Source: Nanobdellota archaeon (GTDB taxonomy: Archaea > Nanobdellota > Nanobdellia > Woesearchaeales > UBA9642). Taken from it: 64,000 nt of DNA. The notes beneath the pieces were generated by a model. That model made no database searches. It was given only the letters and a program-made list of their open reading frames with translations, and was not told the origin of the DNA. Positions within the stretch are counted from its first letter, which is position 1. Each line of letters opens with the position of its first letter. Shown piece after piece: positions 1-64,000 of this stretch. The stretch is taken from assembly GCA_021813435.1 (NCBI GenBank), contig JAKAKR010000004.1:120972-184971 (forward strand). The letters run 5' to 3'. Both the position numbers and the translations under genes were made by a program.

Positions 1-194
1 TCGTCAAGCGGGGTGTGCGTAATCTCCGTAAAAAGCGTGTTACAGGCCACAAGACTATCGGCGGCGTCAGCAGCATTATAGTCAAACCCTTTTCTTGTGG
101 TATGCATTGTTTATAAACCTCTTATCTATATTACATGTATTCTATCGCCAAAACGGTCTTATTACCGCAGTGCTTTCTTCATCATGGTGATACC

Positions 195-389
195 ATGAAT
201 AAAAAAATCGTACTGACCATTTTGATTTTGGCATTGCTTGTCTTTGCCATCGGAACAACCATCGAAGTTCTTGCGGGAAGAAACGCCGAAAAAGGTACAT
301 TCAGCGTTCTGCCGTCAGTGAGCGCAGATTATCCTCCAAACGATCCCTGTAATCTTAATAACCCAAATAGGCCACTGGATTGTCAGTAA
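195..389 (+). CDS. small secreted or membrane-anchored hypothetical protein
   Basis: ORF track 135..389; likely true start at internal Met (MNKKIVLTILILALLVFAIG hydrophobic N-terminus, signal/anchor-like); no recognisable family. Confidence 0.4.
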   Translation: MNKKIVLTILILALLVFAIGTTIEVLAGRNAEKGTFSVLPSVSADYPPNDPCNLNNPNRPLDCQ

Positions 390-412
390 ACGGCAATGAT
401 ATCTGTGCTGTT

Positions 413-2923
413 TTAGTCATTTTTTGTATTTTTTTTATATTTCTCAAGCATTTTCAATGCGAAATAATTGCTGCAATACCAACTGGTATTTGAAACATCG
501 TTTATAAAAATATACGCATGAGGCATTAACCCAGGATAATTGCCGTCAGTGTTGAGCCGTTGTATCGCGGATATAACAACTGAGTCATAAATCTTGTTCG
601 GAATATTAATACCTTGCGACTTCGCTTCATTAAGATTGTCAAGCAGTACCAATAGCGCAAGATTATTTTCGCGGATAGAAGATCCATCGTTATGCGTGGT
701 TACGAATGCTGATTTTTCTGGATTATCTGCGTTTTTTCGTATTCCAATTTCTTCAGGAATCTGTTGCGTATAGGTAAACACGTTAAGCGAGAAATCAATC
801 ATTCTTTTTGCAACGGTCTTTAACCGTGTATCAGTCTTTGCATACATGAGTACGGCAGAAGTCATCAACGTATGCGTAAACATATTAGTAGAATATAATG
901 AGAGCGTATCTTGAAGGCCGCGATTAAATTTTGGCGAGGAATTTGCGTTGTAGTATGCGGTGTGTTCAAATGAGCTATCACTATACACCCAATCTCTTGT
1001 TCCACCATCGGCAAAAAGTGCATTTTTCTCAAAGAATTTAAAGTGGTTTTGCATGCGGATCGTATCAAACTGTGGCTGTAAGAGGAGTGATTCAACAACA
1101 AAACTCGAATAGGGTTGGAAGATATGTCCTACAAATGATTTTGTTGCGCCGGTAATTCTATTTGTAGTATTTGAAAAACAATAAAATCCCTGCAACGATG
1201 TACCGGTGTATTCGTTTGCAAGCGCAGCGACTAACTTCGGAATGATCTGCACCAACCGCGTGTACTGTATCGTATTGATGTGAGAGGATAAATTGCTCTT
1301 CTCAATAACCTGATGCGCATAGATTATTCTAAATGGATTTGCGCGGGTAGTATCAGAAGACGAAGTGTTAAGCAAAAGGATATCTGCATCGATTCGCGAT
1401 AGGAGAGAAGAATCGCCTGTTAATTTTAACAGTTGAGTGTGATATGCGATTGCATATGCATCCATCGCGTAAGTATTTCCCGTTGTTGATAAGCTGAAAC
1501 TATTTTTTCCTCCCGTGGTGACACTCTGGATGAATGCGTTCTGCGGATATGCAGTCACAAAATGCACTTTCTCGCGGGCAAGGCGATAAAGGAGCGTTGA
1601 TACGTCTTTTGCATCAATGGTTTTTTGCTGTTCATACTTTGTGATGATCGCGTTTTTGGTGTAGGCTGCACTATTGAGATAGGTGACCTGGTTATATGCA
1701 AGTAGTCCTGCGGCAAAAAGTCCGATGACTGCGGCAGCATATTTTGAACTGTTCACCAGGCGCTGAAATTTTTCATCTGCAAAATACGCGCGTTCTAACT
1801 GTTTGAATCGCGGTCTTGCTTTAGGGTCAGGCGCAATGGTTTTTGCCAGCGTTGCAGACAGGAATGGATAACGCCAGTGCTTCGGGAAAATTCCTGCAGG
1901 ATGATTTTTAAAAAATAAGTCCTGCGCAATCATGATCGCCCACACATCATCGAAGTATACGCGAAGATCGCGGTATGTTGGAAGATAGGGGTGGCCATGC
2001 TGCGCGGCCGCAACCGTCACCCCAAAGGAGAACACATCGCTTGCGCTCTGCGGTTTTTGCCAGTGGTCAGGTTTATCCTGAAATGCCGAAACCCGCGCGT
2101 GGATGTCATCGATCATATGCATCAACATGCCTTTCGGGAGCGCAAGTCGCTCTTCAAGGGTTTTTTGTTGCGGCAACCCAATAATCGGCTTTTCCGGCGA
2201 GTACATTGCCGCATATAATTGCAATTCTTCAGGCGCCATATACGCAAGCGTCCCAAAAAGTCGATGCGTTATATCTCTTGGAGGAGCGGTTGCAGTATAG
2301 CTTGCTCCGCGATCAAGTACGAACGGATACTGCAGAGAGTATTCTTCAGCCCGCCGGAGGACAAGGAGGATATTTGCAGGTTTGATGTCGTTGATGATGC
2401 ATCCTGCGTGCGCATATGCCTGTTGATAGCGATGCGCCATCTCACCTGAAAATCTGAGCAGTTCTTCAGCAGCGAACTGTTTTTTCTTGAGAAGCGCGTC
2501 CAGTGTTTGTATCCTGCCGCGAAAATCTTCCTGCGTATCGACTGCACGATTGGGGATTGCAGGTATCTCCATGCTGAAGAATGATGCGAGCGTATTTTCG
2601 ATATACAATCGATCGATGATTGCAGGAAAGATGCGCATGTTGTCCCGCGTCATGATCGGGTCAAGCTCTTTTGAACGCTCGATTTCCCAGCGTATACTGT
2701 CCCGGGTATCTGCAGTGTGAATAATAGTTGAAGTCATGACCGTATCATCAAGACGCGTTCCATAATCTTCAAGATCATGATCTAATGCTGAGCCTTTGAG
2801 AATTTCCAGACGATCAACAGGATTATTCTTGACAAGAGAAACGACTGCGCCCAACTGTTCCATGAATGTGTATTGCGGAGAAATTCCCCTCATATATTCG
2901 CCACCAGAAGCGTACTTAGACAA
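413..2923 (-). CDS. membrane-spanning eukaryotic-like Ser/Thr protein kinase with large C-terminal extracytoplasmic domain
   Basis: Hanks motifs seen in translation: DIKPANILL (catalytic loop), GTLAYMAPE (activation segment), DVFSFGV (subdomain IX); one predicted TM helix (AAAVIGLFAAGLLAY) followed by ~420-aa domain of unknown fold. Confidence 0.65.
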   Translation of the reverse strand: MSKYASGGEYMRGISPQYTFMEQLGAVVSLVKNNPVDRLEILKGSALDHDLEDYGTRLDDTVMTSTIIHTADTRDSIRWEIERSKELDPIMTRDNMRIFPAIIDRLYIENTLASFFSMEIPAIPNRAVDTQEDFRGRIQTLDALLKKKQFAAEELLRFSGEMAHRYQQAYAHAGCIINDIKPANILLVLRRAEEYSLQYPFVLDRGASYTATAPPRDITHRLFGTLAYMAPEELQLYAAMYSPEKPIIGLPQQKTLEERLALPKGMLMHMIDDIHARVSAFQDKPDHWQKPQSASDVFSFGVTVAAAQHGHPYLPTYRDLRVYFDDVWAIMIAQDLFFKNHPAGIFPKHWRYPFLSATLAKTIAPDPKARPRFKQLERAYFADEKFQRLVNSSKYAAAVIGLFAAGLLAYNQVTYLNSAAYTKNAIITKYEQQKTIDAKDVSTLLYRLAREKVHFVTAYPQNAFIQSVTTGGKNSFSLSTTGNTYAMDAYAIAYHTQLLKLTGDSSLLSRIDADILLLNTSSSDTTRANPFRIIYAHQVIEKSNLSSHINTIQYTRLVQIIPKLVAALANEYTGTSLQGFYCFSNTTNRITGATKSFVGHIFQPYSSFVVESLLLQPQFDTIRMQNHFKFFEKNALFADGGTRDWVYSDSSFEHTAYYNANSSPKFNRGLQDTLSLYSTNMFTHTLMTSAVLMYAKTDTRLKTVAKRMIDFSLNVFTYTQQIPEEIGIRKNADNPEKSAFVTTHNDGSSIRENNLALLVLLDNLNEAKSQGINIPNKIYDSVVISAIQRLNTDGNYPGLMPHAYIFINDVSNTSWYCSNYFALKMLEKYKKNTKND

Positions 2924-3795
2924 TCCATCAATTTTTTCGTGATGGCAAAATATTCGCGTGTAAGGATTGGATTATCCAAATCAATGGTTTTCCAGTCCGG
3001 ACCGGAATCGATGATTTCCTGCACTTTTGCAATCTCGAATTTCTTGAACAGATTGAAAAACATGATGAGCAGATCACTGATGCTGCGGAATGCCGCGACC
3101 TTTCGCTTGTCAATCGCAAGTTTTTGCGCTGACACGGTTTTGAATACCCGCTTGTACGAGTCTCCAATATTTTCGAGTGAATCCACAAAAACATAGAGTG
3201 AGGTGCTGGTGCCGTCTTTGGGGTTGATGTTGATGATCCGGCGGCAAATGTCGGCAAGATCATTGATGCGTTTGTCGCGCTGCACGAGTCCTGCAATCTT
3301 TTCCCATTCCTTTTTCTGCCAGAGTTGCACAAAATCATCGTTGAGACAGTAGATCTCTTTCATGAGCGCAATGATCTGCTCACTCAATTTCGATTCAGAA
3401 ACAGTTCCTGGAACAACGAGTGTTATTTTTGCAGGGAATTCCTGCCTTTCAAAAAAGATATGTTCAGTCTTTTCATAGAGATCGAGCTTTTTTTCAGAGA
3501 TGATGCGCTGGATTTCATCATATTGGGTCTGATTCTCACACTCGAGGATAATCAGTTCATATCCTTTCTTATAGCATCCGCCGATGATCTTATCAATCAT
3601 TGCAGGATTGATTCCGCGCAGGTTGAGATAGCATTCCTGTAATTTGATCTGACTATTTGCTTTGATGATGAGCGAATCGCCGTATTCGACTACAGAAATC
3701 TTGTCTCCTTTTCTGAGACCGTATTTTGTGATCCAATTCTTCGGGAGCGTCACACACCAACTTGCATTTCCAAACATGACAATACTCCGCTCCAT
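2890..3795 (-). CDS. AbrB/SpoVT-type swapped-hairpin domain fused to PhoU-like domain (archaeal phosphate-uptake-regulator-like)
   Basis: ORF 2890..3915; probable start at MERSIVMFGNASWCVTLPKNWITKYGLRKGDKISV (AbrB-like N-terminal barrel); helical C-terminal region typical of PhoU-like archaeal regulators. Confidence 0.5.
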   Translation of the reverse strand: MERSIVMFGNASWCVTLPKNWITKYGLRKGDKISVVEYGDSLIIKANSQIKLQECYLNLRGINPAMIDKIIGGCYKKGYELIILECENQTQYDEIQRIISEKKLDLYEKTEHIFFERQEFPAKITLVVPGTVSESKLSEQIIALMKEIYCLNDDFVQLWQKKEWEKIAGLVQRDKRINDLADICRRIININPKDGTSTSLYVFVDSLENIGDSYKRVFKTVSAQKLAIDKRKVAAFRSISDLLIMFFNLFKKFEIAKVQEIIDSGPDWKTIDLDNPILTREYFAITKKLMDCLSTLLVANI

Positions 3796-4043
3796 AGTAC
3801 CCCTCTCGCGTAGGTATTTATATAGTTTTCTACAAGTGTTTTCCCTGCGAGAATCTTTGCGTATACCATTGGAATACATATCCTTTTGTAAATCGGTTGG
3901 TCTGAAGAAATGCATCCATACTGATTGATGCTGGCATTAAGCAGTCTGGTTCCAATCCCCTAAGGCGCTTTTAGACGATTAACTTTTTAAATCATACCCT
4001 GTTCTGCGCATTGTTGCTTGGGGTTTACTGTCGATAATACTAT

Positions 4044-4115
4044 GCGGGTATAGCCAAGCGGTAAGGCAGCCGCCTGCAGAGCGGCCATTCCAGGGTTCAA
4101 ATCCCTGTACCCGCT
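4044..4115 (+). tRNA. tRNA-Cys: tRNA-Cys (anticodon GCA), CCA not encoded
   Basis: Cloverleaf read directly: acceptor GCGGGTA/TACCCGC, D arm GCC-AAGCGGTAA-GGC, anticodon stem GCCGC/GCGGC with loop CTGCAGA (GCA at 4076-4078), variable CATTC, T arm CAGGG-TTCAAAT-CCCTG, discriminator T. Confidence 0.9.
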
Positions 4116-4116
4116 T

Positions 4117-4350
4117 ATGACTCTTATTATTCCGGGGAGATACCGGCATTTCAAGGGCAAAGAATATGAAGTTCTCGGTGTAGGACGTCATTCTGAAACA
4201 CTCGAGGAATTTGTCATCTACCGTGCGTTATATGAATCTGCGGAATTCGGAAAGCATGCATTATGGGTCCGCCCGCTCAAGATGTTTACGCAGCACGTTG
4301 AGAAAGAAGGATACTCAGGACCAAGATTTTTCCTAATCAGCAAAGATTGA
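4117..4350 (+). CDS. DUF1653-family small protein
   Basis: YRHFKGKEYEVLGV...VIYRALY...LWVRPLKMF matches DUF1653 consensus; starts 2 nt after tRNA-Cys. Confidence 0.75.
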   Translation: MTLIIPGRYRHFKGKEYEVLGVGRHSETLEEFVIYRALYESAEFGKHALWVRPLKMFTQHVEKEGYSGPRFFLISKD

Positions 4351-5108
4351 CTCTCATTGACGATGCGATACTATTCGAGTGAGGATTTCCAGCCCATGCC
4401 GTCAATAAATCCGATTGTTTTCATCGATCAGTTCTGGAACTGCCGTTATAACAATGTCTTGGAATTATAGTTGCGGACATAACTACGCTATGATTTAGCG
4501 TCTTCTCGCTCTCATCGAAGTGTAAGCGGAGTATTGTCATCTCCGAAGGAGCCAACCCTCTGACAATGTTCTAAAATTGTCGGATATTCGCTCGCCTTAG
4601 GACGCTAAATGATAAGAAACTTTTGTCTACAACTATTACTTGCCTGTATCCTTTGCGTATTGATCTGTAAATTTTGTTGAAGAAAATTTTTCCCTGTATA
4701 CCACCAATAGTTGAATCTGCTTGATGGCGCATCGATCATGACTCTTTTGGCTTCAAAAAGTGCAGCAGATGTGCCTTTTTCAGTTTTAATTTGTATTAAG
4801 TAATCCCCTTGGTTATCGTAAGAACTTTTTTGAACGCCGGTGTATACTGCAAGTATAGTGACTGTTGCGAGTTTTCCCCAATGTTTTTTAAGAAGTGTAG
4901 AGAGACTCAGTTATATCCACTTAGAAGTGGTATTCTATTTATACATTTTATTTCAATTATTGTTTTAATCGTAGTTTCTTCTTACAATCGATAGCTTTAA
5001 ATATAACTTAATCTGATAATCAGAATTTTATTCAGTAATGAATAAGTTGATTCAAATTATCAAATAAAGAAATCTTATATCAGCAGTTTTTACTGATTTT
5101 CAGATAAA

Positions 5109-5399
5109 ATGAAGAAATTTGCTCGGCTTGTACAATGCGACTCGCGTGGGCAGATTGTTATACCAAAAGAGGTCAGACAGGAGCTAGGTATTGAAGAGGG
5201 GGCGGGGTTTTACCTTTATGTTATTGAAAATGAAGGGATACTTCTCAAGACAATACCATCTAAAGAGTTCTCAGAGCACACTCATATGATCAAGGAGATA
5301 GAAGTCAATGCAGAGAAAATATCTGTCTCGAAAAAGAATCTTGACGCAAGTGTCCAGAATTACAAGAAAAAAGAGCGAGGTAACCTCCAAAGAATCTAG
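5109..5399 (+). CDS. AbrB/MazE/SpoVT-family DNA-binding protein
   Basis: N-terminus VQCDSRGQIVIPKEVRQELGIEEG = swapped-hairpin motif (SRGxIxIPKEIR). Confidence 0.65.
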   Translation: MKKFARLVQCDSRGQIVIPKEVRQELGIEEGAGFYLYVIENEGILLKTIPSKEFSEHTHMIKEIEVNAEKISVSKKNLDASVQNYKKKERGNLQRI

Positions 5400-5504
5400 A
5401 CTTCACGATCAGTGTGGTGGCGTGTACCGGATGGGAACTTATTCTTTTTAAAACCCCCAACAACTTAAAAAGAACCATTCGGTAACCCCCACTGATATTT
5501 TTTT

Positions 5505-6113
5505 CTATTCTGCAATATCTGCAAGTTCTTCGATAAGTTCAAGATGTTTTATCCGAAGTGTCGGTTCACCGCAATAACTCCTGTTTCCTACTCTGAATAA
5601 TTGGGGTTGCGCATGGAATAGCAATTGCAGCGGTGTTTGGGGTCCATTGATATACTGGCTGTCTATGAATGCTTCGTGATCCGCATGCCTGTCATATGTC
5701 CCGGTGATAATGATTCCAGGAATGCTGTCGCGCAGGTGGTCATAGATGTTGAATCGTGTGTGATCGATATGTTTTCCATGGATATGGGTGATGTCCTCTA
5801 TAGTCACATGGTCGATAATCCCTAAAGTTCTGCTGTTGTTAAACATGCCTCGCACACTTTGCTGTCGGGTATGCGCGAGATACTCTCCAAAATCCTCCAT
5901 TGTACCGCCGGTGTATATCGTTGCGCGTAGGGCATCAAGTCCTGTCATGAACCGGGGTAGTCGGTGAGGTATACTGATTTTATCGTATACTTCTTTTATC
6001 TCTGCAATATTTTGAAACAGCAGCACGTGGTCATAAGGATAATATCGCTGTGCCATAACCATAAGAATATCGCCGGGACGTTGTGCATAATACTCTGCAG
6101 TGATGTTTTCCAT
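5505..6113 (-). CDS. hypothetical protein, possibly metallophosphoesterase-like
   Basis: His/Asp-rich stretches (ITHIHGKHIDH, GTYDRHADHE) reminiscent of calcineurin-like phosphoesterase motifs but motif order not canonical. Confidence 0.3.
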   Translation of the reverse strand: MENITAEYYAQRPGDILMVMAQRYYPYDHVLLFQNIAEIKEVYDKISIPHRLPRFMTGLDALRATIYTGGTMEDFGEYLAHTRQQSVRGMFNNSRTLGIIDHVTIEDITHIHGKHIDHTRFNIYDHLRDSIPGIIITGTYDRHADHEAFIDSQYINGPQTPLQLLFHAQPQLFRVGNRSYCGEPTLRIKHLELIEELADIAE

Positions 6114-6248
6114 GGCGTCTGATTTCTTGCAGTCTTTAAAAATATTTTTATTACTGTAATCCTGAAGTGATTACACTTCAATGTTCTGCTATTGCTGTCC
6201 GATTCTCAAAACCAATACACATATATACGAATCATTATTTCTTTGATC

Positions 6249-7028
6249 ATGATCCAGCGCGTCCTTATTGGAAAGGCAAAGACAGTGCAGCTTGATGACA
6301 AGCGCAAGCCAACAGTTCTTGCAGGCGAAGTGACGTATTTTGTTGAGGATATTTCGAAAGATTATCATTGCAGCGATGGCGTCTTTAGAAAAGAGGACCT
6401 CTTGCAAACCAGCGGGGTCATCACGACTAATAAGGGCAGGGACTTTCAGATCTTTGCTGCAGGTTTTATTGATTCGTATAAAGGCATCAAGAAATATGCG
6501 CAGACAATCCCGTTGAAAGATTTAGGATTCATCCTTGCAGAAACCGGGATCAACAGCGATTCAATCGTCGTCGATGCAGGTGCCGGCAGTGGCGCGAGCG
6601 CGATCTTTTTTGCGCGATACGCTAAGCATGTCTACACGTACGATATTAATGATAATAGCCTGGAGCAGACCAAAACAAACATTGCATATTATGCTATCAA
6701 AAACATCACGCTTGAAAAAGCCGATATTTATGATCATATTCCCGTCAAAGATGTGGATATGATGCTCATTGATGTCCCAGAACCCCGGAGAGCGATTGAG
6801 TCCATCAATAATTCACTCAAAGTCGGAGGATTTCTTGTAATCTATTGCCCACAGATCACACAGGCGCATGAATTTGTCAACGCCTTAGCGCAGAGAGGAA
6901 ATTATCTCCACCTTAAGACAGTGGAGATGGTCGAGCGAGGCTGGAAGATTGAAGGCAATATTGTCAGGCCAAAATCACTCTCGAATATTCATTCTGCATT
7001 CTTGACTATTGTACGGAAGATTAATTAA
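6249..7028 (+). CDS. trmI: tRNA (adenine-N1)-methyltransferase TrmI/Gcd14 family
   Basis: SAM-binding motif IVVDAGAGSGASAIFFA, overall TrmI-like layout; start moved to Met of MIQRVLIGKAK. Confidence 0.75.
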   Translation: MIQRVLIGKAKTVQLDDKRKPTVLAGEVTYFVEDISKDYHCSDGVFRKEDLLQTSGVITTNKGRDFQIFAAGFIDSYKGIKKYAQTIPLKDLGFILAETGINSDSIVVDAGAGSGASAIFFARYAKHVYTYDINDNSLEQTKTNIAYYAIKNITLEKADIYDHIPVKDVDMMLIDVPEPRRAIESINNSLKVGGFLVIYCPQITQAHEFVNALAQRGNYLHLKTVEMVERGWKIEGNIVRPKSLSNIHSAFLTIVRKIN

Positions 7029-7053
7029 ACAATAACTCAAAAAATAATTTTTC

Positions 7054-7539
7054 TTATTTAGTATTAACTGAGTCGATTATATTCGAGATGTCGCTAGTCA
7101 CACGAGTGATCTGTATTTCTAATGAGCGAAGTATTGGGTTATATTTTTCTTTTAATGGCGAAAGATACTGTGCAACACCATCAGGATCGTATTGACTTAT
7201 TCCTGTCCCTGTAGCGCCGTTAGATATCCATTCTCTTCGCCAATTTCTTTCTTTGAGTAAGTATTCTTCGCGCACTTTTTTATATTCTTGTTCTAGACTA
7301 TCTTTTTGATTGTTTAGTCGCATGTAATGTGGGATATGCTGCAACTGTTTTTGATTGTGTTGTTCTTCTAGCAGGAGCTGTGTATTGTATTTATTTTTCC
7401 ATTGAGTCAATTCTGTTTCTAGTTTTGCATTGTTGTAATATTGTAGTCCAATCGTCAATGCCTCTGCTGCCATGATTCCGCCAATGATTATTGCTTTTCC
7501 GTATGTCTTGATTTTATCAGTTATGTTTTGTGCATTCAT
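7054..7539 (-). CDS. hypothetical N-terminally anchored coiled-coil protein
   Basis: N-terminal hydrophobic helix (AIIIGGIMAAEALTIGL) then Q/E/K-rich coiled-coil-like sequence. Confidence 0.4.
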   Translation of the reverse strand: MNAQNITDKIKTYGKAIIIGGIMAAEALTIGLQYYNNAKLETELTQWKNKYNTQLLLEEQHNQKQLQHIPHYMRLNNQKDSLEQEYKKVREEYLLKERNWRREWISNGATGTGISQYDPDGVAQYLSPLKEKYNPILRSLEIQITRVTSDISNIIDSVNTK

Positions 7540-7596
7540 TTGAACACCTCTTTTTTATTTCTACTCTGTAGTGGCATATTAAATATATAAATATTA

Positions 7597-7639
7597 TTTC
7601 CCTAACGGGGGGAATGGCATATTTCCCTTTAGGGGGTTA
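7597..7639 (+). promoter_or_regulatory. two adjacent operator-like sites TTTCCCT-N3-GGGG upstream of TrmB paralog 1, followed by TATA-like TTTTTATACT (7651-7660)
   Basis: TTTCCCTAACGGGGGGAA (7597-7614) and TTTCCCTTTAGGGGGTT (7623-7639), each an imperfect palindrome CCCT-N-AGGG. Confidence 0.5.
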
Positions 7640-7680
7640 AAATAGAAATATTTTTATACTCGTCGGTATGTTGAGTGTTT

Positions 7681-8436
7681 ATGGACATCGAACCACTCCG
7701 CGAATTAGGGCTTACTGAGGGCGAAATCAAGGTCTATACTGCACTCGTCTCTCTGGGAGAAACAACGACTGGGCCAATCGCCGCTGAATCAGAGGTTACT
7801 GTCTCAAAAGTGTACGATATCCTTAATCGCCTTGCAAAAAAAGGACTGGTATCACACATCATCAAGAACCAGACAAAATATTTCAAGGCCTCTGACCCGC
7901 AGCGCTTACTGGTCTATCTTAAAGAGAAGCAGGATGCACTGCAAGAACAGGAATCAAAGCTTAAGACAATCATTCCTGAACTTGAAATCCAGCAGCAGCT
8001 TCGAATCTCTGAAGAGACTGCCCAGGTCTATGACGGACTCAAAGGGGTGCAGACTGCACGTGAGCGAAGCCTGCGTATACTCAAAAGCGGGGATGAGATG
8101 TGGATTATTGGGATTGCAAAGACCCCGTATGACCGGCTGACTGCATATTTCAAGGAATTTCATACGCGCAGATCAAAACAGGGCATCACATGCAATTATC
8201 TTTACAATGAATATGCGCGCAAACCATTCGGGGAGTCATCTGCGCAATTCCCGCACAGCGAGGTAAGATACATGCCTGAAGGCATCATCACCCATGCGTG
8301 GATGGAGATCTATGGAGATACTGTAACTATCGGAATCAACAAGGGAAAATCATTCTCAGTTGTCATTCAAAACCAAGATGTTGCAAATTCATTTAAAATT
8401 TATGCACAATTATTATGGGGAATGGCAAAGAAATAA
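7681..8436 (+). CDS. TrmB-family transcriptional regulator (paralog 1)
   Basis: N-terminal wHTH LGLTEGEIKVYTALVSLGETTTGPIAAESEVTVSKVYDILNRLAKKGLV typical of TrmB; ORF track start 7675 is GTG, ATG at 7681. Confidence 0.8.
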   Translation: MDIEPLRELGLTEGEIKVYTALVSLGETTTGPIAAESEVTVSKVYDILNRLAKKGLVSHIIKNQTKYFKASDPQRLLVYLKEKQDALQEQESKLKTIIPELEIQQQLRISEETAQVYDGLKGVQTARERSLRILKSGDEMWIIGIAKTPYDRLTAYFKEFHTRRSKQGITCNYLYNEYARKPFGESSAQFPHSEVRYMPEGIITHAWMEIYGDTVTIGINKGKSFSVVIQNQDVANSFKIYAQLLWGMAKK

Positions 8437-8441
8437 CCATA

Positions 8442-9011
8442 TCAATTGTGACTGTTCGCTATTTTTCTACAGTTTTCTCCAAGAAATATTTTTAATAACG
8501 GATTATCTGCGATTTGTTTTGGATTTGCTTTATTGTCGAATTCTATTGTTTTTGCTTTGATACTCTGTGCAATTTTATAGTCAAGAAAATTGTTTTCTTT
8601 TTTTAATTTGTTTACTAAATCCATAACTAATATTTTCTCAGTTATGCCATCATGATATTTTTCTAATTTGGAAATTATTTCACTGATCTTGTAGATAAAA
8701 CCAAGGATGACTTGTTTATATTCTTCAGAGTCGTTTATTGCTAAAGTGATCCAGAAGGTTCCTATCTCTTCAGTATGAAATTTGAATTGCATGTGCGGTT
8801 TAGAATGTTTTTCCTGTTTGCTGTGATGCTCTATTGCATAATTTCTATGAATTATTTTTTCTTCGTAATGTCTCGTCTCAATTCTCAATGAGTAATCTTC
8901 TTCAGTAACATCTAAGCTCGGTGTTTCTTTGACGCTAATACGTATATTATTATCTGAATCTTCAAAAAGCGTTGTATTAAAGTAAATTTTTGTGAAATGG
9001 AATGGTTTCAT
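8442..9011 (-). CDS. hypothetical protein (AT-rich island, partner of 9008..9664)
   Basis: 189-aa ORF, 4-nt overlap with upstream ORF (operon-like); no recognisable domain; very AT-rich coding sequence. Confidence 0.45.
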   Translation of the reverse strand: MKPFHFTKIYFNTTLFEDSDNNIRISVKETPSLDVTEEDYSLRIETRHYEEKIIHRNYAIEHHSKQEKHSKPHMQFKFHTEEIGTFWITLAINDSEEYKQVILGFIYKISEIISKLEKYHDGITEKILVMDLVNKLKKENNFLDYKIAQSIKAKTIEFDNKANPKQIADNPLLKIFLGENCRKIANSHN

Positions 9012-9664
9012 TTATGTAGTCCAATTAAATTACATGTTGATTCACTCATGTTTTTTTGCTGATCCATGGTTGGTTTTTCTTCTTCACTTAAGGCAAGAAC
9101 ATCTTCGATATCGTTACTAAATGAATCCATACTCAGATAATAGGTGGAGTATAATTTCTTCCAGTAAACAATATTGAAAAGATTGTTGTTTACCCATGAC
9201 TCAGTAATACCAAATTCCTTTTTTAACACTTGAAGAATGCATCTAAAATATATCTCGAGATATTTTTCGCTTATGTGTTTATGTTCGTGATCAACACCAA
9301 AAAATATTGAAGGGTTGTATCCTCTTTTTCCATAAAATATTTTTTTAATGCGAAGATCTATTGTAAATTTTTCCTTTTCACTTTTAATATCATTATATTC
9401 AAACTCTATGCCTAGATATCGACCGCTTGTTTGTATATTAATATTTTCTTCTAACTCTATGAATGCAGTTTTCCTCCGATATCTTATTAATCCGAAATTT
9501 TCAGTGGATGCGTTTTGTGTTCTTTGATTAAGCAACTTTTGTAAAACATCATCAAATGATTCGTTCCCTTTTTTAATATCGTTTAATTGTGTCCACGTTC
9601 GTGCATCGACTTTTATTGTTTTATTATGCTTTGGTAATTCGCTAGTTCCGCTTATTAATGCCAT
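9008..9664 (-). CDS. fusion protein with N-terminal archaeal VapB-like (COG1753/PF02697-type) antitoxin domain and unknown C-terminal domain
   Basis: N-terminus IKVDARTWTQLNDIKKGNESFDDVLQKLL matches the small archaeal putative-antitoxin family pattern (I-x-V-seetw..L..lK...eSFsdvi..LL); ~170 extra residues of unknown function. Confidence 0.5.
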   Translation of the reverse strand: MALISGTSELPKHNKTIKVDARTWTQLNDIKKGNESFDDVLQKLLNQRTQNASTENFGLIRYRRKTAFIELEENINIQTSGRYLGIEFEYNDIKSEKEKFTIDLRIKKIFYGKRGYNPSIFFGVDHEHKHISEKYLEIYFRCILQVLKKEFGITESWVNNNLFNIVYWKKLYSTYYLSMDSFSNDIEDVLALSEEEKPTMDQQKNMSESTCNLIGLHK

Positions 9665-9787
9665 TGTTCACCTGATATATTAAGTATACTTAGTAGAAAT
9701 GGTTTACTGATATATAAATATTGCGTTTTTATAATTTATTTTCTTCTGCTATGTTAGATGCAAAACATCACCGCAAGATTTATATAT

Positions 9788-9930
9788 CCCGCACCCTTTC
9801 CCATAGATAGGTATGGGGGACTAATCAAACCCTATACGTTCAGCCCGACACTGAGAGTACCTTCGGGAGCCTACGGCAAAGCCAAGCGTTGAACGCGGGG
9901 GTTAGTGGTGCGGGCGACAAACCTTTATAC
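9788..9930 (+). ncRNA. candidate structured small RNA (family unknown)
   Basis: GC-rich island in an AT-rich intergenic region. Long-range helix CCCGCACC (9788-9795) with GGTGCGGG (9908-9915); internal hairpins CCCATA-GATAGG-TATGGG, CC-UUCG-GG, GGC-AAA-GCC. TATA-like ATTTATATAT at 9778-9787. No long ORF. Strand and ends uncertain. Confidence 0.35.
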
Positions 9931-10154
9931 TCAAGGTTTGGATTCATTAGACCATTAAAAGAACAGGATTATCATATTCATCCATTCACGTAAAAAAGTT
10001 GGTGAAGTGTTTAGAGAGAATATCAGTTCTTGTTCTTTTAAGCGAAAAATTATATTCAACTATTCATTTACAAAAATGAGCACTATCACACGGTAAGGCG
10101 CGTTTTGTTGAAATAATTCTAGCCAGCGGTTTAATGGATTTATAATAACAACAG

Positions 10155-11546
10155 GTGATAGCAATGGGAAAGATAAATCCAGTAAGCTCAAAATATATTG
10201 TCCACACCTCAATCCAGATTGATGGTGTTGTTGATAAGCCCGATGTCATCGGTGCAATATTCGGCCAGACTGAAGGCCTATTAGGCGCAGATCTTGAACT
10301 GCGTGAATTGCAGCGTTCAGGAAAAATCGGCCGTATCGAAGTCAATCTTGACACCCGTGGCGGTAAGACCAAGGGAGAGATTGTACTTCCCAGTTCGCTT
10401 GACAAGGCAGAGACTGCAATTGTCGGCGCAGCGCTCGAGATTATCCAGCGTATCGGTCCATGTAATTCTAAGGTCCGTGTGGAAAGTATTGAAGATGTCC
10501 GTATCAGCAAGCGTCAATTCGTCATTGAGCGTGCAAAAGAGCTTCTCAAGTCACTCACTGATAGCGTCCTTCCGAACTCGCAAGAGATCGCTGAGGAAGT
10601 CGCAGCATCAGTACGTGTCATGGAAATCACTGAATATGGCAGGGATCGCCTTCCTGCAGGACCTGAAGTTGCTGATTCTCCAGAGATTATTGTTGTTGAG
10701 GGACGCGCTGATGTCGTGAACCTCTTGAAGAACGGATTCAAGAACGCAATTGCAGTCAATGGGACAAGTATCCCTGCAACGATTGTTGAACTCTGCAAGC
10801 AGAAGACCGTTACTGTCTTTGTTGATGGAGACCGTGGGGGAAGCCTTATTATCCAGGAACTCCTCTCAGTCACTGACATTGACTTTGTGACTCGTGCTCC
10901 TGACGGCAAGGAACTTGAAGAACTCACCAAGAAAGAGATCCACAAATGTCTACGCGCACGCATCGCAGCTGAACAGGTAAAGCTCGAAATCGGAATCAAG
11001 GACGGCGCCCCTGCAGGAACTGTTGATCCGACTATTCAGCAAGCAGTTGCAGAAAATGATAAGTTGACGGGTGAATCATTCTCAGTCATGAAAAAGACAA
11101 TGTCACGGCCAACTATTCCTGTTCAAGGACAGGGACAATCACCGCGACCGCAGTATCAAAACCAAGGGCAGCATGGACAGCCGCGACCAATGCAGAATTC
11201 GCAGCAGCGACCACAACAGCAACCGCAACAGCAGCCACAGACGCCGCGAAAACCTACACCGCAGGAAATAGAGCATTTCGGCGACATGATGGAAGATCTC
11301 ATCGGTACCCGCGCTGCATTCATGCTTGATGAAAAGTTGAGCATTTTAGGAAAGATCCCGGTCTCTGAACTCATCACGACCATCAAGAGCCTGAACGGCG
11401 GGATCTATGCAGTCGTGCTTGATGATATCATCGATCCGGATCTCGTCACTGCTGCAGAACGTGCAGGAGTAAAATTCCTGGTCGCAATGGATACCAAAGT
11501 CAAGGGATCAAATAAGTTGACACTCTTGACGACCGAAGACCTGTAA
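10155..11546 (+). CDS. dnaG: archaeal DnaG-type primase / exosome-associated TOPRIM protein
   Basis: Archaeal DnaG N-terminal region (IQIDGVVDKPDVIGAIFGQTEGLLG), TOPRIM with EGRADV and VDGDRGG motifs; Q/P-rich low-complexity insert near residues 318-365. Confidence 0.9.
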   Translation: MIAMGKINPVSSKYIVHTSIQIDGVVDKPDVIGAIFGQTEGLLGADLELRELQRSGKIGRIEVNLDTRGGKTKGEIVLPSSLDKAETAIVGAALEIIQRIGPCNSKVRVESIEDVRISKRQFVIERAKELLKSLTDSVLPNSQEIAEEVAASVRVMEITEYGRDRLPAGPEVADSPEIIVVEGRADVVNLLKNGFKNAIAVNGTSIPATIVELCKQKTVTVFVDGDRGGSLIIQELLSVTDIDFVTRAPDGKELEELTKKEIHKCLRARIAAEQVKLEIGIKDGAPAGTVDPTIQQAVAENDKLTGESFSVMKKTMSRPTIPVQGQGQSPRPQYQNQGQHGQPRPMQNSQQRPQQQPQQQPQTPRKPTPQEIEHFGDMMEDLIGTRAAFMLDEKLSILGKIPVSELITTIKSLNGGIYAVVLDDIIDPDLVTAAERAGVKFLVAMDTKVKGSNKLTLLTTEDL

Positions 11547-11665
11547 ACAGTTTTCATTCATTTTATTTTTTTTATCATTTTTTATCTTATTCTTCAGAAT
11601 CTTTATATATCTCGGCGCTTCTCTACAGTGGTTATTATAAAATTATTATTGATCGTGGGGGTTTT

Positions 11666-13507
11666 ATGCATATTCACGATTCATTAGAAGGCTTAGTCTC
11701 TACATTCAAAACAGTACAGGATCAATGGATTGATACGTATACATATACTATTCTCCCTTATCATCAAGGGAAGTTATCAGATTTTTTAAATTCCTCATCA
11801 TCTATCATTGCTGCATCAACACTTGCAGGGTTGGGATTTGGCGCATTCGCAGAATCTATGCATCCTTCATTCGATTTAAAGCATTTCTTAATGTTCTCTG
11901 CAGTTGCGAGCACGTATAATGCCGCCATCGGTTTTATCATGAAAAAGCTCTATGCTGAAAAGTATTTGAGTGAACAGAAAAACAGTGCACTGTCCAACTT
12001 TCATGATAATCTTATCGGATTGACGAGCGCTGTGCTTACAAGCGAAAAGAAGTATCATACACTCTTTCAGCATATGCCTGGTTTTGGGATATACTATTCT
12101 CAGGATGGCCGCATTATCGAGGTAAATGCGCTGACTCGTGACACATTCGGTTTTGATTCAATTTATCCTGTAGGGATCACTATCTTTGATATCATCTCTC
12201 CCCAATCACTTCCACTCGTACGTACGAATCTTGAAAAGCGATTGCGCGGAGAGTTTGTTGCACCGTACGAGATTGAACTTGTAACACAGCAGGGCAAATC
12301 ACGAACTGCACTTGTAGATGCAACATTCTCCACAGAGAATAATTTTCTTGCATTCCTCACTGACATCACTGAGCTGAAACAGGTGCAGCAATACGCATCG
12401 CTATTCATGCATTTTGCAAATAAAAGCCCGATGATGTTTAATTATTCTAAGGTGGTTGTTAATCCGATGGATGGGGCGAAGAAAGAAATTGTCCAATGGA
12501 CAAATGATGCATTCATCAAGGGAATGGGCTATGCGTCCGAAGAGATTGTCGGAATAGAAGTTGATAGATCACCGATACGCTCAAAAAAAAATGATCCTGC
12601 AATCTATGCAGAGATCGCGCGGCAGACGCATGAGCATGGCGGATTCCAGGGAGTGATATGGAACAAGAAGAAAAATGGTACAGAAATCAAGATTTATCTT
12701 GAGACATTTGAATTCCTGTTCGGTGGAGAGACCTATTATGGGAGCAGCGCGCAGGACATTACCGCTGATGAGAAACTTAAGGCAGAATTACGGCAGGCTA
12801 TAAGTTCCCGTGATGATTTTATGAGGGTCATTCGTCACGATCTCCGGACACCGTTTAACGCCATCTACAACTTTGCAGAATTCCTCCTTGATCCAGAGAT
12901 TACCCCTGCAGAGACTGCAGAGTATGCGCGGATCATATTTGAATCCTCAAAAGCAGCAGTCGGGCTTATCAAGAATCTTGAAGCGCTATCAGCGATAGAA
13001 TCAGGAATGAAAAGTTACCTGCCCGAATATTTCTCCCTGAAGCACATTGTCAATGAAAAGATAGATAATTATAAGACTATTGCTTCCGGAAAGAATATCT
13101 GCATCACCAACTGCATTGATGAAACAGTATGCGCATACGCTGACAGCGATGTGTTCGCGGTGGTCACCAACAACCTTATTGCGAATGCGGTTAAATTTGC
13201 GAAAAAGGATATTTCTATTAAAACAGAACCGGTCAATGATACCATGCTTAAGGTGATGATCATAGACGATGGTGTCGGGATGCCGCAAGAAACCATCGAA
13301 ACTATCATGACTACTGATAAACGCATAACTACTCCCGGGACTGCCGGAGAGCTTGGTTCAGGGTTCGGAACAAAAATCTGTAAAAAATATGCATTATTTA
13401 ATAAGGGCATATTCGGCCTTGAGAGTGAGGGCATTGGCAAGGGCACGACTGCATATTTTACTGTTCCAAAAGGTGTATGTCCTGAGACAGATAATTATAA
13501 AAAGTGA
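11666..13507 (+). CDS. sensor histidine kinase with PAS domains
   Basis: N-terminal hydrophobic segments, PAS-like repeats, H-box HDLRTPFNAI, HATPase_c motifs (IDDGVGMP, GSGFGTKIC). Confidence 0.85.
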   Translation: MHIHDSLEGLVSTFKTVQDQWIDTYTYTILPYHQGKLSDFLNSSSSIIAASTLAGLGFGAFAESMHPSFDLKHFLMFSAVASTYNAAIGFIMKKLYAEKYLSEQKNSALSNFHDNLIGLTSAVLTSEKKYHTLFQHMPGFGIYYSQDGRIIEVNALTRDTFGFDSIYPVGITIFDIISPQSLPLVRTNLEKRLRGEFVAPYEIELVTQQGKSRTALVDATFSTENNFLAFLTDITELKQVQQYASLFMHFANKSPMMFNYSKVVVNPMDGAKKEIVQWTNDAFIKGMGYASEEIVGIEVDRSPIRSKKNDPAIYAEIARQTHEHGGFQGVIWNKKKNGTEIKIYLETFEFLFGGETYYGSSAQDITADEKLKAELRQAISSRDDFMRVIRHDLRTPFNAIYNFAEFLLDPEITPAETAEYARIIFESSKAAVGLIKNLEALSAIESGMKSYLPEYFSLKHIVNEKIDNYKTIASGKNICITNCIDETVCAYADSDVFAVVTNNLIANAVKFAKKDISIKTEPVNDTMLKVMIIDDGVGMPQETIETIMTTDKRITTPGTAGELGSGFGTKICKKYALFNKGIFGLESEGIGKGTTAYFTVPKGVCPETDNYKK

Positions 13508-13549
13508 TTTTGATTAAACAAACTATATAAAACCTTTCTTATTTCTCTG

Positions 13550-14668
13550 ATGATGATATCGGTTATCGGCGCAGGTCCTGCAGGTTCGTTCTATGCGCAG
13601 CAGGCAATGCGACTGCACAAAAAAAACCATCAGGATACTGACATCCATCTTTTTGAGGAACACCGGATTGTCGGGCATCCAGTGGCATGCACGGGAATCC
13701 TGACTGACAGCGTAAAATCAGTACTTCCCCGAATCCCAAAGGATCTGGTGGTCTCAAAGATCAATCGGTTTAAGATTGTTGCGCCGAACGGGAAATCAAT
13801 CTATATTGATCTGAACAAGACCAATCTCGTTCTTGATCGCGCGCGATTCGACCAATACCTCTATGAAAAGGCCGTTGATGCAGGAGCGCGAGTGCATCTC
13901 GGTGAGAAATTTCTTGGGTATAAAAAAATTGGCAAGAATCAGTATCTCTTGAAGACAAATAAGCAATCCTATACGACAGACATGATTGTGGGTGCTGATG
14001 GCCCACAGAGCAGCGTTGCAAAAGCCGCAGGAATAGCCAGCAATCGTAAGTTCATCCTCGGACTGCAGGTACGCACAAAATATCCTGATCTTGAAGAAGG
14101 AACAACAATCATCCATTTGAATCGCGGAGAATTCTCCTGGATTGTCCCGGAATCACGAACTGTCGCGCGCGTCGGAGTGGTCGGAGTGAACAACAAGAAA
14201 TTGCATGCAGACTACCGCGCGCTAGTCGGCAACGCAAAAATCATTGCGCACCAATCAGGAATCATCCCGGTCTATAATCCGAAACAGTTATTGCGTAAAC
14301 CACGCGAGGATATCTTTCTTCTCGGTGATGCGGCGACCATGGTCAAGGCATCAACCTATGGGGGAATCATCTATGGTCTGCTCGCAGGGAGCTATCTTGC
14401 AGAAGATAAGGAAACCTATGTCAAGCGCTTCAATGAGAAACTTGGGAGGGATCTCTGGATCAGCCTTAAAATGCGCGAGTACATGAATGCAATGACAACA
14501 AAGCAGGCTGATGAACTCATCGCAATCTTTGAAAAACAGGAGAACGCAAAAGTACTTGCAGCGCATGACCGTGATTTTCCCAGCAAATTCATCGTGCAGC
14601 TCCTCATGAAGGAAGCAAAGCTCTGGAAATTAGGATTCCAGATATTTGGAGAGAAACTGAAGAAATAA
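13550..14668 (+). CDS. geranylgeranyl reductase family FAD-dependent oxidoreductase (digeranylgeranylglycerophospholipid reductase-like)
   Basis: N-terminal GxGxxG (VIGAGPAGS), conserved GGR-family regions (ACTGILT, VGADGPQS, LLGDAA). Confidence 0.8.
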   Translation: MMISVIGAGPAGSFYAQQAMRLHKKNHQDTDIHLFEEHRIVGHPVACTGILTDSVKSVLPRIPKDLVVSKINRFKIVAPNGKSIYIDLNKTNLVLDRARFDQYLYEKAVDAGARVHLGEKFLGYKKIGKNQYLLKTNKQSYTTDMIVGADGPQSSVAKAAGIASNRKFILGLQVRTKYPDLEEGTTIIHLNRGEFSWIVPESRTVARVGVVGVNNKKLHADYRALVGNAKIIAHQSGIIPVYNPKQLLRKPREDIFLLGDAATMVKASTYGGIIYGLLAGSYLAEDKETYVKRFNEKLGRDLWISLKMREYMNAMTTKQADELIAIFEKQENAKVLAAHDRDFPSKFIVQLLMKEAKLWKLGFQIFGEKLKK

Positions 14669-14751
14669 TATTATCTCTATTTTTCCATACCTTTATAATT
14701 TTCTCAATACCTTTATAATCCCCTGCCCTTTCTTGACTATCACGAATTACT

Positions 14752-15462
14752 ATGAAATCCAAGGAAGAGTGGAAGGTGTATGGGAATGTGTTCAGCAAGC
14801 ACTCTCTTGATATCCTCTTCCATATGTCGAGCCAGGGATATTTTGAGGAGCTGGAAAGCACGATCTCTGTCGGCAAGGAAGCAAATATCTTTACTGCAGT
14901 GCATAAGCAGGACAAGCGGATCATTGTCAAGATCTATCGCCTGGAAAACTGCAATTTCAACAAGATGTATGATTATCTCTCCGGCGATCCCCGTTATGTC
15001 GGGACCAAGAAACGTCAGCGCCTCATTATATTCTCTTGGGTACAACGCGAATACAAGAACCTGCTGATCGCGCGCAAGGTCATCAAAGTTCCCAAACCGA
15101 TTGCATTCAAGGACAACATTATACTGATGGAATTCATCGGCCACAACTCTGCAGCGCCAGAACTCAAGGACTGCAAACCCAAGGATCCGAAAAAATTCTT
15201 TGAAAAGATACTTAAGAACATCAAAAAATTATTTGAGGGAGGGCTCGTCCATGCAGATCTCTCGGCATTCAACATCCTCAACCATGATGAGGAGCCTATC
15301 TTTATTGATTTCTCGCAGTCAGTTCCTATCGAGGCCGAGAGCGCGCGGGAGTTTCTCACACGCGATATCCACAATATCTGCACCTATTTTCGGAAATTCT
15401 TTGCAATCAGCGAAGAGGAAGAAAAAGCGATAGTTGCAAATATTATTGAAAGAAAAAAATAA
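14752..15462 (+). CDS. rio1: RIO-type serine kinase (Rio1-like)
   Basis: RIO motifs: ISVGKEANIF (ATP-binding), LVHADLSAFNIL (catalytic loop), IFIDFSQSV (metal-binding); no N-terminal wHTH so Rio1-like. Confidence 0.85.
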   Translation: MKSKEEWKVYGNVFSKHSLDILFHMSSQGYFEELESTISVGKEANIFTAVHKQDKRIIVKIYRLENCNFNKMYDYLSGDPRYVGTKKRQRLIIFSWVQREYKNLLIARKVIKVPKPIAFKDNIILMEFIGHNSAAPELKDCKPKDPKKFFEKILKNIKKLFEGGLVHADLSAFNILNHDEEPIFIDFSQSVPIEAESAREFLTRDIHNICTYFRKFFAISEEEEKAIVANIIERKK

Positions 15463-15514
15463 TCTTCTTTAATCAAACCATCTACTTTAAAAACCGTTTC
15501 TGATTCCGGTTAGC

Positions 15515-16069
15515 ATGCCTGAGCCCGAGCTATCCTATGATTTGAAGATTACGAAGGATCGTATCGCAGTACTTATCGGACCAAAAGGCCAGACTAAGGT
15601 CGAATTGGAAAAAGAGACCAGTTGCAGGATCCAGGTTGATTCTGAAGAGGGCGATGTGACCATCACCGGCAAGGATGCGGTGATCCTGTTTGCGCTTCGC
15701 GAGGTTATCAAGGCAATCAGTCGAGGGTTCAATCCTGACCTTGCAAAACAACTCCTCAAGCAGGATGCAGTCCTTGAAGTCATCTCACTCAATGATTATT
15801 CCAAACAGAAAAACCAGCAGCAACGGCTCAAAGGAAGAGTGATTGGTCTTGAGGGAAAATCACGCAACACCATCGAATCGCTCACCGGCTGTTATATCTC
15901 AGTCTATGGAAAGACGATATCACTTATCGGCAGTATGGACACTATCGGCACTGCAAAACGTGCAGTCGAGATGCTTCTTGCGGGATCCCAGCATGCTGCG
16001 GTCTACAAGTGGCTTGAACGCCAGCGGAAAAACATGCGCAAGGCAGAATTAGGCGTTGAAGGATTCTAG
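15515..16069 (+). CDS. KH-domain RNA-binding protein (Dim2/Pno1-like, two KH modules)
   Basis: Two type-I KH GxxG signatures (IGPKGQTK; IGLEGKSR); conserved Rio-KH gene pair as in many archaea. Confidence 0.75.
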   Translation: MPEPELSYDLKITKDRIAVLIGPKGQTKVELEKETSCRIQVDSEEGDVTITGKDAVILFALREVIKAISRGFNPDLAKQLLKQDAVLEVISLNDYSKQKNQQQRLKGRVIGLEGKSRNTIESLTGCYISVYGKTISLIGSMDTIGTAKRAVEMLLAGSQHAAVYKWLERQRKNMRKAELGVEGF

Positions 16070-16307
16070 AACATTAATGAGCGTAGGATTTTTTTCTATC
16101 TACGTGAAGTCAGATTAATTGTACCGGTGTAAATAGTCGCGCTCACATCGCATATGATCCTGATTATCATTCGAGTTATTTGTTATGGTTCTGTTTATCC
16201 GCAGGTTCGCTGGGCGACAAATTTCCAACTTAACCTGACTTTATCTTCTATCCGAAATTATCTTTTATCCGAAATATTTATTAATATCCTCTATCCCCGA
16301 ATAGGCT

Positions 16308-18017
16308 ATGGGTAAAAGTGTGGATACGCGTGAGGGTGAATCAAAGACAGGAAAATCCGCAAAATCAGCAGCTACGCAGGTGACTGCTGAGGACTTAGCG
16401 AAAAAGCAGCGTGAGATCTCCGTCGCAGAGTTCTTTGAGAAGAACCGCCACCTTCTCGGTTTTGATAATCCCCGCAAAGCGCTCTTGACTGCAATCAAGG
16501 AAGCTGTCGATAATTCACTTGATGCATGCGAGGAAGCAAAAATCCTTCCTGAGATCAGTGTCGAGATCATTGAGATGTCCGAGAACCGGTATCGCATCAT
16601 TGTAGAAGATAATGGTCCGGGCATCGTGAAGGAGCAGATCCCGAAGATCTTTGCAAAACTGCTCTATGGTTCAAAATTCCATCGTCTGCGCCAGAGCCGC
16701 GGGCAGCAGGGTATTGGTATCAGTGCAGCGGTCATGTTCTCGCAATTGACGACCGGCAGGCCTACAAAAATCCTTTCCAAGACCGGCCCGAATAAACAGG
16801 CGCATTATATGGAGCTGCATCTCAACACGCAAAACAATAGTCCTGAGATCATGACTGATGAGGTGCGCGATTGGGATAAGGACCGCGGTACACGCATCGA
16901 GATGGACCTTGAAGGGTCTTATATGAAAGGAAACCAGTCAGTCGATGAGTACATCCGGCAGACTGCAATCGTCAATCCGCATGCAACATTTATCTATACC
17001 AATCCTAAGGCAGAGCAATTCATCTATGCACGTGCCACCGATGCCCTTCCCAAAGAGCCCCTTGAGATAAAACCGCATCCGTATGGTCTGGAACTGGGGA
17101 TACTTGTCAAACTTCTCAAGACAACCGAATCACGGACACTCCAATCGTTTCTTGTCAATGATCTGAGCAGGGTCGGTTCAGGCACTGCAAAAGAGATCTG
17201 TGATACTGCGCTGCTCGACCCTAAACGCAGGCCTGGAGAGATTTCAATGCAGGAAGCAGAGAAACTCATCGCTGCAATAAAGAATACAAAGATCATGGCT
17301 CCGACGACTGATTGTCTCAGTCCGATCGGCGATGAACTGCTCGAGAAAAGCCTCAAAAAGGAGATCAATGCAGAATTCTATGTCACGATCACACGGCCAA
17401 TCTTTGTCTACCGTGGAAACCCTTTCCAGGTCGAGGTCGGGCTTGCGTATGGTGGAACTCAGCCGAGGGACGGGGCAGTGAGTCTTTTGCGCTTTGCAAA
17501 CCGGGTCCCGCTCCTCTACCAACAGGGCGCCTGCGCATTCACAAAGTCAGTTGTGACCACGAATTGGAAAGCGTATGGACTTTCCCAATCCAATGGCGCG
17601 CTCCCAGTCGGTCCGCTCACTATCATCATCCACATGGTTTCAGTCTGGGTCCCGTTCACATCAGAATCCAAGGAAGCACTTGCACATTACCCTGAGATCA
17701 TCAAGGAAATAAAACTGGCACTGCAGGAAGCAGGCCGTAAGTTGCAGACGTATGTGCATAAGAAACATCGCGTCCAAAACCAGCTTGAACGCGCAAATCT
17801 CTTCGAGCGCTACATCCCTGAAGTTGCAGATTCACTCTCAAGACTCACCGGAGACAATAAGCTTGTGATCGAGCAGAAATTGAAAGAGATGATCAATAAG
17901 GAAGATATCAAGGCACAGATCTTCGAGATGGAATCGCTCAAGGGCGAGGGCAAGGATGATACCAGTGATGATAGCGAAGAGGATGCTGATGAGTCCCTGC
18001 AAGAGATAGAAGAGTGA
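16308..18017 (+). CDS. top6B: DNA topoisomerase VI subunit B
   Basis: GHKL/Bergerat ATPase motifs ([23 protein letters not shown]), transducer region; acidic C-terminal tail. Confidence 0.95.
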
Positions 18018-18080
18018 ATGAAAGATAAAATTGAATGTGAAATAAATAACTGCGCCTGAAGATAGGAAATAACAATCAAA

Positions 18081-19277
18081 ATGGCAAAGAAAAAACCAGA
18101 TGAAAGGAAAAGTGAAGTTCAGATGACATTCCCTGAATCCGGTGCTACTGCAGGACCTGCAGCAAAAAAATCCGTTGATGACACCAAAAAACCTGCAGAA
18201 GCATCGACTGCACGCACAGAACTTGTAGCGCTGGGAAAATCCATCGTTAAAAATATTACTGCCGGGGAGAATCCGAAGATTGAGCTCTCGGTTCGCGGAC
18301 TCTCCAACGTCATCTATGACAAGGATTCAAAGACCCTGACCCTTGGCGACAAGACTGCACAGCGTTTCTTTTTCAATGCTGCGCACTCCAAGAAATTCCT
18401 GCAAACAGTCGAGGTCGCTGCAATCTGCAAGACGCTTCTTGACGTGCAGAAACATGCAAGCCTCAGGGACGTTTTCTATATGGCAAAACGCACAATCCCG
18501 AATACCAAGATAAACCTTGTCGATGAGCAGAAGGAATCAGACAAGGCAATAGAGGATCTTGAGATCATCACTGGATTTTCCCGCGAGAATCTGAATGTGA
18601 ACGCAAATAAGATGGGTAGTGTCGCAGGAAAAGTGGTCATCGAGGATTCAGGAGACACTATTGATTGGTCAAAATTGGGAAGTGGTGGGTGGTCGATCCC
18701 CTCGAATGTCGAGAATATCAAGTTCAAGAAGGTCGATGCAAAATATGTCATCTACATGGAAAAGGCAGCAGTCTGGGAACGCCTGCATGAGGACCGGTTC
18801 TGGGAAAAACAGAATTGCATCATCATGTCCTCGCAGGGACAGACGACGCGCGGAATCAGGAGATTGCTCCAGCGGCTAAACACCGAACATAAACTCCCCA
18901 TCCTAGTGCTCACTGACGGGGATATCTACGGATTTTATATCTACAGCGTCATCAAATTCGGAAGCATCAGTCTTGCACATATGGCTGAAGAAATGGCGAT
19001 TCCGGATGTTAAATTCCTTGGTGTCACCATGGATGACATCATCAAGTATGACCTCAAGCGGCATTTCATCAAGCTCACTGATCAGGACCGCTCGCGCATC
19101 AAGCAGATGCAGAATTATGAATGGTTTGCAAAACACAAGGACTGGCAGCGCCAGTTCAAGATGATGAAGGAGTTTGATGCAAAAGTGGAAATCCAGTCTC
19201 TCTCGTCGAAAGGCATCAGTTTTATCTCTGAAAAATATCTTCCTGAAAAGATCCAGAATAAGGAATGGCTCGATTAA
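18081..19277 (+). CDS. top6A: DNA topoisomerase VI subunit A (Spo11-like)
   Basis: Spo11/Top6A 5Y-CAP region and TOPRIM (ILVLTDGDIYGFYIY); immediately downstream of top6B. Confidence 0.95.
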   Translation: MAKKKPDERKSEVQMTFPESGATAGPAAKKSVDDTKKPAEASTARTELVALGKSIVKNITAGENPKIELSVRGLSNVIYDKDSKTLTLGDKTAQRFFFNAAHSKKFLQTVEVAAICKTLLDVQKHASLRDVFYMAKRTIPNTKINLVDEQKESDKAIEDLEIITGFSRENLNVNANKMGSVAGKVVIEDSGDTIDWSKLGSGGWSIPSNVENIKFKKVDAKYVIYMEKAAVWERLHEDRFWEKQNCIIMSSQGQTTRGIRRLLQRLNTEHKLPILVLTDGDIYGFYIYSVIKFGSISLAHMAEEMAIPDVKFLGVTMDDIIKYDLKRHFIKLTDQDRSRIKQMQNYEWFAKHKDWQRQFKMMKEFDAKVEIQSLSSKGISFISEKYLPEKIQNKEWLD

Positions 19278-19357
19278 AATTCTTGTACTTCTCTCCATTT
19301 CCTGCTGTTCCAAAAACTTAATAAATAGGCTCGACGAAAGACGGAGTATCATCTCTC

Positions 19358-21046
19358 ATGCGCAGTCGCGCGCGATCAGATGTGCAATCGGTTTCGACGG
19401 GTATGAGCATCGAACAATCCAATCAACCATCGACTTCTCCGTCCAGTGATACGACTCAACGCAGCACGAATGCAAAGAACCTGACATCCTATTATTCCGA
19501 GGAAAACAAAAAAATCCGAAACTTGATGGAGCTCAAGAAAATAAAATCAAACATCAAGAAATCACAGAGCGATTTCCATGCGGTCAAGGAGATCAGCAAG
19601 TTCCTGCGCGATATTGAGGATATCAAGAAATCGCAAAAAATTATCTATTTTAGCCGCATCATGCATATGCAGGTGTTTGATGTTACTGGCATGCGTGTCG
19701 GACGCATCAAGGATCTTGCGATATCCGGAGGAGACCGGTTCCCGGAAGTGTCGCATCTCCTTCTTCATCGACGCCGCAAGGACATAGTCATCCCCTGGAA
19801 GCAGGTCAAGACATTCAATACCTGCATTATTCTGGACAGGCCTTTTAGTAGTGTCGAGAAGCGCGCTGCAAAGGATGATGATATCTTCCTGAACGACCAC
19901 ATCATGGATAAGCAAGTCGTCGATGTCAATGGACTCAAGGTTATCCGGGTGAATGATATCTCACTCACGCACGTCCAGAATAGATTGTCTGTCATCAGTA
20001 TTGATATCGGATCGCGGGCAATATTCCGCAGGCTTGGCATTGAAAAAATACTCTCTATCATCCCTTTCAAGGTATCTGACCGCCCAGTACCGTGGGATAC
20101 CGTCGAACCATTGACACATTCTCTTGAGAAAATCCATCTCAAGGTTCCCTGCCCGCGCGTTTCAGACCTGCACCCTGCTGATGTCGCGCAATTATTCGAT
20201 GAATTGAGCACTATTGAACGTGACACACTCCTCAAACCAATGCGAAGCGATCGTGCCGCGCGAATCCTACTTGAATGTGATCCTGAAGTCCAGGAATCAA
20301 TCATCAAGAATCTCAAACATAAGCGTCTGGCGTTGATCCTTGAAAAGATGTCGCCGAATGATGCGGCAAACCTCATCACTGACCACTGCAAGGACAGGAT
20401 TGATATACTCCTCAAGGCAATGAACAAGAATCGCGCATCACAAATCCAGGAGATGTTTCTCTACGCGAAGGGAAGCGTTGCACGGTATATGGATAGTGAA
20501 TTCATTGCGCTCCCCCAGGGCATGACTATTGAGGAGGCGCTCGCGCACATCCGATCGCTTCCCACGCATCCAAAGCTCTTTGATGGCATCTATGTGGTTG
20601 ATGATGATTATGTCTTTGTGGGCATTCTTTCACTCAAGAATTTCATCCTTGCAAGCCCCCAGGAAACACTGGGCAGCGCAATGATCCCCGGAACATTATC
20701 CGTCGAAGTCAATTATCCCATTGAACTTGTCGAAGAGATCATCACAAAATACGATCTGCTCTCCATTCCAGTCATTGACGGCAATGGCAGAATCCGCGGC
20801 ATTATCCATATCGAAGAGATTCTTGACGTTGTTCTGGATCGCAACCAGAAGAACGAGTCGTTTGAGGCGACTGCAGAGCAGAAAGAGGAATTGCGCGAGA
20901 ATACGCGACTCAAGCGGTATTATACGACACTTTCAAAGGATATCAATAAACTGATGCGGGAACTCGAGTCAGTCAAACCACGAAAGTCCGAGTATATCGG
21001 AAGTGTGGATGCAGTCAAAAAAGATCTCGCGCAAGCACCTGAATAA
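19358..21046 (+). CDS. soluble PRC-barrel x2 + MgtE N-terminal domain + CBS-pair protein (no membrane domain)
   Basis: Two PRC-barrel-like segments (MQVFDVTGMRVGRIKDL; VVDVNGLKVIRVNDIS), MgtE_N-like helical region, two CBS motifs; no hydrophobic C-terminal transporter domain. Confidence 0.7.
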   Translation: MRSRARSDVQSVSTGMSIEQSNQPSTSPSSDTTQRSTNAKNLTSYYSEENKKIRNLMELKKIKSNIKKSQSDFHAVKEISKFLRDIEDIKKSQKIIYFSRIMHMQVFDVTGMRVGRIKDLAISGGDRFPEVSHLLLHRRRKDIVIPWKQVKTFNTCIILDRPFSSVEKRAAKDDDIFLNDHIMDKQVVDVNGLKVIRVNDISLTHVQNRLSVISIDIGSRAIFRRLGIEKILSIIPFKVSDRPVPWDTVEPLTHSLEKIHLKVPCPRVSDLHPADVAQLFDELSTIERDTLLKPMRSDRAARILLECDPEVQESIIKNLKHKRLALILEKMSPNDAANLITDHCKDRIDILLKAMNKNRASQIQEMFLYAKGSVARYMDSEFIALPQGMTIEEALAHIRSLPTHPKLFDGIYVVDDDYVFVGILSLKNFILASPQETLGSAMIPGTLSVEVNYPIELVEEIITKYDLLSIPVIDGNGRIRGIIHIEEILDVVLDRNQKNESFEATAEQKEELRENTRLKRYYTTLSKDINKLMRELESVKPRKSEYIGSVDAVKKDLAQAPE

Positions 21047-21064
21047 AGAATGAGGACATAACTT

Positions 21065-22351
21065 ATGGCAGATAGTGTGATGAAATGGATCAGGGGAATC
21101 AGGGAAAAATTCGACAAGACACAATTCTTCATGCTCCTCAGCATCATTGGGCCGGGGATTATCACTGCCGCAGTCGATAATGATCCGGGTGGCATCACGA
21201 CATACAGTGTCGCCGGATCCCATTATGGCTTTCTTCTGCTCTGGACCATTATTCCGATCCTTATCGCGCTTGTCCTCATCCAGGAGATGGCTGCACGTAT
21301 GGGCATTGTGACTGGTAAAGGGCTTGCAGATCTTATCAGGGAAAATTATGGACTGCGCGTCACATTCTATCTCATGCTGCTTCTCATCATTGTCAATTTC
21401 GGAAATGTCCTCTCGGAATTTGCAGGTATCGCCGCTGCAGGAGACATTTTTGGCATCAGCAAATACATCCTCATCCCTATCTGCGCCATCGGCATATGGT
21501 TCCTTGTCGTCTATGGAAGTTATAAGGTCGTTGAGCGGGTATTTCTTGCTGCATCACTGTTCTATATCGCCTATATCGTTTCAGGAATCCTTGCAAAGCC
21601 GGTATGGAATACAGTGCTCTTACAGATTGTGACGCCGCACCTTGTCATGCGTTCAGATTATTTTGTGATCATCATGGGACTCATCGGAACGACTATTGCG
21701 CCCTGGATGATGTTCTACCTGCAGAGTTCCATTGTCGAGAAAGGACTCAAGCCCGCGGATCTCAAATATTCGCGTGCCGATGTTATCAGCGGAAGCATTG
21801 TAACTGCAATTGTTGCATTCTTCATCATTGTCGCATGTGCAGTCACCTTGTATGCCAATGGGATAACCGTCGACACTGCAGGGGAAGCCGCAAAGGCTTT
21901 ACTCCCGCTTGCAGGAACCTATGCCGCGCTCCTCTTTGCGTTCGGACTCTTCAATGCCGGAGTCTTTAGTGCAGCGATCCTTCCACTCTCGACTGCATAT
22001 TCTGTCTGCGAAGGTATGGGTTGGGAGTCAGGCGTCAACAAGAAGTTTCGCGAGGCGCCGCAATTCTATTTTCTCATCACGGGACTCATTGTCTTTGGCG
22101 CAGCAATCATCCTTATCCCGCGCATCCCGCTTCTTGACATCATGATCATCTCACAGGTATTAAATGGGATACTCCTCCCGGTCATACTTGTCTATATGCT
22201 GCGCTTGAGCAATAACCGCAAGATCATGGGAGAGTACAAGAATTCGCGCACATTCAATATCACCACATGGGGGATAACAGTTATCATTATTGTCCTCACA
22301 GTATTTTTGACACTCTCCTACTTTTCGCCAAACATGTTCATCTTTGCATAG
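21065..22351 (+). CDS. mntH: NRAMP-family divalent metal (Mn2+/Fe2+) transporter
   Basis: AAVDNDPGGITTYS (DPGN metal-site motif), ~11 hydrophobic segments, MPGH-like region (WMMFYLQSSIV). Confidence 0.9.
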   Translation: MADSVMKWIRGIREKFDKTQFFMLLSIIGPGIITAAVDNDPGGITTYSVAGSHYGFLLLWTIIPILIALVLIQEMAARMGIVTGKGLADLIRENYGLRVTFYLMLLLIIVNFGNVLSEFAGIAAAGDIFGISKYILIPICAIGIWFLVVYGSYKVVERVFLAASLFYIAYIVSGILAKPVWNTVLLQIVTPHLVMRSDYFVIIMGLIGTTIAPWMMFYLQSSIVEKGLKPADLKYSRADVISGSIVTAIVAFFIIVACAVTLYANGITVDTAGEAAKALLPLAGTYAALLFAFGLFNAGVFSAAILPLSTAYSVCEGMGWESGVNKKFREAPQFYFLITGLIVFGAAIILIPRIPLLDIMIISQVLNGILLPVILVYMLRLSNNRKIMGEYKNSRTFNITTWGITVIIIVLTVFLTLSYFSPNMFIFA

Positions 22352-22420
22352 TATGTTCTACGATTACTTTTGGGATAGCAGGCATCACTTTTTTAAATAT
22401 CACATTATTTTCTCAGGGGC

Positions 22421-23122
22421 ATGAGACCGCTCAAGGCAGAACTGCATGCACATGCGAAAGGTGATCCTGCGCACGCACTCTCTTATACAGTCAAAGATCT
22501 CATTGATGCAGCGCATAAACATCATTATCAGGTTCTTGCAGTCACATTCCATGACAAGGTATTTGAAGGTCCGAAATTCCGCAGGATGCAGGCCTATGCG
22601 AAGAAAAAGAATATCCTGCTTATCCCTGGATGTGAGGCGACTATTGAGAAGCGGCACACCCTCATCTATAATATCACTGAACGCGAGCGCAAGCGCATCA
22701 AGACATTTCGTGACCTGCGCAGATTGCGCAAGGAAAAGATGCAGCGCGGCGAGGAAATGCTGGTGATCGCTCCCCATCCCTTCTTTTCAACGCCGCTTAT
22801 CGCGCGGCATTGCCTGGGCCGAAAACTTATCGGAAACATTGATATTTTTGACGCTATTGAGTATAGTTTTTTTTATCTGAAGCGCTACAACAAGAACAAA
22901 CGCGCGATGCGCATCGCAAAACGATACCTCAAGCCTGTTGTCGGCAATGCGGATATCCATGTCCTGGAAAACCTGAACTTTACCTACACCATGATCAATT
23001 CTGAAAAGACAGTTGAAGGAGTTATCCGCGCAATTAAGCAGGGAGATATCACTCTTGTCACCAAGCCATTGAAAGTGCGGCATCTTGCAAAGCTTGCATA
23101 CTTCTACTCCTACAAGAGCTGA
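22421..23122 (+). CDS. PHP-domain (polymerase/histidinol phosphatase-like) metal-dependent phosphoesterase
   Basis: ELHAHAKGD, VTFHDKV, IAPHPF, NADIHV His/Asp-rich motifs consistent with PHP fold. Confidence 0.55.
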   Translation: MRPLKAELHAHAKGDPAHALSYTVKDLIDAAHKHHYQVLAVTFHDKVFEGPKFRRMQAYAKKKNILLIPGCEATIEKRHTLIYNITERERKRIKTFRDLRRLRKEKMQRGEEMLVIAPHPFFSTPLIARHCLGRKLIGNIDIFDAIEYSFFYLKRYNKNKRAMRIAKRYLKPVVGNADIHVLENLNFTYTMINSEKTVEGVIRAIKQGDITLVTKPLKVRHLAKLAYFYSYKS

Positions 23123-23193
23123 GACTCGCATTACCACAGCGCACTGTAGAAACTGTTAGTCGCCTTTAGATGAACATCTTTAATGTATTGGTC

Positions 23194-23228
23194 TAAAAAT
23201 GTTCACAGAATCGCAAATAGTGAACATT
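23194..23228 (+). promoter_or_regulatory. 11-bp perfect inverted repeat AAAATGTTCAC-N13-GTGAACATTTT between PHP gene and downstream hypothetical gene
   Basis: read directly; 70 nt downstream of PHP stop and ~25 nt upstream of next start; operator or terminator. Confidence 0.4.
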
Positions 23229-23249
23229 TTCCTGAGGTGAATCTGAAAT

Positions 23250-23924
23250 GTGAATGGCGACTACGAGCAAAGCGAGAATTTCTACAGCGCCAATAACAAC
23301 CAAAAGTTTTTAAATAAGAAATACTCGGATACTCCTATGGCGTTCAAATTTGAAGGTGAGGGAACCCACAATATTCTCGTAGCGCAGCTTGAGATAGAGA
23401 ACGAAGAGACGTTCCATATGAAGAATCTCTACAAGCTCATCTATAACTGGCTTTCTGAGGAGGGATTCGCCGATGTCTATGGTGGGGATTACCCTGAAGT
23501 ATTCTATCTTGAACGCATTCTCGGCAGCGGATCCAAGGAGCATCGTATCTGGTGGAGATGCCTGCGCACGCCAGAAAAGAGCCAGTATTACCGCTATTTT
23601 CTCAAGATCGATTATATGACGCTGAACATGAAAGCAATCGAGGTCATGCACCAAGGCCACAAGATGAAGACTGATCGTGGTGATGTCATCATCAGGATAT
23701 GGGCATATCTGCAATTGGATTATACGAAGAGATGGAGAAGTTCACCATTCATGATGCGCTTTGACAAATTGTTCAGGAACAGGATCTATAAAGCGCAGAT
23801 CGAGGCATACAAGGTCGACCTCTACAAGACTTCCTATCGTCTCCAGAATGTCATCAAGCAATACCTGAAACTCAAGACACTCTACGAGATGCCAAAGCCA
23901 TTCCATCCCGAAAAGGGATTATAA
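23250..23924 (+). CDS. hypothetical protein
   Basis: 224-aa ORF (GTG start in track; first ATG codes MAFKFEGEG at 23334); no recognisable family. Confidence 0.4.
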   Translation: MNGDYEQSENFYSANNNQKFLNKKYSDTPMAFKFEGEGTHNILVAQLEIENEETFHMKNLYKLIYNWLSEEGFADVYGGDYPEVFYLERILGSGSKEHRIWWRCLRTPEKSQYYRYFLKIDYMTLNMKAIEVMHQGHKMKTDRGDVIIRIWAYLQLDYTKRWRSSPFMMRFDKLFRNRIYKAQIEAYKVDLYKTSYRLQNVIKQYLKLKTLYEMPKPFHPEKGL

Positions 23925-24122
23925 TTATTTTTTTCTTCATAGGCAACAGTACTGTCATGACGCAAGAATCCCTGTCGGTCTCTGTCTGTAGGTATCATAA
24001 ATAAATTTTTATGGAATTACAAATAATAACAATTTAAATGATAAAAATTTCCTTTGCATGATGCTGCCTGATGCGAGCGATAGGTACTGTAACAGTAACT
24101 TTTTATACCCTGCCCTGTTCTT

Positions 24123-25139
24123 TTGATGATGGATGAACTCATCGCATCAGTCAGGGCATTGATAAAAGAAGAGACTTCAACACCCGCAGATGATACGGTG
24201 ATCATGGGCAGGCAATACCTACCGCTTTGCATTGCTACTGCGAATTTTTGCGCAATCAATGCCGCGCAAACACCTCTTTCTTATACCGTGCTTTTTGTTG
24301 ATGGGGGAAACAGCATCCTCTTTTCCGGCGCAGGATTATGCATTGGCTTTATCAGGACCGCAGCAGTCCTATACACAGACAATACGCGGGTAAAGCGCGA
24401 AGTCAAGGAATTCTTTATTGTGGTTGCGGAAAAAGAAGGATTGTTCACGGTCAAGACATTCCCGAAAACATCATTTGACGGAATGCTGTTCAATCCTGAG
24501 GATGAATCATTGCGTGATGGGATTGCACGCTCACTCTCGACACGCATTGTGCCTGTTGTGCGAAGATTCGCTGAACTCGAGTTTGCCGCGGCAATGAACA
24601 CTGCATGGAATCCTGCAGCAATCATCCTTGATGGAACTCTCGAATCACGTTACCCTTATGAGTCAGAATTTCTTGAGACACTCTTGCAGTCAAAGCGTGC
24701 GTGCGCTCTCGCCAAGACCTGCAGCATCACGACAAAAAACGGTTTTCCCGTCACTACGCAATTGCGCAAATTAGGGCCAGTAGGCGCATGGTATTATTAT
24801 CCACTCGTCGAAAACCCTAACCCACTCCATGCTGCAGAGATTTATTTCATACGACTGCATGAACGATCATCATATGTGTTTCGTTTTGAAACGCAAATAG
24901 GATTTGACGGGGATGTAAACGCGCTGCTTTCTGCGCTTGCGCAAAACAGCACTGATCCGGTATTCTACGGATATCCCTACGGGCTCATTGACGTCGATGC
25001 AGTCGCGCGCATCAGCGATGAAGAAAAACAGATGCTCCAGACAACATTCTCAGTAAAGCTCGGCAAGGAATGGCAGGAATTCTCAAAGCGGCTTTCCAGC
25101 ATGGACGCGCACGAGATACTCGATAAGATACGATTCTAA
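24123..25139 (+). CDS. NurA-like 5'-3' nuclease domain protein (orphan, no adjacent HerA)
   Basis: LFVDGGNS (DGS-type motif), ILDGTLE, DAHEILD arranged as in NurA RNase-H-like nucleases. Confidence 0.45.
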   Translation: MMMDELIASVRALIKEETSTPADDTVIMGRQYLPLCIATANFCAINAAQTPLSYTVLFVDGGNSILFSGAGLCIGFIRTAAVLYTDNTRVKREVKEFFIVVAEKEGLFTVKTFPKTSFDGMLFNPEDESLRDGIARSLSTRIVPVVRRFAELEFAAAMNTAWNPAAIILDGTLESRYPYESEFLETLLQSKRACALAKTCSITTKNGFPVTTQLRKLGPVGAWYYYPLVENPNPLHAAEIYFIRLHERSSYVFRFETQIGFDGDVNALLSALAQNSTDPVFYGYPYGLIDVDAVARISDEEKQMLQTTFSVKLGKEWQEFSKRLSSMDAHEILDKIRF

Positions 25140-25145
25140 ACAGTC

Positions 25146-25796
25146 TTATTTTTTTACGAGTCGTTTGTATGAAATATACAACGTCAATCCGATCCCTAGC
25201 GGAATTATTGATCCGAATAATAATGTTCCTCCCACAAGTTCCGAGACTAATTCTCCTATTGTTATTTCTTCGATTTGTTGGAGTTGTGTATTGATTGGTT
25301 TTCGAGAATAATCGGTTTCTTTTTCAAGATCTCTTTTAATAGTATTCATTTCGTTTGCAATAGCGCAGTCTTTCTGTTCTATGTTATTTAATCGCTCGAC
25401 CAGTGAATGATTTTTAAAATAGTTGGATTCTTTAGGCGCAATCCATCGGTTGTTTGCAGAAATGTTCTCAAAATCCGATTTGTTCATATAGCTCGGAGGA
25501 TCTACTTCTCCGTTATATTCCTCTTGCGGTAGGCCATTCATAAGATACAGAAATCGTTCATACATTTCTTTTTTTTCTTTATAGTGTGTATATTCTTTAG
25601 CGTAGATTGTATCTAATTCAGTCTTTATTTTTATCTTTTCATACTGGCGAACAGCATAATACGAGAATATTATTATTCCCGGAATGATGAATGCTTTTGC
25701 AATTTTTAGATAATATTCTGCCGCTGTTTTCTTCCATTTTATCTCTCTTTCGTTAGCTATTGGTGTCACGACTGGTTTATTCTCATTTGTTTCCAT
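25146..25796 (-). CDS. hypothetical membrane protein with coiled-coil region
   Basis: hydrophobic helices near both termini; no family recognised. Confidence 0.4.
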   Translation of the reverse strand: METNENKPVVTPIANEREIKWKKTAAEYYLKIAKAFIIPGIIIFSYYAVRQYEKIKIKTELDTIYAKEYTHYKEKKEMYERFLYLMNGLPQEEYNGEVDPPSYMNKSDFENISANNRWIAPKESNYFKNHSLVERLNNIEQKDCAIANEMNTIKRDLEKETDYSRKPINTQLQQIEEITIGELVSELVGGTLLFGSIIPLGIGLTLYISYKRLVKK

Positions 25797-25831
25797 TACT
25801 CGAGGAATGTCTCGGTCTATTTTAATTATTG

Positions 25832-25849
25832 TCGGATGATTTCATCCGA
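25832..25849 (+). promoter_or_regulatory. palindrome TCGGATGA-TT-TCATCCGA in divergent promoter region upstream of TrmB paralog 2
   Basis: 8-bp perfect inverted arms immediately followed by AAATATTTAAATA TATA-like element. Confidence 0.4.
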
Positions 25850-25882
25850 AATATTTAAATACTGTTTGAGCAAGATGGCATT

Positions 25883-26605
25883 ATGGATACGACGGTCATC
25901 AAAAATCTTGGACTCACTGATTACGAGACTACGCTGTTTCTTTGCCTGTTGAAGAATGGTCCGCTCTCGGTATACGAACTTGCAACAAAGACCGGTCTTT
26001 ATCGACAGGCGTGCTATGATGCACTGAACCGATTGCAAGAGAAGGGATTTGTGAGTTATGTTCTGCAGAACGGGCGAAAGATATTTACGGCAATTAATCC
26101 TGCGCAGATATCGCTCCTCTTAGAGCAACAGAAGTCCTCTTTTGATGCCCTGCTTCCTGAACTTCTTGCTCTCAAAACTCTCGGCGGAGAAGATATCACT
26201 GTTTCAGTCTTTAAGGGAAAAACCGTCATCCCCACTGCGCTGCGTGATATCATATCGACGCTTCCAAAGAACGGGGAAGTGCTTTGCACTGCGGTCGATG
26301 AACTGTTCGCTCTTGAAACAAATAAGACTATTGTCGAGCAATATGAACGCGACATACTCCTCAAAAAAATTCATGAACGGGTGATTATCAAAAAAGGTAC
26401 ACGCGGGTTTTTGCAGAAAGGAAATACGCAATACCGCTATATTGATGCGCAGTACTTTAATGCGAATCCTGTTCTTATCTACGGAGATACAGTCGAAATT
26501 ATTATGTGGGGCAGTCCGAACCATCTTATTCAAATCAAAAGCAAACCAATCGCTGAGAGTTTCAGAAAGCAATTTGAGTTCATGTGGTTGCACGCCAAAA
26601 AATAA
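25883..26605 (+). CDS. TrmB-family transcriptional regulator (paralog 2)
   Basis: N-terminal wHTH LGLTDYETTLFLCLLKNGPLSVYELATKTGLYRQACYDALNRLQEKGFV + TrmB-like C-terminal region. Confidence 0.75.
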   Translation: MDTTVIKNLGLTDYETTLFLCLLKNGPLSVYELATKTGLYRQACYDALNRLQEKGFVSYVLQNGRKIFTAINPAQISLLLEQQKSSFDALLPELLALKTLGGEDITVSVFKGKTVIPTALRDIISTLPKNGEVLCTAVDELFALETNKTIVEQYERDILLKKIHERVIIKKGTRGFLQKGNTQYRYIDAQYFNANPVLIYGDTVEIIMWGSPNHLIQIKSKPIAESFRKQFEFMWLHAKK

Positions 26606-26678
26606 CTGGACACATACACTGCGATTGTTTAGTTTGAACCTAAGCAAAATTTATAAATCCCCTTTCCTGAGGTTGATC

Positions 26679-27677
26679 ATGCCACAATCCTTTGATATCA
26701 TCACCATTGGTTCTGCAACAGTCGATGTGTTTATGCATACTGATCCGCAGCATGCGCATCTCACGCACACGCACCATGAAAAAGATGTTTGTTATCCACT
26801 GGGCGCAAAGATACTGGTCAAAGAATTGGAATTCTTCATCGGCGGCGGCGGAACAAACACTGCAGTAGGGTTCTCACGCCTCGGATTCCGGACCGCGTAC
26901 CTGGGGAAGATCGGCAATGATGAGAATGGATCGCGGATCCTCAAATGCCTCAAGGATGAATCAGTCGCATTCATCGGCGCGACTGCAAAAAAAGGGTATT
27001 CCGGATATTCAGTGATACTGGACTCAGTTGCTGAGGACAGGACAATCTTTGCCTACAAGGGATCCAATGACCAACTCGCAGCAGCAGATATTGACTTCAA
27101 AAAACTCAATGCGCAGTGGTTCTATTTCTCGTCCATGATGCAGAAAAGTTTTGAGACGCAGAAACGCATTGTGGCGCATGCAGCAGCGCGCAAGATCAAG
27201 ATTGCATTCAACCCGAGCCTGTATATCGCTGCTCTGGGCGCGCATCATATTGCACGCATCCTTGCACATACGGAGATACTCATCTTCAATAAGGAAGAGG
27301 CGCAGGCGCTCCTTGGCGACACTGATTCTAATATACAGAACCTCTGCATGAAGGTCGCAAAATTCGGGCCAAAGATCATTGTCATCACTGACGGCAGGAA
27401 CGGCGCGCATTGCTATAACACGCATGAGCACCTCTTTTACATCGTTATGCCTGCAAAAGTAAAGATTATTGAGACAACCGGCGCAGGCGATGCATTCAGT
27501 GTCGGATTTGTCGCAGGAATCATGAATGATAAGCCGACTGAGACTGCGCTCAAGATGGGTATGCTCAACGCAGAATCAGTCATTGCGCATCGCGGCGCAA
27601 AAAATATCCTTTTGGGCAAGGGACTGTTCCGGACGGCGGAAAAGGACCGACGGAAGGTTGAAAAGAAAAAAATCTGA
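26679..27677 (+). CDS. PfkB-family carbohydrate kinase (ribokinase-like)
   Basis: ITIGSATVDVF N-terminus, GGGGTN, C-terminal TTGAGDAFSVGFVAG anion-hole motif; start moved to ATG at 26679 (track start is upstream alternative). Confidence 0.85.
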   Translation: MPQSFDIITIGSATVDVFMHTDPQHAHLTHTHHEKDVCYPLGAKILVKELEFFIGGGGTNTAVGFSRLGFRTAYLGKIGNDENGSRILKCLKDESVAFIGATAKKGYSGYSVILDSVAEDRTIFAYKGSNDQLAAADIDFKKLNAQWFYFSSMMQKSFETQKRIVAHAAARKIKIAFNPSLYIAALGAHHIARILAHTEILIFNKEEAQALLGDTDSNIQNLCMKVAKFGPKIIVITDGRNGAHCYNTHEHLFYIVMPAKVKIIETTGAGDAFSVGFVAGIMNDKPTETALKMGMLNAESVIAHRGAKNILLGKGLFRTAEKDRRKVEKKKI

Positions 27678-27690
27678 GCAACCCTGAAAA

Positions 27691-28128
27691 TTATAGCAGC
27701 GGCCAAAACGCTTTGGCAAATGATTCGTTTGCCTTTTTCTGATATTTGCTATAGTCCTTGTTCTTTTGCAATTCTATACCTATCTCATCATCTAACTGTT
27801 CAATGATCTTATACCTGCGGTCCAGTTGCGGTTCGATATCTTCCAATGGATGATAGCCGTCTTCTATTTTGAAATAGAGTTTATCCAACTGGGGGTATTT
27901 TTTATGTACATTTGATAACGGGAATAATTCGCTAAACTGTATTGCTGTGGATTTGCGTACGTTGAGTAATGAGTCCAATCTGCTGTTTTTTTCTGCTTCT
28001 TTGTTGAATTCGATCCGTGCCTTCCCGTAATAGGTATCTGCCTGATATCCATAATAACCCATGCGTATAATTGCGCCAGCACACAGCGCAATTGCAGCAT
28101 ATGTGATGCGCTTGGATATTTGTTTCAT
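27691..28128 (-). CDS. hypothetical N-terminally anchored protein
   Basis: N-terminal TM helix (ITYAAIALCAGAIIRMGYYGY); rest hydrophilic, unknown. Confidence 0.4.
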   Translation of the reverse strand: MKQISKRITYAAIALCAGAIIRMGYYGYQADTYYGKARIEFNKEAEKNSRLDSLLNVRKSTAIQFSELFPLSNVHKKYPQLDKLYFKIEDGYHPLEDIEPQLDRRYKIIEQLDDEIGIELQKNKDYSKYQKKANESFAKAFWPLL

Positions 28129-28244
28129 GATGCACCTCGTTTGTTCATTTTTTGCGTAACAGCTCTGGCAATAGTGTCGATCTCCATTGAACGATAACGC
28201 CTAATAGATATCACTGCTAAGTGAATAGTAATATAAATATTCGC

Positions 28245-28275
28245 TTTCCCTTAAGGGGAAGAAAAATTTATATAT
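28245..28275 (+). promoter_or_regulatory. operator-like palindrome TTTCCCTTAAGGGGAA abutting BRE/TATA (GAAAAATTTATATAT) of TrmB paralog 3
   Basis: same TTTCCCT-N3-GGGG motif as at 7597/7623; TATA at 28266-28275, start codon 28297. Confidence 0.5.
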
Positions 28276-28296
28276 CTTGAATGCTCTTGCAGCACC

Positions 28297-29055
28297 ATGA
28301 CACTGGAATATGGTCTTGAGCAACTCGGTCTGACCCGAAATGAGGTCAAAGTATATCTTGCGCTCGTGGACATTGGTCAGACCACCACATCTGCAATAAT
28401 AAAAAACACCGGGATTAACACGTCAAAGGTCTACGAGAGTCTTGAACGCCTGCTCAGAAAAGGCATTGTATCCTATACTATCATCAAGAATAAGAAGCAC
28501 TGGCAGGCAGAGGACCCCGCACGCATCCGTGATTATATCACCGCGGAAAAACAGGCGATTCGCAAGAAAGAGGATTTTGCATCGGCGATCATCGCGGATT
28601 TAACCATACGAAAAAACATCCATCACGACACCACCACCTACAAAATCTACGAGGGAATAAAAGGAGTCAAAACTGCACGCGAGAATGTACTCAATGTTCT
28701 TCACAAAGGAGATACATTCTACCTTATTCTTGCGAATTATCCACAGGATGAACGGCTTGAATCATTTTGGGTGGAGTTTCAAAAGAAACGGGCACAGCAG
28801 GGAATTCATGTAAAATACATCATCAACGATACACTTACCAAAGCAGCACATATCAGAAAACCGTTACCCCTTACCACGGTAAAATATGTCAACCCCGATA
28901 TCCTCTCGCCGACCTGGACAGAAATCTACGGTGATTATGTTAGCATTGGCGTCCTTGGCGAAAACCCCTCGGTCTTTGTCATCCATAATGCTGCGGTTGC
29001 TAAAGGATTTTTGAATTATTTCAATTTTTTATGGACACTGGGAAAGAAACGATAA
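28297..29055 (+). CDS. TrmB-family transcriptional regulator (paralog 3)
   Basis: LGLTRNEVKVYLALVDIGQTTTSAIIKNTGINTSKVYESLERLLRKGIV wHTH; overall collinear with paralog 1. Confidence 0.8.
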   Translation: MTLEYGLEQLGLTRNEVKVYLALVDIGQTTTSAIIKNTGINTSKVYESLERLLRKGIVSYTIIKNKKHWQAEDPARIRDYITAEKQAIRKKEDFASAIIADLTIRKNIHHDTTTYKIYEGIKGVKTARENVLNVLHKGDTFYLILANYPQDERLESFWVEFQKKRAQQGIHVKYIINDTLTKAAHIRKPLPLTTVKYVNPDILSPTWTEIYGDYVSIGVLGENPSVFVIHNAAVAKGFLNYFNFLWTLGKKR

Positions 29056-29109
29056 CAAAACAATACACAAACTATATAAATACACTTTACGATGATCGAT
29101 GAATAAGAG

Positions 29110-29925
29110 GTGTTGAGCATGACTATTAACGTGAATAAGATTCTTCGCAATAATAAATCACTGCTGCTCGCGTATGACCAGGGGCTTGAGCATGGTCCGC
29201 GGGATCTTGACAATAAATCAGTCGATCCCAAATACATCTTTGACATCGCGCTTGAGGGCATGTATGACGGTATCATTGTCCAGCACGGGATTGCAGAGAA
29301 ATATTATGGGTCCTATTTCAAGGAGATCCCGCTCATCGTGAAATTGAACGGCAAGACAAGCCTTACGAATATCGCTCCTTTATCGCGGCAACTCTGCTCA
29401 GTCGAGCGCGCAATCAAACTCGGCGCAAGCGCAGTCGGCTACACTGTTTATGTAGGAAGTCCCATGGAGCCAGAGATTCTCCACGAATTCTCCAAAGTCG
29501 TCGAGGTAGCGCATGATTATGGACTGCCGGTCATCGGATGGATGTATGCACGCGGTCCGACCATAAAAAATGATCTTGACAAGGACATTCTTGCCTATGG
29601 CGCCCGCATGGGACTTGAGCTTGGCGCTGATTTTCTCAAACTCAAATACAATCATGATCCCGAAAGCTACAAGTGGGTCGTGAAATGCGCAGGCAGGTCA
29701 CGCGTTCTTATTTCCGGCGGCGATAAGGTTGAGGAACTTGCATTCCTGAAAGAGGCTGAGGAAGTTATGAAGCTTGGTGTGAGCGGCATGGCAATCGGCA
29801 GAAATATCTGGCAGCATGAAAAACCGCTTGCACTCACCGCAGCACTCCACAAGATCATCCATGAAGGAAAAGCTGCGCAGGAAGCAATCAAAGTCTATGA
29901 GGACGAGGCAAAGAAGGGAAAATAG
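29110..29925 (+). CDS. fba: archaeal class I fructose-bisphosphate aldolase (DhnA/FbaB family)
   Basis: LAYDQGLEHGP, Schiff-base lysine region (GADFLKLKY), family-typical length. Confidence 0.8.
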   Translation: MLSMTINVNKILRNNKSLLLAYDQGLEHGPRDLDNKSVDPKYIFDIALEGMYDGIIVQHGIAEKYYGSYFKEIPLIVKLNGKTSLTNIAPLSRQLCSVERAIKLGASAVGYTVYVGSPMEPEILHEFSKVVEVAHDYGLPVIGWMYARGPTIKNDLDKDILAYGARMGLELGADFLKLKYNHDPESYKWVVKCAGRSRVLISGGDKVEELAFLKEAEEVMKLGVSGMAIGRNIWQHEKPLALTAALHKIIHEGKAAQEAIKVYEDEAKKGK

Positions 29926-29930
29926 AATTT

Positions 29931-30203
29931 TTATGCTGTTTCTTTCCTGATCCACTGCTCATAATCTTTATTTGCCGTAACATTCATCTTCATGATGCAC
30001 GGAGTTGTGTACGGATGGATCTTTTTTACCGCAGATTTTATCTTTGTCCAGTGTTCAGGTTTTGTTTTAACCAATGAGACAATCTCTCGCGAATTCTCAA
30101 TCTTTCCATTCCACCAGTATGCGCTCGTGATAGGAAAATAATTCACGCAGGCAATAAGTCTTCTCTTAAGAAGATGAGTGGCCACTTTTCTTGCCTCAGC
30201 CAT
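29931..30203 (-). CDS. cutA: CutA1 divalent-cation tolerance protein
   Basis: ACVNYFPITSAYWWNGKIE matches CutA core (aCvn..p..S.Y.WkG.i); start probably MAEARKV. Confidence 0.75.
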   Translation of the reverse strand: MAEARKVATHLLKRRLIACVNYFPITSAYWWNGKIENSREIVSLVKTKPEHWTKIKSAVKKIHPYTTPCIMKMNVTANKDYEQWIRKETA

Positions 30204-30345
30204 ATTCTTGTGCGTGATATAGATGATGATGAATGTCATGTTAAAATGGAGCGAAGGATGTTTATATAGTTAACGTAAATCGATTTATATCTTATTAACC
30301 CTACTTATTAACAACATTTTTAAATTTGTTATCTTCATAAAAATC

Positions 30346-30864
30346 ATGGCAAAAACAGACACACTTCATTTTATCATGACTGGTGGAACAATTGACTCGT
30401 ATTATGATGGTTCAAAAGATACCGCTGTTCCCCATGCACATTCTGCGATACCTAAATTTATCAATACATTAAAATTATATGAGACTTGCGAATTTACAGA
30501 AGTATGCATGAAGGATAGTCGGAATTTGACTGAGTCTGATAGAAAAAGTATTCTTAATGCAGTGATCGCGAGTAAATCTAAGAGAATTATTATTACCCAT
30601 GGAACATATACGCTGCCTGATACTGCAAGATATTTGAAGGCAAACCTTAAAAATAATGATAAAGTAATAATTTTTGTATGTTCGATGATACCGCTTGAAG
30701 GGTTCATACCGACTGATGCGGGATTCAACATCGGTTATGCAATCGCTCAATCCCAAGAATTATCTAAAGGAATTTATGTGTGTATGAATGGACGAATATT
30801 CACTCCTGAAGAAGTTGTTAAGATATTGTCTGAAGGGAGATTCGGATCCATTTATACACGATAA
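30346..30864 (+). CDS. stand-alone L-asparaginase N-terminal-domain-like protein
   Basis: MTGGTIDS (TGGTIA threonine motif) and ITHGTYTLPDTA (HGTDT motif); only 172 aa, lacks C-terminal asparaginase domain; AT-rich gene. Confidence 0.55.
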   Translation: MAKTDTLHFIMTGGTIDSYYDGSKDTAVPHAHSAIPKFINTLKLYETCEFTEVCMKDSRNLTESDRKSILNAVIASKSKRIIITHGTYTLPDTARYLKANLKNNDKVIIFVCSMIPLEGFIPTDAGFNIGYAIAQSQELSKGIYVCMNGRIFTPEEVVKILSEGRFGSIYTR

Positions 30865-30900
30865 TTTTATTTTAATGATTTTATTTTCACTTGTTGATTC

Positions 30901-31632
30901 TTATTGCGCGCTCTTCCACAATACTGCAAAAATTGTTCGTTTATCATCTGCAATGGTCTGATCATGGATGAGAACACTGATGACCTCGTTTTCTACGAGT
31001 TTGATGATGGCGACTTTATCTGCATAAATGAAGATCATTGAGTTAATATTGAATCCCTTGATTGAGCGTGTCTCCCGCGCCTGTTTCTCATCTGATTTTT
31101 TCAGTTCAAGTGTTTGTGGAGAATGCTCCTGAATGACACGTGCGTAGATCTTGAGTTCTGCGCGGCGTTTGATATAGAATGGGAAGTAATAATTCATGAT
31201 GTCAAAGATTTTGGAGGTCGAGATGACATCAGTCTGTTTCTTTGTTGCAAGAATATCTTCAAGAATTGTCTTGAAACCTTCTTTACCTTGGTATACTTCG
31301 ACTGTCGGCTTTTGGATCGTAAGCTCCTGTATGAGCTTTAGCTGTGGAAGGATAGTTTTGAGCTTCTCCTTCTTCTCTTCGAGTGATGCAATGAGCTTTT
31401 CAGGAGAGGCGACTTCGAAGTACGTTGTTTTTTCTTTAGTGATCTTTGAGGCGAGACCCTTTTCAAGAAATGATTTCAGGATATCGTATGTTGTTGATCT
31501 GTTCAGGTAGGATTTTTGTGCAATCGTATTTGCAGTTGCTGTCCCGAGTGCAAGGCAGGCCAGATAAATCTTTACTTCTTTGGTTGAGAGTCCGAACGAG
31601 ATAAGCGCTTCCTCTATGCTTATGTCTTCCAT
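30901..31632 (-). CDS. TrmB-family transcriptional regulator (paralog 4)
   Basis: FGLSTKEVKIYLACLALGTATANTIAQKSYLNRSTTYDILKSFLEKGL wHTH; start moved to MEDISIEE. Confidence 0.75.
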   Translation of the reverse strand: MEDISIEEALISFGLSTKEVKIYLACLALGTATANTIAQKSYLNRSTTYDILKSFLEKGLASKITKEKTTYFEVASPEKLIASLEEKKEKLKTILPQLKLIQELTIQKPTVEVYQGKEGFKTILEDILATKKQTDVISTSKIFDIMNYYFPFYIKRRAELKIYARVIQEHSPQTLELKKSDEKQARETRSIKGFNINSMIFIYADKVAIIKLVENEVISVLIHDQTIADDKRTIFAVLWKSAQ

Positions 31633-31734
31633 GTATTTCTCTACAGTGCGTGCATATTTAAATATGTTGGTTTTTTTAATCAACAAAAATTTATATATTA
31701 TAGTTACCACGTAAAAGTAGTTTAAAACAAAGAG

Positions 31735-32220
31735 GTGGTTTACATGAGTAAGATCAAAACTTTAGGCTTTATCGGCACAGCTGCTTTGGCTGCATGGTTT
31801 ACATTTAAGAGTCCAGTCCAATACGAAAAGCCCTATACTTCAGAATCGGTTATTGAAAAGATTGTAGGAATTACAAGAAAGGACACTGTTAAGTTGTATG
31901 CTGAGACCGCGCATTCTTCTCTAGCCTCTGCTCCGAAATATAATTTTTTCCTTGAATGGAAAGAGGGTGGTAAATCCGTCAGGTTTGGTTATTCTGACGA
32001 CAACGACTTAACAGACCCTTATTCTATAGGATTTCCGCATTCCCGTAATGCAAGAAGTTACTCTTCGTCTCCTATCAAATATGTCAATGACTCTTCATTT
32101 ATGGCAGACCACGGATTTAACAATGATGAACGAAAGGACATTATGTACAAATGGTTAATCTTTCAGGAGGATTTCAAAGATGATTATCACAAGCTTGCTG
32201 GTGATTTATATAAGAACTGA
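31735..32220 (+). CDS. hypothetical secreted/anchored protein
   Basis: N-terminal hydrophobic segment LGFIGTAALAAWFTF; no family. Confidence 0.4.
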   Translation: MVYMSKIKTLGFIGTAALAAWFTFKSPVQYEKPYTSESVIEKIVGITRKDTVKLYAETAHSSLASAPKYNFFLEWKEGGKSVRFGYSDDNDLTDPYSIGFPHSRNARSYSSSPIKYVNDSSFMADHGFNNDERKDIMYKWLIFQEDFKDDYHKLAGDLYKN

Positions 32221-32222
32221 GA

Positions 32223-33227
32223 TCAATTGATAAGCACGATCATCCGTGTCAAACTCTTATGCACATAATGGGGGATGAGTGCATTGATTGCAAGTTTTTT
32301 TGATAGATTTTTCTTTAATATCTTTTTGTAATCCACAAAGTCTGGCATAACTATGACTGCGCGGCCATTGATTTTTCGGATAAAGCGCGCATACAACGCC
32401 GTGATATCATCGCTCTTCTTTGAACTCTTCCCGTACGGAAGATCAGTCAAGACATTGGCATAGGACTTGATTGCAAGCGCGTCCTCTACGCGCAGCGTAT
32501 ATTGTTTTGGATCGATGTGGTAATGGTCAAGGTTAATCTTGCACCTGCGCAGCATTGCAGCATCAATATCATAACCTGTGCATGGAACACGCATGAGTCC
32601 TGCTTCGAGAAGTATCCCGCCGGCACCACAGAAGGGATCGATGAACCCTTTTTGGAGAGAAGGATTAAGGATGTTGACGAGTCCGCGCGCCATCTTGGGA
32701 TGCATTGCAGTCGGATGGAGTTCTGGTCTGAAGTGCGCGCGGCGATCATTGAAATGCTCATTATTTTCCCAAAACTGTAAGGCGACATATGCGCTTGCTC
32801 CTATGATGATCACTTCGATATGCGTTGCAGGATTATTGAGATCAACCTTTGGCGTGATGCTCTTTTCTGCGAGTTTTCTCCAGACATATGGTGCAAGATC
32901 CTGCTCCCGAAGATTATGTGCCGCAATATTTTTTTTATCTTCAGCATGGATACGTACACAGAAATCATCCCTGTAGATCTTTGACCAGTCAAATGACTCG
33001 AATCGTTTGATGAGTTCAACTGACTTGCATTCAAACACTAATTTGAGGACCTTGTGCGTATATGCGAGTCGCGGGATTTTTGCGTGATTATTTTTTTTGA
33101 TATGTGCGATGATTAAATGCCCCTTTTTTTCGTATGCTTTCAATCCGAGTAATTCTGCAGCCTCTAATTGCGCCAGTGCAATGTTCTCCTGTGAGAGGAT
33201 AAGGATATACTTTACTGGTGTCATCAT
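32223..33227 (-). CDS. trm11: tRNA (guanine10-N2)-methyltransferase Trm11-like (THUMP + class I MTase)
   Basis: N-terminal THUMP-like region, MTase motif I DPFCGAGGILLEAGL, motif IV-like LTDLPYG. Confidence 0.8.
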   Translation of the reverse strand: MMTPVKYILILSQENIALAQLEAAELLGLKAYEKKGHLIIAHIKKNNHAKIPRLAYTHKVLKLVFECKSVELIKRFESFDWSKIYRDDFCVRIHAEDKKNIAAHNLREQDLAPYVWRKLAEKSITPKVDLNNPATHIEVIIIGASAYVALQFWENNEHFNDRRAHFRPELHPTAMHPKMARGLVNILNPSLQKGFIDPFCGAGGILLEAGLMRVPCTGYDIDAAMLRRCKINLDHYHIDPKQYTLRVEDALAIKSYANVLTDLPYGKSSKKSDDITALYARFIRKINGRAVIVMPDFVDYKKILKKNLSKKLAINALIPHYVHKSLTRMIVLIN

Positions 33228-33254
33228 GCCATAACTATCACTAACTTTTTAAAG

Positions 33255-33602
33255 TTGATTATCGAAGATCGAATCTATATGGAAACTCTTGAACAGGTTT
33301 CTCGGCGTCGCCAGGGCAGGCCGCTCGGATCAAATGTGCGCCAGAACATCATTGAGATCCTTGCAGCACGTGGACCGCTTTACGGCTATGAAATCTACAA
33401 GATATACATCGATATCTTTCCTAAGATCACCCTGCGCTCAATCTATTATCATATGAAAAAAGGTGTTGCGCTCAAAGAATTTGTGGTGCATGAGATAAAA
33501 CATGTCGAAGGTGATTACTCCTGGGGTTCGCGAAGTGAGAACATCGTCTATACCTTAGGACCTCTTGCAGAGCCGCGCGGCGATAAGCGATTAACATCAT
33601 AG
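33255..33602 (+). CDS. small winged-helix transcriptional regulator (family uncertain)
   Basis: NVRQNIIEILAARGPLYGYEIYKIY wHTH-like segment. Confidence 0.4.
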   Translation: MIIEDRIYMETLEQVSRRRQGRPLGSNVRQNIIEILAARGPLYGYEIYKIYIDIFPKITLRSIYYHMKKGVALKEFVVHEIKHVEGDYSWGSRSENIVYTLGPLAEPRGDKRLTS

Positions 33603-33637
33603 TAGAAGAGATCGTCACTGCGTTTTCCTGCGTGTTC

Positions 33638-34084
33638 TTATATGCTGCGAAAATTAATATGAGTGGCTATCTCGTTATATTCGCACTTGTTTCCCGTATA
33701 CGCATAATGCGTCCCCCAGAACATTCCGATATTGAATGCGCTGTGCACTGCTTGGATGATATCCTTGACTTTCCCATCAAGATATTTAGGGGTCCTGTCT
33801 GCTACTTGATCGACATATTCGTCGATGATGCTCTCCTTATTCACGGGTTTGAGATACGTGGTCATATCTTCGATCGATGCTTTTGCAGCGATATTTTGTC
33901 CGAGTGTTTCTCCATTATTGAATGCGTATTCTAATATCTTATTGATATCTCTTGCAGTGATGTTCTTAAATCCATCTTTAGCAATACCTTGATGGATATC
34001 AATCTTTAACTGTTCGTCTGCAACAGTTATGACTTGCCGATATGCTTCGATATATGCACTATTGAGTGTATTGAGCTTTTCCAT
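33638..34084 (-). CDS. hypothetical protein
   Basis: 148-aa ORF, no recognisable motifs. Confidence 0.4.
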   Translation of the reverse strand: MEKLNTLNSAYIEAYRQVITVADEQLKIDIHQGIAKDGFKNITARDINKILEYAFNNGETLGQNIAAKASIEDMTTYLKPVNKESIIDEYVDQVADRTPKYLDGKVKDIIQAVHSAFNIGMFWGTHYAYTGNKCEYNEIATHINFRSI

Positions 34085-34234
34085 ACGCCACCCCGCAACT
34101 ATCTACTCAACAATAGTACTTATTTTATAAATCTTTTGTTGTATCGCATCATCGCGCGCATCAAGAGATATATTTGCAACGCGCCGGCAACCCTTGAAAA
34201 CAATATTTATAAACCTGCGCTTTATCTCTTAGTC

Positions 34235-35836
34235 ATGGAACCCGCGGAGCAGAATACTAAATCCTCGACAAAAATCTATGATGAACTTGTCGCATTTATG
34301 CAGCAGAAAGGATTTATCTGGGGTCCTGAACCTGAGATCTATGGCGGGCTTGCAGGATTCTACACCTACGCGCCCTTAGGTAAACTTCTCAAGAACAATG
34401 TGGAAAATGAGATACGCCGGTTATACATGAAAAACGGATTCTGGGAAGTAGAGTGCCCGACAGTCATGCAGAAAGAGGTCTGGCAGGCATCAGGACACCT
34501 TGGCGGATTCACTGATCCGGTCATCATTTGTTCGAAATGTAAAGGAAATTTTAGAGCTGATAAATTAATTGAGGATTATTTTTTTCAAAACAAAGAAGAT
34601 TACCATGAAGGATTAACCATAGGTTCGGTTACCCCTGAAAATTTATCAAATCTTTTTAATGTACATAAAGAAATTGCATGTCCGAATTGTAAAAATGTTT
34701 TTATAAATGTAAAACCAACAGATATTAAAGAGCATACTTTAATGATGAAAACCACCATTGGTCTTGATGTCGAGGCATACAATAGGCCTGAGACTGCGAC
34801 GACAACCTATCTCCCATTCCTGCGTTATACTGAATTCTTCAGGAAAAAACTCCCCTTCTCTGTATTCCAGATCGGAAAAGCATACCGCAATGAGATCAGC
34901 CCACGCCAGCATGTCATGCGCTGCAGGGAATTCACCCAGGCAGAGGCGCAGATATTCCTTTTCAAGGATCAGAAAACTGAATTCGAGAAATATGCTACAG
35001 TCCAGCATAACACCATGCCGCTTTGGCCCTGGCAATTCCAGGAAAACAATACTGCGCCAAAAATCATCACTGTCCATGAAGCACTCGAAAAAGGGTATTT
35101 CAAGAACAAGGCATACGCATGGGCAGTCCATCTTGCGTATAGCTTCTTCAAGGCAATCGGAATCCCCGATGAAAAAATCCGTCTGCGACAGCATTACCCT
35201 GATGAAAAGGCATTCTATGCGGATGATGCCTGGGATATCGAAGTCAAATTACACTCTTTTGGATGGTTTGAACTCTGCGGCGTCCATGACCGGACAAACT
35301 ATGATTTGACGCAGCACGGCAAAGCTTCCGGTAAATCACTCACTGCATTCAATGAGCAGTCAACTGCGACAGAAAAAAATGAGATCCCGAATATCATTGA
35401 GATCGCATTCGGGACTGACCGGCCAACATTTGCGCTCCTCGATCTCTTCTATGCAAAAATCGATGAGAAAGAGGGCAAGACAAAATTCATGATCCCTCGG
35501 CATATGGCGCCAGTCAAAGTTGCAGTATTTCCGCTTGTGAAAAAGAATGGACTCTCAGAGGCCGCACAAAAACTTTTCGATGAATTGCAGCAGGAATTCT
35601 CCGCGCGCTATGATGCCGCAGGAAGCATCGGCAAACGGTACCTGCGCGAAGACGAGAGCGGAACACCCTACTGCATCACCATAGATTATGATACTATCAA
35701 GACTGACTCACCGCATTATGGCACAGTCACGATCCGCGATCGCGACACCGAAGAACAGAAACGGATCAAATTAATCGATGTGAAAGAGACCATTAAAAAA
35801 CTACTGTCTTATGAACTGAAGTGGGAGAATCTCTAA
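34235..35836 (+). CDS. glyS: glycyl-tRNA synthetase (archaeal/eukaryal alpha2 type, class II)
   Basis: GFIWGPEPEIYGGLAGFYTYAPLG N-terminal signature, class II motifs, C-terminal anticodon-binding domain; Cys-containing insertion CSKC...CPNC; true start MEPAEQ at 34235. Confidence 0.9.
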   Translation: MEPAEQNTKSSTKIYDELVAFMQQKGFIWGPEPEIYGGLAGFYTYAPLGKLLKNNVENEIRRLYMKNGFWEVECPTVMQKEVWQASGHLGGFTDPVIICSKCKGNFRADKLIEDYFFQNKEDYHEGLTIGSVTPENLSNLFNVHKEIACPNCKNVFINVKPTDIKEHTLMMKTTIGLDVEAYNRPETATTTYLPFLRYTEFFRKKLPFSVFQIGKAYRNEISPRQHVMRCREFTQAEAQIFLFKDQKTEFEKYATVQHNTMPLWPWQFQENNTAPKIITVHEALEKGYFKNKAYAWAVHLAYSFFKAIGIPDEKIRLRQHYPDEKAFYADDAWDIEVKLHSFGWFELCGVHDRTNYDLTQHGKASGKSLTAFNEQSTATEKNEIPNIIEIAFGTDRPTFALLDLFYAKIDEKEGKTKFMIPRHMAPVKVAVFPLVKKNGLSEAAQKLFDELQQEFSARYDAAGSIGKRYLREDESGTPYCITIDYDTIKTDSPHYGTVTIRDRDTEEQKRIKLIDVKETIKKLLSYELKWENL

Positions 35837-35862
35837 TCTCTTATTGCTTTTCTCAATTTTTT

Positions 35863-36825
35863 TTAGAGTGATTCCGGGATATATCGATATGTATGTTCTT
35901 TAATGAATCGAAGAACAAACCACTCCTTGATGATTTTACCGTAATGCATTCGTGTTTCTTCTTCGAGTTTCTGCAATGCATCGGTTGACGAGAGATGTAT
36001 CTCTATCTCGAGATTTACTCCATTCAAATACTTAGTAAAATAGATGACCCCCGGATGTGTACTGAAAAATGCTTTAAGCGCAAGAAAGGATTTTGCATCA
36101 TAATGCTTGAGTGTGATAAAGATCTTGTAATAGGTATATCCGGTCTTTTCAGTATCGATGAACGGGCGATATCCTAAAATGACATTATTTTTTTCAAGTT
36201 TTTTTAATCGTTCTTTTACGGTATTAATACTGAGTTTCGATTTTTTTGCAAGCGCGATGATGCCGATATTGGCATTGCTTGCAAGGATGCGCAGGAGTGC
36301 ATAGTCCTTGATATCGATTGTTATCCCTGTTTTTTCAAATTTCCGCTCGACAAATGTCGAACGCTTTGTTGTTATGAAATATTCTTTCAAAAAATGTTCA
36401 AGTTGCATGAGCATTCCGATCTGTTCTTCTTCAATAATCCCATTGAATTGCATATGCAGCTGCTCCTGAAACTTTTCGAAATCAGGGATTGTTCTCCAAA
36501 CAGTCACTACATCGATGTCCCATCGTCCATCACATTCCATGAGCCACATTACTTCCTTAGTCGCGTTGATGTGACTGATGAGTTTTTCCCGTTCTTGGGC
36601 TGTATAATTGCTCAGTTTCAATAATGTGCGAAACGAATGATAACCGAGCTTCTTGATATCAATTTCTGTAAAATATCCCCTGATGATCTTTTCCTGTTCA
36701 AGCCGCCTGATACGGTATAATACGACATTACGATGTACTTTGAGTTTGCGTGCAAGCTGGCTGCTGCTTTGCCTACAGTCTGTATCAAGTGCGTACAAGA
36801 GCTTTTTATCAATCAAATCGAGCAT
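35863..36825 (-). CDS. tandem Lrp/AsnC-family regulator (two HTH+RAM modules fused)
   Basis: Two AsnC-type HTH segments (LDLIDKKLLYALDTDCRQSSSQLARKLKVHRNVVLYRIRRL; DYALLRILASNANIGIIALAKKSKLSINTVKERLKKL), each followed by RAM-like domain. Confidence 0.7.
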   Translation of the reverse strand: MLDLIDKKLLYALDTDCRQSSSQLARKLKVHRNVVLYRIRRLEQEKIIRGYFTEIDIKKLGYHSFRTLLKLSNYTAQEREKLISHINATKEVMWLMECDGRWDIDVVTVWRTIPDFEKFQEQLHMQFNGIIEEEQIGMLMQLEHFLKEYFITTKRSTFVERKFEKTGITIDIKDYALLRILASNANIGIIALAKKSKLSINTVKERLKKLEKNNVILGYRPFIDTEKTGYTYYKIFITLKHYDAKSFLALKAFFSTHPGVIYFTKYLNGVNLEIEIHLSSTDALQKLEEETRMHYGKIIKEWFVLRFIKEHTYRYIPESL

Positions 36826-36920
36826 AATATGTTAATAATGTTACTATTTTTATATTTTATGATAATATGCACAGAAAATAGATAAAAGATTTTATATATA
36901 AATTATCACTTTATAGTGGT

Positions 36921-37586
36921 ATGAACAACACTCAATTGACTACACAAGCATTAGATCCTGTCATTATGAATGAAACATTTTGGCAATATTTCCAAGAAGA
37001 AGGAAAATTAGTTACTGCGTTTATGAGCGGCTCAATACTTGATGTTGCATGCGGGCGCTGCCGTATAGTCCAGTATCTATCTCCTACTTGCAAACAATAT
37101 TCTGGATTAGACATCAATCTGGATCTTGATAAGATATTTGAAGACAATAAGAAATTAGCCCCGTGGAGCTATAAGCCATCATTATCTTATTATTATCATA
37201 AAGATGCACGTGAAATATCTTCCCTTTTCAAAGAGGATGAGTTCGATAATTCTTGCTGCTTATGGAATAGTCTTCCAATCATTGGAAATGAGCCTCAAAC
37301 ACTTGCAGACATTGCGAATGTCACAAAAAACAACATTCTCATCACCCTCGTTGCAAAAAATGAACAATCGCTTGCAGCACGCATAAAGTATTATGAAGGA
37401 ACAGGGATGTCATTTACAGTCGATAAGGAAAACCACATCATCTATTCAGATGTCTGGGGTGCGTCAAAGGGATATGACTCATCTATATTCGAAACTTGGG
37501 CAAAAGATGCAAATGTAAAATTAATTGAATCAGGACCAATCGGGATACTTGGAAATTATGGGAGATATACAGCAGTGAAACAATGA
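36921..37586 (+). CDS. class I SAM-dependent methyltransferase-like protein
   Basis: motif I ILDVACGRC, post-I YSGLDIN; AT-rich. Confidence 0.45.
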   Translation: MNNTQLTTQALDPVIMNETFWQYFQEEGKLVTAFMSGSILDVACGRCRIVQYLSPTCKQYSGLDINLDLDKIFEDNKKLAPWSYKPSLSYYYHKDAREISSLFKEDEFDNSCCLWNSLPIIGNEPQTLADIANVTKNNILITLVAKNEQSLAARIKYYEGTGMSFTVDKENHIIYSDVWGASKGYDSSIFETWAKDANVKLIESGPIGILGNYGRYTAVKQ

Positions 37587-37882
37587 AAATCTGGGAAGAA
37601 AAATGGAACGAGATATGGCAGATACCGCAAGGTATTACATACAATCCTGCGACTACGACACTTATTAATCGCATTGACTGTCTTGAACCATTGACAAAAG
37701 AGAATGATAAACCTATACCTACAATTTACACAGGCATATATTCATTATTTACGATAAAAAATCTTGAGCGATCACGCTACGATCACATAAGAAAATCCAC
37801 TGACCATACACGCAAATGTTTATTTCTCGAAAGCGCAGGCAAAAAAGACTTTACATCCAAATACCACTTATATATTCAATGA
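37583..37882 (+). CDS. hypothetical small protein
   Basis: 99-aa ORF overlapping upstream stop by 4 nt (ATGA); unknown. Confidence 0.35.
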   Translation: MKIWEEKWNEIWQIPQGITYNPATTTLINRIDCLEPLTKENDKPIPTIYTGIYSLFTIKNLERSRYDHIRKSTDHTRKCLFLESAGKKDFTSKYHLYIQ

Positions 37883-37898
37883 TTTTCCTCGGCCTTCG

Positions 37899-38198
37899 AT
37901 GTCTGCATTCACTAGTGAGGTTCAGATAAACAAATATGAACTATGCTGGGGATTATCGACTGATTACAGTATACGGCCATATTTTCATGATCCAGATTCT
38001 CCTTTGATCCTTCTATATAAAGGCAGCATTAATGTGGAGTCTGATTATAAGAAGAGATTAAAAGAATATCCAAAACACGGCTATGAAGCATCAGATATTA
38101 TTGTCCCAGACCAGACAATCTTTGACCAGGTTTTTAATCCAATAGAAGAGGTGTTATTACAATTGAGACCTGAGTTGATAGATACGTGTTATCGATAA
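37899..38198 (+). CDS. hypothetical small protein
   Basis: 99-aa ORF; unknown. Confidence 0.35.
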   Translation: MSAFTSEVQINKYELCWGLSTDYSIRPYFHDPDSPLILLYKGSINVESDYKKRLKEYPKHGYEASDIIVPDQTIFDQVFNPIEEVLLQLRPELIDTCYR

Positions 38199-38249
38199 TC
38201 ATTCCTTCAATTCCCAAACATTTTTAAAATCCCTCGTCATTCGATAGAT

Positions 38250-38984
38250 ATGCTTAAACTCTACAACACGCTTACGCGTACGAAAGAAGAATTCAAACCG
38301 ATTCATGCAGGAAAGGTCGGTATGTATACCTGCGGCCCGACCGTGTATTATTTTGCGCATATCGGAAATCTTCGCGCATATCTCTTTGAAGATATCCTTA
38401 AGCGTGTTCTTGAATATAATAAATATCAAGTCAATCATGTCATGAACATCACTGATGTCGGCCATCTTACAAGTGACGCTGATGAAGGCGAAGATAAGAT
38501 GCTGAAAGGCGCAAAGCGTGAGGGAAAGAGCGTCTGGGAGATTGCAAAATTCTATGAGGAAGCATTCTTTGCAGACCTACGGAAATTACACATCATTTAT
38601 CCATCAATTACATGCCGCGCAACAGAACATATTCCAGAAATGATTGCATTAATCAAACGCATTGAGCATAATGGTTACACCTACATTGCGAATGGTAATG
38701 TATATTTTGATATTGCTAAATTTAAGCATTATGGCGACCTTGCACGATTGAACCTTGACGAACTCAAAGCAGGAGCAAGAATTGCTGTCGATGAACATAA
38801 GCATAATCCACAGGACTTTGTCTTATGGTTCACTAAATCAAAATTTGATAATCAGGAGATGAAATGGGATGCCGTTTTTGAATTTACTCTTACAGATGAA
38901 GAATATGAGAAGCTAAAAGAGTTTGCAACCACAAGCAAAAACGTAGATATCATTCACACAGAAGAGGTTGAAAATGATATCTAA
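38250..38984 (+). CDS. cysS: cysteinyl-tRNA synthetase, N-terminal fragment (HIGH motif, catalytic domain first half)
   Basis: MYTCGPTVYYFAHIGNLRAY (CGPTVY + HIGH-type motif), FVLWFTKSKFDNQEMKWD region; CysRS homology stops at ~38870 (KWD), remaining 38 codons are insertion-derived. Confidence 0.85.
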   Translation: MLKLYNTLTRTKEEFKPIHAGKVGMYTCGPTVYYFAHIGNLRAYLFEDILKRVLEYNKYQVNHVMNITDVGHLTSDADEGEDKMLKGAKREGKSVWEIAKFYEEAFFADLRKLHIIYPSITCRATEHIPEMIALIKRIEHNGYTYIANGNVYFDIAKFKHYGDLARLNLDELKAGARIAVDEHKHNPQDFVLWFTKSKFDNQEMKWDAVFEFTLTDEEYEKLKEFATTSKNVDIIHTEEVENDI

Positions 38985-39901
38985 ACATTTATGCAAAGGT
39001 GGTTGCGGTAATCCTGCTTCTCATAAGGGATGGTGTAAGATTAAATGGAGATCTGGCAAAAAATTTGGTGTAGACTGTCCAGTAATTGAAGCAAAAAGAG
39101 CTAAATCACTTTCATCATTTAGAACTAGAGAAGCAAAATTAGGTAAAAATCCTATGCAAAATCCTAAAATATGTAAGAAAAATCATTCCTTGGCAAGAAA
39201 TAGAAAAGCTGCTGAAACTTTGAAACAATTAGGTGAAAAAGGCTTATTACCGCAGCAGACAGAAAACAAAGAGCTAAAAGAAAAAAGAAGACTTAAAAAC
39301 CAAAAGGCTCTTCAGAAGATGTGGAAAGAGGGCAGGCACCCTTTACAATCTAAATCTAAAGAAGAACTTAACATAATTAGGAAAAAAATATCCAACACAC
39401 TAAAGGATTTAGCAGACATGGGAGAGCTTCCTGTACAGAATTTTAGTCAAGAAAAGAAGAGATCAATTGCGAAAAAAGTCTCTGAAAAGTTAAGAGAAGG
39501 AATTAGAACTGGGAGAATTAAGCTGTCTCCCGGATGGAAGAAAGTCGCATATAAAGACAAAATTTTAAGATCTAATTGGGAAAAGGAAACAGCCCAATTT
39601 TTAGATGCTCATAAAATACATTGGGAATACGAATCTTTAATTTTGCCATATTACGATACTTCTAGAGATAGAGTGGCGTATACAATTCCCGATTTTTATT
39701 TACCGAAATATCATGTAGTTATTGAAGTTAAAAGCAATGGTTTAATAAATTCTGTACAGACTAAAGATAAGATGAGTGGAATAACTAATTTAGGCTATAG
39801 AACATTTCTGTTCGGTAAAAGACAAATCAAACTAATGAAGAATGAAAACATCACCATTATTAAGGCGATAAAAAATGAAAAAAGTTAAAGTAAAAATGAC
39901 T
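38871..39901 (+). mobile_element. ~1 kb insertion splitting cysS, carrying a PD-(D/E)xK nuclease gene (homing-endonuclease-like element)
   Basis: CysRS homology interrupted between KWD (38862-38870) and GYPGWH (from 39902); the three ORFs are in three different frames with short overlaps. Confidence 0.6.
38968..39888 (+). CDS. Zn-ribbon + Lys-rich linker + PD-(D/E)xK nuclease (free-standing homing-endonuclease-like)
   Basis: [16 protein letters not shown] Cys/His cluster; C-terminal IPDFYLP...VIEVKS = PD...ExK nuclease signature; Lys-rich and AT-rich. Confidence 0.6.
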
Positions 39902-40666
39902 GGATATCCGGGCTGGCATATTGAATGTTCAGCTATGAGCATGAAATATCTTGGCGAGCATTTTGATATCCATTGCGGCGGGATAGACCATATTCCAGTC
40001 CATCATACAAATGAGATTGCGCAATCAGAAGCTGCGACTGGAAAGAAATGGGTCAATTATTGGATGCATAATGAGTTCCTTGTCATGGACAAGGGAAAAA
40101 TGTCAAAGTCTGCAGGCGGGATATTGACTATTGCAACACTTGAAAAAGAGGGGTATGATCCAGTTGATTACCGCTATCTCACCCTCAATACACAATATCG
40201 CATACCCTTGACATTCAGTTATGAATCGCTTGCTGCAGCACAGAATGCGTTTAAGAACCTGAAGAATAAGATTGTTGAATACAAAAAAGATACTTCTGCA
40301 ATTGAGGATGGACATGTAAAAAATATGGATGAATACCGTGCTGATTTTCTCGAATCCATCAATGACGATCTCAACATGCCCAAAGCACTTGCAGTATTAT
40401 GGAATGTCATTACAGATAAGACATTAAATAATCATGAAAAATATGTGCTCGCACTAGAATTTGATAAAATCTTTGGATTAGGATTTGAACATCTCGTTGA
40501 GGAACAGATTGAAATCCCGAACGATATCCAGAAGATCATTGACGAACGCATACATGCACGAAAGGCTAAGGATTGGAAGAAATCCGACGAACTACGCGAT
40601 TTGTTGAAATCAAAAGGATACGCCGTCGATGATATTGCGCAAGGATCAAAGGTGAAAAAGATCTGA
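39875..40666 (+). CDS. cysS: cysteinyl-tRNA synthetase, C-terminal fragment (KMSKS motif, anticodon-binding domain)
   Basis: [42 protein letters not shown]; own ATG (MKKVKVKMT leader) overlapping nuclease stop. Confidence 0.85.
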
Positions 40667-40685
40667 ATATTTGTGCGTGACCCGC

Positions 40686-40823
40686 ATGACTACCTGCATC
40701 AATAAATCAAAAAACGAGAAAAACTGTCCCTGCAAGGATACCTCGTGCGAAAATCATGGCATCTGCTGTGAATGCATCGCCTACCATCGCTCGACCAGAA
40801 GCAAGCCTGCGTGCATGCGATAG
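40686..40823 (+). CDS. 45-aa cysteine-rich micro-protein (8 Cys)
   Basis: Not in the ORF track (<60 aa); manual translation MTTCINKSKNEKNCPCKDTSCENHGICCECIAYHRSTRSKPACMR; sits directly upstream of the hydrogenase operon. Confidence 0.4.
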   Translation: MTTCINKSKNEKNCPCKDTSCENHGICCECIAYHRSTRSKPACMR

Positions 40824-40948
40824 TGCAGTGCATCAATTATTTTCTTTTTAATACCTGCTTTCTTTTTTGCTACAGTGGAAATATTTATAAACAATAGTGC
40901 AGGCTAGATACTACTTTGTAAATCGCATGCAAATCAAAAAGAGGTCAT

Positions 40949-41413
40949 ATGCCTGCTGACGTGAATGATCTAAAGCTTGTTGAATCCATTCTCAAAAAAT
41001 ATTCGCGAAAAGAGGATACTGTTGCAGCACTGCAGGAATTGCAGCAGACATTCGGATATCTTGAAAGAGGCCATCTTGAACTCCTGGCAAAGCAACTTTC
41101 CCTGCCGCTCGTCCACATCACCGGCGTTGCCACATTCTACACCCAATTCAAGTTCACGCCTAAAGGAACATACCATATCAGCATCTGTCGGGGAACTGCC
41201 TGTCATGTCAAGAATTCAGAGACACTCCTCAAACATGTGGAAAGAAAATTGAACATCAAGGCCGGAGAGATCACGACAGACAAGAAGATCAGCCTAGAAT
41301 GCGTCAATTGCATCGGTGCATGCGCAAAAGCGCCGGCAATGATGATCAATGAAAAAGTCTACGGGAACCTTGACGAGAAAAAGATCGACATGATCATCCA
41401 TTCACTTGAATAA
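40949..41413 (+). CDS. hydC: [FeFe]-hydrogenase subunit HydC (NuoE-like thioredoxin-fold [2Fe-2S] protein)
   Basis: ISICRGTACHVKNSE ... CVNCIGACAKAP four-Cys NuoE pattern. Confidence 0.85.
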   Translation: MPADVNDLKLVESILKKYSRKEDTVAALQELQQTFGYLERGHLELLAKQLSLPLVHITGVATFYTQFKFTPKGTYHISICRGTACHVKNSETLLKHVERKLNIKAGEITTDKKISLECVNCIGACAKAPAMMINEKVYGNLDEKKIDMIIHSLE

Positions 41414-41460
41414 TTCATTCGAATAATACGCGATAGACTCATACATAAGACCATACTTCC

Positions 41461-43251
41461 ATGACACCCATCACTGCACTTGCAGACCTCAAAAAAGGGC
41501 ATGAAGCACTCACCTGTGATCGGATTACAGTCGGGCTTGCAACATGCGGGATATCTGCAGGAGCAGACAGGACACTTGCAGCATTCCAGGCAGCAAATCT
41601 TCCGCTCATCATCGAGAATGTCGGATGCCTGGGGAACTGTTATGCTGAACCCATTGTGACTGTCCGGCAGGACGGTAGCACCGCAATCTATGGTCACGTA
41701 ACCGAAGATAAAGTCCAGAAAATCCTTGATGCCATAAAAACTAAAACAATCTGCAAAGAATTATTCCTTGGACGCACTCTTGAAGAAATCGATTTCTATA
41801 AGATTCAGAAACGGTTGCTCCTTGCAAACTGCGGAAAAATAAACCCGCTTGACATTGACCAATACGTCGCAACCGGAGGGTACGACGGGCTTGCAAAGGC
41901 GCTTCGCAAGAAACCGCAGGAAATCATCGAAGATGTGCTTGCAAGCGGATTGCGTGGCAGGGGCGGCGCTGGATTTCCTACGGGACAGAAATGGAGACTT
42001 ATCGCAGTAAAGACCGGAAAAAAGATCCTTGTCTGCAATGGTGACGAGGGAGATCCCGGAGCATTCATGAACCGTACAGTCATGGAGTCTGATCCCTTCA
42101 AACTCATCGAGGGGATGACGATTGCAGCATATGCGATCGGCAGTGATGAAGGAATAATCTATACCCGCGCAGAATACCCGCTTGCAGTAAAGACCCTGCG
42201 CTCGGCAATCACCATCGCAGAATCGCACAACCTTCTTGGAAAAAATATTCTTGGCATTGAAGGATTCAATTTTAACCTGCGCATCGTCATGGGCGCAGGA
42301 GCGTTTGTGTGCGGTGAAGAGACTGCGCTCATGAATTCAGTCATGGGACTGCGCGGACAGCCGCATTACAAGCCGCCGTATCCAGCTGACAAGGGAATCT
42401 ATGGATACCCGACAAACATCAATAATGTAAGTACATTATCATTTGTCCCGCTTATCATGTCCATGGGCGCCAAGGAATTTGCAAAAATCGGAAGCGAAAA
42501 AAGCAAAGGCACTGCAGTACTCTGTCTGACAGGAAAAATAAACAGGACAGGAGTCATTGAAGTCCCTATGGGAACGCCACTGCGCGAGATCATCTTTGGA
42601 ATTGCCGGAGGACCACCGCAGGGAACAACATTCAAGGCAGTGCAATGCGGAGGCCCTGCGGGAGGATGCGTGAGCGAGAAATACCTTGACCTTCCCGTCG
42701 ATTATGAATCACTCCTCTCAATCGGGGCAATGATGGGATCCGGAGGACTTGTTGTCCTCAACAGCGATTCCTGCATGGTTGATGTCGCAAAATTCTTCAT
42801 GAGTTTCACCCGCAGTGAGAGTTGCGGCAAGTGCACACCCTGCCGTGAAGGAACAACACGGATATGGGAGATACTGGATAAGATCACCAAAGGCCTCGGG
42901 ACACCTAAAGATATTGAAACACTCAAATCATTGTCGCAGTATGTAAAAGAAAACAGCTTATGTGGCTTGGGGCAGGCTGCCCCAAACCCCATCCTTACGA
43001 CCCTAGCGCAATTTGCAGACGAATACCGTGTCCATATTGAACAGAAGGAATGTCCTAGTCACTCCTGCAGAAACCTCGTCCATTACCGTATCAATGAGAA
43101 ATGCACGGGTTGCGGGAATTGCGCAAGACATTGCCCGGTCCATTGCATTGCCGGACGATTAAAAGAAAAACACGTCATCGACCAATCAGTCTGTGTGCGC
43201 TGCGGCGCATGCTATGAGAATTGCGCATTTGACGCAATCGACAAAGGATAA
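41461..43251 (+). CDS. hydB: [FeFe]-hydrogenase subunit HydB (NuoF-like; FMN/NADH-binding, Fe-S)
   Basis: N-terminal [2Fe-2S] domain, GRGGAGFPTGQKW (FMN), GEETALMNS (NADH), CGKCTPCREG [4Fe-4S], C-terminal 2x[4Fe-4S] ferredoxin (CTGCGNCARHCP, CVRCGACYENC). Confidence 0.9.
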   Translation: MTPITALADLKKGHEALTCDRITVGLATCGISAGADRTLAAFQAANLPLIIENVGCLGNCYAEPIVTVRQDGSTAIYGHVTEDKVQKILDAIKTKTICKELFLGRTLEEIDFYKIQKRLLLANCGKINPLDIDQYVATGGYDGLAKALRKKPQEIIEDVLASGLRGRGGAGFPTGQKWRLIAVKTGKKILVCNGDEGDPGAFMNRTVMESDPFKLIEGMTIAAYAIGSDEGIIYTRAEYPLAVKTLRSAITIAESHNLLGKNILGIEGFNFNLRIVMGAGAFVCGEETALMNSVMGLRGQPHYKPPYPADKGIYGYPTNINNVSTLSFVPLIMSMGAKEFAKIGSEKSKGTAVLCLTGKINRTGVIEVPMGTPLREIIFGIAGGPPQGTTFKAVQCGGPAGGCVSEKYLDLPVDYESLLSIGAMMGSGGLVVLNSDSCMVDVAKFFMSFTRSESCGKCTPCREGTTRIWEILDKITKGLGTPKDIETLKSLSQYVKENSLCGLGQAAPNPILTTLAQFADEYRVHIEQKECPSHSCRNLVHYRINEKCTGCGNCARHCPVHCIAGRLKEKHVIDQSVCVRCGACYENCAFDAIDKG

Positions 43252-43285
43252 AAAATTGACGCTTTGAATACTGTCATAAGAAACT

Positions 43286-45028
43286 ATGGCATCCCCTGAA
43301 CATCCCCAAAAAGTGAAGATAACACTCAACGATGAAATCGTATGGTGCGATCCCAATGCGTATATCATAGATATCGCGCGAAACAATAACATCTATATCC
43401 CGCACTTTTGTTATCATGAACGATTGGAACGCACGGCAAACTGCCGGCTCTGCGTCGTCGAAATCGAGATCGGAGGGAAAAAACGCATCATGACATCCTG
43501 CAACCTCAAGCCGCAGGAAGGAATGATCGTCAACACCCATACCCCGAAAGTCCTTGAGGCGCGCAGGGTCAATATTGAACTGCTTCTTGCAAACCATGAC
43601 TTGAACTGTCCGACCTGCGCAAAGAACCTGCATTGCAAACTCCAACGCTACTCGGGCGAACTCATCGTCAAGGAAACGCCATTTACAGGCAAACGACGCA
43701 ATGTGCCTGTCGATGAATCAAGCCCCTCGATTCGCCGGGACAACAATAAATGCATCCTCTGCGGCAGGTGCATCAAGATGTGCGGTGATGTACAGACCGT
43801 GAATGCAATCCAGCAGCAGTTCCGCGGATTTGAGACGCTGGTCTCCTGCGCATTCAATGAAGGACTTGGCGAGAGCAGCTGCGTCAACTGCGGTCAATGC
43901 GTGATTGCCTGCCCGACCGGGGCATTGACTGAGCGCAGCGACATCCCGCATGTCATTGATGCATTGAATGATCCCCATAAGATTGTCATTGCGCAGACTG
44001 CGCCATCAATTCGCGCAACACTCGGAGAATGCTTTGGGATGAATCCCGGAACAAATGTTACCGGAAAAATGGTTGCTGCACTGAAAAAATTAGGATTTGA
44101 AAAAGTGTTTGATACTGACCTTGCTGCAGACATCACTATTGTCGAGGAAGCATCGGAATTCATCAAACGCCTGAATGCGAACGAGAACTTGCCGATGATC
44201 ACGACCTGCTGTCCGGCATGGATAAAATTCGGCGAGCAATTCTTCTATGATGAACTCAGCCACATGTCGACCTGCCGGAGCCCGCAGGCAATCATGGCAT
44301 CACTCATCAAGACGTATTATGCCGAAAAAGCAGACCTTGACCCTCAGCGGATAGTGCTGGTTGACATCATGCCCTGCACTGCAAAAAAATTCGAGATCCT
44401 CAGACCAGAATTCGCAGGAGAAGCAGATTATGTCTTAACGACTGTCGAACTCGGAAAACTCATCAAGGAGATGAATATCGACTTTGAACACCTCGAGCCT
44501 GCACGTTTTGACAATCCGCTCGGCGAGAGCACTGGCGCAGGAGCAATATTCGGACATACAGGTGGGGTTATGGAAGCAGCACTGCGTACAGTTGCAGACT
44601 GGCTTGAGAACAAGAACTTCAAACATATTGATTACCAAGCCATTCGGGGCATGGAGACACTCAAAGAAGCAACAGTTCACATCGATGGGATGGAGATCAA
44701 TCTTGCAGTCGTCCATACCTTGGGCGAAGCGCGCAAACTCATGGAACAGATCCGCAGTGGCACTTGCAAATACCACTTCATTGAGATCATGGCATGCTAC
44801 GGTGGATGCATCGGTGGCGGAGGGCAACCTGCACCAACTGAGCGGTTTGATGAAGTCTTAAAAAAACGCGTTCAGGCGCTCATCACTGAGGATCTGCACA
44901 AGGAGATCAGAAAATCACACAAGAACCCTGCAGTCAACAAACTCTACGACGAGTATCTCGGCGATATCGGTGGAGAGCGGGCGCATAAATTGTTGCATAC
45001 GAGCTATCAGAGAAGAGAGTTTAAGTAG
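43286..45028 (+). CDS. hydA: [FeFe]-hydrogenase catalytic subunit HydA (with N-terminal [2Fe-2S] and [4Fe-4S] domains)
   Basis: H-cluster signatures MITTCCPAWIKF (TSCCPxW), MPCTAKKFE (MPCxxKxxE), EIMACYGGCIGGGGQP (ExMACxxGCxxGG). Confidence 0.9.
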   Translation: MASPEHPQKVKITLNDEIVWCDPNAYIIDIARNNNIYIPHFCYHERLERTANCRLCVVEIEIGGKKRIMTSCNLKPQEGMIVNTHTPKVLEARRVNIELLLANHDLNCPTCAKNLHCKLQRYSGELIVKETPFTGKRRNVPVDESSPSIRRDNNKCILCGRCIKMCGDVQTVNAIQQQFRGFETLVSCAFNEGLGESSCVNCGQCVIACPTGALTERSDIPHVIDALNDPHKIVIAQTAPSIRATLGECFGMNPGTNVTGKMVAALKKLGFEKVFDTDLAADITIVEEASEFIKRLNANENLPMITTCCPAWIKFGEQFFYDELSHMSTCRSPQAIMASLIKTYYAEKADLDPQRIVLVDIMPCTAKKFEILRPEFAGEADYVLTTVELGKLIKEMNIDFEHLEPARFDNPLGESTGAGAIFGHTGGVMEAALRTVADWLENKNFKHIDYQAIRGMETLKEATVHIDGMEINLAVVHTLGEARKLMEQIRSGTCKYHFIEIMACYGGCIGGGGQPAPTERFDEVLKKRVQALITEDLHKEIRKSHKNPAVNKLYDEYLGDIGGERAHKLLHTSYQRREFK

Positions 45029-45055
45029 AAGCAGTAATTGTTCATGTTAGAGTAT

Positions 45056-46165
45056 TCATGATTTGATGGATTCAATATTTTTCTTTGAATGGTCTCTTAA
45101 ATATTTATTATATTCTTTTGTTGATAAATTATTAGAGAGAATGTCTGTGTATGGCGTTAAGATTCTCTGCCGTAGTTTGTAGCTGTTAGCGTGTTTTATG
45201 TGTGCTATCCATCCTTCGATGGTGTCGTAGACTTTATCGTATTCAATTTGTTTGTTTTGATATTTCGTAATGAGCAGTGATAATTTCTTTCTGAATTTTC
45301 TGCTGTTTCTTTTTGCAAGGAGTTTGTGATGTGGGTAGATTCTTATTCCTAAGAATCCTACGCCACGTTTTAGGAATGATATTTTTGTTTTTTCTGGATG
45401 AAGCTCTAGGTGCAGGTTTTCTTTAAGGAATTGATTAATTTGTGTTTTATAATCTTCGAGTTTTTCAAGGTGTTCGTCCATGATTACAAAATCATCAACA
45501 TATCTGATGTAATAGTTTACGCGGAGTTTGTGTTTGATAAACCAATCTAATTCATCAAGGTAAATATTTGCAAAAAATTGGCTTGTGAAATTTCCGAGCG
45601 GCATCCCTTTCCTTCTGTTTCTTGTTTGGTGGTTGCTTAGGATTATTCTTATGAGGTTGATGAGTTTTTTATCCTTAATCTTTCTTTGAAGTAAGGTTAT
45701 AAGAATATTGTGGTCTACATTGTCAAAGTAGTGTTTGATATCCGCTTTAAGTATATAACAATTTCTTGTGTTGTTTTGTGATGCTTTCTGTTTGAATTCT
45801 TCGAATCGTTTTATTGCTTTGAGTGTTCCTTTTCCTTTGCGGTTTGCGTAAGAATCGTGGATGAATGTTTTATCGAATAGTGGTTCGATAATATTGCAGA
45901 TTGCGTGGTGTACGATTCTGTCTCTAAAATCCGATTTACTGATTTTTCTGGTCTTTGGATCTCTAAGAATGAATGTTTCTAGAGGTCTTGGCTCGTATAG
46001 TTCGAGTTCTAACTCTTTTTGCAACTGAACAAGATTCTCTTTAAGATTGTTTTCAAATTCTATGACGTACGGTTTTAGTGTCTTATGTTTACGCGCCTTT
46101 TTATACGCAAGGTAGAGGTTATCTTTTGAACAGATTAACGGGTAGAGTTGTTTGTATCTCTTCAT
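45056..46165 (-). CDS. diversity-generating retroelement (DGR) reverse transcriptase
   Basis: RT motifs ILKADIKHYFDNVDH, GMPLGNFTSQFFANIYL (DGR-typical [I/L]GxxxSQ instead of QGxxxSP), YVDDFVI; N-terminal LYLAYKKARKHK...FRDRIVHHAI typical of DGR RTs; template repeat 22 nt upstream of its start. Confidence 0.9.
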   Translation of the reverse strand: MKRYKQLYPLICSKDNLYLAYKKARKHKTLKPYVIEFENNLKENLVQLQKELELELYEPRPLETFILRDPKTRKISKSDFRDRIVHHAICNIIEPLFDKTFIHDSYANRKGKGTLKAIKRFEEFKQKASQNNTRNCYILKADIKHYFDNVDHNILITLLQRKIKDKKLINLIRIILSNHQTRNRRKGMPLGNFTSQFFANIYLDELDWFIKHKLRVNYYIRYVDDFVIMDEHLEKLEDYKTQINQFLKENLHLELHPEKTKISFLKRGVGFLGIRIYPHHKLLAKRNSRKFRKKLSLLITKYQNKQIEYDKVYDTIEGWIAHIKHANSYKLRQRILTPYTDILSNNLSTKEYNKYLRDHSKKNIESIKS

Positions 46166-46187
46166 GAATATGATGCCTTGACAGGGG

Positions 46188-46279
46188 GTTATTCCAACGA
46201 AGCGGGCATTGTTATTGAGATTGTTGTTGCCATTAAGATTGCCGTTGTTGTTGCTGTTGTTGACAAAGAGGACCCGCCC
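46188..46279 (-). repeat. DGR template repeat (TR)
   Basis: 92-nt near-identical copy of 46758..46849; on coding (minus) strand rich in AAC/AAT codons (GRVLFVNNSNNNGNLNGNNNLNNNARFVGI in target frame). Confidence 0.9.
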
Positions 46280-46526
46280 CGATCTTTAGCCCTTTTGCTG
46301 TAACTCTTCACCATTGCTTCAAGATTTCGAAACTGATTCTACTCATTGTCGCAATTGTATGCTCAAAAATCGTAGATTTTTGGCACGCCAGAAATCCGCG
46401 ATTTCTCAGCGTTTTATGACGCTTAATAAGACGCCTTAGCAAAAGAGCGTGTAGCCCCGTACCCGCGCTTAATTCAGGTAAGTCAAGGCGGTGAGAAAAA
46501 TAAAAAGAATATTAAAAAGATTTCTA

Positions 46527-46568
46527 TTTTAGAAACAGTGGTTGCGTGTGCTTCGGCTGTTTCTAAAA
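46527..46568 (-). terminator. stem-loop (12-bp stem) followed by T-tract on minus strand, probable terminator of DGR target gene
   Basis: TTTTAGAAACAG ... CTGTTTCTAAAA inverted repeat with 18-nt loop ~45 nt downstream of target stop; T-rich tail on minus strand. Confidence 0.45.
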
Positions 46569-46612
46569 TTCAGAAGACAAAACACATATTATCTGAATAA
46601 TGTTGTCTTCTT

Positions 46613-47500
46613 TTATTTACGCGTTAGCATATTGTAAACCGTTGGTGATACTAGGTCCTGTCGGATAACCACAATTCCGTTACCTGCATCAATGCCTTTA
46701 CCGACTAGTGTTTCCAGTGGAGACTTGATTTTTTGCGCGCTGGCTACGCCAGACGACGGTACCCCAACGAAGCGGGCATTGTAATTGAGAAGGTTGTAGC
46801 CATTAAGATTGCCGTTGTCGTTGCTGTTGTCGACAAAGAGGACCCGCCCATAAGGTACGTCATGTAAATCAGTTGAGTGATATACTCCGATGTTTTTTCC
46901 TACAACTTTCTCGTGCTGTTCCAAATATTTTTCTGCGCGTTTTTCTCCACCAATAAATGGAATGACTTGTGGATGTTTCATTGCATCAGAGATGCTTATT
47001 GTTCCACTTGTAGAATTTTTCAATGAATCGTAATCAATGACAAAAACATTAACACCGTCTTCTTTATTTAGTAATTGCTGAAATAATTTTTTTGGATAAT
47101 ATCCTGCGCCGTTGATGAGCGGATTTTTCTTGTCAACTATTGCTTTCTGAATATTTTTTGGATCAGAAAAATAATTATCTATGTGCGCATAGACTACAAC
47201 TTTGCTTCCGCCTTTAGTTGTTCCAGTTACTCGAACACTTGGAGCGCTATACCCTTTATTCCAGATAAATGAATTCTTATCAGAAACACTGCGCATATCC
47301 ATTATCTTAGGAATAAATGCAGCACGATAACCTTCGTTTTGGCATTCAGCGAGTGCTACAGGCAAAGGATTTTGAAGACCATATTTTTCTACGTCTTCTT
47401 TTGATACTGAATCTCTATAAAAGATTTTACCCATTACAGTCATTGGAATTTGAATATCTTCAGTCATTTTGATCCTCCGTACGAGTTGTGCGTAAAACAA
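46613..47500 (-). CDS. DGR variable (target) protein, family unknown
   Basis: Contains VR (residues ~213-244 of 295: GRVLFVDNSNDNGNLNGYNLLNYNARFVGV); no signal peptide evident; 48-aa tail after VR. Confidence 0.8.
   Translation of the reverse strand: MFYAQLVRRIKMTEDIQIPMTVMGKIFYRDSVSKEDVEKYGLQNPLPVALAECQNEGYRAAFIPKIMDMRSVSDKNSFIWNKGYSAPSVRVTGTTKGGSKVVVYAHIDNYFSDPKNIQKAIVDKKNPLINGAGYYPKKLFQQLLNKEDGVNVFVIDYDSLKNSTSGTISISDAMKHPQVIPFIGGEKRAEKYLEQHEKVVGKNIGVYHSTDLHDVPYGRVLFVDNSNDNGNLNGYNLLNYNARFVGVPSSGVASAQKIKSPLETLVGKGIDAGNGIVVIRQDLVSPTVYNMLTRK
46758..46849 (-). repeat. DGR variable repeat (VR) inside target gene
   Basis: Differs from TR at 9 positions (TR 46189, 46192, 46193, 46213, 46221, 46222, 46228, 46249, 46261), every one a T in TR on the + strand = A on coding strand, replaced by G/C/A/T. 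Confidence 0.9.
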
Positions 47501-47620
47501 TCGTATTTACTAAGGTATATTTAGTCTTATTTAAATAGTTTACGATTTTATTGTTACTTGAAAGTGATAAATTAATCAATTTTCACAATATTTAAATAGT
47601 ATAACTGAGATATACTAATT

Positions 47621-48172
47621 ATGGCAAGCCCAAGCAAAGAGAATCAGGTATTAACACTCATCCTCGAGAGCAGCCCACTAAAGAAATGGCATTTTGAAGA
47701 GATCATGAAAGAGGCAAAAGTCACTCGGCTTGTTGCAAACAAGTGGCTCAAGAAATATCTTGCAGAAAAACTTATCATCCGCGTAAAAGAAAAAGGACGA
47801 TTCCCATATTACACTGTAGAGTCGAACAATCCAGTATATTACTCAGCAAAAAGAATATATATGCTCGAGCGATTGCACAGCAGCGGATTATTATCTCGAT
47901 TATTATCATTGACTGGCATAAAAACCATTATCTTGTTTGGAAGCGCAGTAAGAGGTGATTGGTATGCGGGTTCAGATATCGACATCTTCATGCTCGGAAA
48001 TCTTCCGGATTTTGATAAAAAAATTTATGAACAACAACTGCATACCCAGATAGAGTTGCATGTGTTCAAGGACAAAAGAGAGATACATGCAGTAAAAACA
48101 GGACTCATTGCAAACATCATCAACGGTTATGTCCTCAAGGGACAGATCCAAGACATCGTCGAGGTTGCATGA
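47621..48172 (+). CDS. minimal nucleotidyltransferase (MNT) with N-terminal wHTH-like region
   Basis: ILFGSAVRGDWYAGSDIDIF = GSxxRG...SDxDh nucleotidyltransferase motif. Confidence 0.75.
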   Translation: MASPSKENQVLTLILESSPLKKWHFEEIMKEAKVTRLVANKWLKKYLAEKLIIRVKEKGRFPYYTVESNNPVYYSAKRIYMLERLHSSGLLSRLLSLTGIKTIILFGSAVRGDWYAGSDIDIFMLGNLPDFDKKIYEQQLHTQIELHVFKDKREIHAVKTGLIANIINGYVLKGQIQDIVEVA

Positions 48173-48637
48173 ATGAAATTAATAATTGACAATCTTGACA
48201 GCACCTATAAATCATGCATGTCTAACGGCATGATCAAAGAGAAAACTATTGATATCGAACTCATCCGTTCACTTAAGCTTGTCGCAGAACAAGGAATACG
48301 ATTCATCAACAGCAAGTCAAAAGACATTCCAAAACACAGTACTGACTGGACATTTGTATTCAGGGATTATTATGAGGCATTACGCGGGCTTATCGAAGCA
48401 TATATACTTTTTGATGGGATCGTTGCAGACAATCACCAATGCAAGAACGCATATGTCTGCTTCAGGCATCCAGAACTTGAACTCGATTGGGCATTTCTTG
48501 AAACAATCAGATTAAAACGTAATGCGATAAATTATCGTGGGCAATTATTAAAATATGATGATTGGAAATTATTAAAATTAAAATTTGGATTGCATATCAA
48601 TGCGCTGAAAAATGAGATTGAGAAAAAATTAGGGTAG
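48173..48637 (+). CDS. HEPN-domain protein (partner of MNT; putative toxin)
   Basis: Start overlaps MNT stop (TGAATG); helical protein with RLKRNAINYRG resembling HEPN Rx4-6H motif (Y in place of H). Confidence 0.55.
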   Translation: MKLIIDNLDSTYKSCMSNGMIKEKTIDIELIRSLKLVAEQGIRFINSKSKDIPKHSTDWTFVFRDYYEALRGLIEAYILFDGIVADNHQCKNAYVCFRHPELELDWAFLETIRLKRNAINYRGQLLKYDDWKLLKLKFGLHINALKNEIEKKLG

Positions 48638-48773
48638 CATCGCGGATTGTGCGCAGGTGATGCTAGTGATATCGTTGGAGTAATAAGCAAGCAATAAATA
48701 ATCTTCATGTGTATCATACTTTCAGTATTACAGTAAACATATAAAGAATGTGAGTATTATTGTATGACTTGAG

Positions 48774-49343
48774 GTGAACATCATGCCAGAACATGAATAT
48801 GTTTATATCAGGAAATTATTTTATCAAAGTATATTTCAAGTGAAGAATCTTGAAGAGCATATCCAGATGATATTCTATTCAGTGCTTGCATTCTTCATCC
48901 CCTTTTTTCTTGGGCATCCCCAATGGGCTGTGGGCGTCATTGTAAATACGGCACTCATCCTTGGCGCTACATACCTACGCGGATATAAGGTATTGCCAGT
49001 CATTTTACTCCCCAGTATCGGCGTACTGATCGCAGGACTCATCTTTGGTCCATTGACAATGTATCTGGTGTATCTTATACCATTCATCTGGATCGGAAAC
49101 GCGCTCTACGTGTACTGCCATCGGCATTTCATGTTCAAGAAATGGAATAGTCTTGCGTCCATTGGCGTAACGTCAGTGATCAAATCCGTATTCATTGCAA
49201 TCGGCGCAATCATCCTCTATGTATTCGGCGTCATTCCTGCAGCACTCCTCATACCCATGAGCATCCTGCAACTCGGGACAGCGATTGGCGGCGGAATCAT
49301 TGCACTCGGGATTGTAAAAGGAAGGAATGCATTGCAGAATTAG
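48774..49343 (+). CDS. integral membrane protein (ECF-transporter S-component-like?)
   Basis: ~5-6 hydrophobic helices; no soluble domain; family assignment uncertain. Confidence 0.4.
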   Translation: MNIMPEHEYVYIRKLFYQSIFQVKNLEEHIQMIFYSVLAFFIPFFLGHPQWAVGVIVNTALILGATYLRGYKVLPVILLPSIGVLIAGLIFGPLTMYLVYLIPFIWIGNALYVYCHRHFMFKKWNSLASIGVTSVIKSVFIAIGAIILYVFGVIPAALLIPMSILQLGTAIGGGIIALGIVKGRNALQN

Positions 49344-49951
49344 TCTTTGAGCCACGCAGTGATCTCTCTGATTGTTCGCGCATTATTGCTGTGAAGGCAC
49401 ACATGCATCCCTAATGCTTCTGCAGTAGCGATATTTGCAGGATTATCGTCAACAAGCATGCACTCCTGCGGTTTTGCGCGGGTTTTCTTGAATGCAATCC
49501 TAAAGAACTTTGCATCAGGTTTTCCGATATGATACTGATGTGAACTGATAACATAATCTGCCCATGAACCAAAATCAAGCAGGGTCATATACTTATCTAT
49601 ATTTGTCTGGTAGTTGTTGGTGAATATGCATATGGTTGCGCGACCGCTGATCTTCTTAAAGAAATTGACGAGTTGAATATTATACGACTTGGAATCATAC
49701 ATGGTCGCATAATAATCTTTAATAGTTATCGGATGATAATCCTTGTTTTTGCGCTTCATTTGCGTATTTATGCGATCAATAGCATCCTGGAATGTTTTCT
49801 TGCCACTGTCCATTTCGGGAGCAATGCCCCATATTGCATGGTAACGTATTGTGGGATCGACGCCGAATCTTTTCTCAAGTCGTTTGATCCCCCGCCGGAG
49901 ATCCTGTTTTCTCATCAAGACTTCACCGATATCAAGAAAAATGCATTTCAT
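49340..49951 (-). CDS. HAD-superfamily hydrolase
   Basis: MKCIFLDIGEVLM (DxG motif I), LVDDN (motif IV-like); start moved to MKCIF (track ORF extends upstream through alternative start). Confidence 0.6.
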   Translation of the reverse strand: MKCIFLDIGEVLMRKQDLRRGIKRLEKRFGVDPTIRYHAIWGIAPEMDSGKKTFQDAIDRINTQMKRKNKDYHPITIKDYYATMYDSKSYNIQLVNFFKKISGRATICIFTNNYQTNIDKYMTLLDFGSWADYVISSHQYHIGKPDAKFFRIAFKKTRAKPQECMLVDDNPANIATAEALGMHVCLHSNNARTIREITAWLKD

Positions 49952-50006
49952 CGATTGTAGAGGAATGATTGCTATTAAAAATGTTTTGGATAGAAAGAAA
50001 GGGGCG

Positions 50007-50222
50007 TTATTTTTCCCCACGCATCTTTGCATCAATCTTGGTATTGTCCTGGATCTCCTGCTCGCGCAAGTGATCGATAGTCTTGAGCAAAACGTCAATC
50101 TCACAGATTGCGCCGTAAATCTGGTGCTGGCGCGCCGGGTCAAGCTTCGGGTTCTTTTCAAGAAGATCAATAAGATTCGCTTTCCGCTTTTCGTAGAGTG
50201 CGCGTAATTGTCTGAGTGGCAT
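50007..50222 (-). CDS. small hypothetical protein
   Basis: 71-aa helical ORF. Confidence 0.3.
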   Translation of the reverse strand: MPLRQLRALYEKRKANLIDLLEKNPKLDPARQHQIYGAICEIDVLLKTIDHLREQEIQDNTKIDAKMRGEK

Positions 50223-50223
50223 A

Positions 50224-50559
50224 TTAGTTCCCCGGAGGTACTGTTTTTTCCTTATCGATTGTTACTGTTTTTAATTTTTTCTGTTTTGTGATACTTTTCT
50301 TGATGAATCCTGCGATAAAATATTCGAGGCAGTCGATCCCGCAGAAATGCGCCTTCTTGCGGATTGCAGGTTCGCCCCAGACTAAAACAAAGCAATCCTC
50401 TTCGACGCTGTTCCCGCAAACTGGACATTGTTTGCCTTTGATTTTGTAAAACTCCTTCTTGCGATCAATATATTTCTGGACATATCCCTCCTTGAGATCC
50501 TTTTCGAATATGGCAACTTCATCTTCAGAGAGTCCGTCAATGAATTGAGTGTACTTCAT
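50224..50559 (-). CDS. hypothetical protein with Cys4 zinc-ribbon-like motif
   Basis: CPVCGN...CGIDC spacing. Confidence 0.4.
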   Translation of the reverse strand: MKYTQFIDGLSEDEVAIFEKDLKEGYVQKYIDRKKEFYKIKGKQCPVCGNSVEEDCFVLVWGEPAIRKKAHFCGIDCLEYFIAGFIKKSITKQKKLKTVTIDKEKTVPPGN

Positions 50560-51267
50560 CTATTTCACCAGCCGGTTCTTGATTGCAGCCATGATAAATT
50601 TAGGATCAGAGATGATTTGGCTGTTTTTGACCATGTCGATAAAATACTTGTCGTGCCGGTTCAGGCCGTCATTGATCTCGAATTCGTTATGTGTCCAGTT
50701 GATGATCTTCTTTGTCCTGCCGTTCAAGTCCTCGATGAAGAGATTGCTGAATTTTGCCCGTATCTCATCAACGTGGTCAGTGATGAGGAACAGCTCAATG
50801 CTGTCCCGAGTTGTCCGGGTGATGCTGATTGCCCGGCATTTTTTTACAATATCTTCATGCTTGATCATGAACGTGATCATCACCATGATATCCTCGGGGC
50901 TGAGCGCTGTGAGTAGGTTGAAAAACATGCTGTTTGTGGCATCAATGCTGATGGTCTTTTTTTCCGCTGCGCCATTACGTAGTATGGCCAGTTGCACTGC
51001 CTCAATATTTAATGCATATATCTGCTTGGGTTTTCCTGATTGTTTTTTCCCCAAGGGTATTTGTGCGGGGGTTCCGCCTGTAATCATCTCCCCTGTCTTG
51101 ATCCGCTTGATTGTCCCATACGCCTCAAGGAGTTTGAGCTGCTGGATGATATTGGAGATGCTCGTGCTGGTCTTTACTGCAAGTTCGCTTGCGGATTGTG
51201 GCCTTTTTGCAATCTCTGCTACAAGGCTCCACTTTGCATTTGCAAATATCTCGTCTGCATGATCCAT
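50560..51267 (-). CDS. winged-helix transcriptional regulator (ArsR-like N-terminus) with C-terminal domain of unknown function
   Basis: WSLVAEIAKRPQSASELAVKTSTSISNIIQQLKLLEAYGTIKRIK HTH. Confidence 0.55.
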   Translation of the reverse strand: MDHADEIFANAKWSLVAEIAKRPQSASELAVKTSTSISNIIQQLKLLEAYGTIKRIKTGEMITGGTPAQIPLGKKQSGKPKQIYALNIEAVQLAILRNGAAEKKTISIDATNSMFFNLLTALSPEDIMVMITFMIKHEDIVKKCRAISITRTTRDSIELFLITDHVDEIRAKFSNLFIEDLNGRTKKIINWTHNEFEINDGLNRHDKYFIDMVKNSQIISDPKFIMAAIKNRLVK

Positions 51268-51592
51268 GCTTTTTCTGGGAAGATTTATTATATAAATTTT
51301 TCGATTATTAATTATATACTAAAGTTAAATACTTATATTGTAAGTAAAGTTAATTAGTTTAGTAATAACTTAAACATTTTGTGCGTGTTTATAGAAAAAA
51401 ATGTTTTTTTTACTGTCTTATCTGATTTTTTTTGAGCAAAAAATGCCTTAAAAATCATAATATTTATAAACCTTGCTCGCAAGAATGGAAATAGTGTGTA
51501 TTAACGTGCACTACCAGCTAAAATAGTAGGTTTGTAAACAGAATGTATGTTTTAGGGTGTGGAGAAAAAAAGAGGCGTGTCAAGGTAGAGAG

Positions 51593-52870
51593 ATGAGTAA
51601 TCTTAAGGTATTAATGTTTGGATGGGAATTCCCACCGTTCTTCTCAGGCGGGCTCGGTACAGCTTGCTATGGGCTCACAAAGGGATTGCATGAACAGAAT
51701 GTGGATGTCACGTTCGTCATGCCGCAAGGACCAGAAAGCATGCATGCTGAGCATGTTAATCTTATCATCGCTTCAAACATGAAACAGTACCGCATCAAAT
51801 TGACTGCAGTCCCAAGCCTACTCCAACCATATCTTTCTGCAGCAGAGTACACTACAGCATATGAACGGCATGCGGAAAAATTGCAGAATGAATCATTCTC
51901 CGGAAAACTGTACGGGAAAAATATCTATGAGGAAGTCTACCGATTCTCAAAAATCGCAGGACGCATAGCGCAAAGCGAGGAATTCGACATCATCCACTGC
52001 CATGACTGGATGACATTTCCTGCAGGGATCGAGGCAAAACGCATGACCGGAAAACCGCTCATCGTCCATGTCCATGCAACTGAATTCGACAGAACCGGAG
52101 GCAATGGAGTCAACCAGTATGTCTATGACATCGAGCGATCTGGCATGGAATACGCTGATAAAATCATCGCGGTATCACAATTCACCAAAAACAAGATCAT
52201 GGAATGTTATGGCATCCCTGAAGAGAAAATCACTGTAGTGCATAACGCAGTCGATTTTCCCCATGTTGAGCCGCATCATATCAAGGCAAGTGAAAAAGTT
52301 GTGCTGTTTCTCGGGCGATTAACACTCCAGAAAGGACCTGATTATTTCATCGAGGCAGCAAAAAAAGTTCTGGATTTTGATCCGCATGTCACATTCATCA
52401 TTGCAGGTTCAGGGGATATGGAGGCGCGGCTCATTGATCGCGTCGCGCAGTTGGGTATCGGCAACAAGGTCTTGTTTGCAGGATTCCTCAAGGGCGCAGA
52501 TGTTGATCATGCGTATCGTATGGCAGACCTTTATGTCATGCCTTCTGTGAGTGAGCCATTCGGCATAACACCACTTGAGGCATTGCGCAACCGTGTTCCG
52601 GTCATTATCTCCAAACAATCCGGAGTCTCTGAAGTATTGAAGAACAGCCTGAAGGTCGATTTCTGGGATGTTGATGAACTTGCAAATAAGATCATTTCTG
52701 TCCTGAATTATCGCGCCTTGCATCACGAACTTACGACGCATGGCGCGCTTGAGGTGCAGACATTCAACTGGAATGTCCCTGCACAAAAATGTGTTGCAGT
52801 CTACAAGGATGTGCTTGCGCGTCCTCCAGCAACATCTGCGATGATGGAGGTGCTTGCACGCGCAAGATGA
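51593..52870 (+). CDS. GT4-family (GT-B, retaining) glycosyltransferase, glycogen-synthase-like
   Basis: KVLMFGWEFPPFFSGGLG N-terminal motif, FLGRLTLQKGPD and MPSVSEPFGITPLEAL (E-x7-E) motifs. Confidence 0.75.
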   Translation: MSNLKVLMFGWEFPPFFSGGLGTACYGLTKGLHEQNVDVTFVMPQGPESMHAEHVNLIIASNMKQYRIKLTAVPSLLQPYLSAAEYTTAYERHAEKLQNESFSGKLYGKNIYEEVYRFSKIAGRIAQSEEFDIIHCHDWMTFPAGIEAKRMTGKPLIVHVHATEFDRTGGNGVNQYVYDIERSGMEYADKIIAVSQFTKNKIMECYGIPEEKITVVHNAVDFPHVEPHHIKASEKVVLFLGRLTLQKGPDYFIEAAKKVLDFDPHVTFIIAGSGDMEARLIDRVAQLGIGNKVLFAGFLKGADVDHAYRMADLYVMPSVSEPFGITPLEALRNRVPVIISKQSGVSEVLKNSLKVDFWDVDELANKIISVLNYRALHHELTTHGALEVQTFNWNVPAQKCVAVYKDVLARPPATSAMMEVLARAR

Positions 52871-52876
52871 TACACC

Positions 52877-54148
52877 ATGGTCAATATCTGCCTCTACTTC
52901 CATGTCCACCAGCCGTACCGTATGAGAAAGTATTCTGTATTTGACATCGGACATAATTTGCACTATTTTGACGAGGAAAAAAACCGTGAGGTACTGCGCA
53001 AGGTCGCAACGAAATGTTATCTTCCGGCAAATAACATCATGCTTGAACTTATCAATAAATATAAGGACACTGACCGGAAATTCAAGGTATCTTATTCAAT
53101 CACTGGCGTCATCCTTGAACAATTCGAGAGATACGAACCTGCAGTCCTGGAGTCATTCAGGAAGCTTGCGGCAACAGGTTGCGTGGAATTTGTTTCAGAG
53201 ACTTATTATCACTCGCTTGCATTCCTCTATTCTAAGGATGAATTCAAATCACAGGTCGAGATGCATCGGCAAAAGATCAAATCACTTTTCGGGCAGGAGC
53301 CGACTGTCTTTCGCAACACGGAACTCATCTACAACAACGAGTTGGGCAAATTTCTTGAGTCTATGGGATTTACTGCAACACTCACTGAAGGCGCGGATCA
53401 CATCATGGTCTGGCGCAATCCCAATTATGTCCACCGGATACAGGATGGGACCATGCGGCTTCTTCTCAAGAATTACAAGCTCAGCGATGATATCGCATTC
53501 CGTTTCGGACAAAAATCCTGGAATGAATACCCTCTTAGCGTCGATAAATACGCCCAATGGATCCATGCAAGCGATGGGCATGCAGTGAACCTTTTTATGG
53601 ATTATGAGACATTCGGCGAGCACCAGTGGGAAGACACCGGGATATTCGAATTTCTCAGGTCACTTCCGGACGCGCTCTTCAAGAATCCTGGAACGACGTT
53701 TTTGACTGTCTCTGAACTTGCGCGATATGAGCCGGTCGGCGAGCTGGACATTCATAATTTTATTTCCTGGGCAGACATCGAACGCGACCTTTCTGCATGG
53801 AAGGGAAACCATATGCAGGACTCAGCGCTTAGTGAACTTTACGCCATTGAGACTGCGGTCAAGGAATCACGCAATGCTGCACTCCTCGAGGATTGGCGCA
53901 AGCTCACGACCAGCGATCACTTCTATTATATGTGCACAAAATACTTCAATGACGGCGATGTCCACAAATATTTCAATCCCTACGAGACGCCCTACGAATC
54001 CTATATCAATTTCATGAATATCCTCAATGATGTTGTTCACCGCCTGAATCGAATCAATCGGGAAAAACGGCTTGCAATAGAAATGCAGCAGGGCTACCAT
54101 GCCCCCCGGCCATCGATCACTGAAAAACCCGTCAATATCATCCAATGA
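52877..54148 (+). CDS. glycoside hydrolase family 57 enzyme (alpha-glucan acting: amylase / 4-alpha-glucanotransferase / branching-type)
   Basis: N-terminal LYFHVHQPYR GH57 signature, catalytic regions ETFGEHQWE. Confidence 0.8.
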   Translation: MVNICLYFHVHQPYRMRKYSVFDIGHNLHYFDEEKNREVLRKVATKCYLPANNIMLELINKYKDTDRKFKVSYSITGVILEQFERYEPAVLESFRKLAATGCVEFVSETYYHSLAFLYSKDEFKSQVEMHRQKIKSLFGQEPTVFRNTELIYNNELGKFLESMGFTATLTEGADHIMVWRNPNYVHRIQDGTMRLLLKNYKLSDDIAFRFGQKSWNEYPLSVDKYAQWIHASDGHAVNLFMDYETFGEHQWEDTGIFEFLRSLPDALFKNPGTTFLTVSELARYEPVGELDIHNFISWADIERDLSAWKGNHMQDSALSELYAIETAVKESRNAALLEDWRKLTTSDHFYYMCTKYFNDGDVHKYFNPYETPYESYINFMNILNDVVHRLNRINREKRLAIEMQQGYHAPRPSITEKPVNIIQ

Positions 54149-54245
54149 TTCCACTATAGATTATTCCACTATAATCCCGCTAACGATATTCCTGTTTTCA
54201 GGACAGCATTCAGAACTGTTTCAATAAAAAAAGAGGTGAGACGTC

Positions 54246-54767
54246 ATGCCACGTAAGAAAAACGTGCATGCTGCAGAGACATCGCAAGAGATTGCTGCAG
54301 CATCGCTTGAATCAAAGATCGGCAAAACTCCAGATGCTTCTGCGCATTCTGCAGGCGCAAAACGCCGCCGCAATGCAAATCCAAAGGATCCGATTATTTC
54401 TCCTGCAACTACTCCATCACGCAGTGAAAGCGCTATACCGCGTGATGTATCATCATTTCAAACGCAACTTCACGTGCTGCTCTATCCTCCTATCGCCGAG
54501 CAGCATTATTTCATCCTCTGCACTGGCGGGGTGATTGCGCACTATGGTGAACTAGCGGATTTGCTCTCCGGCATGGGTGATGATATATTCTGTTATCATG
54601 TCACCAGTGAACGCAATGATTTTGCGAATTGGATCCGTGATGTCTTCAATGAACAAGTCCTTGCTGACGAAATTGCAACAATGCATACCTGTGTGGAGAT
54701 GCGCGCAGCAATCTATGAGCATATCCTCAAAAAAGTCCGTGCACTACTCGCGCACAAAGAAGGATGA
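54246..54767 (+). CDS. hypothetical protein with basic disordered N-terminus and conserved 'NDFANWI' domain (paralog A)
   Basis: HYFILCTGGVIAHYGELADLLSGMGDDIFCYHVTSERNDFANWIRDVF aligns with N-terminal domain of 54871..55764. Confidence 0.45.
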   Translation: MPRKKNVHAAETSQEIAAASLESKIGKTPDASAHSAGAKRRRNANPKDPIISPATTPSRSESAIPRDVSSFQTQLHVLLYPPIAEQHYFILCTGGVIAHYGELADLLSGMGDDIFCYHVTSERNDFANWIRDVFNEQVLADEIATMHTCVEMRAAIYEHILKKVRALLAHKEG

Positions 54768-54870
54768 ATGCATGTATGTGAATGAGATAGAACCAGGGTT
54801 TGAAACGAGTATCATGATTTGAAAAGAATAAAACGGTTTGAAAAATAAAAGGGTTTGAAACGAATGGATA

Positions 54871-55764
54871 ATGGGGTGTAAAATGGTCGACGTTCCTTAT
54901 GAAAAGGAATTTGTATTCCATGATGGAAGACGTGCAAAAAGCCTGTCAGAATTATACCGGATACTGCAAACGCTTTCGCGCGACGAATTCCATACTTTTG
55001 TGGACGGATTCAAGAATGATTTTGCCAATTGGATTGCTTTTGTGCTTTCTGATACTGAGCTTGCAGCGCGGTTGCGTGTCGTCTACTCACAGGAACAGAC
55101 ACTGGCGGTCCTCCAGCAAAAACTTTCTGAGCTTGTCGCGCATGAATCCTTTATGCGTTTCACTAAAAAAGAAGCGCCAGAACCTGTTACACCGCCTCTT
55201 ACCGCAGCACGCATCGCGCGTACAGATACTCTGGCGCCTGCAGTACACACACAATCACTGCCCACGCAACCGTCAACAGTAACTGTACCATCTGCAGCAA
55301 GCGTATCCTTGCCGTCATCACAACTTTCGGAATCACCTGTCATTGCAAAAAAAACCAAATGGTACGAATTCTTTATCCGGAAGCGATCAGGAGAAGCAGC
55401 GCTTGCCGACATCAAGAACGCTGCGCTTGCATCAACTGCAAAAATTCCTGAACCCGCCTCATACACTGCAAATCCTGCAGCAGCATCTGTCGATCCAAAC
55501 ACTCCTGCAGCGCCTTCCCGTTCTGCGCAACACAAAGCGCAAAACAAATGGTATGAATTTTTTGTGCGCAAGCGCTCCACTGAACTTGCACTGGATGCTA
55601 TTAAGGCGCATGCAAAAGACGGTCCCATACGGGAGGAAGAGCATCACCGAAAAACACGCCACCCTGTCGACAAAGAGCGGCTCTTTTGGATTACGCTCTA
55701 CACGACGCTTGTGATCATCATCATCGGACTCCTCGGCTATATCCTCTTTTTTAAGAGATACTGA
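54871..55764 (+). CDS. tail-anchored hypothetical protein with 'NDFANWI' domain and tandem KWYEFFxRKRS repeats (paralog B)
   Basis: FVFHDGRRAKSLSELYRILQTLSRDEFHTFVDGFKNDFANWIAFVL; repeats KTKWYEFFIRKRSGEAALADIKNAALA / QNKWYEFFVRKRSTELALDAIKAHAKD; C-terminal TM helix LFWITLYTTLVIIIIGLLGYILFF. Confidence 0.45.
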   Translation: MGCKMVDVPYEKEFVFHDGRRAKSLSELYRILQTLSRDEFHTFVDGFKNDFANWIAFVLSDTELAARLRVVYSQEQTLAVLQQKLSELVAHESFMRFTKKEAPEPVTPPLTAARIARTDTLAPAVHTQSLPTQPSTVTVPSAASVSLPSSQLSESPVIAKKTKWYEFFIRKRSGEAALADIKNAALASTAKIPEPASYTANPAAASVDPNTPAAPSRSAQHKAQNKWYEFFVRKRSTELALDAIKAHAKDGPIREEEHHRKTRHPVDKERLFWITLYTTLVIIIIGLLGYILFFKRY

Positions 55765-55805
55765 ATCAAGAACTACTGAGTCAAGAAATACTAAAAAGAA
55801 AATAT

Positions 55806-57767
55806 GTGTTAATGTCCGCGAGAATAACCATGCAAACAACTGCCAACTATCTTTTTGAAGTGTCCTGGGAAGTCTGCAATAAAGTCGGCGGAATACATAC
55901 AGTCCTTGAGAGCAAGGCAGATCTCATGATGCGCGCATACGAAAACTATTTTCTCATCGGTCCCTATTTCGGAAATGCAGCGCGACTCGAATTTTTCTCC
56001 TGCGACATCCCGCAGGAATTCAAGGAAGTCATTGTTGAACTGGCACAGGAAGGGATCACTGTCCACTTCGGAAGATGGGACAGCGTCAAGGACAAGCCTT
56101 ATGTGTTCCTTATCGACTGCACTAACATATTCTCCCAGAAAAATACTATCAAACGCATGTATTGGGACGATTATCAGATCGATTCATTGCGCGGCGCATG
56201 GGATTTTGAGGAACCGCTCATCTGGGGTTATGCAGTCGGAATTCTCATCGAACGCCTGAAACGCAAAGCGCTCATGCAGCACACGGTTGTTGCGCATTTC
56301 CATGAATGGCTTGCAGGCGCTGCAGCGCTCTATCTCAAGAAGCATTGCCCTGCAGTGGCGTGCGTCATGACCACACATGCGACTGTTCTTGGACGATGTC
56401 TTGCAGGAAATGGGCGTGATTTCTATCACTCGCTCGAAACCATCGACCCTTTGCGCGAGGCATACCAGTATAGTGTCGAGGCAAAACATCTTCTCGAATC
56501 AGCCGCTGCGCGTAATGTCGATATATTCACGACGGTTTCTCCCATCACGGCATTGGAGTCAGAGAAGTTTCTTGGCAGAAAACCAGAAATCCTTGTTTTG
56601 AACGGGCTTGATGTCGCTGCGTTCCCTGATTATGAGGCACTTGCAGAAAAACATCATGCGACAAGTGAGAAGATTAAGGAATTTTTAGCATACTACTTCT
56701 TTCCCTACTACCCGTTTGATCTGGAATACAGCAAGATATTCTACACGCTGGGACGGTTTGAATATCGCAACAAGGGATACGATATTCTTATCGATGCACT
56801 TGCACAACTCAATGAACAGCTCAAAAAAGATGCGCGCGAAAAAAAACAATCCGCGCTAGCCGCAGCACGCACACTAGTGTTTATCTTCTGGGTCCCCCTG
56901 GCGACTGCAGGACACAATATTGATCTGCTCGAAAACAAGAATTATTATATGCATATCAAGAATCATCTCGAAACCAATGCGCCAGAGATCCTGAAACGAT
57001 TATTGTATGATCTTGTCTCGAGAAGTTCAGGAAACGCAACAAACACCACTGCAAATACTCCTGTCACAATCGCCGTAAAATCATCTGCAGCAAAAAACCC
57101 CAACGGCCCCGACGGCATAACGTCCGATGCTGTGCAGTATACTGCGCGTTTCATCCACGATATCACGCGTGATCTGCGCCTCTTCGAGCGTGCAGGCAAC
57201 CCGCCGCTGTCGACGCACAATATCCGTGATGCAGGACAAAATCCACTGATTACTGCGCTTGTTACACATGGATTGCTCAATCGCCCGGAGGACCGGGTCA
57301 AGGTGGTGGTCGAACCAGTCTATCTTGATGGAAGCGACGGGTTTATCGATCTTGGGTATTATGATGCAATGGCAGGATGCGATCTCGGGGTGTTTCCGAG
57401 CTATTATGAACCGTGGGGGTATACGCCGCTTGAGAGCGCTGCAGTGGGGGTGCCGGCAATCACCACAGATCTCTCAGGATTCGGGATGTATATGAAAGAT
57501 AAGATGCCCCTGCAGCAATCACCATCTTCTTTGTCAACTCCTCGCGGGATCACTATACTTGACCGATTCCAGAAAAGTGCTGCAGAATGCACCGCGCAAT
57601 TAGTGCATGAACTTCATGCGCATCTCTTTTATGATCATGCCCAGCAGATAGAATCGCGATTGGATGCAAAACGCGCAGTACTCGTCGCAGATTGGAAGGT
57701 ATTGATTGATAATTATATTGCCGCGCATAATCGCGCAGTGGATCAAGCAAAACGCATCTCTGCGTGA
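55806..57767 (+). CDS. eukaryotic-type glycogen synthase (GT3 family)
   Basis: LFEVSWEVCNKVGGIHTVL, VAHFHEWLAG, TTHATVLGR, GVFPSYYEPWGYTPLE - near-identical to conserved blocks of yeast/animal glycogen synthases; likely true start MQTTANY at 55830. Confidence 0.9.
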   Translation: MLMSARITMQTTANYLFEVSWEVCNKVGGIHTVLESKADLMMRAYENYFLIGPYFGNAARLEFFSCDIPQEFKEVIVELAQEGITVHFGRWDSVKDKPYVFLIDCTNIFSQKNTIKRMYWDDYQIDSLRGAWDFEEPLIWGYAVGILIERLKRKALMQHTVVAHFHEWLAGAAALYLKKHCPAVACVMTTHATVLGRCLAGNGRDFYHSLETIDPLREAYQYSVEAKHLLESAAARNVDIFTTVSPITALESEKFLGRKPEILVLNGLDVAAFPDYEALAEKHHATSEKIKEFLAYYFFPYYPFDLEYSKIFYTLGRFEYRNKGYDILIDALAQLNEQLKKDAREKKQSALAAARTLVFIFWVPLATAGHNIDLLENKNYYMHIKNHLETNAPEILKRLLYDLVSRSSGNATNTTANTPVTIAVKSSAAKNPNGPDGITSDAVQYTARFIHDITRDLRLFERAGNPPLSTHNIRDAGQNPLITALVTHGLLNRPEDRVKVVVEPVYLDGSDGFIDLGYYDAMAGCDLGVFPSYYEPWGYTPLESAAVGVPAITTDLSGFGMYMKDKMPLQQSPSSLSTPRGITILDRFQKSAAECTAQLVHELHAHLFYDHAQQIESRLDAKRAVLVADWKVLIDNYIAAHNRAVDQAKRISA

Positions 57768-57795
57768 CCAGCAGAAAAAAAATTAGGGATATGCT

Positions 57796-58752
57796 ATGGA
57801 ACTTCGCAAAGATTATGTCCTGAATCGTTATGTGATTGTCGCGCCCGTACGGGGCAGCAGACCGTATGATTTCAGCCAGAAGATTTTTGACGATCAATCT
57901 GAAAAAGTGTGCTATTTCTGTCCGGGCAATGAACAGCTCGCTTCAGCAGAAAAAGGACATATCGGCGAGCCTTGGAAGATCCGCTGGTTTGACAATAAAT
58001 ATCCCGCGCTTGAACCGACAGGAAAATCAGTCATCACAACTGACAATACGTTCTTCACGTTCTCTGATGCGTACGGGTACCACGAGGTTATCGTCGAGAC
58101 CAATGAGCATTGGAAACAGCTTTTTGATTTTAGCGAACGGGACATGAAGGAATTGCTCGAAGTCTACAAGCAGCGCATCGAGGATTTATCCGCAAAAGAG
58201 CATATCGCTTATGTCCATGTCTTCAAGAATCACGGACGGGAAGCAGGAACATCAATCCGGCACACGCACACGCAGATCATGGCACTCAATCATATCCCGC
58301 ATCTCATCGCTGAAGAGCTCGCGGCAGTCGCAGCGTATGAGCGTTGCCCGTATTGCGACATCCTCAATATCGAGAAGACATCGCATCGACGCTGTTTTGA
58401 GAATGCCGGTTTTGTCGCATTCACTCCCTATGCATCGCGATTCAATTATGAACTGTGGATCTTTCCCAAGAAACATTATCTTTCCATCACTGAACTTGAC
58501 GGTTATGAACTTTTTGAACTTGCAGATATCCTCAAGAAGGCGCTCCTCAAACTCCGCGACGTCAATGTCTCCTATAATCTTTTCATCCATAATTCTCCTC
58601 AACCTTACATTGGAAGCGGAAAACGGGGATTGCACTTCCATATCGAGATCACTCCTCGCATTGACTTATGGGGAGGATTTGAGCACGGTTCAGAAAGTTA
58701 TATCAACCGGATCACTCCTGAAGACGCTGCGCGATTCTACCGTGGAGAATAA
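57796..58752 (+). CDS. GalT-like HIT-family nucleotidyltransferase (hexose-1-phosphate uridylyltransferase or ADP-glucose phosphorylase type)
   Basis: CYFCPGNE Zn site, HTHTQIMAL (HxHxQ active site). Confidence 0.7.
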   Translation: MELRKDYVLNRYVIVAPVRGSRPYDFSQKIFDDQSEKVCYFCPGNEQLASAEKGHIGEPWKIRWFDNKYPALEPTGKSVITTDNTFFTFSDAYGYHEVIVETNEHWKQLFDFSERDMKELLEVYKQRIEDLSAKEHIAYVHVFKNHGREAGTSIRHTHTQIMALNHIPHLIAEELAAVAAYERCPYCDILNIEKTSHRRCFENAGFVAFTPYASRFNYELWIFPKKHYLSITELDGYELFELADILKKALLKLRDVNVSYNLFIHNSPQPYIGSGKRGLHFHIEITPRIDLWGGFEHGSESYINRITPEDAARFYRGE

Positions 58753-59013
58753 CACTATAGCATCATATTGCATCACTATTACATCGCTCCACTTTCGAAC
58801 GCGCATAACCGACTGTGTTGACATCATTTGAATACTAATGGTTTGCACGCTCACATTGCAAGTATGTTCGTGTTGTTATCCGAGTTATTATTACCCGTAA
58901 TGATGCCTAAAGGTTCGCTAGGTGCAAACGCAATCTGCTATGATGTCAACACAGCTCGCATAACCATAACTGTTTTAAACAAGAACACACCGCATATTGA
59001 ATGGTGATCACTC

Positions 59014-60006
59014 ATGAAGATTGTTATTCCCGTCGCCGGATTTGGGACGCGGTTAAAGCCGCATACATTCACAAAGCCAAAGCCGCTCTTGCATGTCGCA
59101 GGAAAGACAGTTCTCGAGCATGTCCTTGACAGCCTGAAAGAATTGGAATTTGATGAGGTGATATTCATCACCGGCCATCTGAAGGAGAAGATTGAGGCAT
59201 TCATGAAGGACCGCTATGCCTTCAAATGCACGTTCATCGAGCAGAAGGTGCGGGATGGCACTGCAGGCGCAATACGATTAACAGAATCCATCGTGAGTGG
59301 CGAGGAACTCCTCATTGTCTACGCTGATACGATATTCGAAGCGGATTTTGACATAGTAAAGAAAGCGCATGCGGATGCCGATGTCCAGGGGATCATCTGG
59401 GTAAAAGAAGTTGAGGATTATCAGCGATTCGGGGTCGCAGTGCTCGATGCGCAGGGATTCATGACAAAGTTTGTCGAGAAGCCCGACACGCCGATCTCAA
59501 AACTTGCAAATATCGGGGTCTATTATATCAAGGATTCAACATTGCTCTTTGCAGGAATAAATCATATCTATACCAGAAAGATCACCACCAAGGGCGAATT
59601 CTTTCTGACCGATGCAATCCAATACATGATCGACCACGGCGCAAAAATCAAGACCGCGCCGGTCAAGGGATGGTATGATTGCGGAGCATTCGGCACACTT
59701 CTTGAGACTAACCGGATACTGCTTGAAAAAAATCACCCGCATAAGTCAAAGCCGGAAAACAGCGTCATTGTCGATCCGGTATTTATCGACGATGATGTGG
59801 TGATCGATCATTCTATTATCGGACCGAACGTCTCCATTGCAAAAGGCTGCGAGATAAAAAATTCCATTGTGAGAAACTCGATCATCGACACTGATGCAAC
59901 GCTGGACAATATCAATATCATCAACTCGACCATCGGAGCGCATGCGGTTGCTGCCGGATCATCAAAGAAGATGAATATCGGTGATTCATCAGAGGTACGA
60001 CAATAG
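59014..60006 (+). CDS. sugar-1-phosphate nucleotidyltransferase (NDP-glucose pyrophosphorylase) with C-terminal left-handed beta-helix
   Basis: IPVAGFGTRLKPHTFTKPKPLLHVAGK signature; hexapeptide repeats in C-terminal third. Confidence 0.85.
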   Translation: MKIVIPVAGFGTRLKPHTFTKPKPLLHVAGKTVLEHVLDSLKELEFDEVIFITGHLKEKIEAFMKDRYAFKCTFIEQKVRDGTAGAIRLTESIVSGEELLIVYADTIFEADFDIVKKAHADADVQGIIWVKEVEDYQRFGVAVLDAQGFMTKFVEKPDTPISKLANIGVYYIKDSTLLFAGINHIYTRKITTKGEFFLTDAIQYMIDHGAKIKTAPVKGWYDCGAFGTLLETNRILLEKNHPHKSKPENSVIVDPVFIDDDVVIDHSIIGPNVSIAKGCEIKNSIVRNSIIDTDATLDNINIINSTIGAHAVAAGSSKKMNIGDSSEVRQ

Positions 60007-60122
60007 TTTTGCTATAGTTTTGCACTATTCGTATGACGGTACTGGAATATCCTGCACTGACATAACTTACTACCATACATTACTACCATAAATTATACTA
60101 TTCGATAACGTGTAGACGGCTC

Positions 60123-62129
60123 ATGAAACTCTCTTTTGAACTGGGAAAAAGCAGTCTCTCTGTCGCAAAAGACACTGCACTCCTGCAGGAACGTCATGCA
60201 CTGCTGTTTCTTGCGCATCCTGCCGGGCAGTATATTGCGCTTCCTTTTGCAGGAACAAGCGCAACCCAGTTTCAGGGATATCATACTGTCTGTTATACCC
60301 GCACTGCGCAGAACTATCTTCTCTATAAGACAGTCGAGGACCTGCATATCGATGCAGCGCTTACGAAAGTCGTGCATGGATTGGATTTCTTTGAACGGCA
60401 CTACACAAAAAAAATCTCTGAGCGATTCACCCTCACGAAGGATGCACTCCTCTACACACTCAAAAATTATTCAGGTATAATCACTGTCGAATTGGATTTT
60501 CGCAGGATATTTGATCATCCGGAATTCGGCCGCATCTATGCAGTGTATCCTGCAGAACACGAAGATGATTGTATCATCGTCGAATACACGCAGTACACTG
60601 GTGATGATCTTAAGGATGTTGCGCAAAAGATGTATCTTGCAATCAAGGGCGTAACGCAATTTACGCATAATCCTTCATGGATAAAAAAACAGTACTCTTA
60701 TGATGCATCGCGCGGTACGCAAAGCGAATTCTATGTCTACGATGGATTGCGCATCACCTGCAGGAAGAATCTCTTACTTGCATTCGGATGCGCTGATGAC
60801 AAATCCGAAGCGCAAAAGAAGGCTGCACGCGCCTTTGATGCATCAACACTGACCACCCGACAGCATAAAGAGTATGTTGAGACTGTGCTATCAAAGAAAC
60901 TCCGTATTGCGCAGTATGCCGGAACTCCTGTCGCATTCGCGTACGCCTCAAGTATTGCAACACTCACCAGTCTCTGGACAACGGTTCTTCTCGACGGGAA
61001 AAAGATCTCTGGCCTGTGGGCAGGGCTTCCGTGGTTTTTTCAGTATTGGTCGCGGGATGAATTGGTATCGCTCTACGCCCTGATGCTTGAAGGGCACTAT
61101 CATGACGCAAAACAGGTATTATTGCAGCAGCTGCAGCGCTTAGGAAAGGATGGGCGATTGCAGAATATCGCGCCAGGCGCAAATCTTGCAAGCACACTGG
61201 GCAGCGCTGATGCCGCAGGATGGCTCTTCAAGCGCATCGATGATTATCTTGGACTTCTTGAATCGCGCGATGAATTCGACAAGACATTCACACTTGCAGA
61301 GATAACCTACCTGCGCAATAATCTTTCCCATGCAATCGATGCGCTCCTGCGTGAACATGCGTCTGACGGGCTTATACAGAATGCGGCACTCGAGACATGG
61401 ATGGATACCTATTACCACAACGGCGATTATTCTGCGGATTTTCGTGATGGCGAGCGCATCGAGATCCAGGCATTGTTTCTTGCAATGCTCCGGTTGATGA
61501 ATAAACTCGAGTATCTGACTGCAAATAAGATGGTGAAAAAAAAGAATGTATTGGTAAAGATTATGCAATCACCGTACGCTGCACTGGAAGAGGAATTCCG
61601 GAACCGTGTCCGCAAGAGATTTCTTGCAACGCATGACAGCGCGCTCTATCTGCATGATGCCGCAGGAGGAGAATATTATGATGTGATGCGCCCCAATATT
61701 TTTCTTGCCTATTACCTGTATCCTGCGCTGTTGTCGGATACTGAATGGGAACAGGTCTTTGACCGCGCGCTTGAACGTTTATGGTGTGAATGGGATATCG
61801 GTGGCGGGATTTCGACAATCGACAAGTCGCATCCGCTCTACTCTGGACAGTATACTGGACAGGACAATAAGAGTTATCATCGCGGAGACAGCTGGTTCTA
61901 TACTAATAATATCGCAGCGCTATGCCTGCACCGATTGAATCAGAAAAAATACGCTGCCTTTATCAAGAAGATTCTTGCTGCATCAACTGAAGACATCCTT
62001 TACTCCGGATTTATCGGCGCAGCTTCAGAACTCAGCAGCTCTGCAGCGTACAAGCCCGGCGGATGCTTTGCACAGACCTGGAGCATTGCAACCTATATCG
62101 AACTTGTGCATGAAATGTTTATTGAATAA
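60123..62129 (+). CDS. glycogen debranching enzyme-like (amylo-alpha-1,6-glucosidase / GDE C-terminal (alpha/alpha)6 domain)
   Basis: GLPWFFQYWSRDELVSL, GDSWFYTNN motifs typical of GDE_C barrel. Confidence 0.75.
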   Translation: MKLSFELGKSSLSVAKDTALLQERHALLFLAHPAGQYIALPFAGTSATQFQGYHTVCYTRTAQNYLLYKTVEDLHIDAALTKVVHGLDFFERHYTKKISERFTLTKDALLYTLKNYSGIITVELDFRRIFDHPEFGRIYAVYPAEHEDDCIIVEYTQYTGDDLKDVAQKMYLAIKGVTQFTHNPSWIKKQYSYDASRGTQSEFYVYDGLRITCRKNLLLAFGCADDKSEAQKKAARAFDASTLTTRQHKEYVETVLSKKLRIAQYAGTPVAFAYASSIATLTSLWTTVLLDGKKISGLWAGLPWFFQYWSRDELVSLYALMLEGHYHDAKQVLLQQLQRLGKDGRLQNIAPGANLASTLGSADAAGWLFKRIDDYLGLLESRDEFDKTFTLAEITYLRNNLSHAIDALLREHASDGLIQNAALETWMDTYYHNGDYSADFRDGERIEIQALFLAMLRLMNKLEYLTANKMVKKKNVLVKIMQSPYAALEEEFRNRVRKRFLATHDSALYLHDAAGGEYYDVMRPNIFLAYYLYPALLSDTEWEQVFDRALERLWCEWDIGGGISTIDKSHPLYSGQYTGQDNKSYHRGDSWFYTNNIAALCLHRLNQKKYAAFIKKILAASTEDILYSGFIGAASELSSSAAYKPGGCFAQTWSIATYIELVHEMFIE

Positions 62130-62194
62130 TCATCTGTCGAATCTATTGAATAATGTAATATCGAATAATTTAAAAAACATCTTCTGTTTCTCTG

Positions 62195-63247
62195 GTGATG
62201 GAGCGTCCTATTGCCGATCCTCTTGATCCAAAATTACACTCTCTGCTTGAAGAGTCACAAAGAATATACCTGCAGCATTTCGATAATTCCTGTTCTTTTG
62301 AGCGTGCAATCTTTATCAGTTGGTACTGTTCAAAAGCTGACTGCAAGTTCTGCTACATGAGTACGCAAAAAGGGAAAATAAAGAATGTGCCGCTCGGTCT
62401 TGCAAAGCGTAGGCCTGAATCGCTCATCACTGAAGCACTGCTCTGCAGGGAGCTCGGATGGAATATTGAGTTCCTGAGCGGCGGATACGATGCCTACACT
62501 TCTGACGAACTCGTGGATCTTATCAAGAAGATTGCTGCAGCCTATGGAAAAAAATTGTGGCTCAATATCGGGATTCTGACTGATTCCCAGATGGATCGCG
62601 TGCAACCGTATGTTGAGGGTATCTGCGGCTCACTCGAGACGCTCAATCCTGTGTTGCATGACGAGATGTGCCCCAGTAAGCCCCTCGGGCCATTGATTGG
62701 TCTTCTGGAACGTGCACGAAAAAAAGGGTTCAAGACCGGGATAACGCTCATTGTAGGGTTGGGAGAGACCATTGATGATTTTGCGCTGCTTGAATCATTT
62801 GCCCAAACGCATCCCATTGATCGCGTCACTTTTTATCGGTTGAATCCTCATCCTGGAACACCATTTACCGCCGGCCCTTCGACTGCATATTATAGTGAAT
62901 GGATTGCACGGACAAGGATTGCATTTCCTCATCTGGAGATCATTGCCGGCTCATGGGTCGACAAAATCGAAGAGATCCATCTCTTATTGCGTGCAGGCGC
63001 AAATCATATCACTAAATTCCCTTCAACAGGGCTCTTTAATACCTCTTTTGCGCGTCGCATTGAAACAGAGATACAACAGGCAGGAAGAATATTTCACGGT
63101 ACGCTTACTGTCCTCCCTGCCAAGGATTGGGATGCGATAGCCCGCGATCTTGATCCTGCGCTATTTGATGAAAAACTCAAGAAAAAAATACTTCTCAAAG
63201 TGCAAAGTTATCTTGACATGATGCGTTCAAATGCCGCAGATTCCTGA
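62195..63247 (+). CDS. radical SAM protein, BioB/HydE-like
   Basis: CSKADCKFCYMS (Cx3Cx2C) near N-terminus, TIM-barrel-length protein. Confidence 0.65.
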   Translation: MMERPIADPLDPKLHSLLEESQRIYLQHFDNSCSFERAIFISWYCSKADCKFCYMSTQKGKIKNVPLGLAKRRPESLITEALLCRELGWNIEFLSGGYDAYTSDELVDLIKKIAAAYGKKLWLNIGILTDSQMDRVQPYVEGICGSLETLNPVLHDEMCPSKPLGPLIGLLERARKKGFKTGITLIVGLGETIDDFALLESFAQTHPIDRVTFYRLNPHPGTPFTAGPSTAYYSEWIARTRIAFPHLEIIAGSWVDKIEEIHLLLRAGANHITKFPSTGLFNTSFARRIETEIQQAGRIFHGTLTVLPAKDWDAIARDLDPALFDEKLKKKILLKVQSYLDMMRSNAADS

Positions 63248-63324
63248 TTACAGTCGTTGAATGATCTTCTGCGCTGCATATATGCATTGGCGCTACACCA
63301 TACACTGGTTTGCGCATTATTCTC

Positions 63325-63996
63325 CTAAAACTTCCATCCCTGGTTGAGGCTTTTGGTGTTTCCTTCATGCCATTCATGCTTTGGCGCAGTCTTTGTGGAT
63401 GTATTGCCGAGCGTCACCCGTTTGAATTGGGGATAGTATTCCTTGTGCGTGTTATACCCTTCACTTGCTTTACTCATCTGTATGAATTGCCAGATTGCAA
63501 GGGCGAGGAATCCGAATGCGATGCTGATGGTCCATGTCTGGAGATTGAGCAGGAACATTGCAAAGGGGAAGAGGAGTGCAATCCAGACCAGTACAAATCC
63601 GATGAATGCGCGGTTCATGATCTGCTTGCTCTCGAAGACGCTCTTGGTATTGGTCGTGTTTGATAGGATCTCGCTGAATGAGTGGATAATCCTGTGGAGT
63701 CGGAGGAGCATCATGAATATCAATAAGCCGATAGCTCCCAATATGGTGATGTATGCGATTTCATTTACGATGCTACTGGTGTATGCTGCGACAAATGGCG
63801 AGGCTGCCCTCCATCCGAAGATTGCAAGCAGTGTGAACAGTGCATAGAGCAGTGTTACGAGGACATTCTTTTTCAGGCCGCGACTGTACTTGCTCTCTAA
63901 GTCCATCTCTTCAGAGATTGTCTTGATATAGTTTGAAAAATTGTCGAATTTCTTTCTGATTGCAAAGGGAATGGTCTCCTTCGTCGGTTCATACAA
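63325..63996 (-). CDS. integral membrane protein (hypothetical)
   Basis: multiple hydrophobic helices; unknown family. Confidence 0.4.
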   Translation of the reverse strand: MYEPTKETIPFAIRKKFDNFSNYIKTISEEMDLESKYSRGLKKNVLVTLLYALFTLLAIFGWRAASPFVAAYTSSIVNEIAYITILGAIGLLIFMMLLRLHRIIHSFSEILSNTTNTKSVFESKQIMNRAFIGFVLVWIALLFPFAMFLLNLQTWTISIAFGFLALAIWQFIQMSKASEGYNTHKEYYPQFKRVTLGNTSTKTAPKHEWHEGNTKSLNQGWKF

Positions 63997-64000
63997 TCTG

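Follow-up and report, generated by a model that had tools for sequence, protein, structure and literature searches.

Split genes and free-standing homing endonucleases

The closest precedent for the locus described here is the nrdA gene of phage Aeh1, which the free-standing HNH homing endonuclease gene mobE splits into NrdA-a and NrdA-b (Friedrich 2007, Crona 2011, PMC3045599). For its activity, the split NrdA requires the tails brought in by mobE (PMC3045599). The same layout of half, free-standing endonuclease, half is found in the fractured genes (Dassa et al. 2009, PMC2677866). These mostly use split inteins, their hosts are mainly phage DNA-metabolism genes and not an aaRS, and their nucleases have a restriction-enzyme fold of the Vsr-like kind (EDxHD-type active site), in some cases with NUMOD3-type DNA-binding helices on the N-terminal side of the catalytic domain; one SbcD-like locus is intein-free, with a tail of 25 aa and a head of 9 aa where the gene is broken (PMC2677866). 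Restriction-endonuclease-like cores (PD-(D/E)xK or Vsr-like fold) are also used in homing by I-Ssp6803I and I-Bth0305I, which lie in group I introns. Nanoarchaeum equitans and other DPANN archaea have split protein genes, for example for AlaRS and reverse gyrase, in which essential single-chain enzymes are made as two polypeptides; their halves are unlinked and not known to be associated with a mobile element. Our search of the literature for a split cysS, or for CysRS with a homing endonuclease, found nothing.

Here, we analyzed a split cysS gene in a 64-kb stretch of archaeal DNA (the window). We conclude that the insert at 38871-39898 is most likely a mobile cassette whose spread a free-standing homing endonuclease drives; the cassette has split cysS, and its peptides probably rescue the function of the gene. 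The locus fits the Aeh1 NrdA type: the ORFs are separate, each with its own start and stop, and the halves, apparently translated independently, carry new, oppositely charged C- and N-terminal tails that are borne by the insert and missing from unsplit homologues. As in Aeh1, the endonuclease ORF overlaps the downstream half, and the insert is low in GC. Unlike Aeh1, the host is a cellular aaRS gene (of DPANN archaea, Omnitrophota, and CPR) and not a phage RNR, the nuclease is a PD-ExK enzyme like T7 endonuclease I and not an HNH enzyme, and the charge polarity is reversed, with an acidic tail at the C end of one half and a basic head at the N end of the other. Moreover, at least 41 distinct cassettes occupy one site in two domains of life, the conserved tails move with the nuclease and are predicted to form one folded mini-domain, and nuclease-free fused alleles exist. 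Compared with the fractured genes, split cysS has no split intein, its tail and head measure 37 and 8 aa, and its nuclease has, without exception, the canonical E-PD-ExK tetrad of T7 endonuclease I. That nuclease is free-standing, in contrast to I-Ssp6803I and I-Bth0305I, much nearer to T7 endonuclease I, and equipped with a Zn ribbon and four helical repeats. Whereas the N. equitans-type halves are scattered, the cysS halves flank and overlap the element that splits them. If the peptides do compensate for the split, this locus carries what was known from one phage gene over to cellular genomes and a whole family. It would suggest that neither an intron nor an intein is needed for a homing endonuclease to enter even a catalytic core, provided that compensating peptides come with it.

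Three overlapping ORFs at cysS

Anatomy and selection alike show that cysS has become three tightly overlapping ORFs, all on the forward (+) strand, as are all features given below. ORF reading bears out the initial annotation on this point: the N half (38250-38984, 244 aa), the nuclease ORF (38968-39888, 306 aa counted from a TTG), and the C half (39875-40666, 263 aa) lie in frames 0, 1, and 2, respectively, and overlap by 17 and 14 nt. Homologues of the nuclease begin at an ATG equivalent to 38974; the endonuclease gene thus counted spans 38974-39888 and encodes 304 aa, and the first overlap shrinks to 11 nt. DNA alignment with an intact relative also confirmed that CysRS homology breaks after KWD (38870) and resumes at GYPGWH (39902). 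Part 1 of the exon-like sequence (38250-38870, ending ...EMKWD) encodes the CysRS N-terminal core, which consists of the CP domain and the first Rossmann half, where CGPTVY and HIGN lie; the N half matches positions 2-183 of Pfam tRNA-synt_1e (E=7e-50). Part 2 (39899-40666) encodes the C-terminal core with the anticodon-binding and CysS_C domains; the C half matches positions 187-300 of tRNA-synt_1e (E=8e-40) and CysS_C. Alignment with intact CysRS upheld the claim that the halves keep all catalytic motifs: CGPTVY, HIGN, GWHIEC, HCGGIDH..HH, and KMSKS are present and align with invariant columns. The window also holds a tRNA-Cys gene, and no second cysS was found within its 64 kb.

The inserted cassette, delimited by DNA alignment with the empty allele L025, is 1,028 nt long (38871-39898) and comprises a tail, the endonuclease gene, and a head. 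The tail (38871-38984 including the stop codon) adds 37 aa with a net charge of -8 to the N half. The head, MKKVKVKM (39875-39898), adds 8 aa with a charge of +4 to the C half, and its ATG sits within the end of the endonuclease ORF. The cassette has a GC content of 32.7% where the exons have 39.8%; for GC3, the values are 25.7% and 38 to 39%. The initial annotation did not remark that the tail and head are part of the insert and share its conservation.

The three overlapping ORFs are probably carried on one transcript. At 38220-38229, some 25 nt before the cysS ATG, direct reading shows an A/T-rich box, ATTTTTAAAA, which may be an archaeal TATA box serving a leaderless transcript; no Shine-Dalgarno (SD)-like motif precedes the ATG at 38250. 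Upstream of the endonuclease ATG, by 8 to 12 nt and inside the tail codons, lies GAGGT. Across loci, SD-like motifs precede the internal starts in 24/41 and 24/42 cases, against a background of 17.5%. The C-half ATG in the window has no clear SD, and its position 14 nt before the endonuclease stop is consistent with termination-reinitiation coupling. Both the Met start of the C half and the start/stop overlaps are conserved across the split loci. Such a cysS is called as two fragments and a hypothetical protein, and it may score as missing or as a pseudogene in completeness and metabolic surveys.

An empty-site allele and the spread of the cassette

The nearest cysS relative lacks the cassette. 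This syntenic, intact allele (protein P0092, locus L025; 91% aa identity) reads KWD-SPWG-TGYPGWH across the site, and its empty-site DNA includes GAAATGGGATAGTCCATGGGGCACGGGATATCCGGGCTGGCAT. Part 1 is 94% identical to residues 1 to 208 of P0092 and part 2 is 90% identical to residues 212 to 466. In place of the cassette, the empty allele has the 12 nt AGTCCATGGGGC, encoding SPWG; the PWG-type loop noted at the outset as missing between KWD and PGWH is what the cassette replaces. The 120 best CysRS relatives are all intact single-chain proteins. The distribution of the cassette is sporadic, as 119 of the 120 lack the insert.

The insertion site is constant. In 61/61 related loci (17 genome loci, 43 metagenome loci, and one CPR genome, complete at 695 kb), the cysS halves bracket the nuclease at the SPWG site wherever flanks exist. 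Complete genomes with the cassette include CP179891.1, CP070780.1, and GCA_027347435.1. The initial annotation asked whether the insertion was lineage specific; comparison of cysS loci showed that it is not, since DPANN archaea, Omnitrophota, and CPR all carry it. The element is thus widespread and reaches into bacteria, and fused alleles free of the nuclease keep the tail and head, neither of which the annotation had mentioned. An assembly chimera, which it had named as a way for the split to prove spurious, is ruled out: independent assemblies from NCBI, ENA, and Logan show the arrangement on 14 contigs. Split cysS appears to be a naturally occurring example, replicated in evolution, of an essential aminoacyl-tRNA synthetase that functions as two chains.

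A T7-endonuclease-I-like nuclease with helical repeats

The endonuclease combines a Zn ribbon (38992-39078), four GxxPxQ helical repeats of about 30 aa each (39142-39510), and a T7-endonuclease-I-like PD-ExK core (39544-39813) with catalytic residues E205 (39580), D242 (39691), E253 (39724), and K255 (39730). We recovered 91 homologues. Across 34 homologues, the IPDF...IEVK motif and these four residues are invariant, in agreement with the PD-(D/E)xK assignment made originally. An AF2 model of the protein has a pLDDT of 88.9, with an α-β-β-β-β-α-β core at pLDDT >90. The family profile matched T7 endonuclease I (3cae; E=2.9e-6) and, weakly, I-Bth0305I (3r3p; E=0.012) in the PDB. A PHROG match was to "Holliday junction resolvase" (E=3.7e-10), and the match to Pfam Phage_endo_I (PF05367; 23.7 bits, E=4e-5) falls below the gathering cutoff of 29.1. 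Foldseek brought up the PD-(D/E)xK folds Vsr, TnsA, AbaSI, and RecE. As the helical repeats dominate the model, querying the PDB with all of it gave weak matches to such folds (best E=7e-3).

The repeats appear to be of a DNA-binding type. By eye, the pattern GxxPxQ...S.E..K.K[IV]S resembles NUMOD3, but membership in that family is not supported, as Pfam gave no match to NUMOD3 (PF07460) in the endonuclease even at E<=5. Together, the Zn ribbon, the four repeats, and the T7-endo-I-like core make up a new homing-endonuclease architecture, and the long conserved target of the enzyme could serve engineering.

Purifying selection and a decoupled history of the cassette

Substitution patterns show purifying selection on all three ORFs. 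Against the intact relative, dN/dS is 0.033 for the N core and 0.045 for the C core; for the endonuclease gene, it is 0.073. Between selected pairs of loci that both carry the insert, pN/pS is 0.18 to 0.43 for all three ORFs.

The cassette and its host gene differ in their divergence. Against L027, nucleotide identity is 80 to 92% in the cassette and 67 to 70% in the exons, and exon identity falls away from the junction, a gradient that could partly reflect strongly conserved motifs there rather than co-conversion. The corresponding pS values are 0.62 for the endonuclease gene, 0.41 for the tail, and 0.76 to 0.81 for the exons. In an Omnitrophota pair (L011 and L012), pS is 0.40 for the endonuclease gene and 0.77 to 0.90 for the host gene. 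Mean pairwise identity is 50% for the endonuclease and 44% for the host protein, and in cross-domain pairs it is about 50% versus about 35%. These identity and pS comparisons argue for a cassette history decoupled from that of the host gene, through horizontal spread and co-conversion. Much of the inheritance, on the other hand, is vertical because host and endonuclease identities correlate (rho 0.58). A cassette that is closer between lineages than its flanking exons and absent from the nearest relative bears the signature of a free-standing homing endonuclease. Its distribution is a record of gene movement between DPANN archaea and CPR/Omnitrophota bacteria. Thus, the original proposal that a homing-endonuclease-type gene split an aaRS gene gains support from the syntenic empty allele, the constant site, purifying selection, and the decoupled cassette.

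Tail and head peptides and a model for the split enzyme

The tail is missing from intact CysRS and conserved in all cassette loci, where tails are about 30 to 45 aa and heads 8 to 9 aa long. Over the 41 distinct cassettes, the mean net charge is -3.0 for the tail and +3.8 for the head. The head pattern M[KP]K[IV]K[IV]K is kept in every split locus. Part of the conservation at the end of the tail is forced by the overlapping start and SD of the endonuclease gene.

Fused alleles show the two peptides in one chain. P0182 has tail and head but no nuclease, and it has D where split heads have M. In its model, which rests on very few sequences covering the insert, the tail forms β1-α-β2, the head forms β3 of a hairpin, and the insertion point of the endonuclease gene falls in the β2-β3 loop (pLDDT 79 to 93). 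The tail and head of the fused allele are therein predicted to be one β-α-β-β mini-domain. In P0356, another fused allele, a tight GD turn occupies the insertion point; this allele came from a profile search with the tail-plus-head alignment, which returned mostly short CysRS fragments besides and is not a census of fused alleles.

We infer that the endonuclease acts in homing, as follows. It would cut intact cysS in or near the DNA for the universally conserved W-D-SPWG-x-G-x-PGWHIEC, and repair of the break from a cassette-bearing allele would copy in the whole cassette and replace the SPWG codons. The cassette-bearing allele would then be immune to cutting because the target is gone. Each CysRS half would be translated on its own. 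The acidic tail (...ILEVEDV-type) and the basic head (MKKVKVK) would fold together as a small β-α-β-β domain that replaces the tip of the SPWG hairpin, with the halves held non-covalently via the last two antiparallel strands. This would rebuild a composite active site with CGPTVY and HIGN from the N half and GWHIEC, HxGGxDxxxxHH, and KMSKS from the C half. Judging from conservation, charge, and the model of the fused allele, the insert peptides probably hold the halves together.

It is quite possible, although we stop short of calling it probable, that the acidic β-α-β tail and the basic β-strand head constitute a portable "split-protein zipper" carried by the endonuclease, which makes fission of CysRS, a single-chain and essential aaRS of class I, phenotypically neutral and stays behind as an insertion domain in CysRS re-fused after nuclease loss (P0182 and P0356). 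Neutral fission of this kind would explain how one cassette colonised the catalytic core of cysS in DPANN, CPR, and Omnitrophota. If so, the tail/head pair could be used as it stands in split-protein design, as a small heterodimerisation module.

Alternative explanations

The initial annotation left a choice between a functional split enzyme and a spliced intron; selection on all three ORFs upholds the former, and the latter fared poorly. If the insert, or the endonuclease ORF alone, were removed from the RNA as a group I/II or bulge-helix-bulge (BHB) intron, a single-chain CysRS like P0182 would result. This is very unlikely, even though P0182 does have tail and head in one chain and cysS of relatives contains, at another place, a genuine BHB mini-intron, which makes splicing of cysS mRNA plausible in these archaea. 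Rfam covariance models found no intron, with group I and group II ribozyme cores included, and no other relevant RNA in the whole window at the gathering threshold or in 38700-40050 at E<=10. For the BHB motif suggested at the insert borders, we required two 3-nt bulges separated by a 4-bp helix, with canonical cleavage restoring the frame; there were 0 in-frame candidates (H=4, h>=2, h'>=2) against 1.3 expected by chance. The head ATG/Met, moreover, is conserved only in split alleles (P0182 has Asp), the stop/start overlaps and SD-like motifs are conserved, and the same arrangement occurs in bacteria, which are not known to have the archaeal splicing endonuclease. Nor does splicing at the protein level hold up. 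Tail and head might be a split intein that ligates the CysRS halves in trans, and the layout is indeed that of the fractured genes (PMC2677866). Yet the first tail residue varies (A/C/F/P/T/V/D), no HN precedes the junction, and C/S/T is not conserved directly after the head. Intein halves are longer than a tail of about 30 to 45 aa or a head of 8 to 9 aa, and fused alleles keep both peptides, modelled as a folded mini-domain, in the chain. The early statement that this is not an intein therefore stands, on the three frames, the short tail and head, and the variable junction residues; these rule out an intein or split intein, and trans-splicing is the least probable of the explanations weighed here.

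A decaying pseudogene is very unlikely. On that reading, the insertion would have inactivated cysS, and a further cysS copy or SepRS/SepCysS elsewhere in the genome would supply Cys-tRNA. Only 64 kb of the genome is in view, so that redundancy elsewhere is possible, and SepRS is present in some DPANN, though rarely (PMC5424206). Against decay stand dN/dS values of 0.03 to 0.05 for both halves, the low pN/pS between insert-bearing pairs, and intact ORFs with all catalytic motifs in about 60 divergent loci, one of them in a closed 695-kb genome, with the Met start and tails conserved. Somewhat more can be said for an old, vertically inherited three-gene operon in which the nuclease is not homing but kept for a host role, e.g., as a partner in assembly or regulation. 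The nuclease is conserved to the same degree as the aaRS, with a dN/dS of 0.07, which is unusual for a purely selfish endonuclease gene; host and endonuclease distances correlate; and translation is tightly coupled. Domestication is nevertheless unlikely, as the nearest host relative lacks the cassette, synonymous divergence of the cassette is below that of the flanking exons in several pairs, and endonuclease identity exceeds host identity across domains in a cassette shared by DPANN, Omnitrophota, and CPR. In addition, the composition of the cassette is foreign to the host gene, and there are fused alleles that have no nuclease.

A mini-intron in cysS of relatives

Separately from the cassette, relatives carry a BHB mini-intron of 28 to 32 nt inside the CGPTVY codons of cysS. 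We rejected a GGG-to-GGG translational hop over this mini-insert, which would replace the invariant Pro and give a stop in L065. At the relaxed setting of H>=3, our BHB scorer found a frame-restoring solution, among alternatives, in the mini-introns of the relatives, and BHB cleavage restores CGPTVY in 6/6 relatives that have the mini-insert.

Organization of the split cysS locus

In the window, cysteinyl-tRNA synthetase (CysRS) is encoded on the + strand by an N-half ORF (38250-38984, 244 aa) and a C-half ORF (39875-40666, 263 aa) that flank an endonuclease ORF (38968-39888, 306 aa counted from TTG). The frames of the three ORFs all differ, and the overlaps are 17 nt (11 nt from ATG) and 14 nt; the endonuclease probably starts at the ATG at 38974, since its homologues begin MISKH/MSK. 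The N half matches positions 2 to 183 of the Pfam class I CysRS catalytic-domain model, and the C half matches positions 187 to 300 of the same model plus the CysS C-terminal domain (Pfam). The motifs CGPTVY and HIGN (N half) and GWHIEC, HCGGIDH..HH, and KMSKS (C half) all fall in alignment columns that do not vary among intact CysRS. The split gene described in the initial annotation was borne out in every detail.

The best CysRS homologue of the window, P0092, is a single chain of 466 aa that is 91% identical over aligned columns. Its gene lies in a locus, L025, with the same neighborhood as in the window (AsnC-type regulator, class II aaRS, and methyltransferase). In a DNA alignment, 12 nt of L025, AGTCCATGGGGC, are replaced by 1,028 nt in the window (38871-39898), with ∼85% identity flanking the insert on both sides. 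These borders indicate that the insert extends beyond the nuclease ORF: it also supplies the C-terminal 37 residues of the N half (AVFEF...ENDI; the tail) and the N-terminal 8 residues of the C half (MKKVKVKM; the head). Its GC content is 32.7% (GC3, 25.7%), versus 39.8% (GC3, 38 to 39%) in the flanking CysRS exons. The SPWG segment that it replaces is retained in the solved CysRS structures 3sp1 and 3tqo. A different, unrelated ∼30-aa insertion (MEWIFEGSRSSMLIDSSVRGTLSESEDATRGFPGWHIEC) is found at the same place in a CysRS fragment, P0360, which suggests that the SPWG hairpin tip tolerates insertions.

A T7 endonuclease I-like nuclease with repeats

The middle ORF has a subthreshold match to Pfam phage endonuclease I (E = 4e-5; 23.7 bits, cutoff 29.1) and 91 clustered homologues of about 270 to 410 aa. 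In an alignment of 34 homologues, cysteines C9, C13, C23, and C37 near the N terminus are at least 90% conserved, G-x-x-P-x-Q opens each of four tandem ∼30-aa repeats, and E205, P241-D242, E253, and K255 are invariant. The AlphaFold model (pLDDT 88.9) consists of a small β ribbon, four units of a short helix plus a long helix, and an α/β core. The family profile matches T7 endonuclease I (3cae; E = 2.9e-6) over a stretch that includes E...PD...ExK, residues that correspond to the T7 catalytic E20, D55, E65, and K67; the match to the homing endonuclease I-Bth0305I is weaker (E = 0.012). Foldseek matches of the model are weak and limited to PD-(D/E)xK-fold proteins (Vsr, TnsA, and AbaSI), and PHROGs annotates the nuclease domain as Holliday junction resolvase or endonuclease. 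The repeats have no NUMOD3 match and resemble it by eye only. An exhaustive profile search found only 14 full-length representatives at 50% clustering and >1,100 proteins with the nuclease domain under other N termini.

The endonucleases of loci L015 to L017 have an additional ∼100-aa N-terminal region. In L016 (=L069, Nanoarchaeota), a 202-aa HAD-hydrolase-like ORF (3154-3762; MIKAIIFDLGGVYF...) is placed between the N half and the 392-aa endonuclease with stop/start overlaps, so the cassette can carry cargo.

Distribution and mobility of the cassette

We collected 17 loci from one-genome-per-species contigs and 43 from metagenome contigs. Wherever flanks exist, the nuclease lies between the CysRS halves at the same position. 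Labeled hosts are Woese-, Pace-, Aenigmat-, and Nanoarchaeota, three metagenome-assembled genomes (MAGs) labeled Methanosarcinales, and three Omnitrophota bacteria; another homologue is on a closed 695-kb chromosome of Nealsonbacteria (CPR), among DnaB, RecR, L21p, and pol III tau. Among the 120 closest CysRS proteins, by contrast, every one is an intact single chain, and the insert is absent from 119.

Compared with the nearest cassette-bearing locus (L027/L028), nucleotide identity is 80% for the tail, 80% for the homing endonuclease gene (HEG), and 92% for the head, versus 70% for the N core and 67% for the C core, as the exons are called here. Exon identity is 0.87 at the junctions and drops to ∼0.6 with distance; pS is 0.41 in the tail and 0.62 in the HEG, and 0.81 and 0.76 in the exons. 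Between two Omnitrophota loci (L011 and L012), pS is 0.40 for the HEG and 0.77 to 0.90 for the host gene. Across 351 locus pairs, mean identity is 50% for the HEG and 44% for the host, and in archaeal-bacterial pairs it is about 50% and about 35%, respectively. The host is closer than the HEG in a few pairs, and HEG and host identities are only partly correlated (rho = 0.58). The host gene most like that of the window, in L025, lacks the cassette. On sequence comparison, the divergence and empty-site data together are as would be expected for a homing element that spreads with coconversion, although the junction-proximal identity may come partly from the strongly conserved motifs encoded there.

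The labels of the three MAGs titled "uncultured Methanosarcinales archaeon" (L005, L006, and L017) may be binning or taxonomy errors, since for both cysS and the endonuclease the nearest sequences are of the Woesearchaeota type. In L070 (Nealsonbacteria CP179891.1), a TFIIB/Zn-ribbon transcription-factor-like gene (4225-5127) adjoins the split cysS. In L038, a related, unlabeled metagenome locus, the HEG resembles those encoding P0025/P0027. The cysS N half of L038 is 56% identical to that of the window, versus about 38% for Omnitrophota. The transcription-factor-like neighbor in L070 and this figure from L038 hint that a block including cysS came from a DPANN archaeon.

Origin and expression of the split gene

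The best explanation, and a probable one, is fission of cysS by a homing-endonuclease cassette. The initial annotation's main interpretation, fission of an aaRS gene by such an element, stands, given the empty site in L025, the constant insertion site, and the low dN/dS of both halves (N core, 0.033; C core, 0.045; both versus the intact relative). An assembly chimera is ruled out by independent assemblies from NCBI, ENA, and Logan, in which 14 contigs show the same arrangement. The alternative of a spliced intron finds no support: the insert has no Rfam intron match, its borders have 0 in-frame bulge-helix-bulge (BHB) candidates versus 1.3 expected, and the arrangement also occurs in bacteria. 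With relaxed thresholds, the same BHB scorer recovers the frame-restoring solution in the mini-introns of relatives, mostly not as the top-ranked one. An intein, already rejected in the initial annotation, is excluded by the differing frames, the short lengths of the peptides, and the variable junction residues.

Besides the low dN/dS of both halves, several findings favor a functional split gene. The dN/dS of the HEG is 0.073; between cassette-bearing pairs, uncorrected pN/pS is 0.18 to 0.43 for all three ORFs, with pS saturated. No catalytic-motif decay was seen in any cassette-bearing locus. The only tRNA gene in the 64 kb is tRNA-Cys (GCA; 4044-4115, +), the split enzyme's substrate, and the 64-kb window contains no second cysS. 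SepRS is reportedly uncommon in DPANN (PMC5424206).

The HEG ATG is overlapped by the N-half stop in most loci (4 to 13 nt) and the C-half ATG by the HEG stop in 37 of 41 distinct cassettes (4 to 20 nt). SD-like 4-mers are found upstream of the HEG ATG in 24/41 cassettes and of the C-half ATG in 24/42 (background, 17.5%). In the window, GAGGT is found upstream of the HEG ATG; no clear SD marks the C-half ATG, suggesting coupling to HEG translation. The head starts with Met in every split allele, versus Asp in the fused allele P0182.

C halves of many cassette-bearing hosts (L019 to L021, L043, L044, and L054 to L063) contain (F/G)RPGWHIEDTAI. The Cys at the position of this Asp is a zinc ligand in E. 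coli CysRS; the ligand is thus replaced by Asp in this divergent CysRS-like clade.

Tail, head, and fused alleles

All loci have a conserved tail start (h-x-E-h-x-h-(S/T)-D-E-E-Y-E-x-L-K...), a tail end of one of two forms (N-x-N-h-x-I-L-E-V-(E/K)-D-V or N-N-D-E-E-F-L-K-L-N-K-I...), and the head M-(K/P)-K-(I/V)-K-(I/V)-K; overlap with the HEG start places a further constraint on the final codons of the tail. Mean net charges in 41 cassettes are −3.0 (tail) and +3.8 (head), and those in the window are −8 and +4.

Two natural proteins have tail and head in one chain without the nuclease: P0182 (...NVKILEEVKGSKKSDKKVRVNFRGFPGWH, also given as ILEEVKGSKKSDKKVRVNF), full-length at 509 aa and found on three independent contigs (L022, 4001-5530; L023; L024), and P0356 (...ILEVKEEGDKYRVKFNFVGFPGWH, also given as ILEVKEEGDKYRVKFNF), a 146-aa fragment only. 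Such alleles are either scars of nuclease loss or the ancestral target. In the AlphaFold model of P0182 (pLDDT 87, pTM 0.84; insert pLDDT about 79 to 93; few alignment rows cover the insert), the insert is predicted to form β1 (residues 210-219), a helix (220-232), β2 (236-242), a loop (243-248), and β3 (249-260). The nuclease gene of split alleles sits exactly in the predicted β2-β3 loop. In the split enzyme, pairing of the acidic β2 (N fragment) with the basic β3 (C fragment) would replace the SPWG hairpin tip and tie the fragments together. From this model, we infer that the halves, translated separately, may reassemble through the cassette-borne peptides.

The closest known case is phage Aeh1 nrdA, which is split by the HNH endonuclease mobE; the oppositely charged tails brought by the insert are essential for activity, and it was predicted in that study that tails of this kind could be general (PMC3045599). 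The "fractured genes" of Dassa et al. include one intein-free SbcD-like locus, whose tail and head are 25 and 9 aa long; the endonucleases are Vsr-like, some with NUMOD3 motifs (PMC2677866). Unlike in these cases, the host is a cellular aaRS, and the nuclease combines a T7-endonuclease-I-like PD-ExK domain with a Zn ribbon and four repeats. The cassette extends across a whole family and across domains, always at one site; its tails are conserved, cotransferred with the nuclease, and predicted to form a single folded minidomain, and re-fused alleles exist that keep the module. Full-text literature searches turned up neither a split cysS nor an endonuclease in this gene.

A putative mini-intron in cysS of relatives and another window feature

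Six distinct archaeal cysS genes that bear the cassette have 28 to 32 extra, frame-shifting nt within the CGP|TVY codons: L006 (∼3348-3379), L015 (∼3039-3070; =L048), L016 (∼2494-2522; =L069), L018 (∼1311-1339; =L051), L045 (∼349-381), and L065 (∼509-538). The window cysS is uninterrupted there (38331-38348). All six fold into an outer helix of exon 1 (GCGG) with exon 2 (CCGU), a 3-nt bulge, a central GGCC/GGCC helix, a 3-nt AAA bulge, and a 7- to 11-bp hairpin. The central helix has four Watson-Crick pairs in L018 and three plus G·A in the others, with ACC:GGU in L065. In the six-sequence alignment, covariation is strong, with 92.7% of cells paired and two-sided changes at 6 pairs; 0/500 shuffles reached the observed values, and slid controls pair at 28 to 55%. 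In crenarchaeal cbf5 pre-mRNA, the intron is cut between the second and third bulge nucleotides (PMC2738675). Applied here, this rule yields ...TGC GGG CCA A|CC GTN TAT (CGPTVY) in 6/6, so that the predicted cut would recover both the reading frame and the invariant Thr codon (A|CC) in each. By its sequence and fold, this short intervening sequence looks like a putative BHB mini-intron in a protein-coding gene (mRNA) of DPANN archaea. To our knowledge, a BHB intron in mRNA is otherwise established only for crenarchaeal cbf5.

In the window, ∼4.4 kb downstream of cysS and past NuoE/NuoF/Fe-hydrogenase-like genes, an Rfam RT-16 RNA match (46281-46488, −; 55.8 bits, above the gathering threshold) lies immediately upstream of a 369-aa RVT_1 reverse-transcriptase ORF (about 45056-46165, −).

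Follow-up and report, generated by a model that had tools for sequence, protein, structure and literature searches.

Group A3 [FeFe] hydrogenases in archaea

Trimeric [FeFe] hydrogenases of group A3, with their maturases missing, have already been published from Woesearchaeota (Huang et al. 2021, PMC8421398; Greening et al. 2024, PMC11216029). Nine archaeal phyla are now known to contain [FeFe] hydrogenases, and within the archaea, the Woesearchaeales among them, A3 is the most frequent type (PMC11216029, PMC8421398). The view in an earlier note on this DNA that these enzymes are rare in archaea is outdated. The A subgroups rest on genetic organisation rather than on phylogeny (PMC8421398). 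As a class, the woesearchaeal A3 enzymes support some DPANN archaea as H2-producing fermenters, and the papers that we read report no assay of an archaeal A3 enzyme.

Two described types of HydABC serve as references. The bacterial bifurcating complexes are represented by those of T. kivui (8a6t), A. woodii (7q4v/8a5e) and Thermotoga maritima (7p5h). The non-bifurcating type of Syntrophus/Syntrophomonas likewise mounts a NuoF/NuoE-like diaphorase module on a group A HydA, but its HydB lacks the extra Fe-S domains and has T/S-x-K/S/A and Y at the sites that tell the two types apart. The markers of bifurcation are A/E-x-M in the NADH site, F instead of Y near the FMN, and GGPSG (Losey et al. 2020, PMC7311640).

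The operon described here is one more well-assembled example of an already described class and is not new in kind. With the published DPANN A3 loci (PMC8421398, PMC11216029) it shares the hydC-hydB-hydA order, the P1/P2/P3 motifs, the membrane gene hyd6TM, the missing HydEFG and a sugar-fermenting context. Its differences are local: hyd6TM is split off by an inserted block of a diversity-generating retroelement (DGR) and a nucleotidyltransferase, the module lies beside a cysS split by an endonuclease, and a syntenic relative is without it. What this locus adds is hyd6TM displaced by the DGR, the RibU-like predicted fold of its product, and the placement of the module in a 9.2-kb segment that the relative lacks. 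We read it as the native operon of a Woesearchaeota (DPANN) archaeon for a group A3, HydABC-type hydrogenase that would run in the confurcating direction, to H2, in a fermenting cell; we put the probability of this reading at about 0.85.

Organisation of the operon

The window, i.e. the whole 64-kb stretch of DNA that was analysed, contains the following features of the module:

40877..40942 (+), putative archaeal promoter and Shine-Dalgarno-like site upstream of hydC, read from the sequence
40949..41413 (+), hydC, 154 aa, NuoE-like thioredoxin-fold [2Fe-2S] subunit (Pfam, PDB, motifs)
41461..43251 (+), hydB, 596 aa, NuoF-like FMN/NADH diaphorase subunit (Pfam, PDB, motifs)
43286..45028 (+), hydA, 580 aa, catalytic [FeFe] hydrogenase subunit, M3-type (Pfam, NCBIfam, PDB, motifs)
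48783..49343 (+), hyd6TM, 186-aa conserved membrane protein, with its own TATA-like element and Shine-Dalgarno site

The three open reading frames coincide exactly with the hydC-hydB-hydA operon that the earlier note had placed at 40949-45028. They lie on the same strand, separated by 47 nt (hydC-hydB) and 34 nt (hydB-hydA), and hydA is thus contiguous with a NuoF-like hydB and a NuoE-like hydC, as in the group A3/HydABC organisation. The E-values of the Pfam matches are so extreme that a chance origin is ruled out. A TATA-like element, "atatttataaa", about 60 nt upstream of the hydC ATG marks a putative archaeal promoter, and a Shine-Dalgarno-like "aagaggt" precedes the gene. Genes for glycogen and sugars lie near the operon, as do TrmB regulators. 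A gene for ferredoxin or for pyruvate:ferredoxin oxidoreductase is absent from the 64-kb window.

HydC matches 2Fe-2S_thioredx (PF01257, 1.6e-48), holds its [2Fe-2S] ligands at C80, C85, C121 and C125, and finds its top PDB match in T. kivui HydC (8a6t_C, 1.3e-36).

HydA combines Fer2_4, NADH-G_4Fe-4S_3, two Fer4, Fe_hyd_lg_C (PF02906, 2.8e-95) and Fe_hyd_SSU (7.3e-22). This corresponds to a [2Fe-2S] domain, a His-ligated [4Fe-4S] domain, a 2x[4Fe-4S] domain, the H-domain and a small-subunit-like C-terminus. The signature of group A HydA, which supplies the H-cluster cysteines, consists of P1 TSCCPxW, P2 MPCxxKxxE and P3 ExMACxxGCxxGGGQP. All three motifs announced for the 580-aa protein were located: P1 as TTCCPAW at 306, P2 as MPCTAKKFE at 362 and P3 as EIMACYGGCIGGG at 500. 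The objection that the H-cluster cysteines might fail on careful alignment is answered, as every one of them is there. The accessory clusters are of the M3 type, with ligands C42/C53/C56/C72 for the [2Fe-2S] cluster, H104-C108-C111-C117 for the His-ligated [4Fe-4S] cluster, and CILCGRCIKMC at 156 (C156..C166) and CVNCGQCVIAC at 199 (C199..C209) for the 2x[4Fe-4S] domain. HydA aligns end to end with its top PDB relative, T. kivui 8a6t_A (9.6e-176). It passes the NCBIfam model NF040763 for NADH-dependent [FeFe] hydrogenases, labelled "group A6" (797.9 bits, cutoff 765), and TIGR02512 (497 bits, threshold 406); with NF040762, the clostridial ferredoxin-hydrogenase, it scores 587.7 bits, under the cutoff of 900.

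HydB and electron bifurcation

HydB consists of Complex1_51K (1.2e-41), NADH_4Fe-4S (9.6e-33) and two C-terminal Fer4 domains. Its N-terminus is a thioredoxin-like 2Fe-2S remnant by Pfam, with cysteines C19/C29/C56/C60. The FMN motif GRGGAGFPTGQK, the NADH motif GDEGDPGAF, the N3-type [4Fe-4S] motifs CGKCTPCR and LCGLG, and CPSHSC are all found, and the C-terminal 2x[4Fe-4S] ferredoxin domain carries CTGCGNCARHC at 548 and CVRCGACYENC at 578. The NuoE-like and NuoF-like subunits that the earlier note had recognised are hence intact in their FMN/NADH motifs and Fe-S ligands. HydB also has both extra Fe-S domains of Bfu-type B subunits, the N-terminal [2Fe-2S] and the C-terminal 2x[4Fe-4S]. Its PDB matches are B subunits of the Bfu family: NfnB 9n5u (9.6e-200), A. 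woodii HydB (2.4e-183) and T. kivui HydB (1.6e-182). Residues 21-594 align with NfnB 9n5u_B and 9bov_B.

At the sites of Losey et al., two of the three bifurcation markers are present, A-F-M in GDEGDPGAFMNR and the F of GAGAFVCGEE, and the third is a variant, GGPAG in place of GGPSG. This S-to-A variant is common to most long archaeal HydBs. The altered motif could speak for an NADH-only hydrogenase that does not bifurcate, as in Syntrophus/Syntrophomonas. So could related archaeal loci (e.g. L017-L021), whose short HydBs show the non-bifurcating T-F-K/Y pattern; both types therefore exist in the lineage, and a single archaeal HydA clade includes loci with either. Such an assignment is nonetheless unlikely for the present complex: its HydB is the long form with both additional Fe-S domains, the residues in the NADH site and near the FMN are in the bifurcating-type state (PMC7311640), opposite to those of the non-bifurcating type, and its nearest structural relatives are Bfu-family enzymes. 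HydB bears most of the sequence signature of the bifurcating type. The proposal of a bifurcating-type HydABC holds up, with HydA passing NF040763, the HydABC of T. kivui and A. woodii as best solved relatives, and two of three markers in HydB.

All three subunits align over their full length with the bacterial bifurcating HydABC, with the same cluster ligands and FMN and NADH motifs. The window differs from these complexes in the GGPAG of HydB, the lack of neighbouring hydEFG, the archaeal host and an extra membrane gene; in addition, T. maritima HydA (645 aa) has an extra C-terminal domain that HydA of the window (580 aa) is without.

Analogy to the solved bacterial complexes suggests that HydB would bind NADH at its FMN and that electrons would be relayed by the [2Fe-2S] and [4Fe-4S] clusters of HydC and HydB, with the C-terminal 2x[4Fe-4S] domain of HydB as the ferredoxin-side branch. 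In HydA, four accessory clusters would conduct electrons on to the H-cluster, the presumed site of proton reduction. Hydrogenase activity, bifurcation and the direction of the reaction are our inference; during sugar fermentation the enzyme would work in confurcation, NADH + 2 reduced ferredoxin + 3 H+ -> 2 H2 + NAD+ + 2 oxidised ferredoxin, and reductant from glycolysis and pyruvate oxidation would be disposed of as H2.

Archaeal origin of the locus

The window contains archaeal flanking genes, namely Topo VI A/B, NurA, four TrmB, a RIO kinase and a KH/Krr1-type protein. Among named sequences, those nearest to the hydrogenase and to CysRS belong to Woesearchaeota, and the CysRS fragment shares its cluster with a sequence of that name. 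Flanks and relatives thus bear out the archaeal genomic context first proposed for the operon.

Since [FeFe] hydrogenases are mostly bacterial, the operon might be bacterial DNA brought in by a chimeric assembly or by mis-binning. A step in GC content fits this suspicion: in 2-kb windows it is about 0.36-0.37 directly beside the operon and about 0.49 across it. The step is, however, due to the flanks, which are foreign low-GC elements: the endonuclease ORF within cysS has a GC of 0.325 and an RSCU correlation of -0.02, and the DGR reverse transcriptase a GC of 0.337. In contrast, hydA and hydB (GC 0.49, GC3 0.50-0.57, RSCU correlation with the remaining window 0.80-0.82) resemble top6B, mgtE and glycogen synthase in composition. 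The operon fits the housekeeping genes of the window, which settles the comparison of codon usage and GC that had been called for.

Contig continuity was another point to check. The same HydA in the same synteny recurs on eight contigs from NCBI, ENA and Logan assemblies; five of the eight are 0.2-1 Mb in size, the longest being 549 kb. One replicate is DAIEQV010000002.1 (367 kb, NCBI GCA_027347435.1).

The phylogeny of HydA points the same way. In a neighbour-joining tree of 84 HydA sequences, that of the window groups with archaea only, in a clade of 34 with a bootstrap of 100. Its identity to sequences named as Woesearchaeota, Nanoarchaeota or Altiarchaeota is 56-76%; GTDB matches at 56-75% identity are archaeal MAGs without exception, while bacterial matches stay at or below 52%. 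For each of the three subunits, the nearest homologues come from archaeal MAGs. Because of the eight contigs, the matching composition, the all-archaeal clade and the low bacterial identity, we reject a mis-bin, a chimera or a recent bacterial transfer; an artefact of assembly or binning is very improbable. Flanks, relatives, composition and replicated contig all place the locus in the Woesearchaeota/DPANN.

Maturases and the radical-SAM gene

No match to HydE, HydF or HydG was found in the 64-kb window by tblastn at E <= 1e-3, with archaeal (L021) and bacterial queries, nor in Pfam/NCBIfam scans of window ORFs of at least 250 aa; hydE/F/G are not adjacent to the operon, as the earlier note had stated. 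Maturases are absent from 34 of the 35 archaeal hyd loci that we examined, the exception being L021, with hydG-hydE-hydF directly beside hydA. Among the 120 best HydG homologues, none could be assigned to this genome; one candidate, P0343, was dropped as bacterial.

The missing maturases, together with a close relative that dispenses with the operon and a full maturase set in only 5 of 130 archaeal genomes (PMC11216029), could mean that the intact genes yield no working hydrogenase in vivo, just an apo-protein without the [2Fe] subcluster, as a relic or in another redox role. We regard this as quite unlikely. All catalytic and ligand residues are kept across an archaeal clade diverged to about 56% identity, which argues for purifying selection, and in situ transcription of woesearchaeal A3 genes has been observed (PMC11606122). 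An active archaeal [FeFe] hydrogenase has been obtained heterologously from a closed genome without maturases, and cultured Asgard archaea make H2 without them (PMC11216029).

The locus touches the question of how the H-cluster is built in archaea without HydEFG, for which it provides a contiguous test case on a contig of 367-549 kb. The predicted fold of hyd6TM, the hydG-hydE-hydF of L021 and the presence of both HydB types in one HydA clade may help to answer it.

The radical-SAM gene at 62195-63247, with Radical_SAM and BATS domains, is the sole one found among the annotated window ORFs. Its description as a lone, distant BioB/HydE-like gene agrees with HydE as the closest solved relative of its product (E = 2.7e-13), though the protein belongs to another family: it passes the NF004911/PRK06267 equivalog model and not the HydE equivalog TIGR03956, and its motif is an odd CX4CX2C. 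We rejected the idea that it is a cryptic HydE or a stand-in maturase: it is an NF004911 member, gives no tblastn match to true HydE, and lacks homologues around the other hyd loci. We consider it unrelated to the hydrogenase, with a low residual probability of the contrary.

hyd6TM, a conserved membrane gene

The membrane gene hyd6TM is associated with archaeal group A [FeFe] hydrogenases, as published in 2021 and 2024 (PMC8421398, PMC11216029), and is the fourth conserved gene of the hydrogenase module. Here it sits 3.75 kb from hydA, with the DGR and nucleotidyltransferase block inserted between them. The protein is predicted to fold like an ECF-transporter S component, with the riboflavin transporter RibU as the closest match, but it is only 9-14% identical to such components (RibU 3p5n, 5kbw). 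Pfam and NCBIfam give no match for the window protein or its 43 homologues (44 family members), and a profile search, which returned only 778 cluster representatives, yielded no sequence bridge to known S-component families. No ECF partner module (EcfA/A'/T, ABC ATPase) occurs among window ORFs of at least 250 aa. Some hyd6TM homologues adjoin no hydrogenase.

Judging by its predicted fold, which is that of ECF S components binding vitamins or metals, hyd6TM probably supplies some cofactor. A more specific idea, which we offer as a long shot, is that it is a solitary ECF-type S component importing a cofactor for the hydrogenase of maturase-free DPANN archaea from the host or the environment. 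In the bold version this would be a [2Fe]-subcluster precursor or an iron species replacing HydEFG, in the tamer one riboflavin/FMN for HydB. If true, hydrogenase maturation in these symbionts would hinge on an imported cofactor, not on a biosynthetic pathway.

The surrounding segment

The module, hyd6TM included, lies within a 9.2-kb segment that is missing from the syntenic relative L084; the operon is therefore accessory, not core. We found neither boundary repeats of at least 10 nt around the segment nor an integrase, and rejected a mobile-element origin on these grounds.

A small Cys-rich ORF at 40686-40823 has a weak match to DUF6485. It was discarded as a hydrogenase accessory: L084, although devoid of hyd, conserves this DNA along with the cysS flank, and homologues of the ORF lie near only two other loci.

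The hyd module adjoins the cysS gene interrupted by the endonuclease insertion. An intron was rejected, with no Rfam group I/II match and junctions without bulge-helix-bulge-like pairing; from its sequence, cysS looks like a true gene split.

Subunits of the hydrogenase and type of HydB

Three ORFs on one strand encode the hydrogenase, at exactly the positions where an earlier note had placed a bifurcating-type HydABC:

40949-41413, + strand: hydC, 154 aa, thioredoxin-like [2Fe-2S] protein of NuoE/HydC type (Pfam)
41461-43251, + strand: hydB, 596 aa, NuoF-like FMN/NADH protein (Pfam)
43286-45028, + strand: hydA, 580 aa, full M3-type [FeFe] hydrogenase (Pfam)

Upstream of hydC, a TATA-like element can be read, as can a stretch resembling a Shine-Dalgarno sequence. 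Pfam domains of HydA comprise Fer2_4, NADH-G_4Fe-4S_3, two Fer4, Fe_hyd_lg_C (2.8e-95) and Fe_hyd_SSU; HydB is extended by a 2Fe-2S-type segment at its N-terminus and a 2x[4Fe-4S] domain at its C-terminus. All ligands of the three proteins were located by motif scan: the three H-cluster motifs at HydA positions 306, 362 and 500; in HydB, the motifs for FMN and NADH, the N3-type cluster and two CxxCxxCxxxC motifs; and in HydC, all four cysteines. HydA passes the NCBIfam model NF040763 ('NADH-dependent [FeFe] hydrogenase, group A6') with a score of 797.9 against a cutoff of 765, and stays below the threshold of the NCBIfam model for clostridial monomeric hydrogenases. For each subunit, the closest solved structures are those of electron-bifurcating HydABC complexes and other enzymes of the Bfu family.

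The ENA record of the same locus (L001, 9497-11251) contains a gene-calling artefact: HydA is shortened to 416 aa, and its N-terminal [2Fe-2S]/[4Fe-4S] region is overlaid by a spurious antisense ORF of 119 aa. At NCBI all 580 aa are annotated. This longer reading is the correct one, because the alignment to T. kivui HydA1 begins at residue 10.

Bifurcating HydB can be told from NADH-only HydB by sequence criteria (Losey et al., PMC7311640). HydB of the window possesses the extra Fe-S domains, its NADH site reads A-F-M, and near FMN it has F, not Y. The third marker, GGPSG, is present as GGPAG, a variant common to most long archaeal HydBs. With the extra domains and two of the three diagnostic markers, HydB is probably of the bifurcating type; together with the NF040763 score and the closest structures, its residue states, except for the GGPAG variant, bear out the trimeric bifurcating-type enzyme proposed in the earlier note.

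Related archaeal loci also contain a shorter HydB, about 366 aa long, that has neither the 2Fe-2S domain at the N-terminus nor the 2x[4Fe-4S] domain at the C-terminus and follows the non-bifurcating pattern, with T-F-K and Y at the diagnostic positions. It occurs in loci L017-L021, L023, L029, L034 and L066, as well as in the second operons of L012, L016 and L024; in three genomes, both operon types stand side by side. Both types of enzyme therefore exist within this archaeal clade.

Archaeal origin of the operon

The operon is flanked by genes for Topo VI A and B, NurA, four TrmB regulators, a RIO kinase and a KH/Krr1-type protein, as well as a class I aldolase-family gene and a THUMP methyltransferase. 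Identical HydA, HydB and HydC sequences recur on 7-8 contigs, five of them of 0.2-1 Mb, and the synteny is the same in all; one is the 367-kb contig DAIEQV010000002.1 (NCBI GCA_027347435.1). A comparison of composition, suggested in the earlier note, shows hydA and hydB to be like the housekeeping genes of the window with respect to GC, GC3 and codon usage (RSCU r about 0.8); off the pattern are an endonuclease ORF (r = -0.02) and the reverse transcriptase of a diversity-generating retroelement (DGR; r = 0.32). A step in GC that might suggest a chimera arises because low-GC foreign elements flank the operon on both sides.

Relatives of HydA were collected by scanning one genome per GTDB species, which gave 80 loci. 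Among these, matches of 56-75% identity come from archaeal MAGs only, labelled Woesearchaeota, Nanoarchaeota/Nanoarchaeia, 'archaeon' or, probably as a placeholder, 'uncultured Methanosarcinales'; bacterial HydA (Atribacterota, Clostridia) begin at ≤52% identity. A neighbour-joining tree was built from 84 HydA sequences, a HydA phylogeny having been proposed at the outset; it places the window HydA in a clade of 34 sequences, all of them archaeal, with a bootstrap of 100. Flanking genes, MAG identities and tree agree on the archaeal context claimed earlier. Replication of the contig, composition, archaeal relatives and the tree together exclude a chimeric assembly or a mis-binned bacterial fragment; the note's other refuting case, a HydA short of H-cluster cysteines, is excluded by the motif scan. 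We thus hold the operon to be a native archaeal HydABC of bifurcating type, with a probability of roughly 0.85; its activity and coupling, mechanism and maturation route we infer.

Many 'binchicken'/SRP co-assembly MAGs titled 'uncultured Methanosarcinales archaeon' (loci L004, L008, L014, L016-L019, L021 and others) bear Woesearchaeota-like hyd operons, and the Topo VI B fragment of L004 is 94% identical to that of the window. The title looks like a placeholder, not a real placement.

In several Woesearchaeota subgroups, [FeFe] hydrogenases of group A3 have been described as trimeric, with genes like nuoE and nuoF (Huang et al. 2021, PMC8421398). Archaeal [FeFe] hydrogenases are known from 130 genomes of 9 phyla, A3 being the commonest group, Woesearchaeales included (Greening et al. 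2024, PMC11216029), and woesearchaeal A3 genes are transcribed in situ (PMC11606122). Given these descriptions, the operon is a further representative of a class already in the literature: a correct rediscovery with little new in it. What the window adds is a hyd6TM gene apparently displaced by a DGR block and a hyd module that is accessory by comparison with a syntenic relative.

An accessory module apparently interrupted by a retroelement

The following features lie downstream of hydA:

45056-47500, - strand: complete DGR, directly after hydA
45056-46165, - strand: DGR reverse transcriptase, with a DGR-type LGNFTSQ motif
46194-46279: DGR template repeat
46281-46488: RT-16 RNA (Rfam)
46613-47500: DGR target gene, homologue of the nanoarchaeal variable protein AvpA (PDB 5ioo, 3.3e-59)
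46764-46849: DGR variable repeat
47621-48637, + strand: gene pair of a wHTH-nucleotidyltransferase, with MntA-like antitoxin and PADLOC PDC-M05A matches, and a 154-aa ORF
48783-49343: hyd6TM homologue

Template and variable repeats share 93% identity, and all six differences coincide with adenines of the template, read on the coding strand. The 154-aa ORF, without family match, abuts the nucleotidyltransferase gene at its 3' side; the two may form a toxin-antitoxin or defence pair travelling with the DGR insertion.

The name hyd6TM denotes an associated gene for an uncharacterised membrane protein of 4 to 6 helices (PMC11216029). Its homologues are found in 18 of the 35 archaeal loci and in none of the 45 bacterial ones; in all eight closest loci, the gene sits 21-109 nt downstream of hydA. 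In the window this distance is 3,755 nt, taken up by the DGR and the nucleotidyltransferase gene pair: the DGR appears to have been inserted between hydA and hyd6TM. The protein has no profile match to known families, and its profile search came to only 778 cluster representatives. Its likeness to ECF-transporter S components is at the level of the predicted fold only, and no ECF module was found in the window. A simple role in supplying flavin for HydB is not secure, since homologues also adjoin a minimal 276-aa HydA without HydB or sit away from any hydrogenase.

In L084, the syntenic relative without hyd genes, flanking genes are 76-84% identical to the window at the nucleotide level where aligned. 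It retains glyRS-lrp-methyltransferase-cysS on one side and the 70-, 111- and 236-aa genes with GT5 on the other. In place of the window's 9.2-kb segment (40790-50009), which holds hydCBA, hyd6TM and a HAD hydrolase along with the DGR, L084 has an unrelated 4-kb insert, and the hyd module is therefore accessory. Neither boundary repeats nor an integrase were found for the 9.2-kb segment. An uncalled 45-aa cysteine-rich ORF (40686-40823, + strand; MTTCINKSKNEKNCPCKDTSCENHGICCECIAYH...), with a weak DUF6485 match, is conserved in L084 together with the flank of cysS; homologues of it are found near the hyd operons of L020 and L023.

A low-GC insertion of 1,028 bp (38871-39898) breaks the cysteinyl-tRNA synthetase gene (38250-40666, + strand) into two ORFs that lie in different frames. 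The insertion replaces 12 nt (conserved SPWG) and contains a 306-aa PD-(D/E)XK/Holliday-resolvase-like endonuclease ORF. It gives the N-terminal half a new stop codon and the C-terminal half a new start codon; a close relative has an unbroken CysRS of 468 aa. The insertion matched no intron RNA model, and a search for bulge-helix-bulge pairing found none.

Maturases and the radical-SAM gene

All three maturases were reported in only 5 of the 130 archaeal genomes, and an alternative maturation route was proposed (PMC11216029). In L021, a related archaeal MAG contig (CAZSRD010000020.1), hydG-hydE-hydF directly follow hydA (4816-8508): HydG scores 541 bits with TIGR03955, HydE 341 bits with TIGR03956, and HydF 320 bits with TIGR03918, slightly below the cutoff of 325.6. 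Its HydA is 63% identical to that of the window; the locus also has hyd6TM and a short HydB of non-bifurcating type. With these archaeal maturases and those of bacterial loci as tblastn queries (E ≤ 1e-3), no HydE, HydF or HydG was found in the window, in keeping with the reported absence of adjacent hydE/F/G, or in archaeal loci other than L021. The archaeal HydG query retrieved many DPANN-labelled HydG (Woesearchaeota, Nanoarchaeota, Micrarchaeota). Together with L021, these suggest that archaeal maturases may be less rare than the 2024 figure.

One radical-SAM gene lies downstream of the glycogen-debranching gene:

62195-63247, + strand: protein with Radical_SAM and BATS domains

Its cluster motif is a non-canonical CX4CX2C (CSKADCKFC). 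The earlier description as BioB/HydE-like is fair, because HydE is the best solved relative (2.7e-13), followed by PylB and BioB. As a HydE equivalog, the protein is ruled out: it belongs to NF004911/PRK06267.

Glycogen and sugar genes occupy 51557-62129 (+ strand) and 25883-31710. The cluster contains GT4/GT5 starch-synthase-like, GH57, glycogen synthase, GalT-like, sugar-1-phosphate nucleotidyltransferase and debranching enzyme genes; upstream are a PfkB kinase, DeoC/LacD-family aldolases and several TrmB regulators. This gene content is consistent with a life of sugar fermentation, which would supply the hydrogenase.

Follow-up and report, generated by a model that had tools for sequence, protein, structure and literature searches.

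Cassette architecture

The 64-kb stretch of archaeal DNA analysed here (hereafter, the window) carries on its minus strand a gene for a variable target protein, two 92-nt repeats, a structured spacer and a gene for a reverse transcriptase (RT), which together very likely constitute, on the chromosome of a DPANN archaeon, an intact diversity-generating retroelement (DGR) of the Nanoarchaeota/AvpA type. Every hallmark of DGRs that can be assessed at the sequence level was found, namely, the RT, repeats differing only at adenines, a target with the lectin fold, and the IMH and IMH* elements along with a hairpin. The 50 related loci are all archaeal and come from Nanoarchaeota, Woesearchaeota, Pacearchaeota or other archaeal MAGs; four are labelled Methanosarcinales, and the published SAG AAA011-G17 is included.

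The RT gene (45056–46165, minus strand) is intact and encodes a protein of 369 aa containing the GMPLGNFTSQ motif (GMPLGNFTSQFFANIYL) and YVDD, which bears out the initial annotation of a DGR-type enzyme based on [I/L]GxxxSQ (here, PLGNFTSQ) and YVDD. The protein matches the Pfam domain RVT_1 (4e-28), and its best match in the PDB, and hence its closest solved relative, is bRT from the Bordetella DGR (8ub7; E = 1.4e-46), with a score 70 bits above that of any group II RT (3e-25 for group II intron RTs). Residue R74 of bRT is retained in the window RT, and I181 is replaced by L. In tblastn searches, the RTs of related cassettes, including that of SAG AAA011-G17, were matched with E-values of 1e-92 to 1e-142. 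Poly-G tracts occur in RT genes of relatives and may reflect either faulty assembly or phase variation. The sequence comparisons place the window RT beside bRT, the enzyme of a DGR, and apart from the RTs of group II introns and retrons.

The template repeat (TR; 46188–46279, minus strand) spans 92 nt, with 13 AAY codons and one AGC, and lies 22 nt upstream of the ATG that opens the RT gene (46165), as originally proposed. The variable repeat (VR; 46758–46849, minus strand), also of 92 nt, is located in frame in the 3′ part of the target gene and corresponds to codons 207–236 of the 284-aa protein. Ungapped minus-strand realignment of 46188–46279 against 46758–46849 reproduced the nine mismatches reported earlier, all of them at TR adenines (9/92; plus-strand coordinates 46261, 46249, 46228, 46222, 46221, 46213, 46193, 46192 and 46189), and the previously quoted translations of TR, Asn-rich due to its AAY codons, and VR matched exactly. 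Adenines account for 31 of the 92 TR positions, and the probability that all nine mismatches fall on them is ~2e-5; for the 86-nt core recovered by the repeat search, in which 27 positions are TR adenines, the corresponding values are 6/6 mismatches and P ~6e-4. The homology between the repeats ends sharply at both flanks, and 29 of the 31 TR adenines occupy codon positions 1–2. In the related loci (~16), the differences are likewise at adenines, with 8–19 A mismatches and 0–2 others in each; these TR/VR pairs were identified by an A-tolerant diagonal scan, because blastn self-comparison missed heavily mutated VRs.

The proposal that the nine mismatches are the signature of mutagenic retrohoming holds for six of them, in the core, and requires revision for the remainder. 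At 46193/46192, AA>GG reflects the difference between IMH and IMH* that is fixed across all related loci, so that two of the nine A mismatches do not result from mutagenesis, and the mismatch at 46189 sits at the edge of the homology. Therefore, six mismatches, affecting five codons, are unambiguous marks of mutagenesis. Of the 14 mutable codons, only 5 depart from TR, a smaller number than in the relatives. No further VR was found in the 64-kb window, where the next best site has 30/61 non-A mismatches.

The target gene (46613–47467, minus strand) encodes a 284-aa protein with an AvpA-like C-type lectin fold. The placement of VR within the 3′ third of the open reading frame, as initially annotated, was upheld, but the start of that frame at TTG 47500 is merely that of the maximal ORF; the most likely start is ATG 47467, given that it is preceded by a GGAGGA motif and that the MTED/MSE N-termini of the homologues match. 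AvpA is the structurally characterized variable protein of a Nanoarchaeota DGR (PDB 5ioo), in which VR is internal and is followed by ~46–47 residues (Handa et al., 2016, PMC5006420). The target aligns with AvpA from residue 33 to 251 (AvpA residues 14–226; phmmer E = 3.1e-59), with the VR blocks of the two proteins, at the beta4′–beta5 region of the fold, in register (GRLLFVG...ARFVGV) and 47 residues following VR. The 28 homologues of the target contain a hypervariable block at the VR position.

The adenine-free 3′ end of VR contains the IMH (46761–46777, minus strand; GCCCGCTTCGTTGGGGT) with a TGGGGT motif, and its counterpart in TR, IMH* (46191–46207, minus strand; GCCCGCTTCGTTGGAAT), contains TGGAAT, which is universal in the family: all related loci have GGGGT in VR versus GGAAT in TR. 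The same pair of motifs, TGGGGT and TGGAAT, has been described for the DUSEL4 Nanoarchaeota DGRs (Paul et al., 2015, PMC4372165; Handa et al., 2016, PMC5006420). Five nucleotides past the end of VR, within the coding sequence, there is a GC-rich hairpin/cruciform, CTGGC-GTA-GCCAG (46740–46752, minus strand), which codes for residues within SSGVAS. The in-gene hairpins of the relatives have stems of 5–6 bp and triloops as well, for instance, GCGCC-GAA-GGCGC, GTGCC-GAA-GGCAC and GCCGCC-GCA-GGCGGC; given that the stem sequences differ between relatives while remaining paired, the stem covaries. A GRA triloop has been reported as invariant in all DUSEL4 DGRs (Paul et al., 2015, PMC4372165; Handa et al., 2016, PMC5006420). 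However, the loop in the window is GUA, and other relatives also depart from this rule (GCA, UGU and AGA loops), indicating that it is not general. A second hairpin, with a 12-bp stem (TTTTAGAAACAG...CTGTTTCTAAAA; 46527–46568, minus strand), follows the target stop codon; it is specific to the window, being absent from the relatives, and is possibly a terminator.

A conserved RNA domain and a predicted long-range clamp around the template repeat

The spacer between the target stop codon and TR is 333 nt long. Beyond noting that an Avd-like ORF was missing from it, the initial annotation overlooked a match to the RT-16 RNA motif (Rfam RF03019; 46281–46488, minus strand), which at 55.8 bits exceeds the gathering score of 50, contains a window-specific insertion of ~58 nt and stops 1 nt short of TR. 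The motif is also present in 13 related loci (54–109 bits) and, in 10 of the 11 with a mapped TR start, ends no more than ~4 nt from it. The core helices of RT-16 are 92–97% paired across the relatives, with compensatory changes. The closing stem of 11 bp covaries too, its 3′ strand occupying 46289–46298, with TR beginning 9 nt later. By contrast, helix P1 of the Rfam model fits the window poorly, with three non-canonical pairs. In the parts of the Rfam entry and of Weinberg et al. (2017, PMC5737381) considered here, RT-16 is not assigned a function, and in the latter only RT-10 is tied to DGRs, other RT motifs being merely speculated to be DGR-linked. We take the template RNA of AvpA-type archaeal DGRs to have RT-16 as its 5′ domain.

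The edge of this domain can pair across TR with the sequence on its other side. Strand a at the 5′ edge of RT-16 (GCCUUGAC; 46482–46489, minus strand) is complementary to strand a′ (GUCAAGGC; 46175–46182, minus strand), which lies 3′ of TR and stops 9 nt short of the start codon of RT. Strand b (GGGG; 46455–46458, minus strand), overlapping the conserved GGCUACACGC box, is complementary to CCCC just 3′ of TR, within strand b′ (CCCCC; 46184–46188, minus strand), which follows TR immediately. Across 18 loci, all eight pairs of helix a:a′ show compensatory changes and 98.6% of the cells are paired; helix b:b′ is 82.9% paired, with six covarying pairs; cognate b:b′ duplexes are stronger than non-cognate ones (−9.4 versus −6.1 kcal/mol; 0/5000 permutations). 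Both helices are present in the MFE fold, RNAalifold independently predicts a:a′, and, in this region, 16/22 and 30/37 pairs are compensatory, with whole-structure counts exceeding those of all 500 shuffles. Because hand-chosen segments could bias the initial, hand-anchored version of the helix test, it was repeated on an ordinary MAFFT alignment, using RNAalifold and pair counts, with an unchanged result. The a:a′ helix of the window carries compensatory changes of its own, implying continued selection on the RNA. Strand a can also pair locally with strand b, to form the Rfam helix P1, for which there is some covariation; thus, the clamp is one of two possible conformers.

Upstream of the RNA domain, we identified a TATA-like box (TTTTTAATATT; 46508–46518, minus strand), a putative archaeal promoter. 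A box of the TTTAAATA/TTTATAA type precedes the 5′ strand GUCUUGG by 22–32 nt in 18/18 loci, suggesting that transcription of the template RNA might start from this element.

Proposed mechanism and alternative readings

A dedicated transcript would be initiated at the TATA-like promoter just past the target gene, with a predicted start close to 46489, and would run from the RT-16 RNA domain through the 92-nt TR into the RT mRNA. The RT would copy TR into cDNA, presumably by self-priming, misincorporating nucleotides opposite adenines, as predicted from its homology to bRT (R74 kept, I181 replaced by L), and the cDNA would then take the place of VR in the gene for the AvpA-like protein. Which way the transfer runs would be set by the difference between IMH (GGGGT) and IMH* (GGAAT) together with the triloop hairpin 5 nt downstream of VR. 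Variation would be limited to 14 codons (13 AAY and one AGC), predicted to map to the C-type lectin fold's ligand-binding face; by codon arithmetic, these codons allow for ~8e15 possible proteins and no stop codons. In the template RNA, TR would be bracketed by the RT-16 stem on the 5′ side and, on the 3′ side, by b:b′ and a:a′ leading back to the 5′ edge of RT-16. In the Bordetella phage element, the flanking avd:Sp duplex has been described as a ‘cPRT Stop’ and, by analogy, the clamp probably holds the template in position and confines cDNA synthesis to TR.

Whether this machinery operates at present can be approached through the available copies of the locus. All public copies (L001, L002 and L053) match one another at 100% identity across 2801 nt, VR included, and a 90% protein cluster spanning 12 contigs contains no VR variants, its members differing only in start-codon calls; similarly, a search of JGI metagenomes with an A-degenerate pattern yielded no A-variant VRs. 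Thus, VR is the same in every public assembly of the organism. This uniformity, along with the small number of core substitutions between VR and TR (only six, compared to 8–19 in the relatives), would be expected if the DGR were structurally intact but silent or nearly so, the TR/VR differences reflecting a single past homing event and VR being now fixed in the population. However, assemblies report only the consensus and might come from one study, leaving room for minority variants. Furthermore, no part of the element is damaged, be it the RT reading frame and its catalytic motifs, IMH and IMH*, the hairpin, RT-16 or either of the clamp helices, and the compensatory changes in the a:a′ helix of the window point to selection that has continued to act on the RNA. 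We consider a silent element rather unlikely, and current activity possible.

A different question is whether the spacer encodes a protein instead of a functional RNA. That Avd-like ORFs might lie between the RT and target genes was suggested by Paul et al. (2015, PMC4372165), whose Fig. 3 legend refers to ORFs with an Avd-like pI and molecular weight, and the window indeed contains a basic 44-aa ORF (46308–46442). Nevertheless, no run in the spacer exceeds 67 stop-free codons, and in 18 related spacers the longest such runs are 15–56 codons, with no conserved frame. When 28 small ORFs from the 64-kb window were searched against Pfam, none contained an Avd/23S_rRNA_IVP domain, the neighbouring genes being negative as well, and clustering of small ORFs revealed no conserved family near 13 related cassettes. 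Given, in addition, the base-pair covariation and the match to a curated RNA family, a small basic Avd-like protein encoded in the spacer is highly improbable. As already suggested for the spacer on the basis of its ORF content, Avd thus appears to be encoded neither there nor elsewhere in the window nor in the vicinity of the 13 related cassettes. An adjacent pair of genes, encoding a nucleotidyltransferase and a 154-aa protein, was considered as a DGR accessory and rejected: it is conserved beside only one relative (L006), without TR or RT.

Finally, an RT of the group II intron, retron or defence type, with the 92-nt repeat arising by partial gene duplication and ordinary divergence, can be dismissed: although the top-scoring NCBIfam model is the group II RT/maturase TIGR04416, its 175 bits are far under the curated cut-off of 300, the retron and DRT models fall further still below theirs, an Rfam search found no group II intron RNA domains, and the [I/L]GxxxSQ motif, the much stronger match to bRT and the restriction of mismatches to adenines, in the window and across the family, all contradict it.

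Returning to the DGR with an RNA-based clamp, the lack of Avd invites the tentative, and on balance doubtful, suggestion that AvpA-type DGRs dispense with this protein because its function as a scaffold is assumed by the RT-16 RNA, with the 5′ strand of RT-16 toggling between P1 and the a:a′ plus b:b′ clamp, and the clamp looping the template, setting both ends of the cDNA and placing the priming site. If so, this RNA would be an RNA-only, switchable counterpart of the Bordetella bRT–Avd–RNA particle, and the cassettes that contain RT-16 and TR but no RT (L009, L010, L036, L050 and L051) would represent modules that supply only a template and depend in trans on an RT from another locus.

Comparison with known DGRs

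The published hallmarks of Nanoarchaeota DGRs, namely, IMH/IMH*, the in-gene GC-rich triloop hairpin and ~47 residues after VR, are all present in the window, which therefore does not harbour a new system. This class has already been described (Paul et al., 2015; Handa et al., 2016) and documented for Nanoarchaeota and Woesearchaeota, and, as a DGR, the window adds one further well-preserved example without changing the overall picture. What is gained is a function-level context for the orphan Rfam family RT-16 and the definition of a compact, Avd-free cassette of ~1.9 kb, consisting of a putative promoter, RT-16, TR clamped by covarying helices, and RT. Such a cassette could be reconstituted to ask whether RNA alone can provide self-priming and template restriction, a question that bears on the generality of the Bordetella mechanism and on the engineering of small DGR-based mutagenesis tools.

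The window shares with the DUSEL4 DGRs a DPANN host, the order of target, spacer, TR and RT, an AAY-rich TR, the TGGGGT and TGGAAT motifs, and a GC-rich triloop hairpin within the coding sequence. As a case in point, the published locus of SAG AAA011-G17 (L049) aligns with it feature for feature. The differences, apart from the GUA loop, include the spacer, which is longer in the window (333 nt, compared to 163–258 nt in relatives) owing to the extra hairpin after the stop codon and the ~58-nt insertion in RT-16, and the potential diversity, with 13 AAY codons providing for ~1e15–1e16 variants versus the published 7e10–9e12. The target is ~50% identical to AvpA over 219 residues and shares with it the internal VR followed by ~46–47 residues, but its C-terminal tail is of another type. 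With respect to the RT-16 model, the window scores above the gathering threshold, as do the 13 relatives; here, however, the motif is assigned a position directly 5′ of TR in AvpA-type DGRs, and P1 is rivalled by a long-range alternative with better pairing, which draws in sequence 3′ of TR, beyond the reach of the Rfam model.

The comparison with the DGR of Bordetella phage BPP-1 (Mtd, Avd, TR, Sp and bRT) reveals both a common logic and a different layout. The two elements have homologous RTs (E = 1e-46), adenine-specific transfer from TR to VR, a lectin-fold target, and IMH with a hairpin downstream. However, BPP-1 encodes Avd, absent here, and has a C-terminal VR in a target with a CLec fold of another subclass, whereas VR is internal in the window. 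Moreover, the 140-nt Sp between TR and RT in BPP-1 contrasts with only 22 nt in the window, and the large structured RNA lies 3′ of TR in the former and 5′ of TR in the latter. In both cases, the template is flanked by mutually pairing RNA segments, but the upstream strand of the avd:Sp duplex abuts TR in BPP-1, whereas in the window it is located ~200 nt upstream of TR, the RT-16 core separating the two.

Components of the retroelement

The RT gene (45056-46165, minus strand; 369 aa, containing GMPLGNFTSQFFANIYL and YVDD) matches Pfam RVT_1. Among solved structures it is by far closest to bRT, the reverse transcriptase of the Bordetella DGR (8ub7; E 1.4e-46, 162 bits), with group II intron RTs next (E 3e-25). 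Against the NCBIfam models for group II, retron, Drt and AbiA it stays well under the curated cut-offs, and these results uphold the initial annotation of the enzyme as a DGR-type rather than a group II or retron RT. Of the two bRT residues that tune adenine mutagenesis, R74 is kept and I181 is replaced by L. Among the RT homologues of related cassettes, 5 of 11 shift frame right at a G7-G10 homopolymer, located in four cases in the loop just before GMPLGN(L/F)TSQ and in one after YVDD (L026 ~1843-1852, L030 ~5594-5602, L034 ~5632-5638, L046 ~5604-5613 and L007 ~5762-5771; positions in the respective loci); tract lengths of 8-9 (or 11) would restore the frame. These tracts could be either errors of assembly at homopolymers or a means of switching the DGR RT on and off by phase variation; no such tract occurs in the window RT.

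The target gene (most likely 46613-47467, minus strand) encodes a 284-aa protein with no match in Pfam or NCBIfam, which aligns with AvpA (PDB 5ioo; E 3.1e-59, residues 33-251), the crystallized variable protein of a Nanoarchaeota DGR. AvpA folds as a C-type lectin, its VR is internal, and its 46-residue tail encodes the hairpin (Handa 2016, PMC5006420). The window protein has 47 residues after the VR, compared to 46 in the AvpA tail. Alignment of the 28 homologues found places a hypervariable VR block between conserved GRxLFVG and (A/G)RFVGV flanks. The tails following the hairpin are of two unrelated types (C-terminal 45 alignment residues; window residues ~238-284): LE(T/K)LVGKG...GNGI(V/I)V in the window protein, its six closest homologues and the homologue P0018, and a helical IEQIL...KxLYK type in AvpA itself.

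Upon realignment, the TR (46188-46279) and VR (46758-46849), both on the minus strand, are gapless over 92 nt and differ at nine positions, all nine being adenines in the TR, as originally described. Because 31 of the 92 TR positions are A, the probability that nine random mismatches all fall on A is ~2e-5 (~6e-4 for the six mismatches of the 86-nt repeat core). The homology ends abruptly at both edges. The TR and VR translations quoted earlier proved exact, the Asn-rich TR comprising 13 AAY codons plus one AGC, with 29 of the 31 A in codon positions 1-2. The AA>GG change at 46193/46192 is present in all related cassettes and is therefore a fixed directional feature rather than a product of mutagenesis, whereas unambiguous mutagenesis accounts for six events in five of the 14 mutable codons (N213D, N217D, N224Y, N226L and N229Y). 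The distance from the TR end to the RT ATG is 22 nt, as annotated.

The A-free 3' end of the VR, the IMH, reads GTTGGGGT, and its counterpart at the TR end, IMH*, reads GTTGGAAT (both minus strand); GGGGT ends the VR and GGAAT the TR in 17/17 related cassettes. The DUSEL4 Nanoarchaeota DGRs carry TGGGGT in the IMH and TGGAAT in IMH*, and a hairpin with a trinucleotide loop inside the target gene (Paul 2015, PMC4372165). The window hairpin, CTGGC-GTA-GCCAG (46740-46752, minus strand), lies 5 nt past the VR. Hairpin stems covary among relatives, and the loops are mostly GAA, with GGA also found; given that GCA, UGU, AGA and, in the window, GUA occur as well, the published GRA rule does not hold generally. 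Overall, the RT, target, repeats and cis elements support the annotation of a complete DGR, which belongs to a class already described (Paul 2015, PMC4372165; Handa 2016, PMC5006420).

RNA structures flanking the template repeat

The spacer between the target stop codon and the TR measures 333 nt, and the claim that it contains no Avd-like ORF agrees with the analysis of stop-free runs: none exceeds 67 codons in the window, and the spacers of 18 relatives also lack an Avd ORF, with maxima of 15-56 codons (85 in L038) in frames that are not conserved. None of the 28 small ORFs of the 64 kb window matches the Avd/23S_rRNA_IVP family, and no conserved small-ORF family was found within ~4 kb of 13 complete cassettes. 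The adjacent nucleotidyltransferase/154-aa gene pair was rejected as a DGR accessory, being conserved beside a single relative (L006).

The spacer carries the Rfam motif RT-16 (RF03019; 46281-46488, minus strand; 55.8 bits, gathering score 50), which ends 1 nt before the TR. Of 20 related loci, 13 contain RT-16 at 54-109 bits, and the match ends within ~4 nt of the TR start in 10 of the 11 among these that have a mapped TR start, including the single-cell genome locus L049, the exception being L012. Compensatory changes are found at 16 of 22 predicted pairs (14 copies); the 11-bp closing stem (46439-46448 with 46289-46298, minus strand) ends 9 nt before the TR. The window spacer is longer than those of 16 relatives (163-258 nt; the spacer of L038, an outlier, measures 733 nt) because of a perfect, window-specific 12-bp hairpin directly after the target stop codon (approximately 46527-46568, minus strand) and an extra RT-16 hairpin of ~58 nt (~46362-46420, minus strand), which is flanked by the conserved CAUAAAA and AUACAG blocks. 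In six relatives there is an insert in the same part of RT-16 (L009, L010, L036, L047 and L051, with L050 at a nearby site). A sub-threshold match to Rfam RT-11 also covers 46309-46482 on the minus strand (37.8 bits, gathering score 143.5); the two motifs share the CUACACGC, CAUAAAA and ACA...GAAGC blocks, and their sequences suggest that they are related.

The original description of RT-16, which covers 19 "RT" motifs near RT genes, ties only RT-10 to a DGR (the Bordetella Sp region, between TR and RT) and speculates on DGR linkage of others (Weinberg 2017, PMC5737381). Sarcin-ricin-like loops are listed in RT-10, RT-14, RT-16, RT-17, RT-18 and RT-19 in a 2026 paper. No paper tying RT-16 to DGRs was found in the literature searched, and we assign RT-16 to the template RNA of AvpA-type archaeal DGRs, as its 5' domain.

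Two long-range helices connect the 5' edge of RT-16 with sequence 3' of the TR. In the first, strand a (46482-46489, minus strand; consensus GUCUUGGY, window GCCUUGAC) is complementary to strand a' (46175-46182, minus strand; 8-21 nt 3' of the TR GGAAU; consensus RCCAAGAC, window GUCAAGGC). RNAalifold predicted this helix unprompted from a MAFFT alignment of 18 loci, with compensatory changes at 8/8 pairs and 98.6% of cells paired, in agreement with an earlier hand-anchored test. The other helix, b:b', links the bases that immediately precede the invariant GGCUACACGC box with those directly after GGAAUAA (for instance, GGGG/CCCC in the window and GUGCUUAGG/CCUAAGCAC in locus L034); pairing holds in 82.9% of cells, six pairs covary, and cognate partners outperformed non-cognate ones in 5000/5000 permutations. 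The minimum-free-energy fold of the window RNA contains both helices. We read this covariation as evidence that a bipartite clamp surrounds the template in an Avd-less cassette. Strand a has an alternative, local partner in strand b, with which it forms the Rfam helix P1 (86.7% paired, with numerous U-G pairs and a mismatch at the centre), and thus two mutually exclusive conformers, clamp and P1, are possible. All 18 loci have a TATA-like box 22-32 nt upstream of strand a, a position that suggests a dedicated transcript that would start at the clamp.

Relatives and genomic setting

Searching a single genome for each species yielded 50 loci encoding relatives, all in Nanoarchaeota, Woesearchaeota, Pacearchaeota or other archaeal MAGs (four labelled Methanosarcinales), including SAG SCGC AAA011-G17 (L049), an original DUSEL4 cell. 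An A-tolerant diagonal scan detected TR/VR pairs in ~18 of these, with 8-19 A mismatches and 0-2 non-A; the TR lies 19-43 nt (in one case 78 nt) upstream of the RT (tblastn E 1e-92 to 1e-142). The window cassette is a typical family member.

Five loci (L009, L010, L036, L050 and L051) encode an AvpA-like gene, TR and a' strand with no RT gene in the downstream sequence available; all five retain the RT-16 box and strand a, the Rfam threshold being reached in L050 only. They look like template modules needing an RT in trans; 'fragmentary DGRs' have been mentioned previously (Paul 2015, PMC4372165). Conversely, L023 and L042 contain an intact RT, RT-16, clamp strands and an Asn-codon-rich TR ending in GGAAT, and the A-tolerant scan detected no matching VR in the AvpA-like gene adjoining the TR cassette; either the VR is overly diverged or the cognate target lies elsewhere.

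The element is chromosomal, with no compositional break. On one side, convergent with the RT gene, is a three-gene [FeFe]-hydrogenase cluster (40949-45028, plus strand) encoding a thioredoxin-like 2Fe-2S protein, a NuoF-like 51K subunit and HydA with Fe_hyd_lg_C/SSU domains, which points to a fermentative, H2-evolving DPANN host. On the other, divergent from the target gene, a nucleotidyltransferase gene (Pfam NTP_transf_2/Polbeta; 47621-48172, plus strand) is directly followed by a 154-aa ORF with no Pfam match (48173-48637, plus strand), a layout that resembles MNT/HEPN-type toxin-antitoxin pairs.

Activity and comparison with the Bordetella DGR

All functional parts are intact, and the window RNA helices carry compensatory changes of their own. 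All public copies of the locus (L001, L002 and L053 from GCA_027347435.1) are 100% identical over 2801 nt, VR included, and the 12 contigs of the 90% protein cluster differ in start-codon calls only. No A-variant VR was found in the JGI metagenome collection, nor a second VR within the window. With identical copies and 5/14 codons changed, there is no indication in the consensus data that diversification is ongoing, although such data are compatible with it.

In Bordetella, the 'cPRT Stop', a duplex of segments upstream and downstream of the TR, is required for self-primed cDNA synthesis and marks its end; similar duplexes are predicted in 207 Avd-containing DGRs. By analogy, we infer that the window RNA may prime and limit cDNA synthesis. 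Like the cPRT Stop, the window duplex joins the upstream and downstream flanks of the TR. Unlike in Bordetella, however, its upstream strand lies ~200 nt before the TR, the TR is only 22 nt from the RT gene, Avd is lacking, and the large RNA domain is located 5' of the TR, whereas that of Bordetella is 3'.
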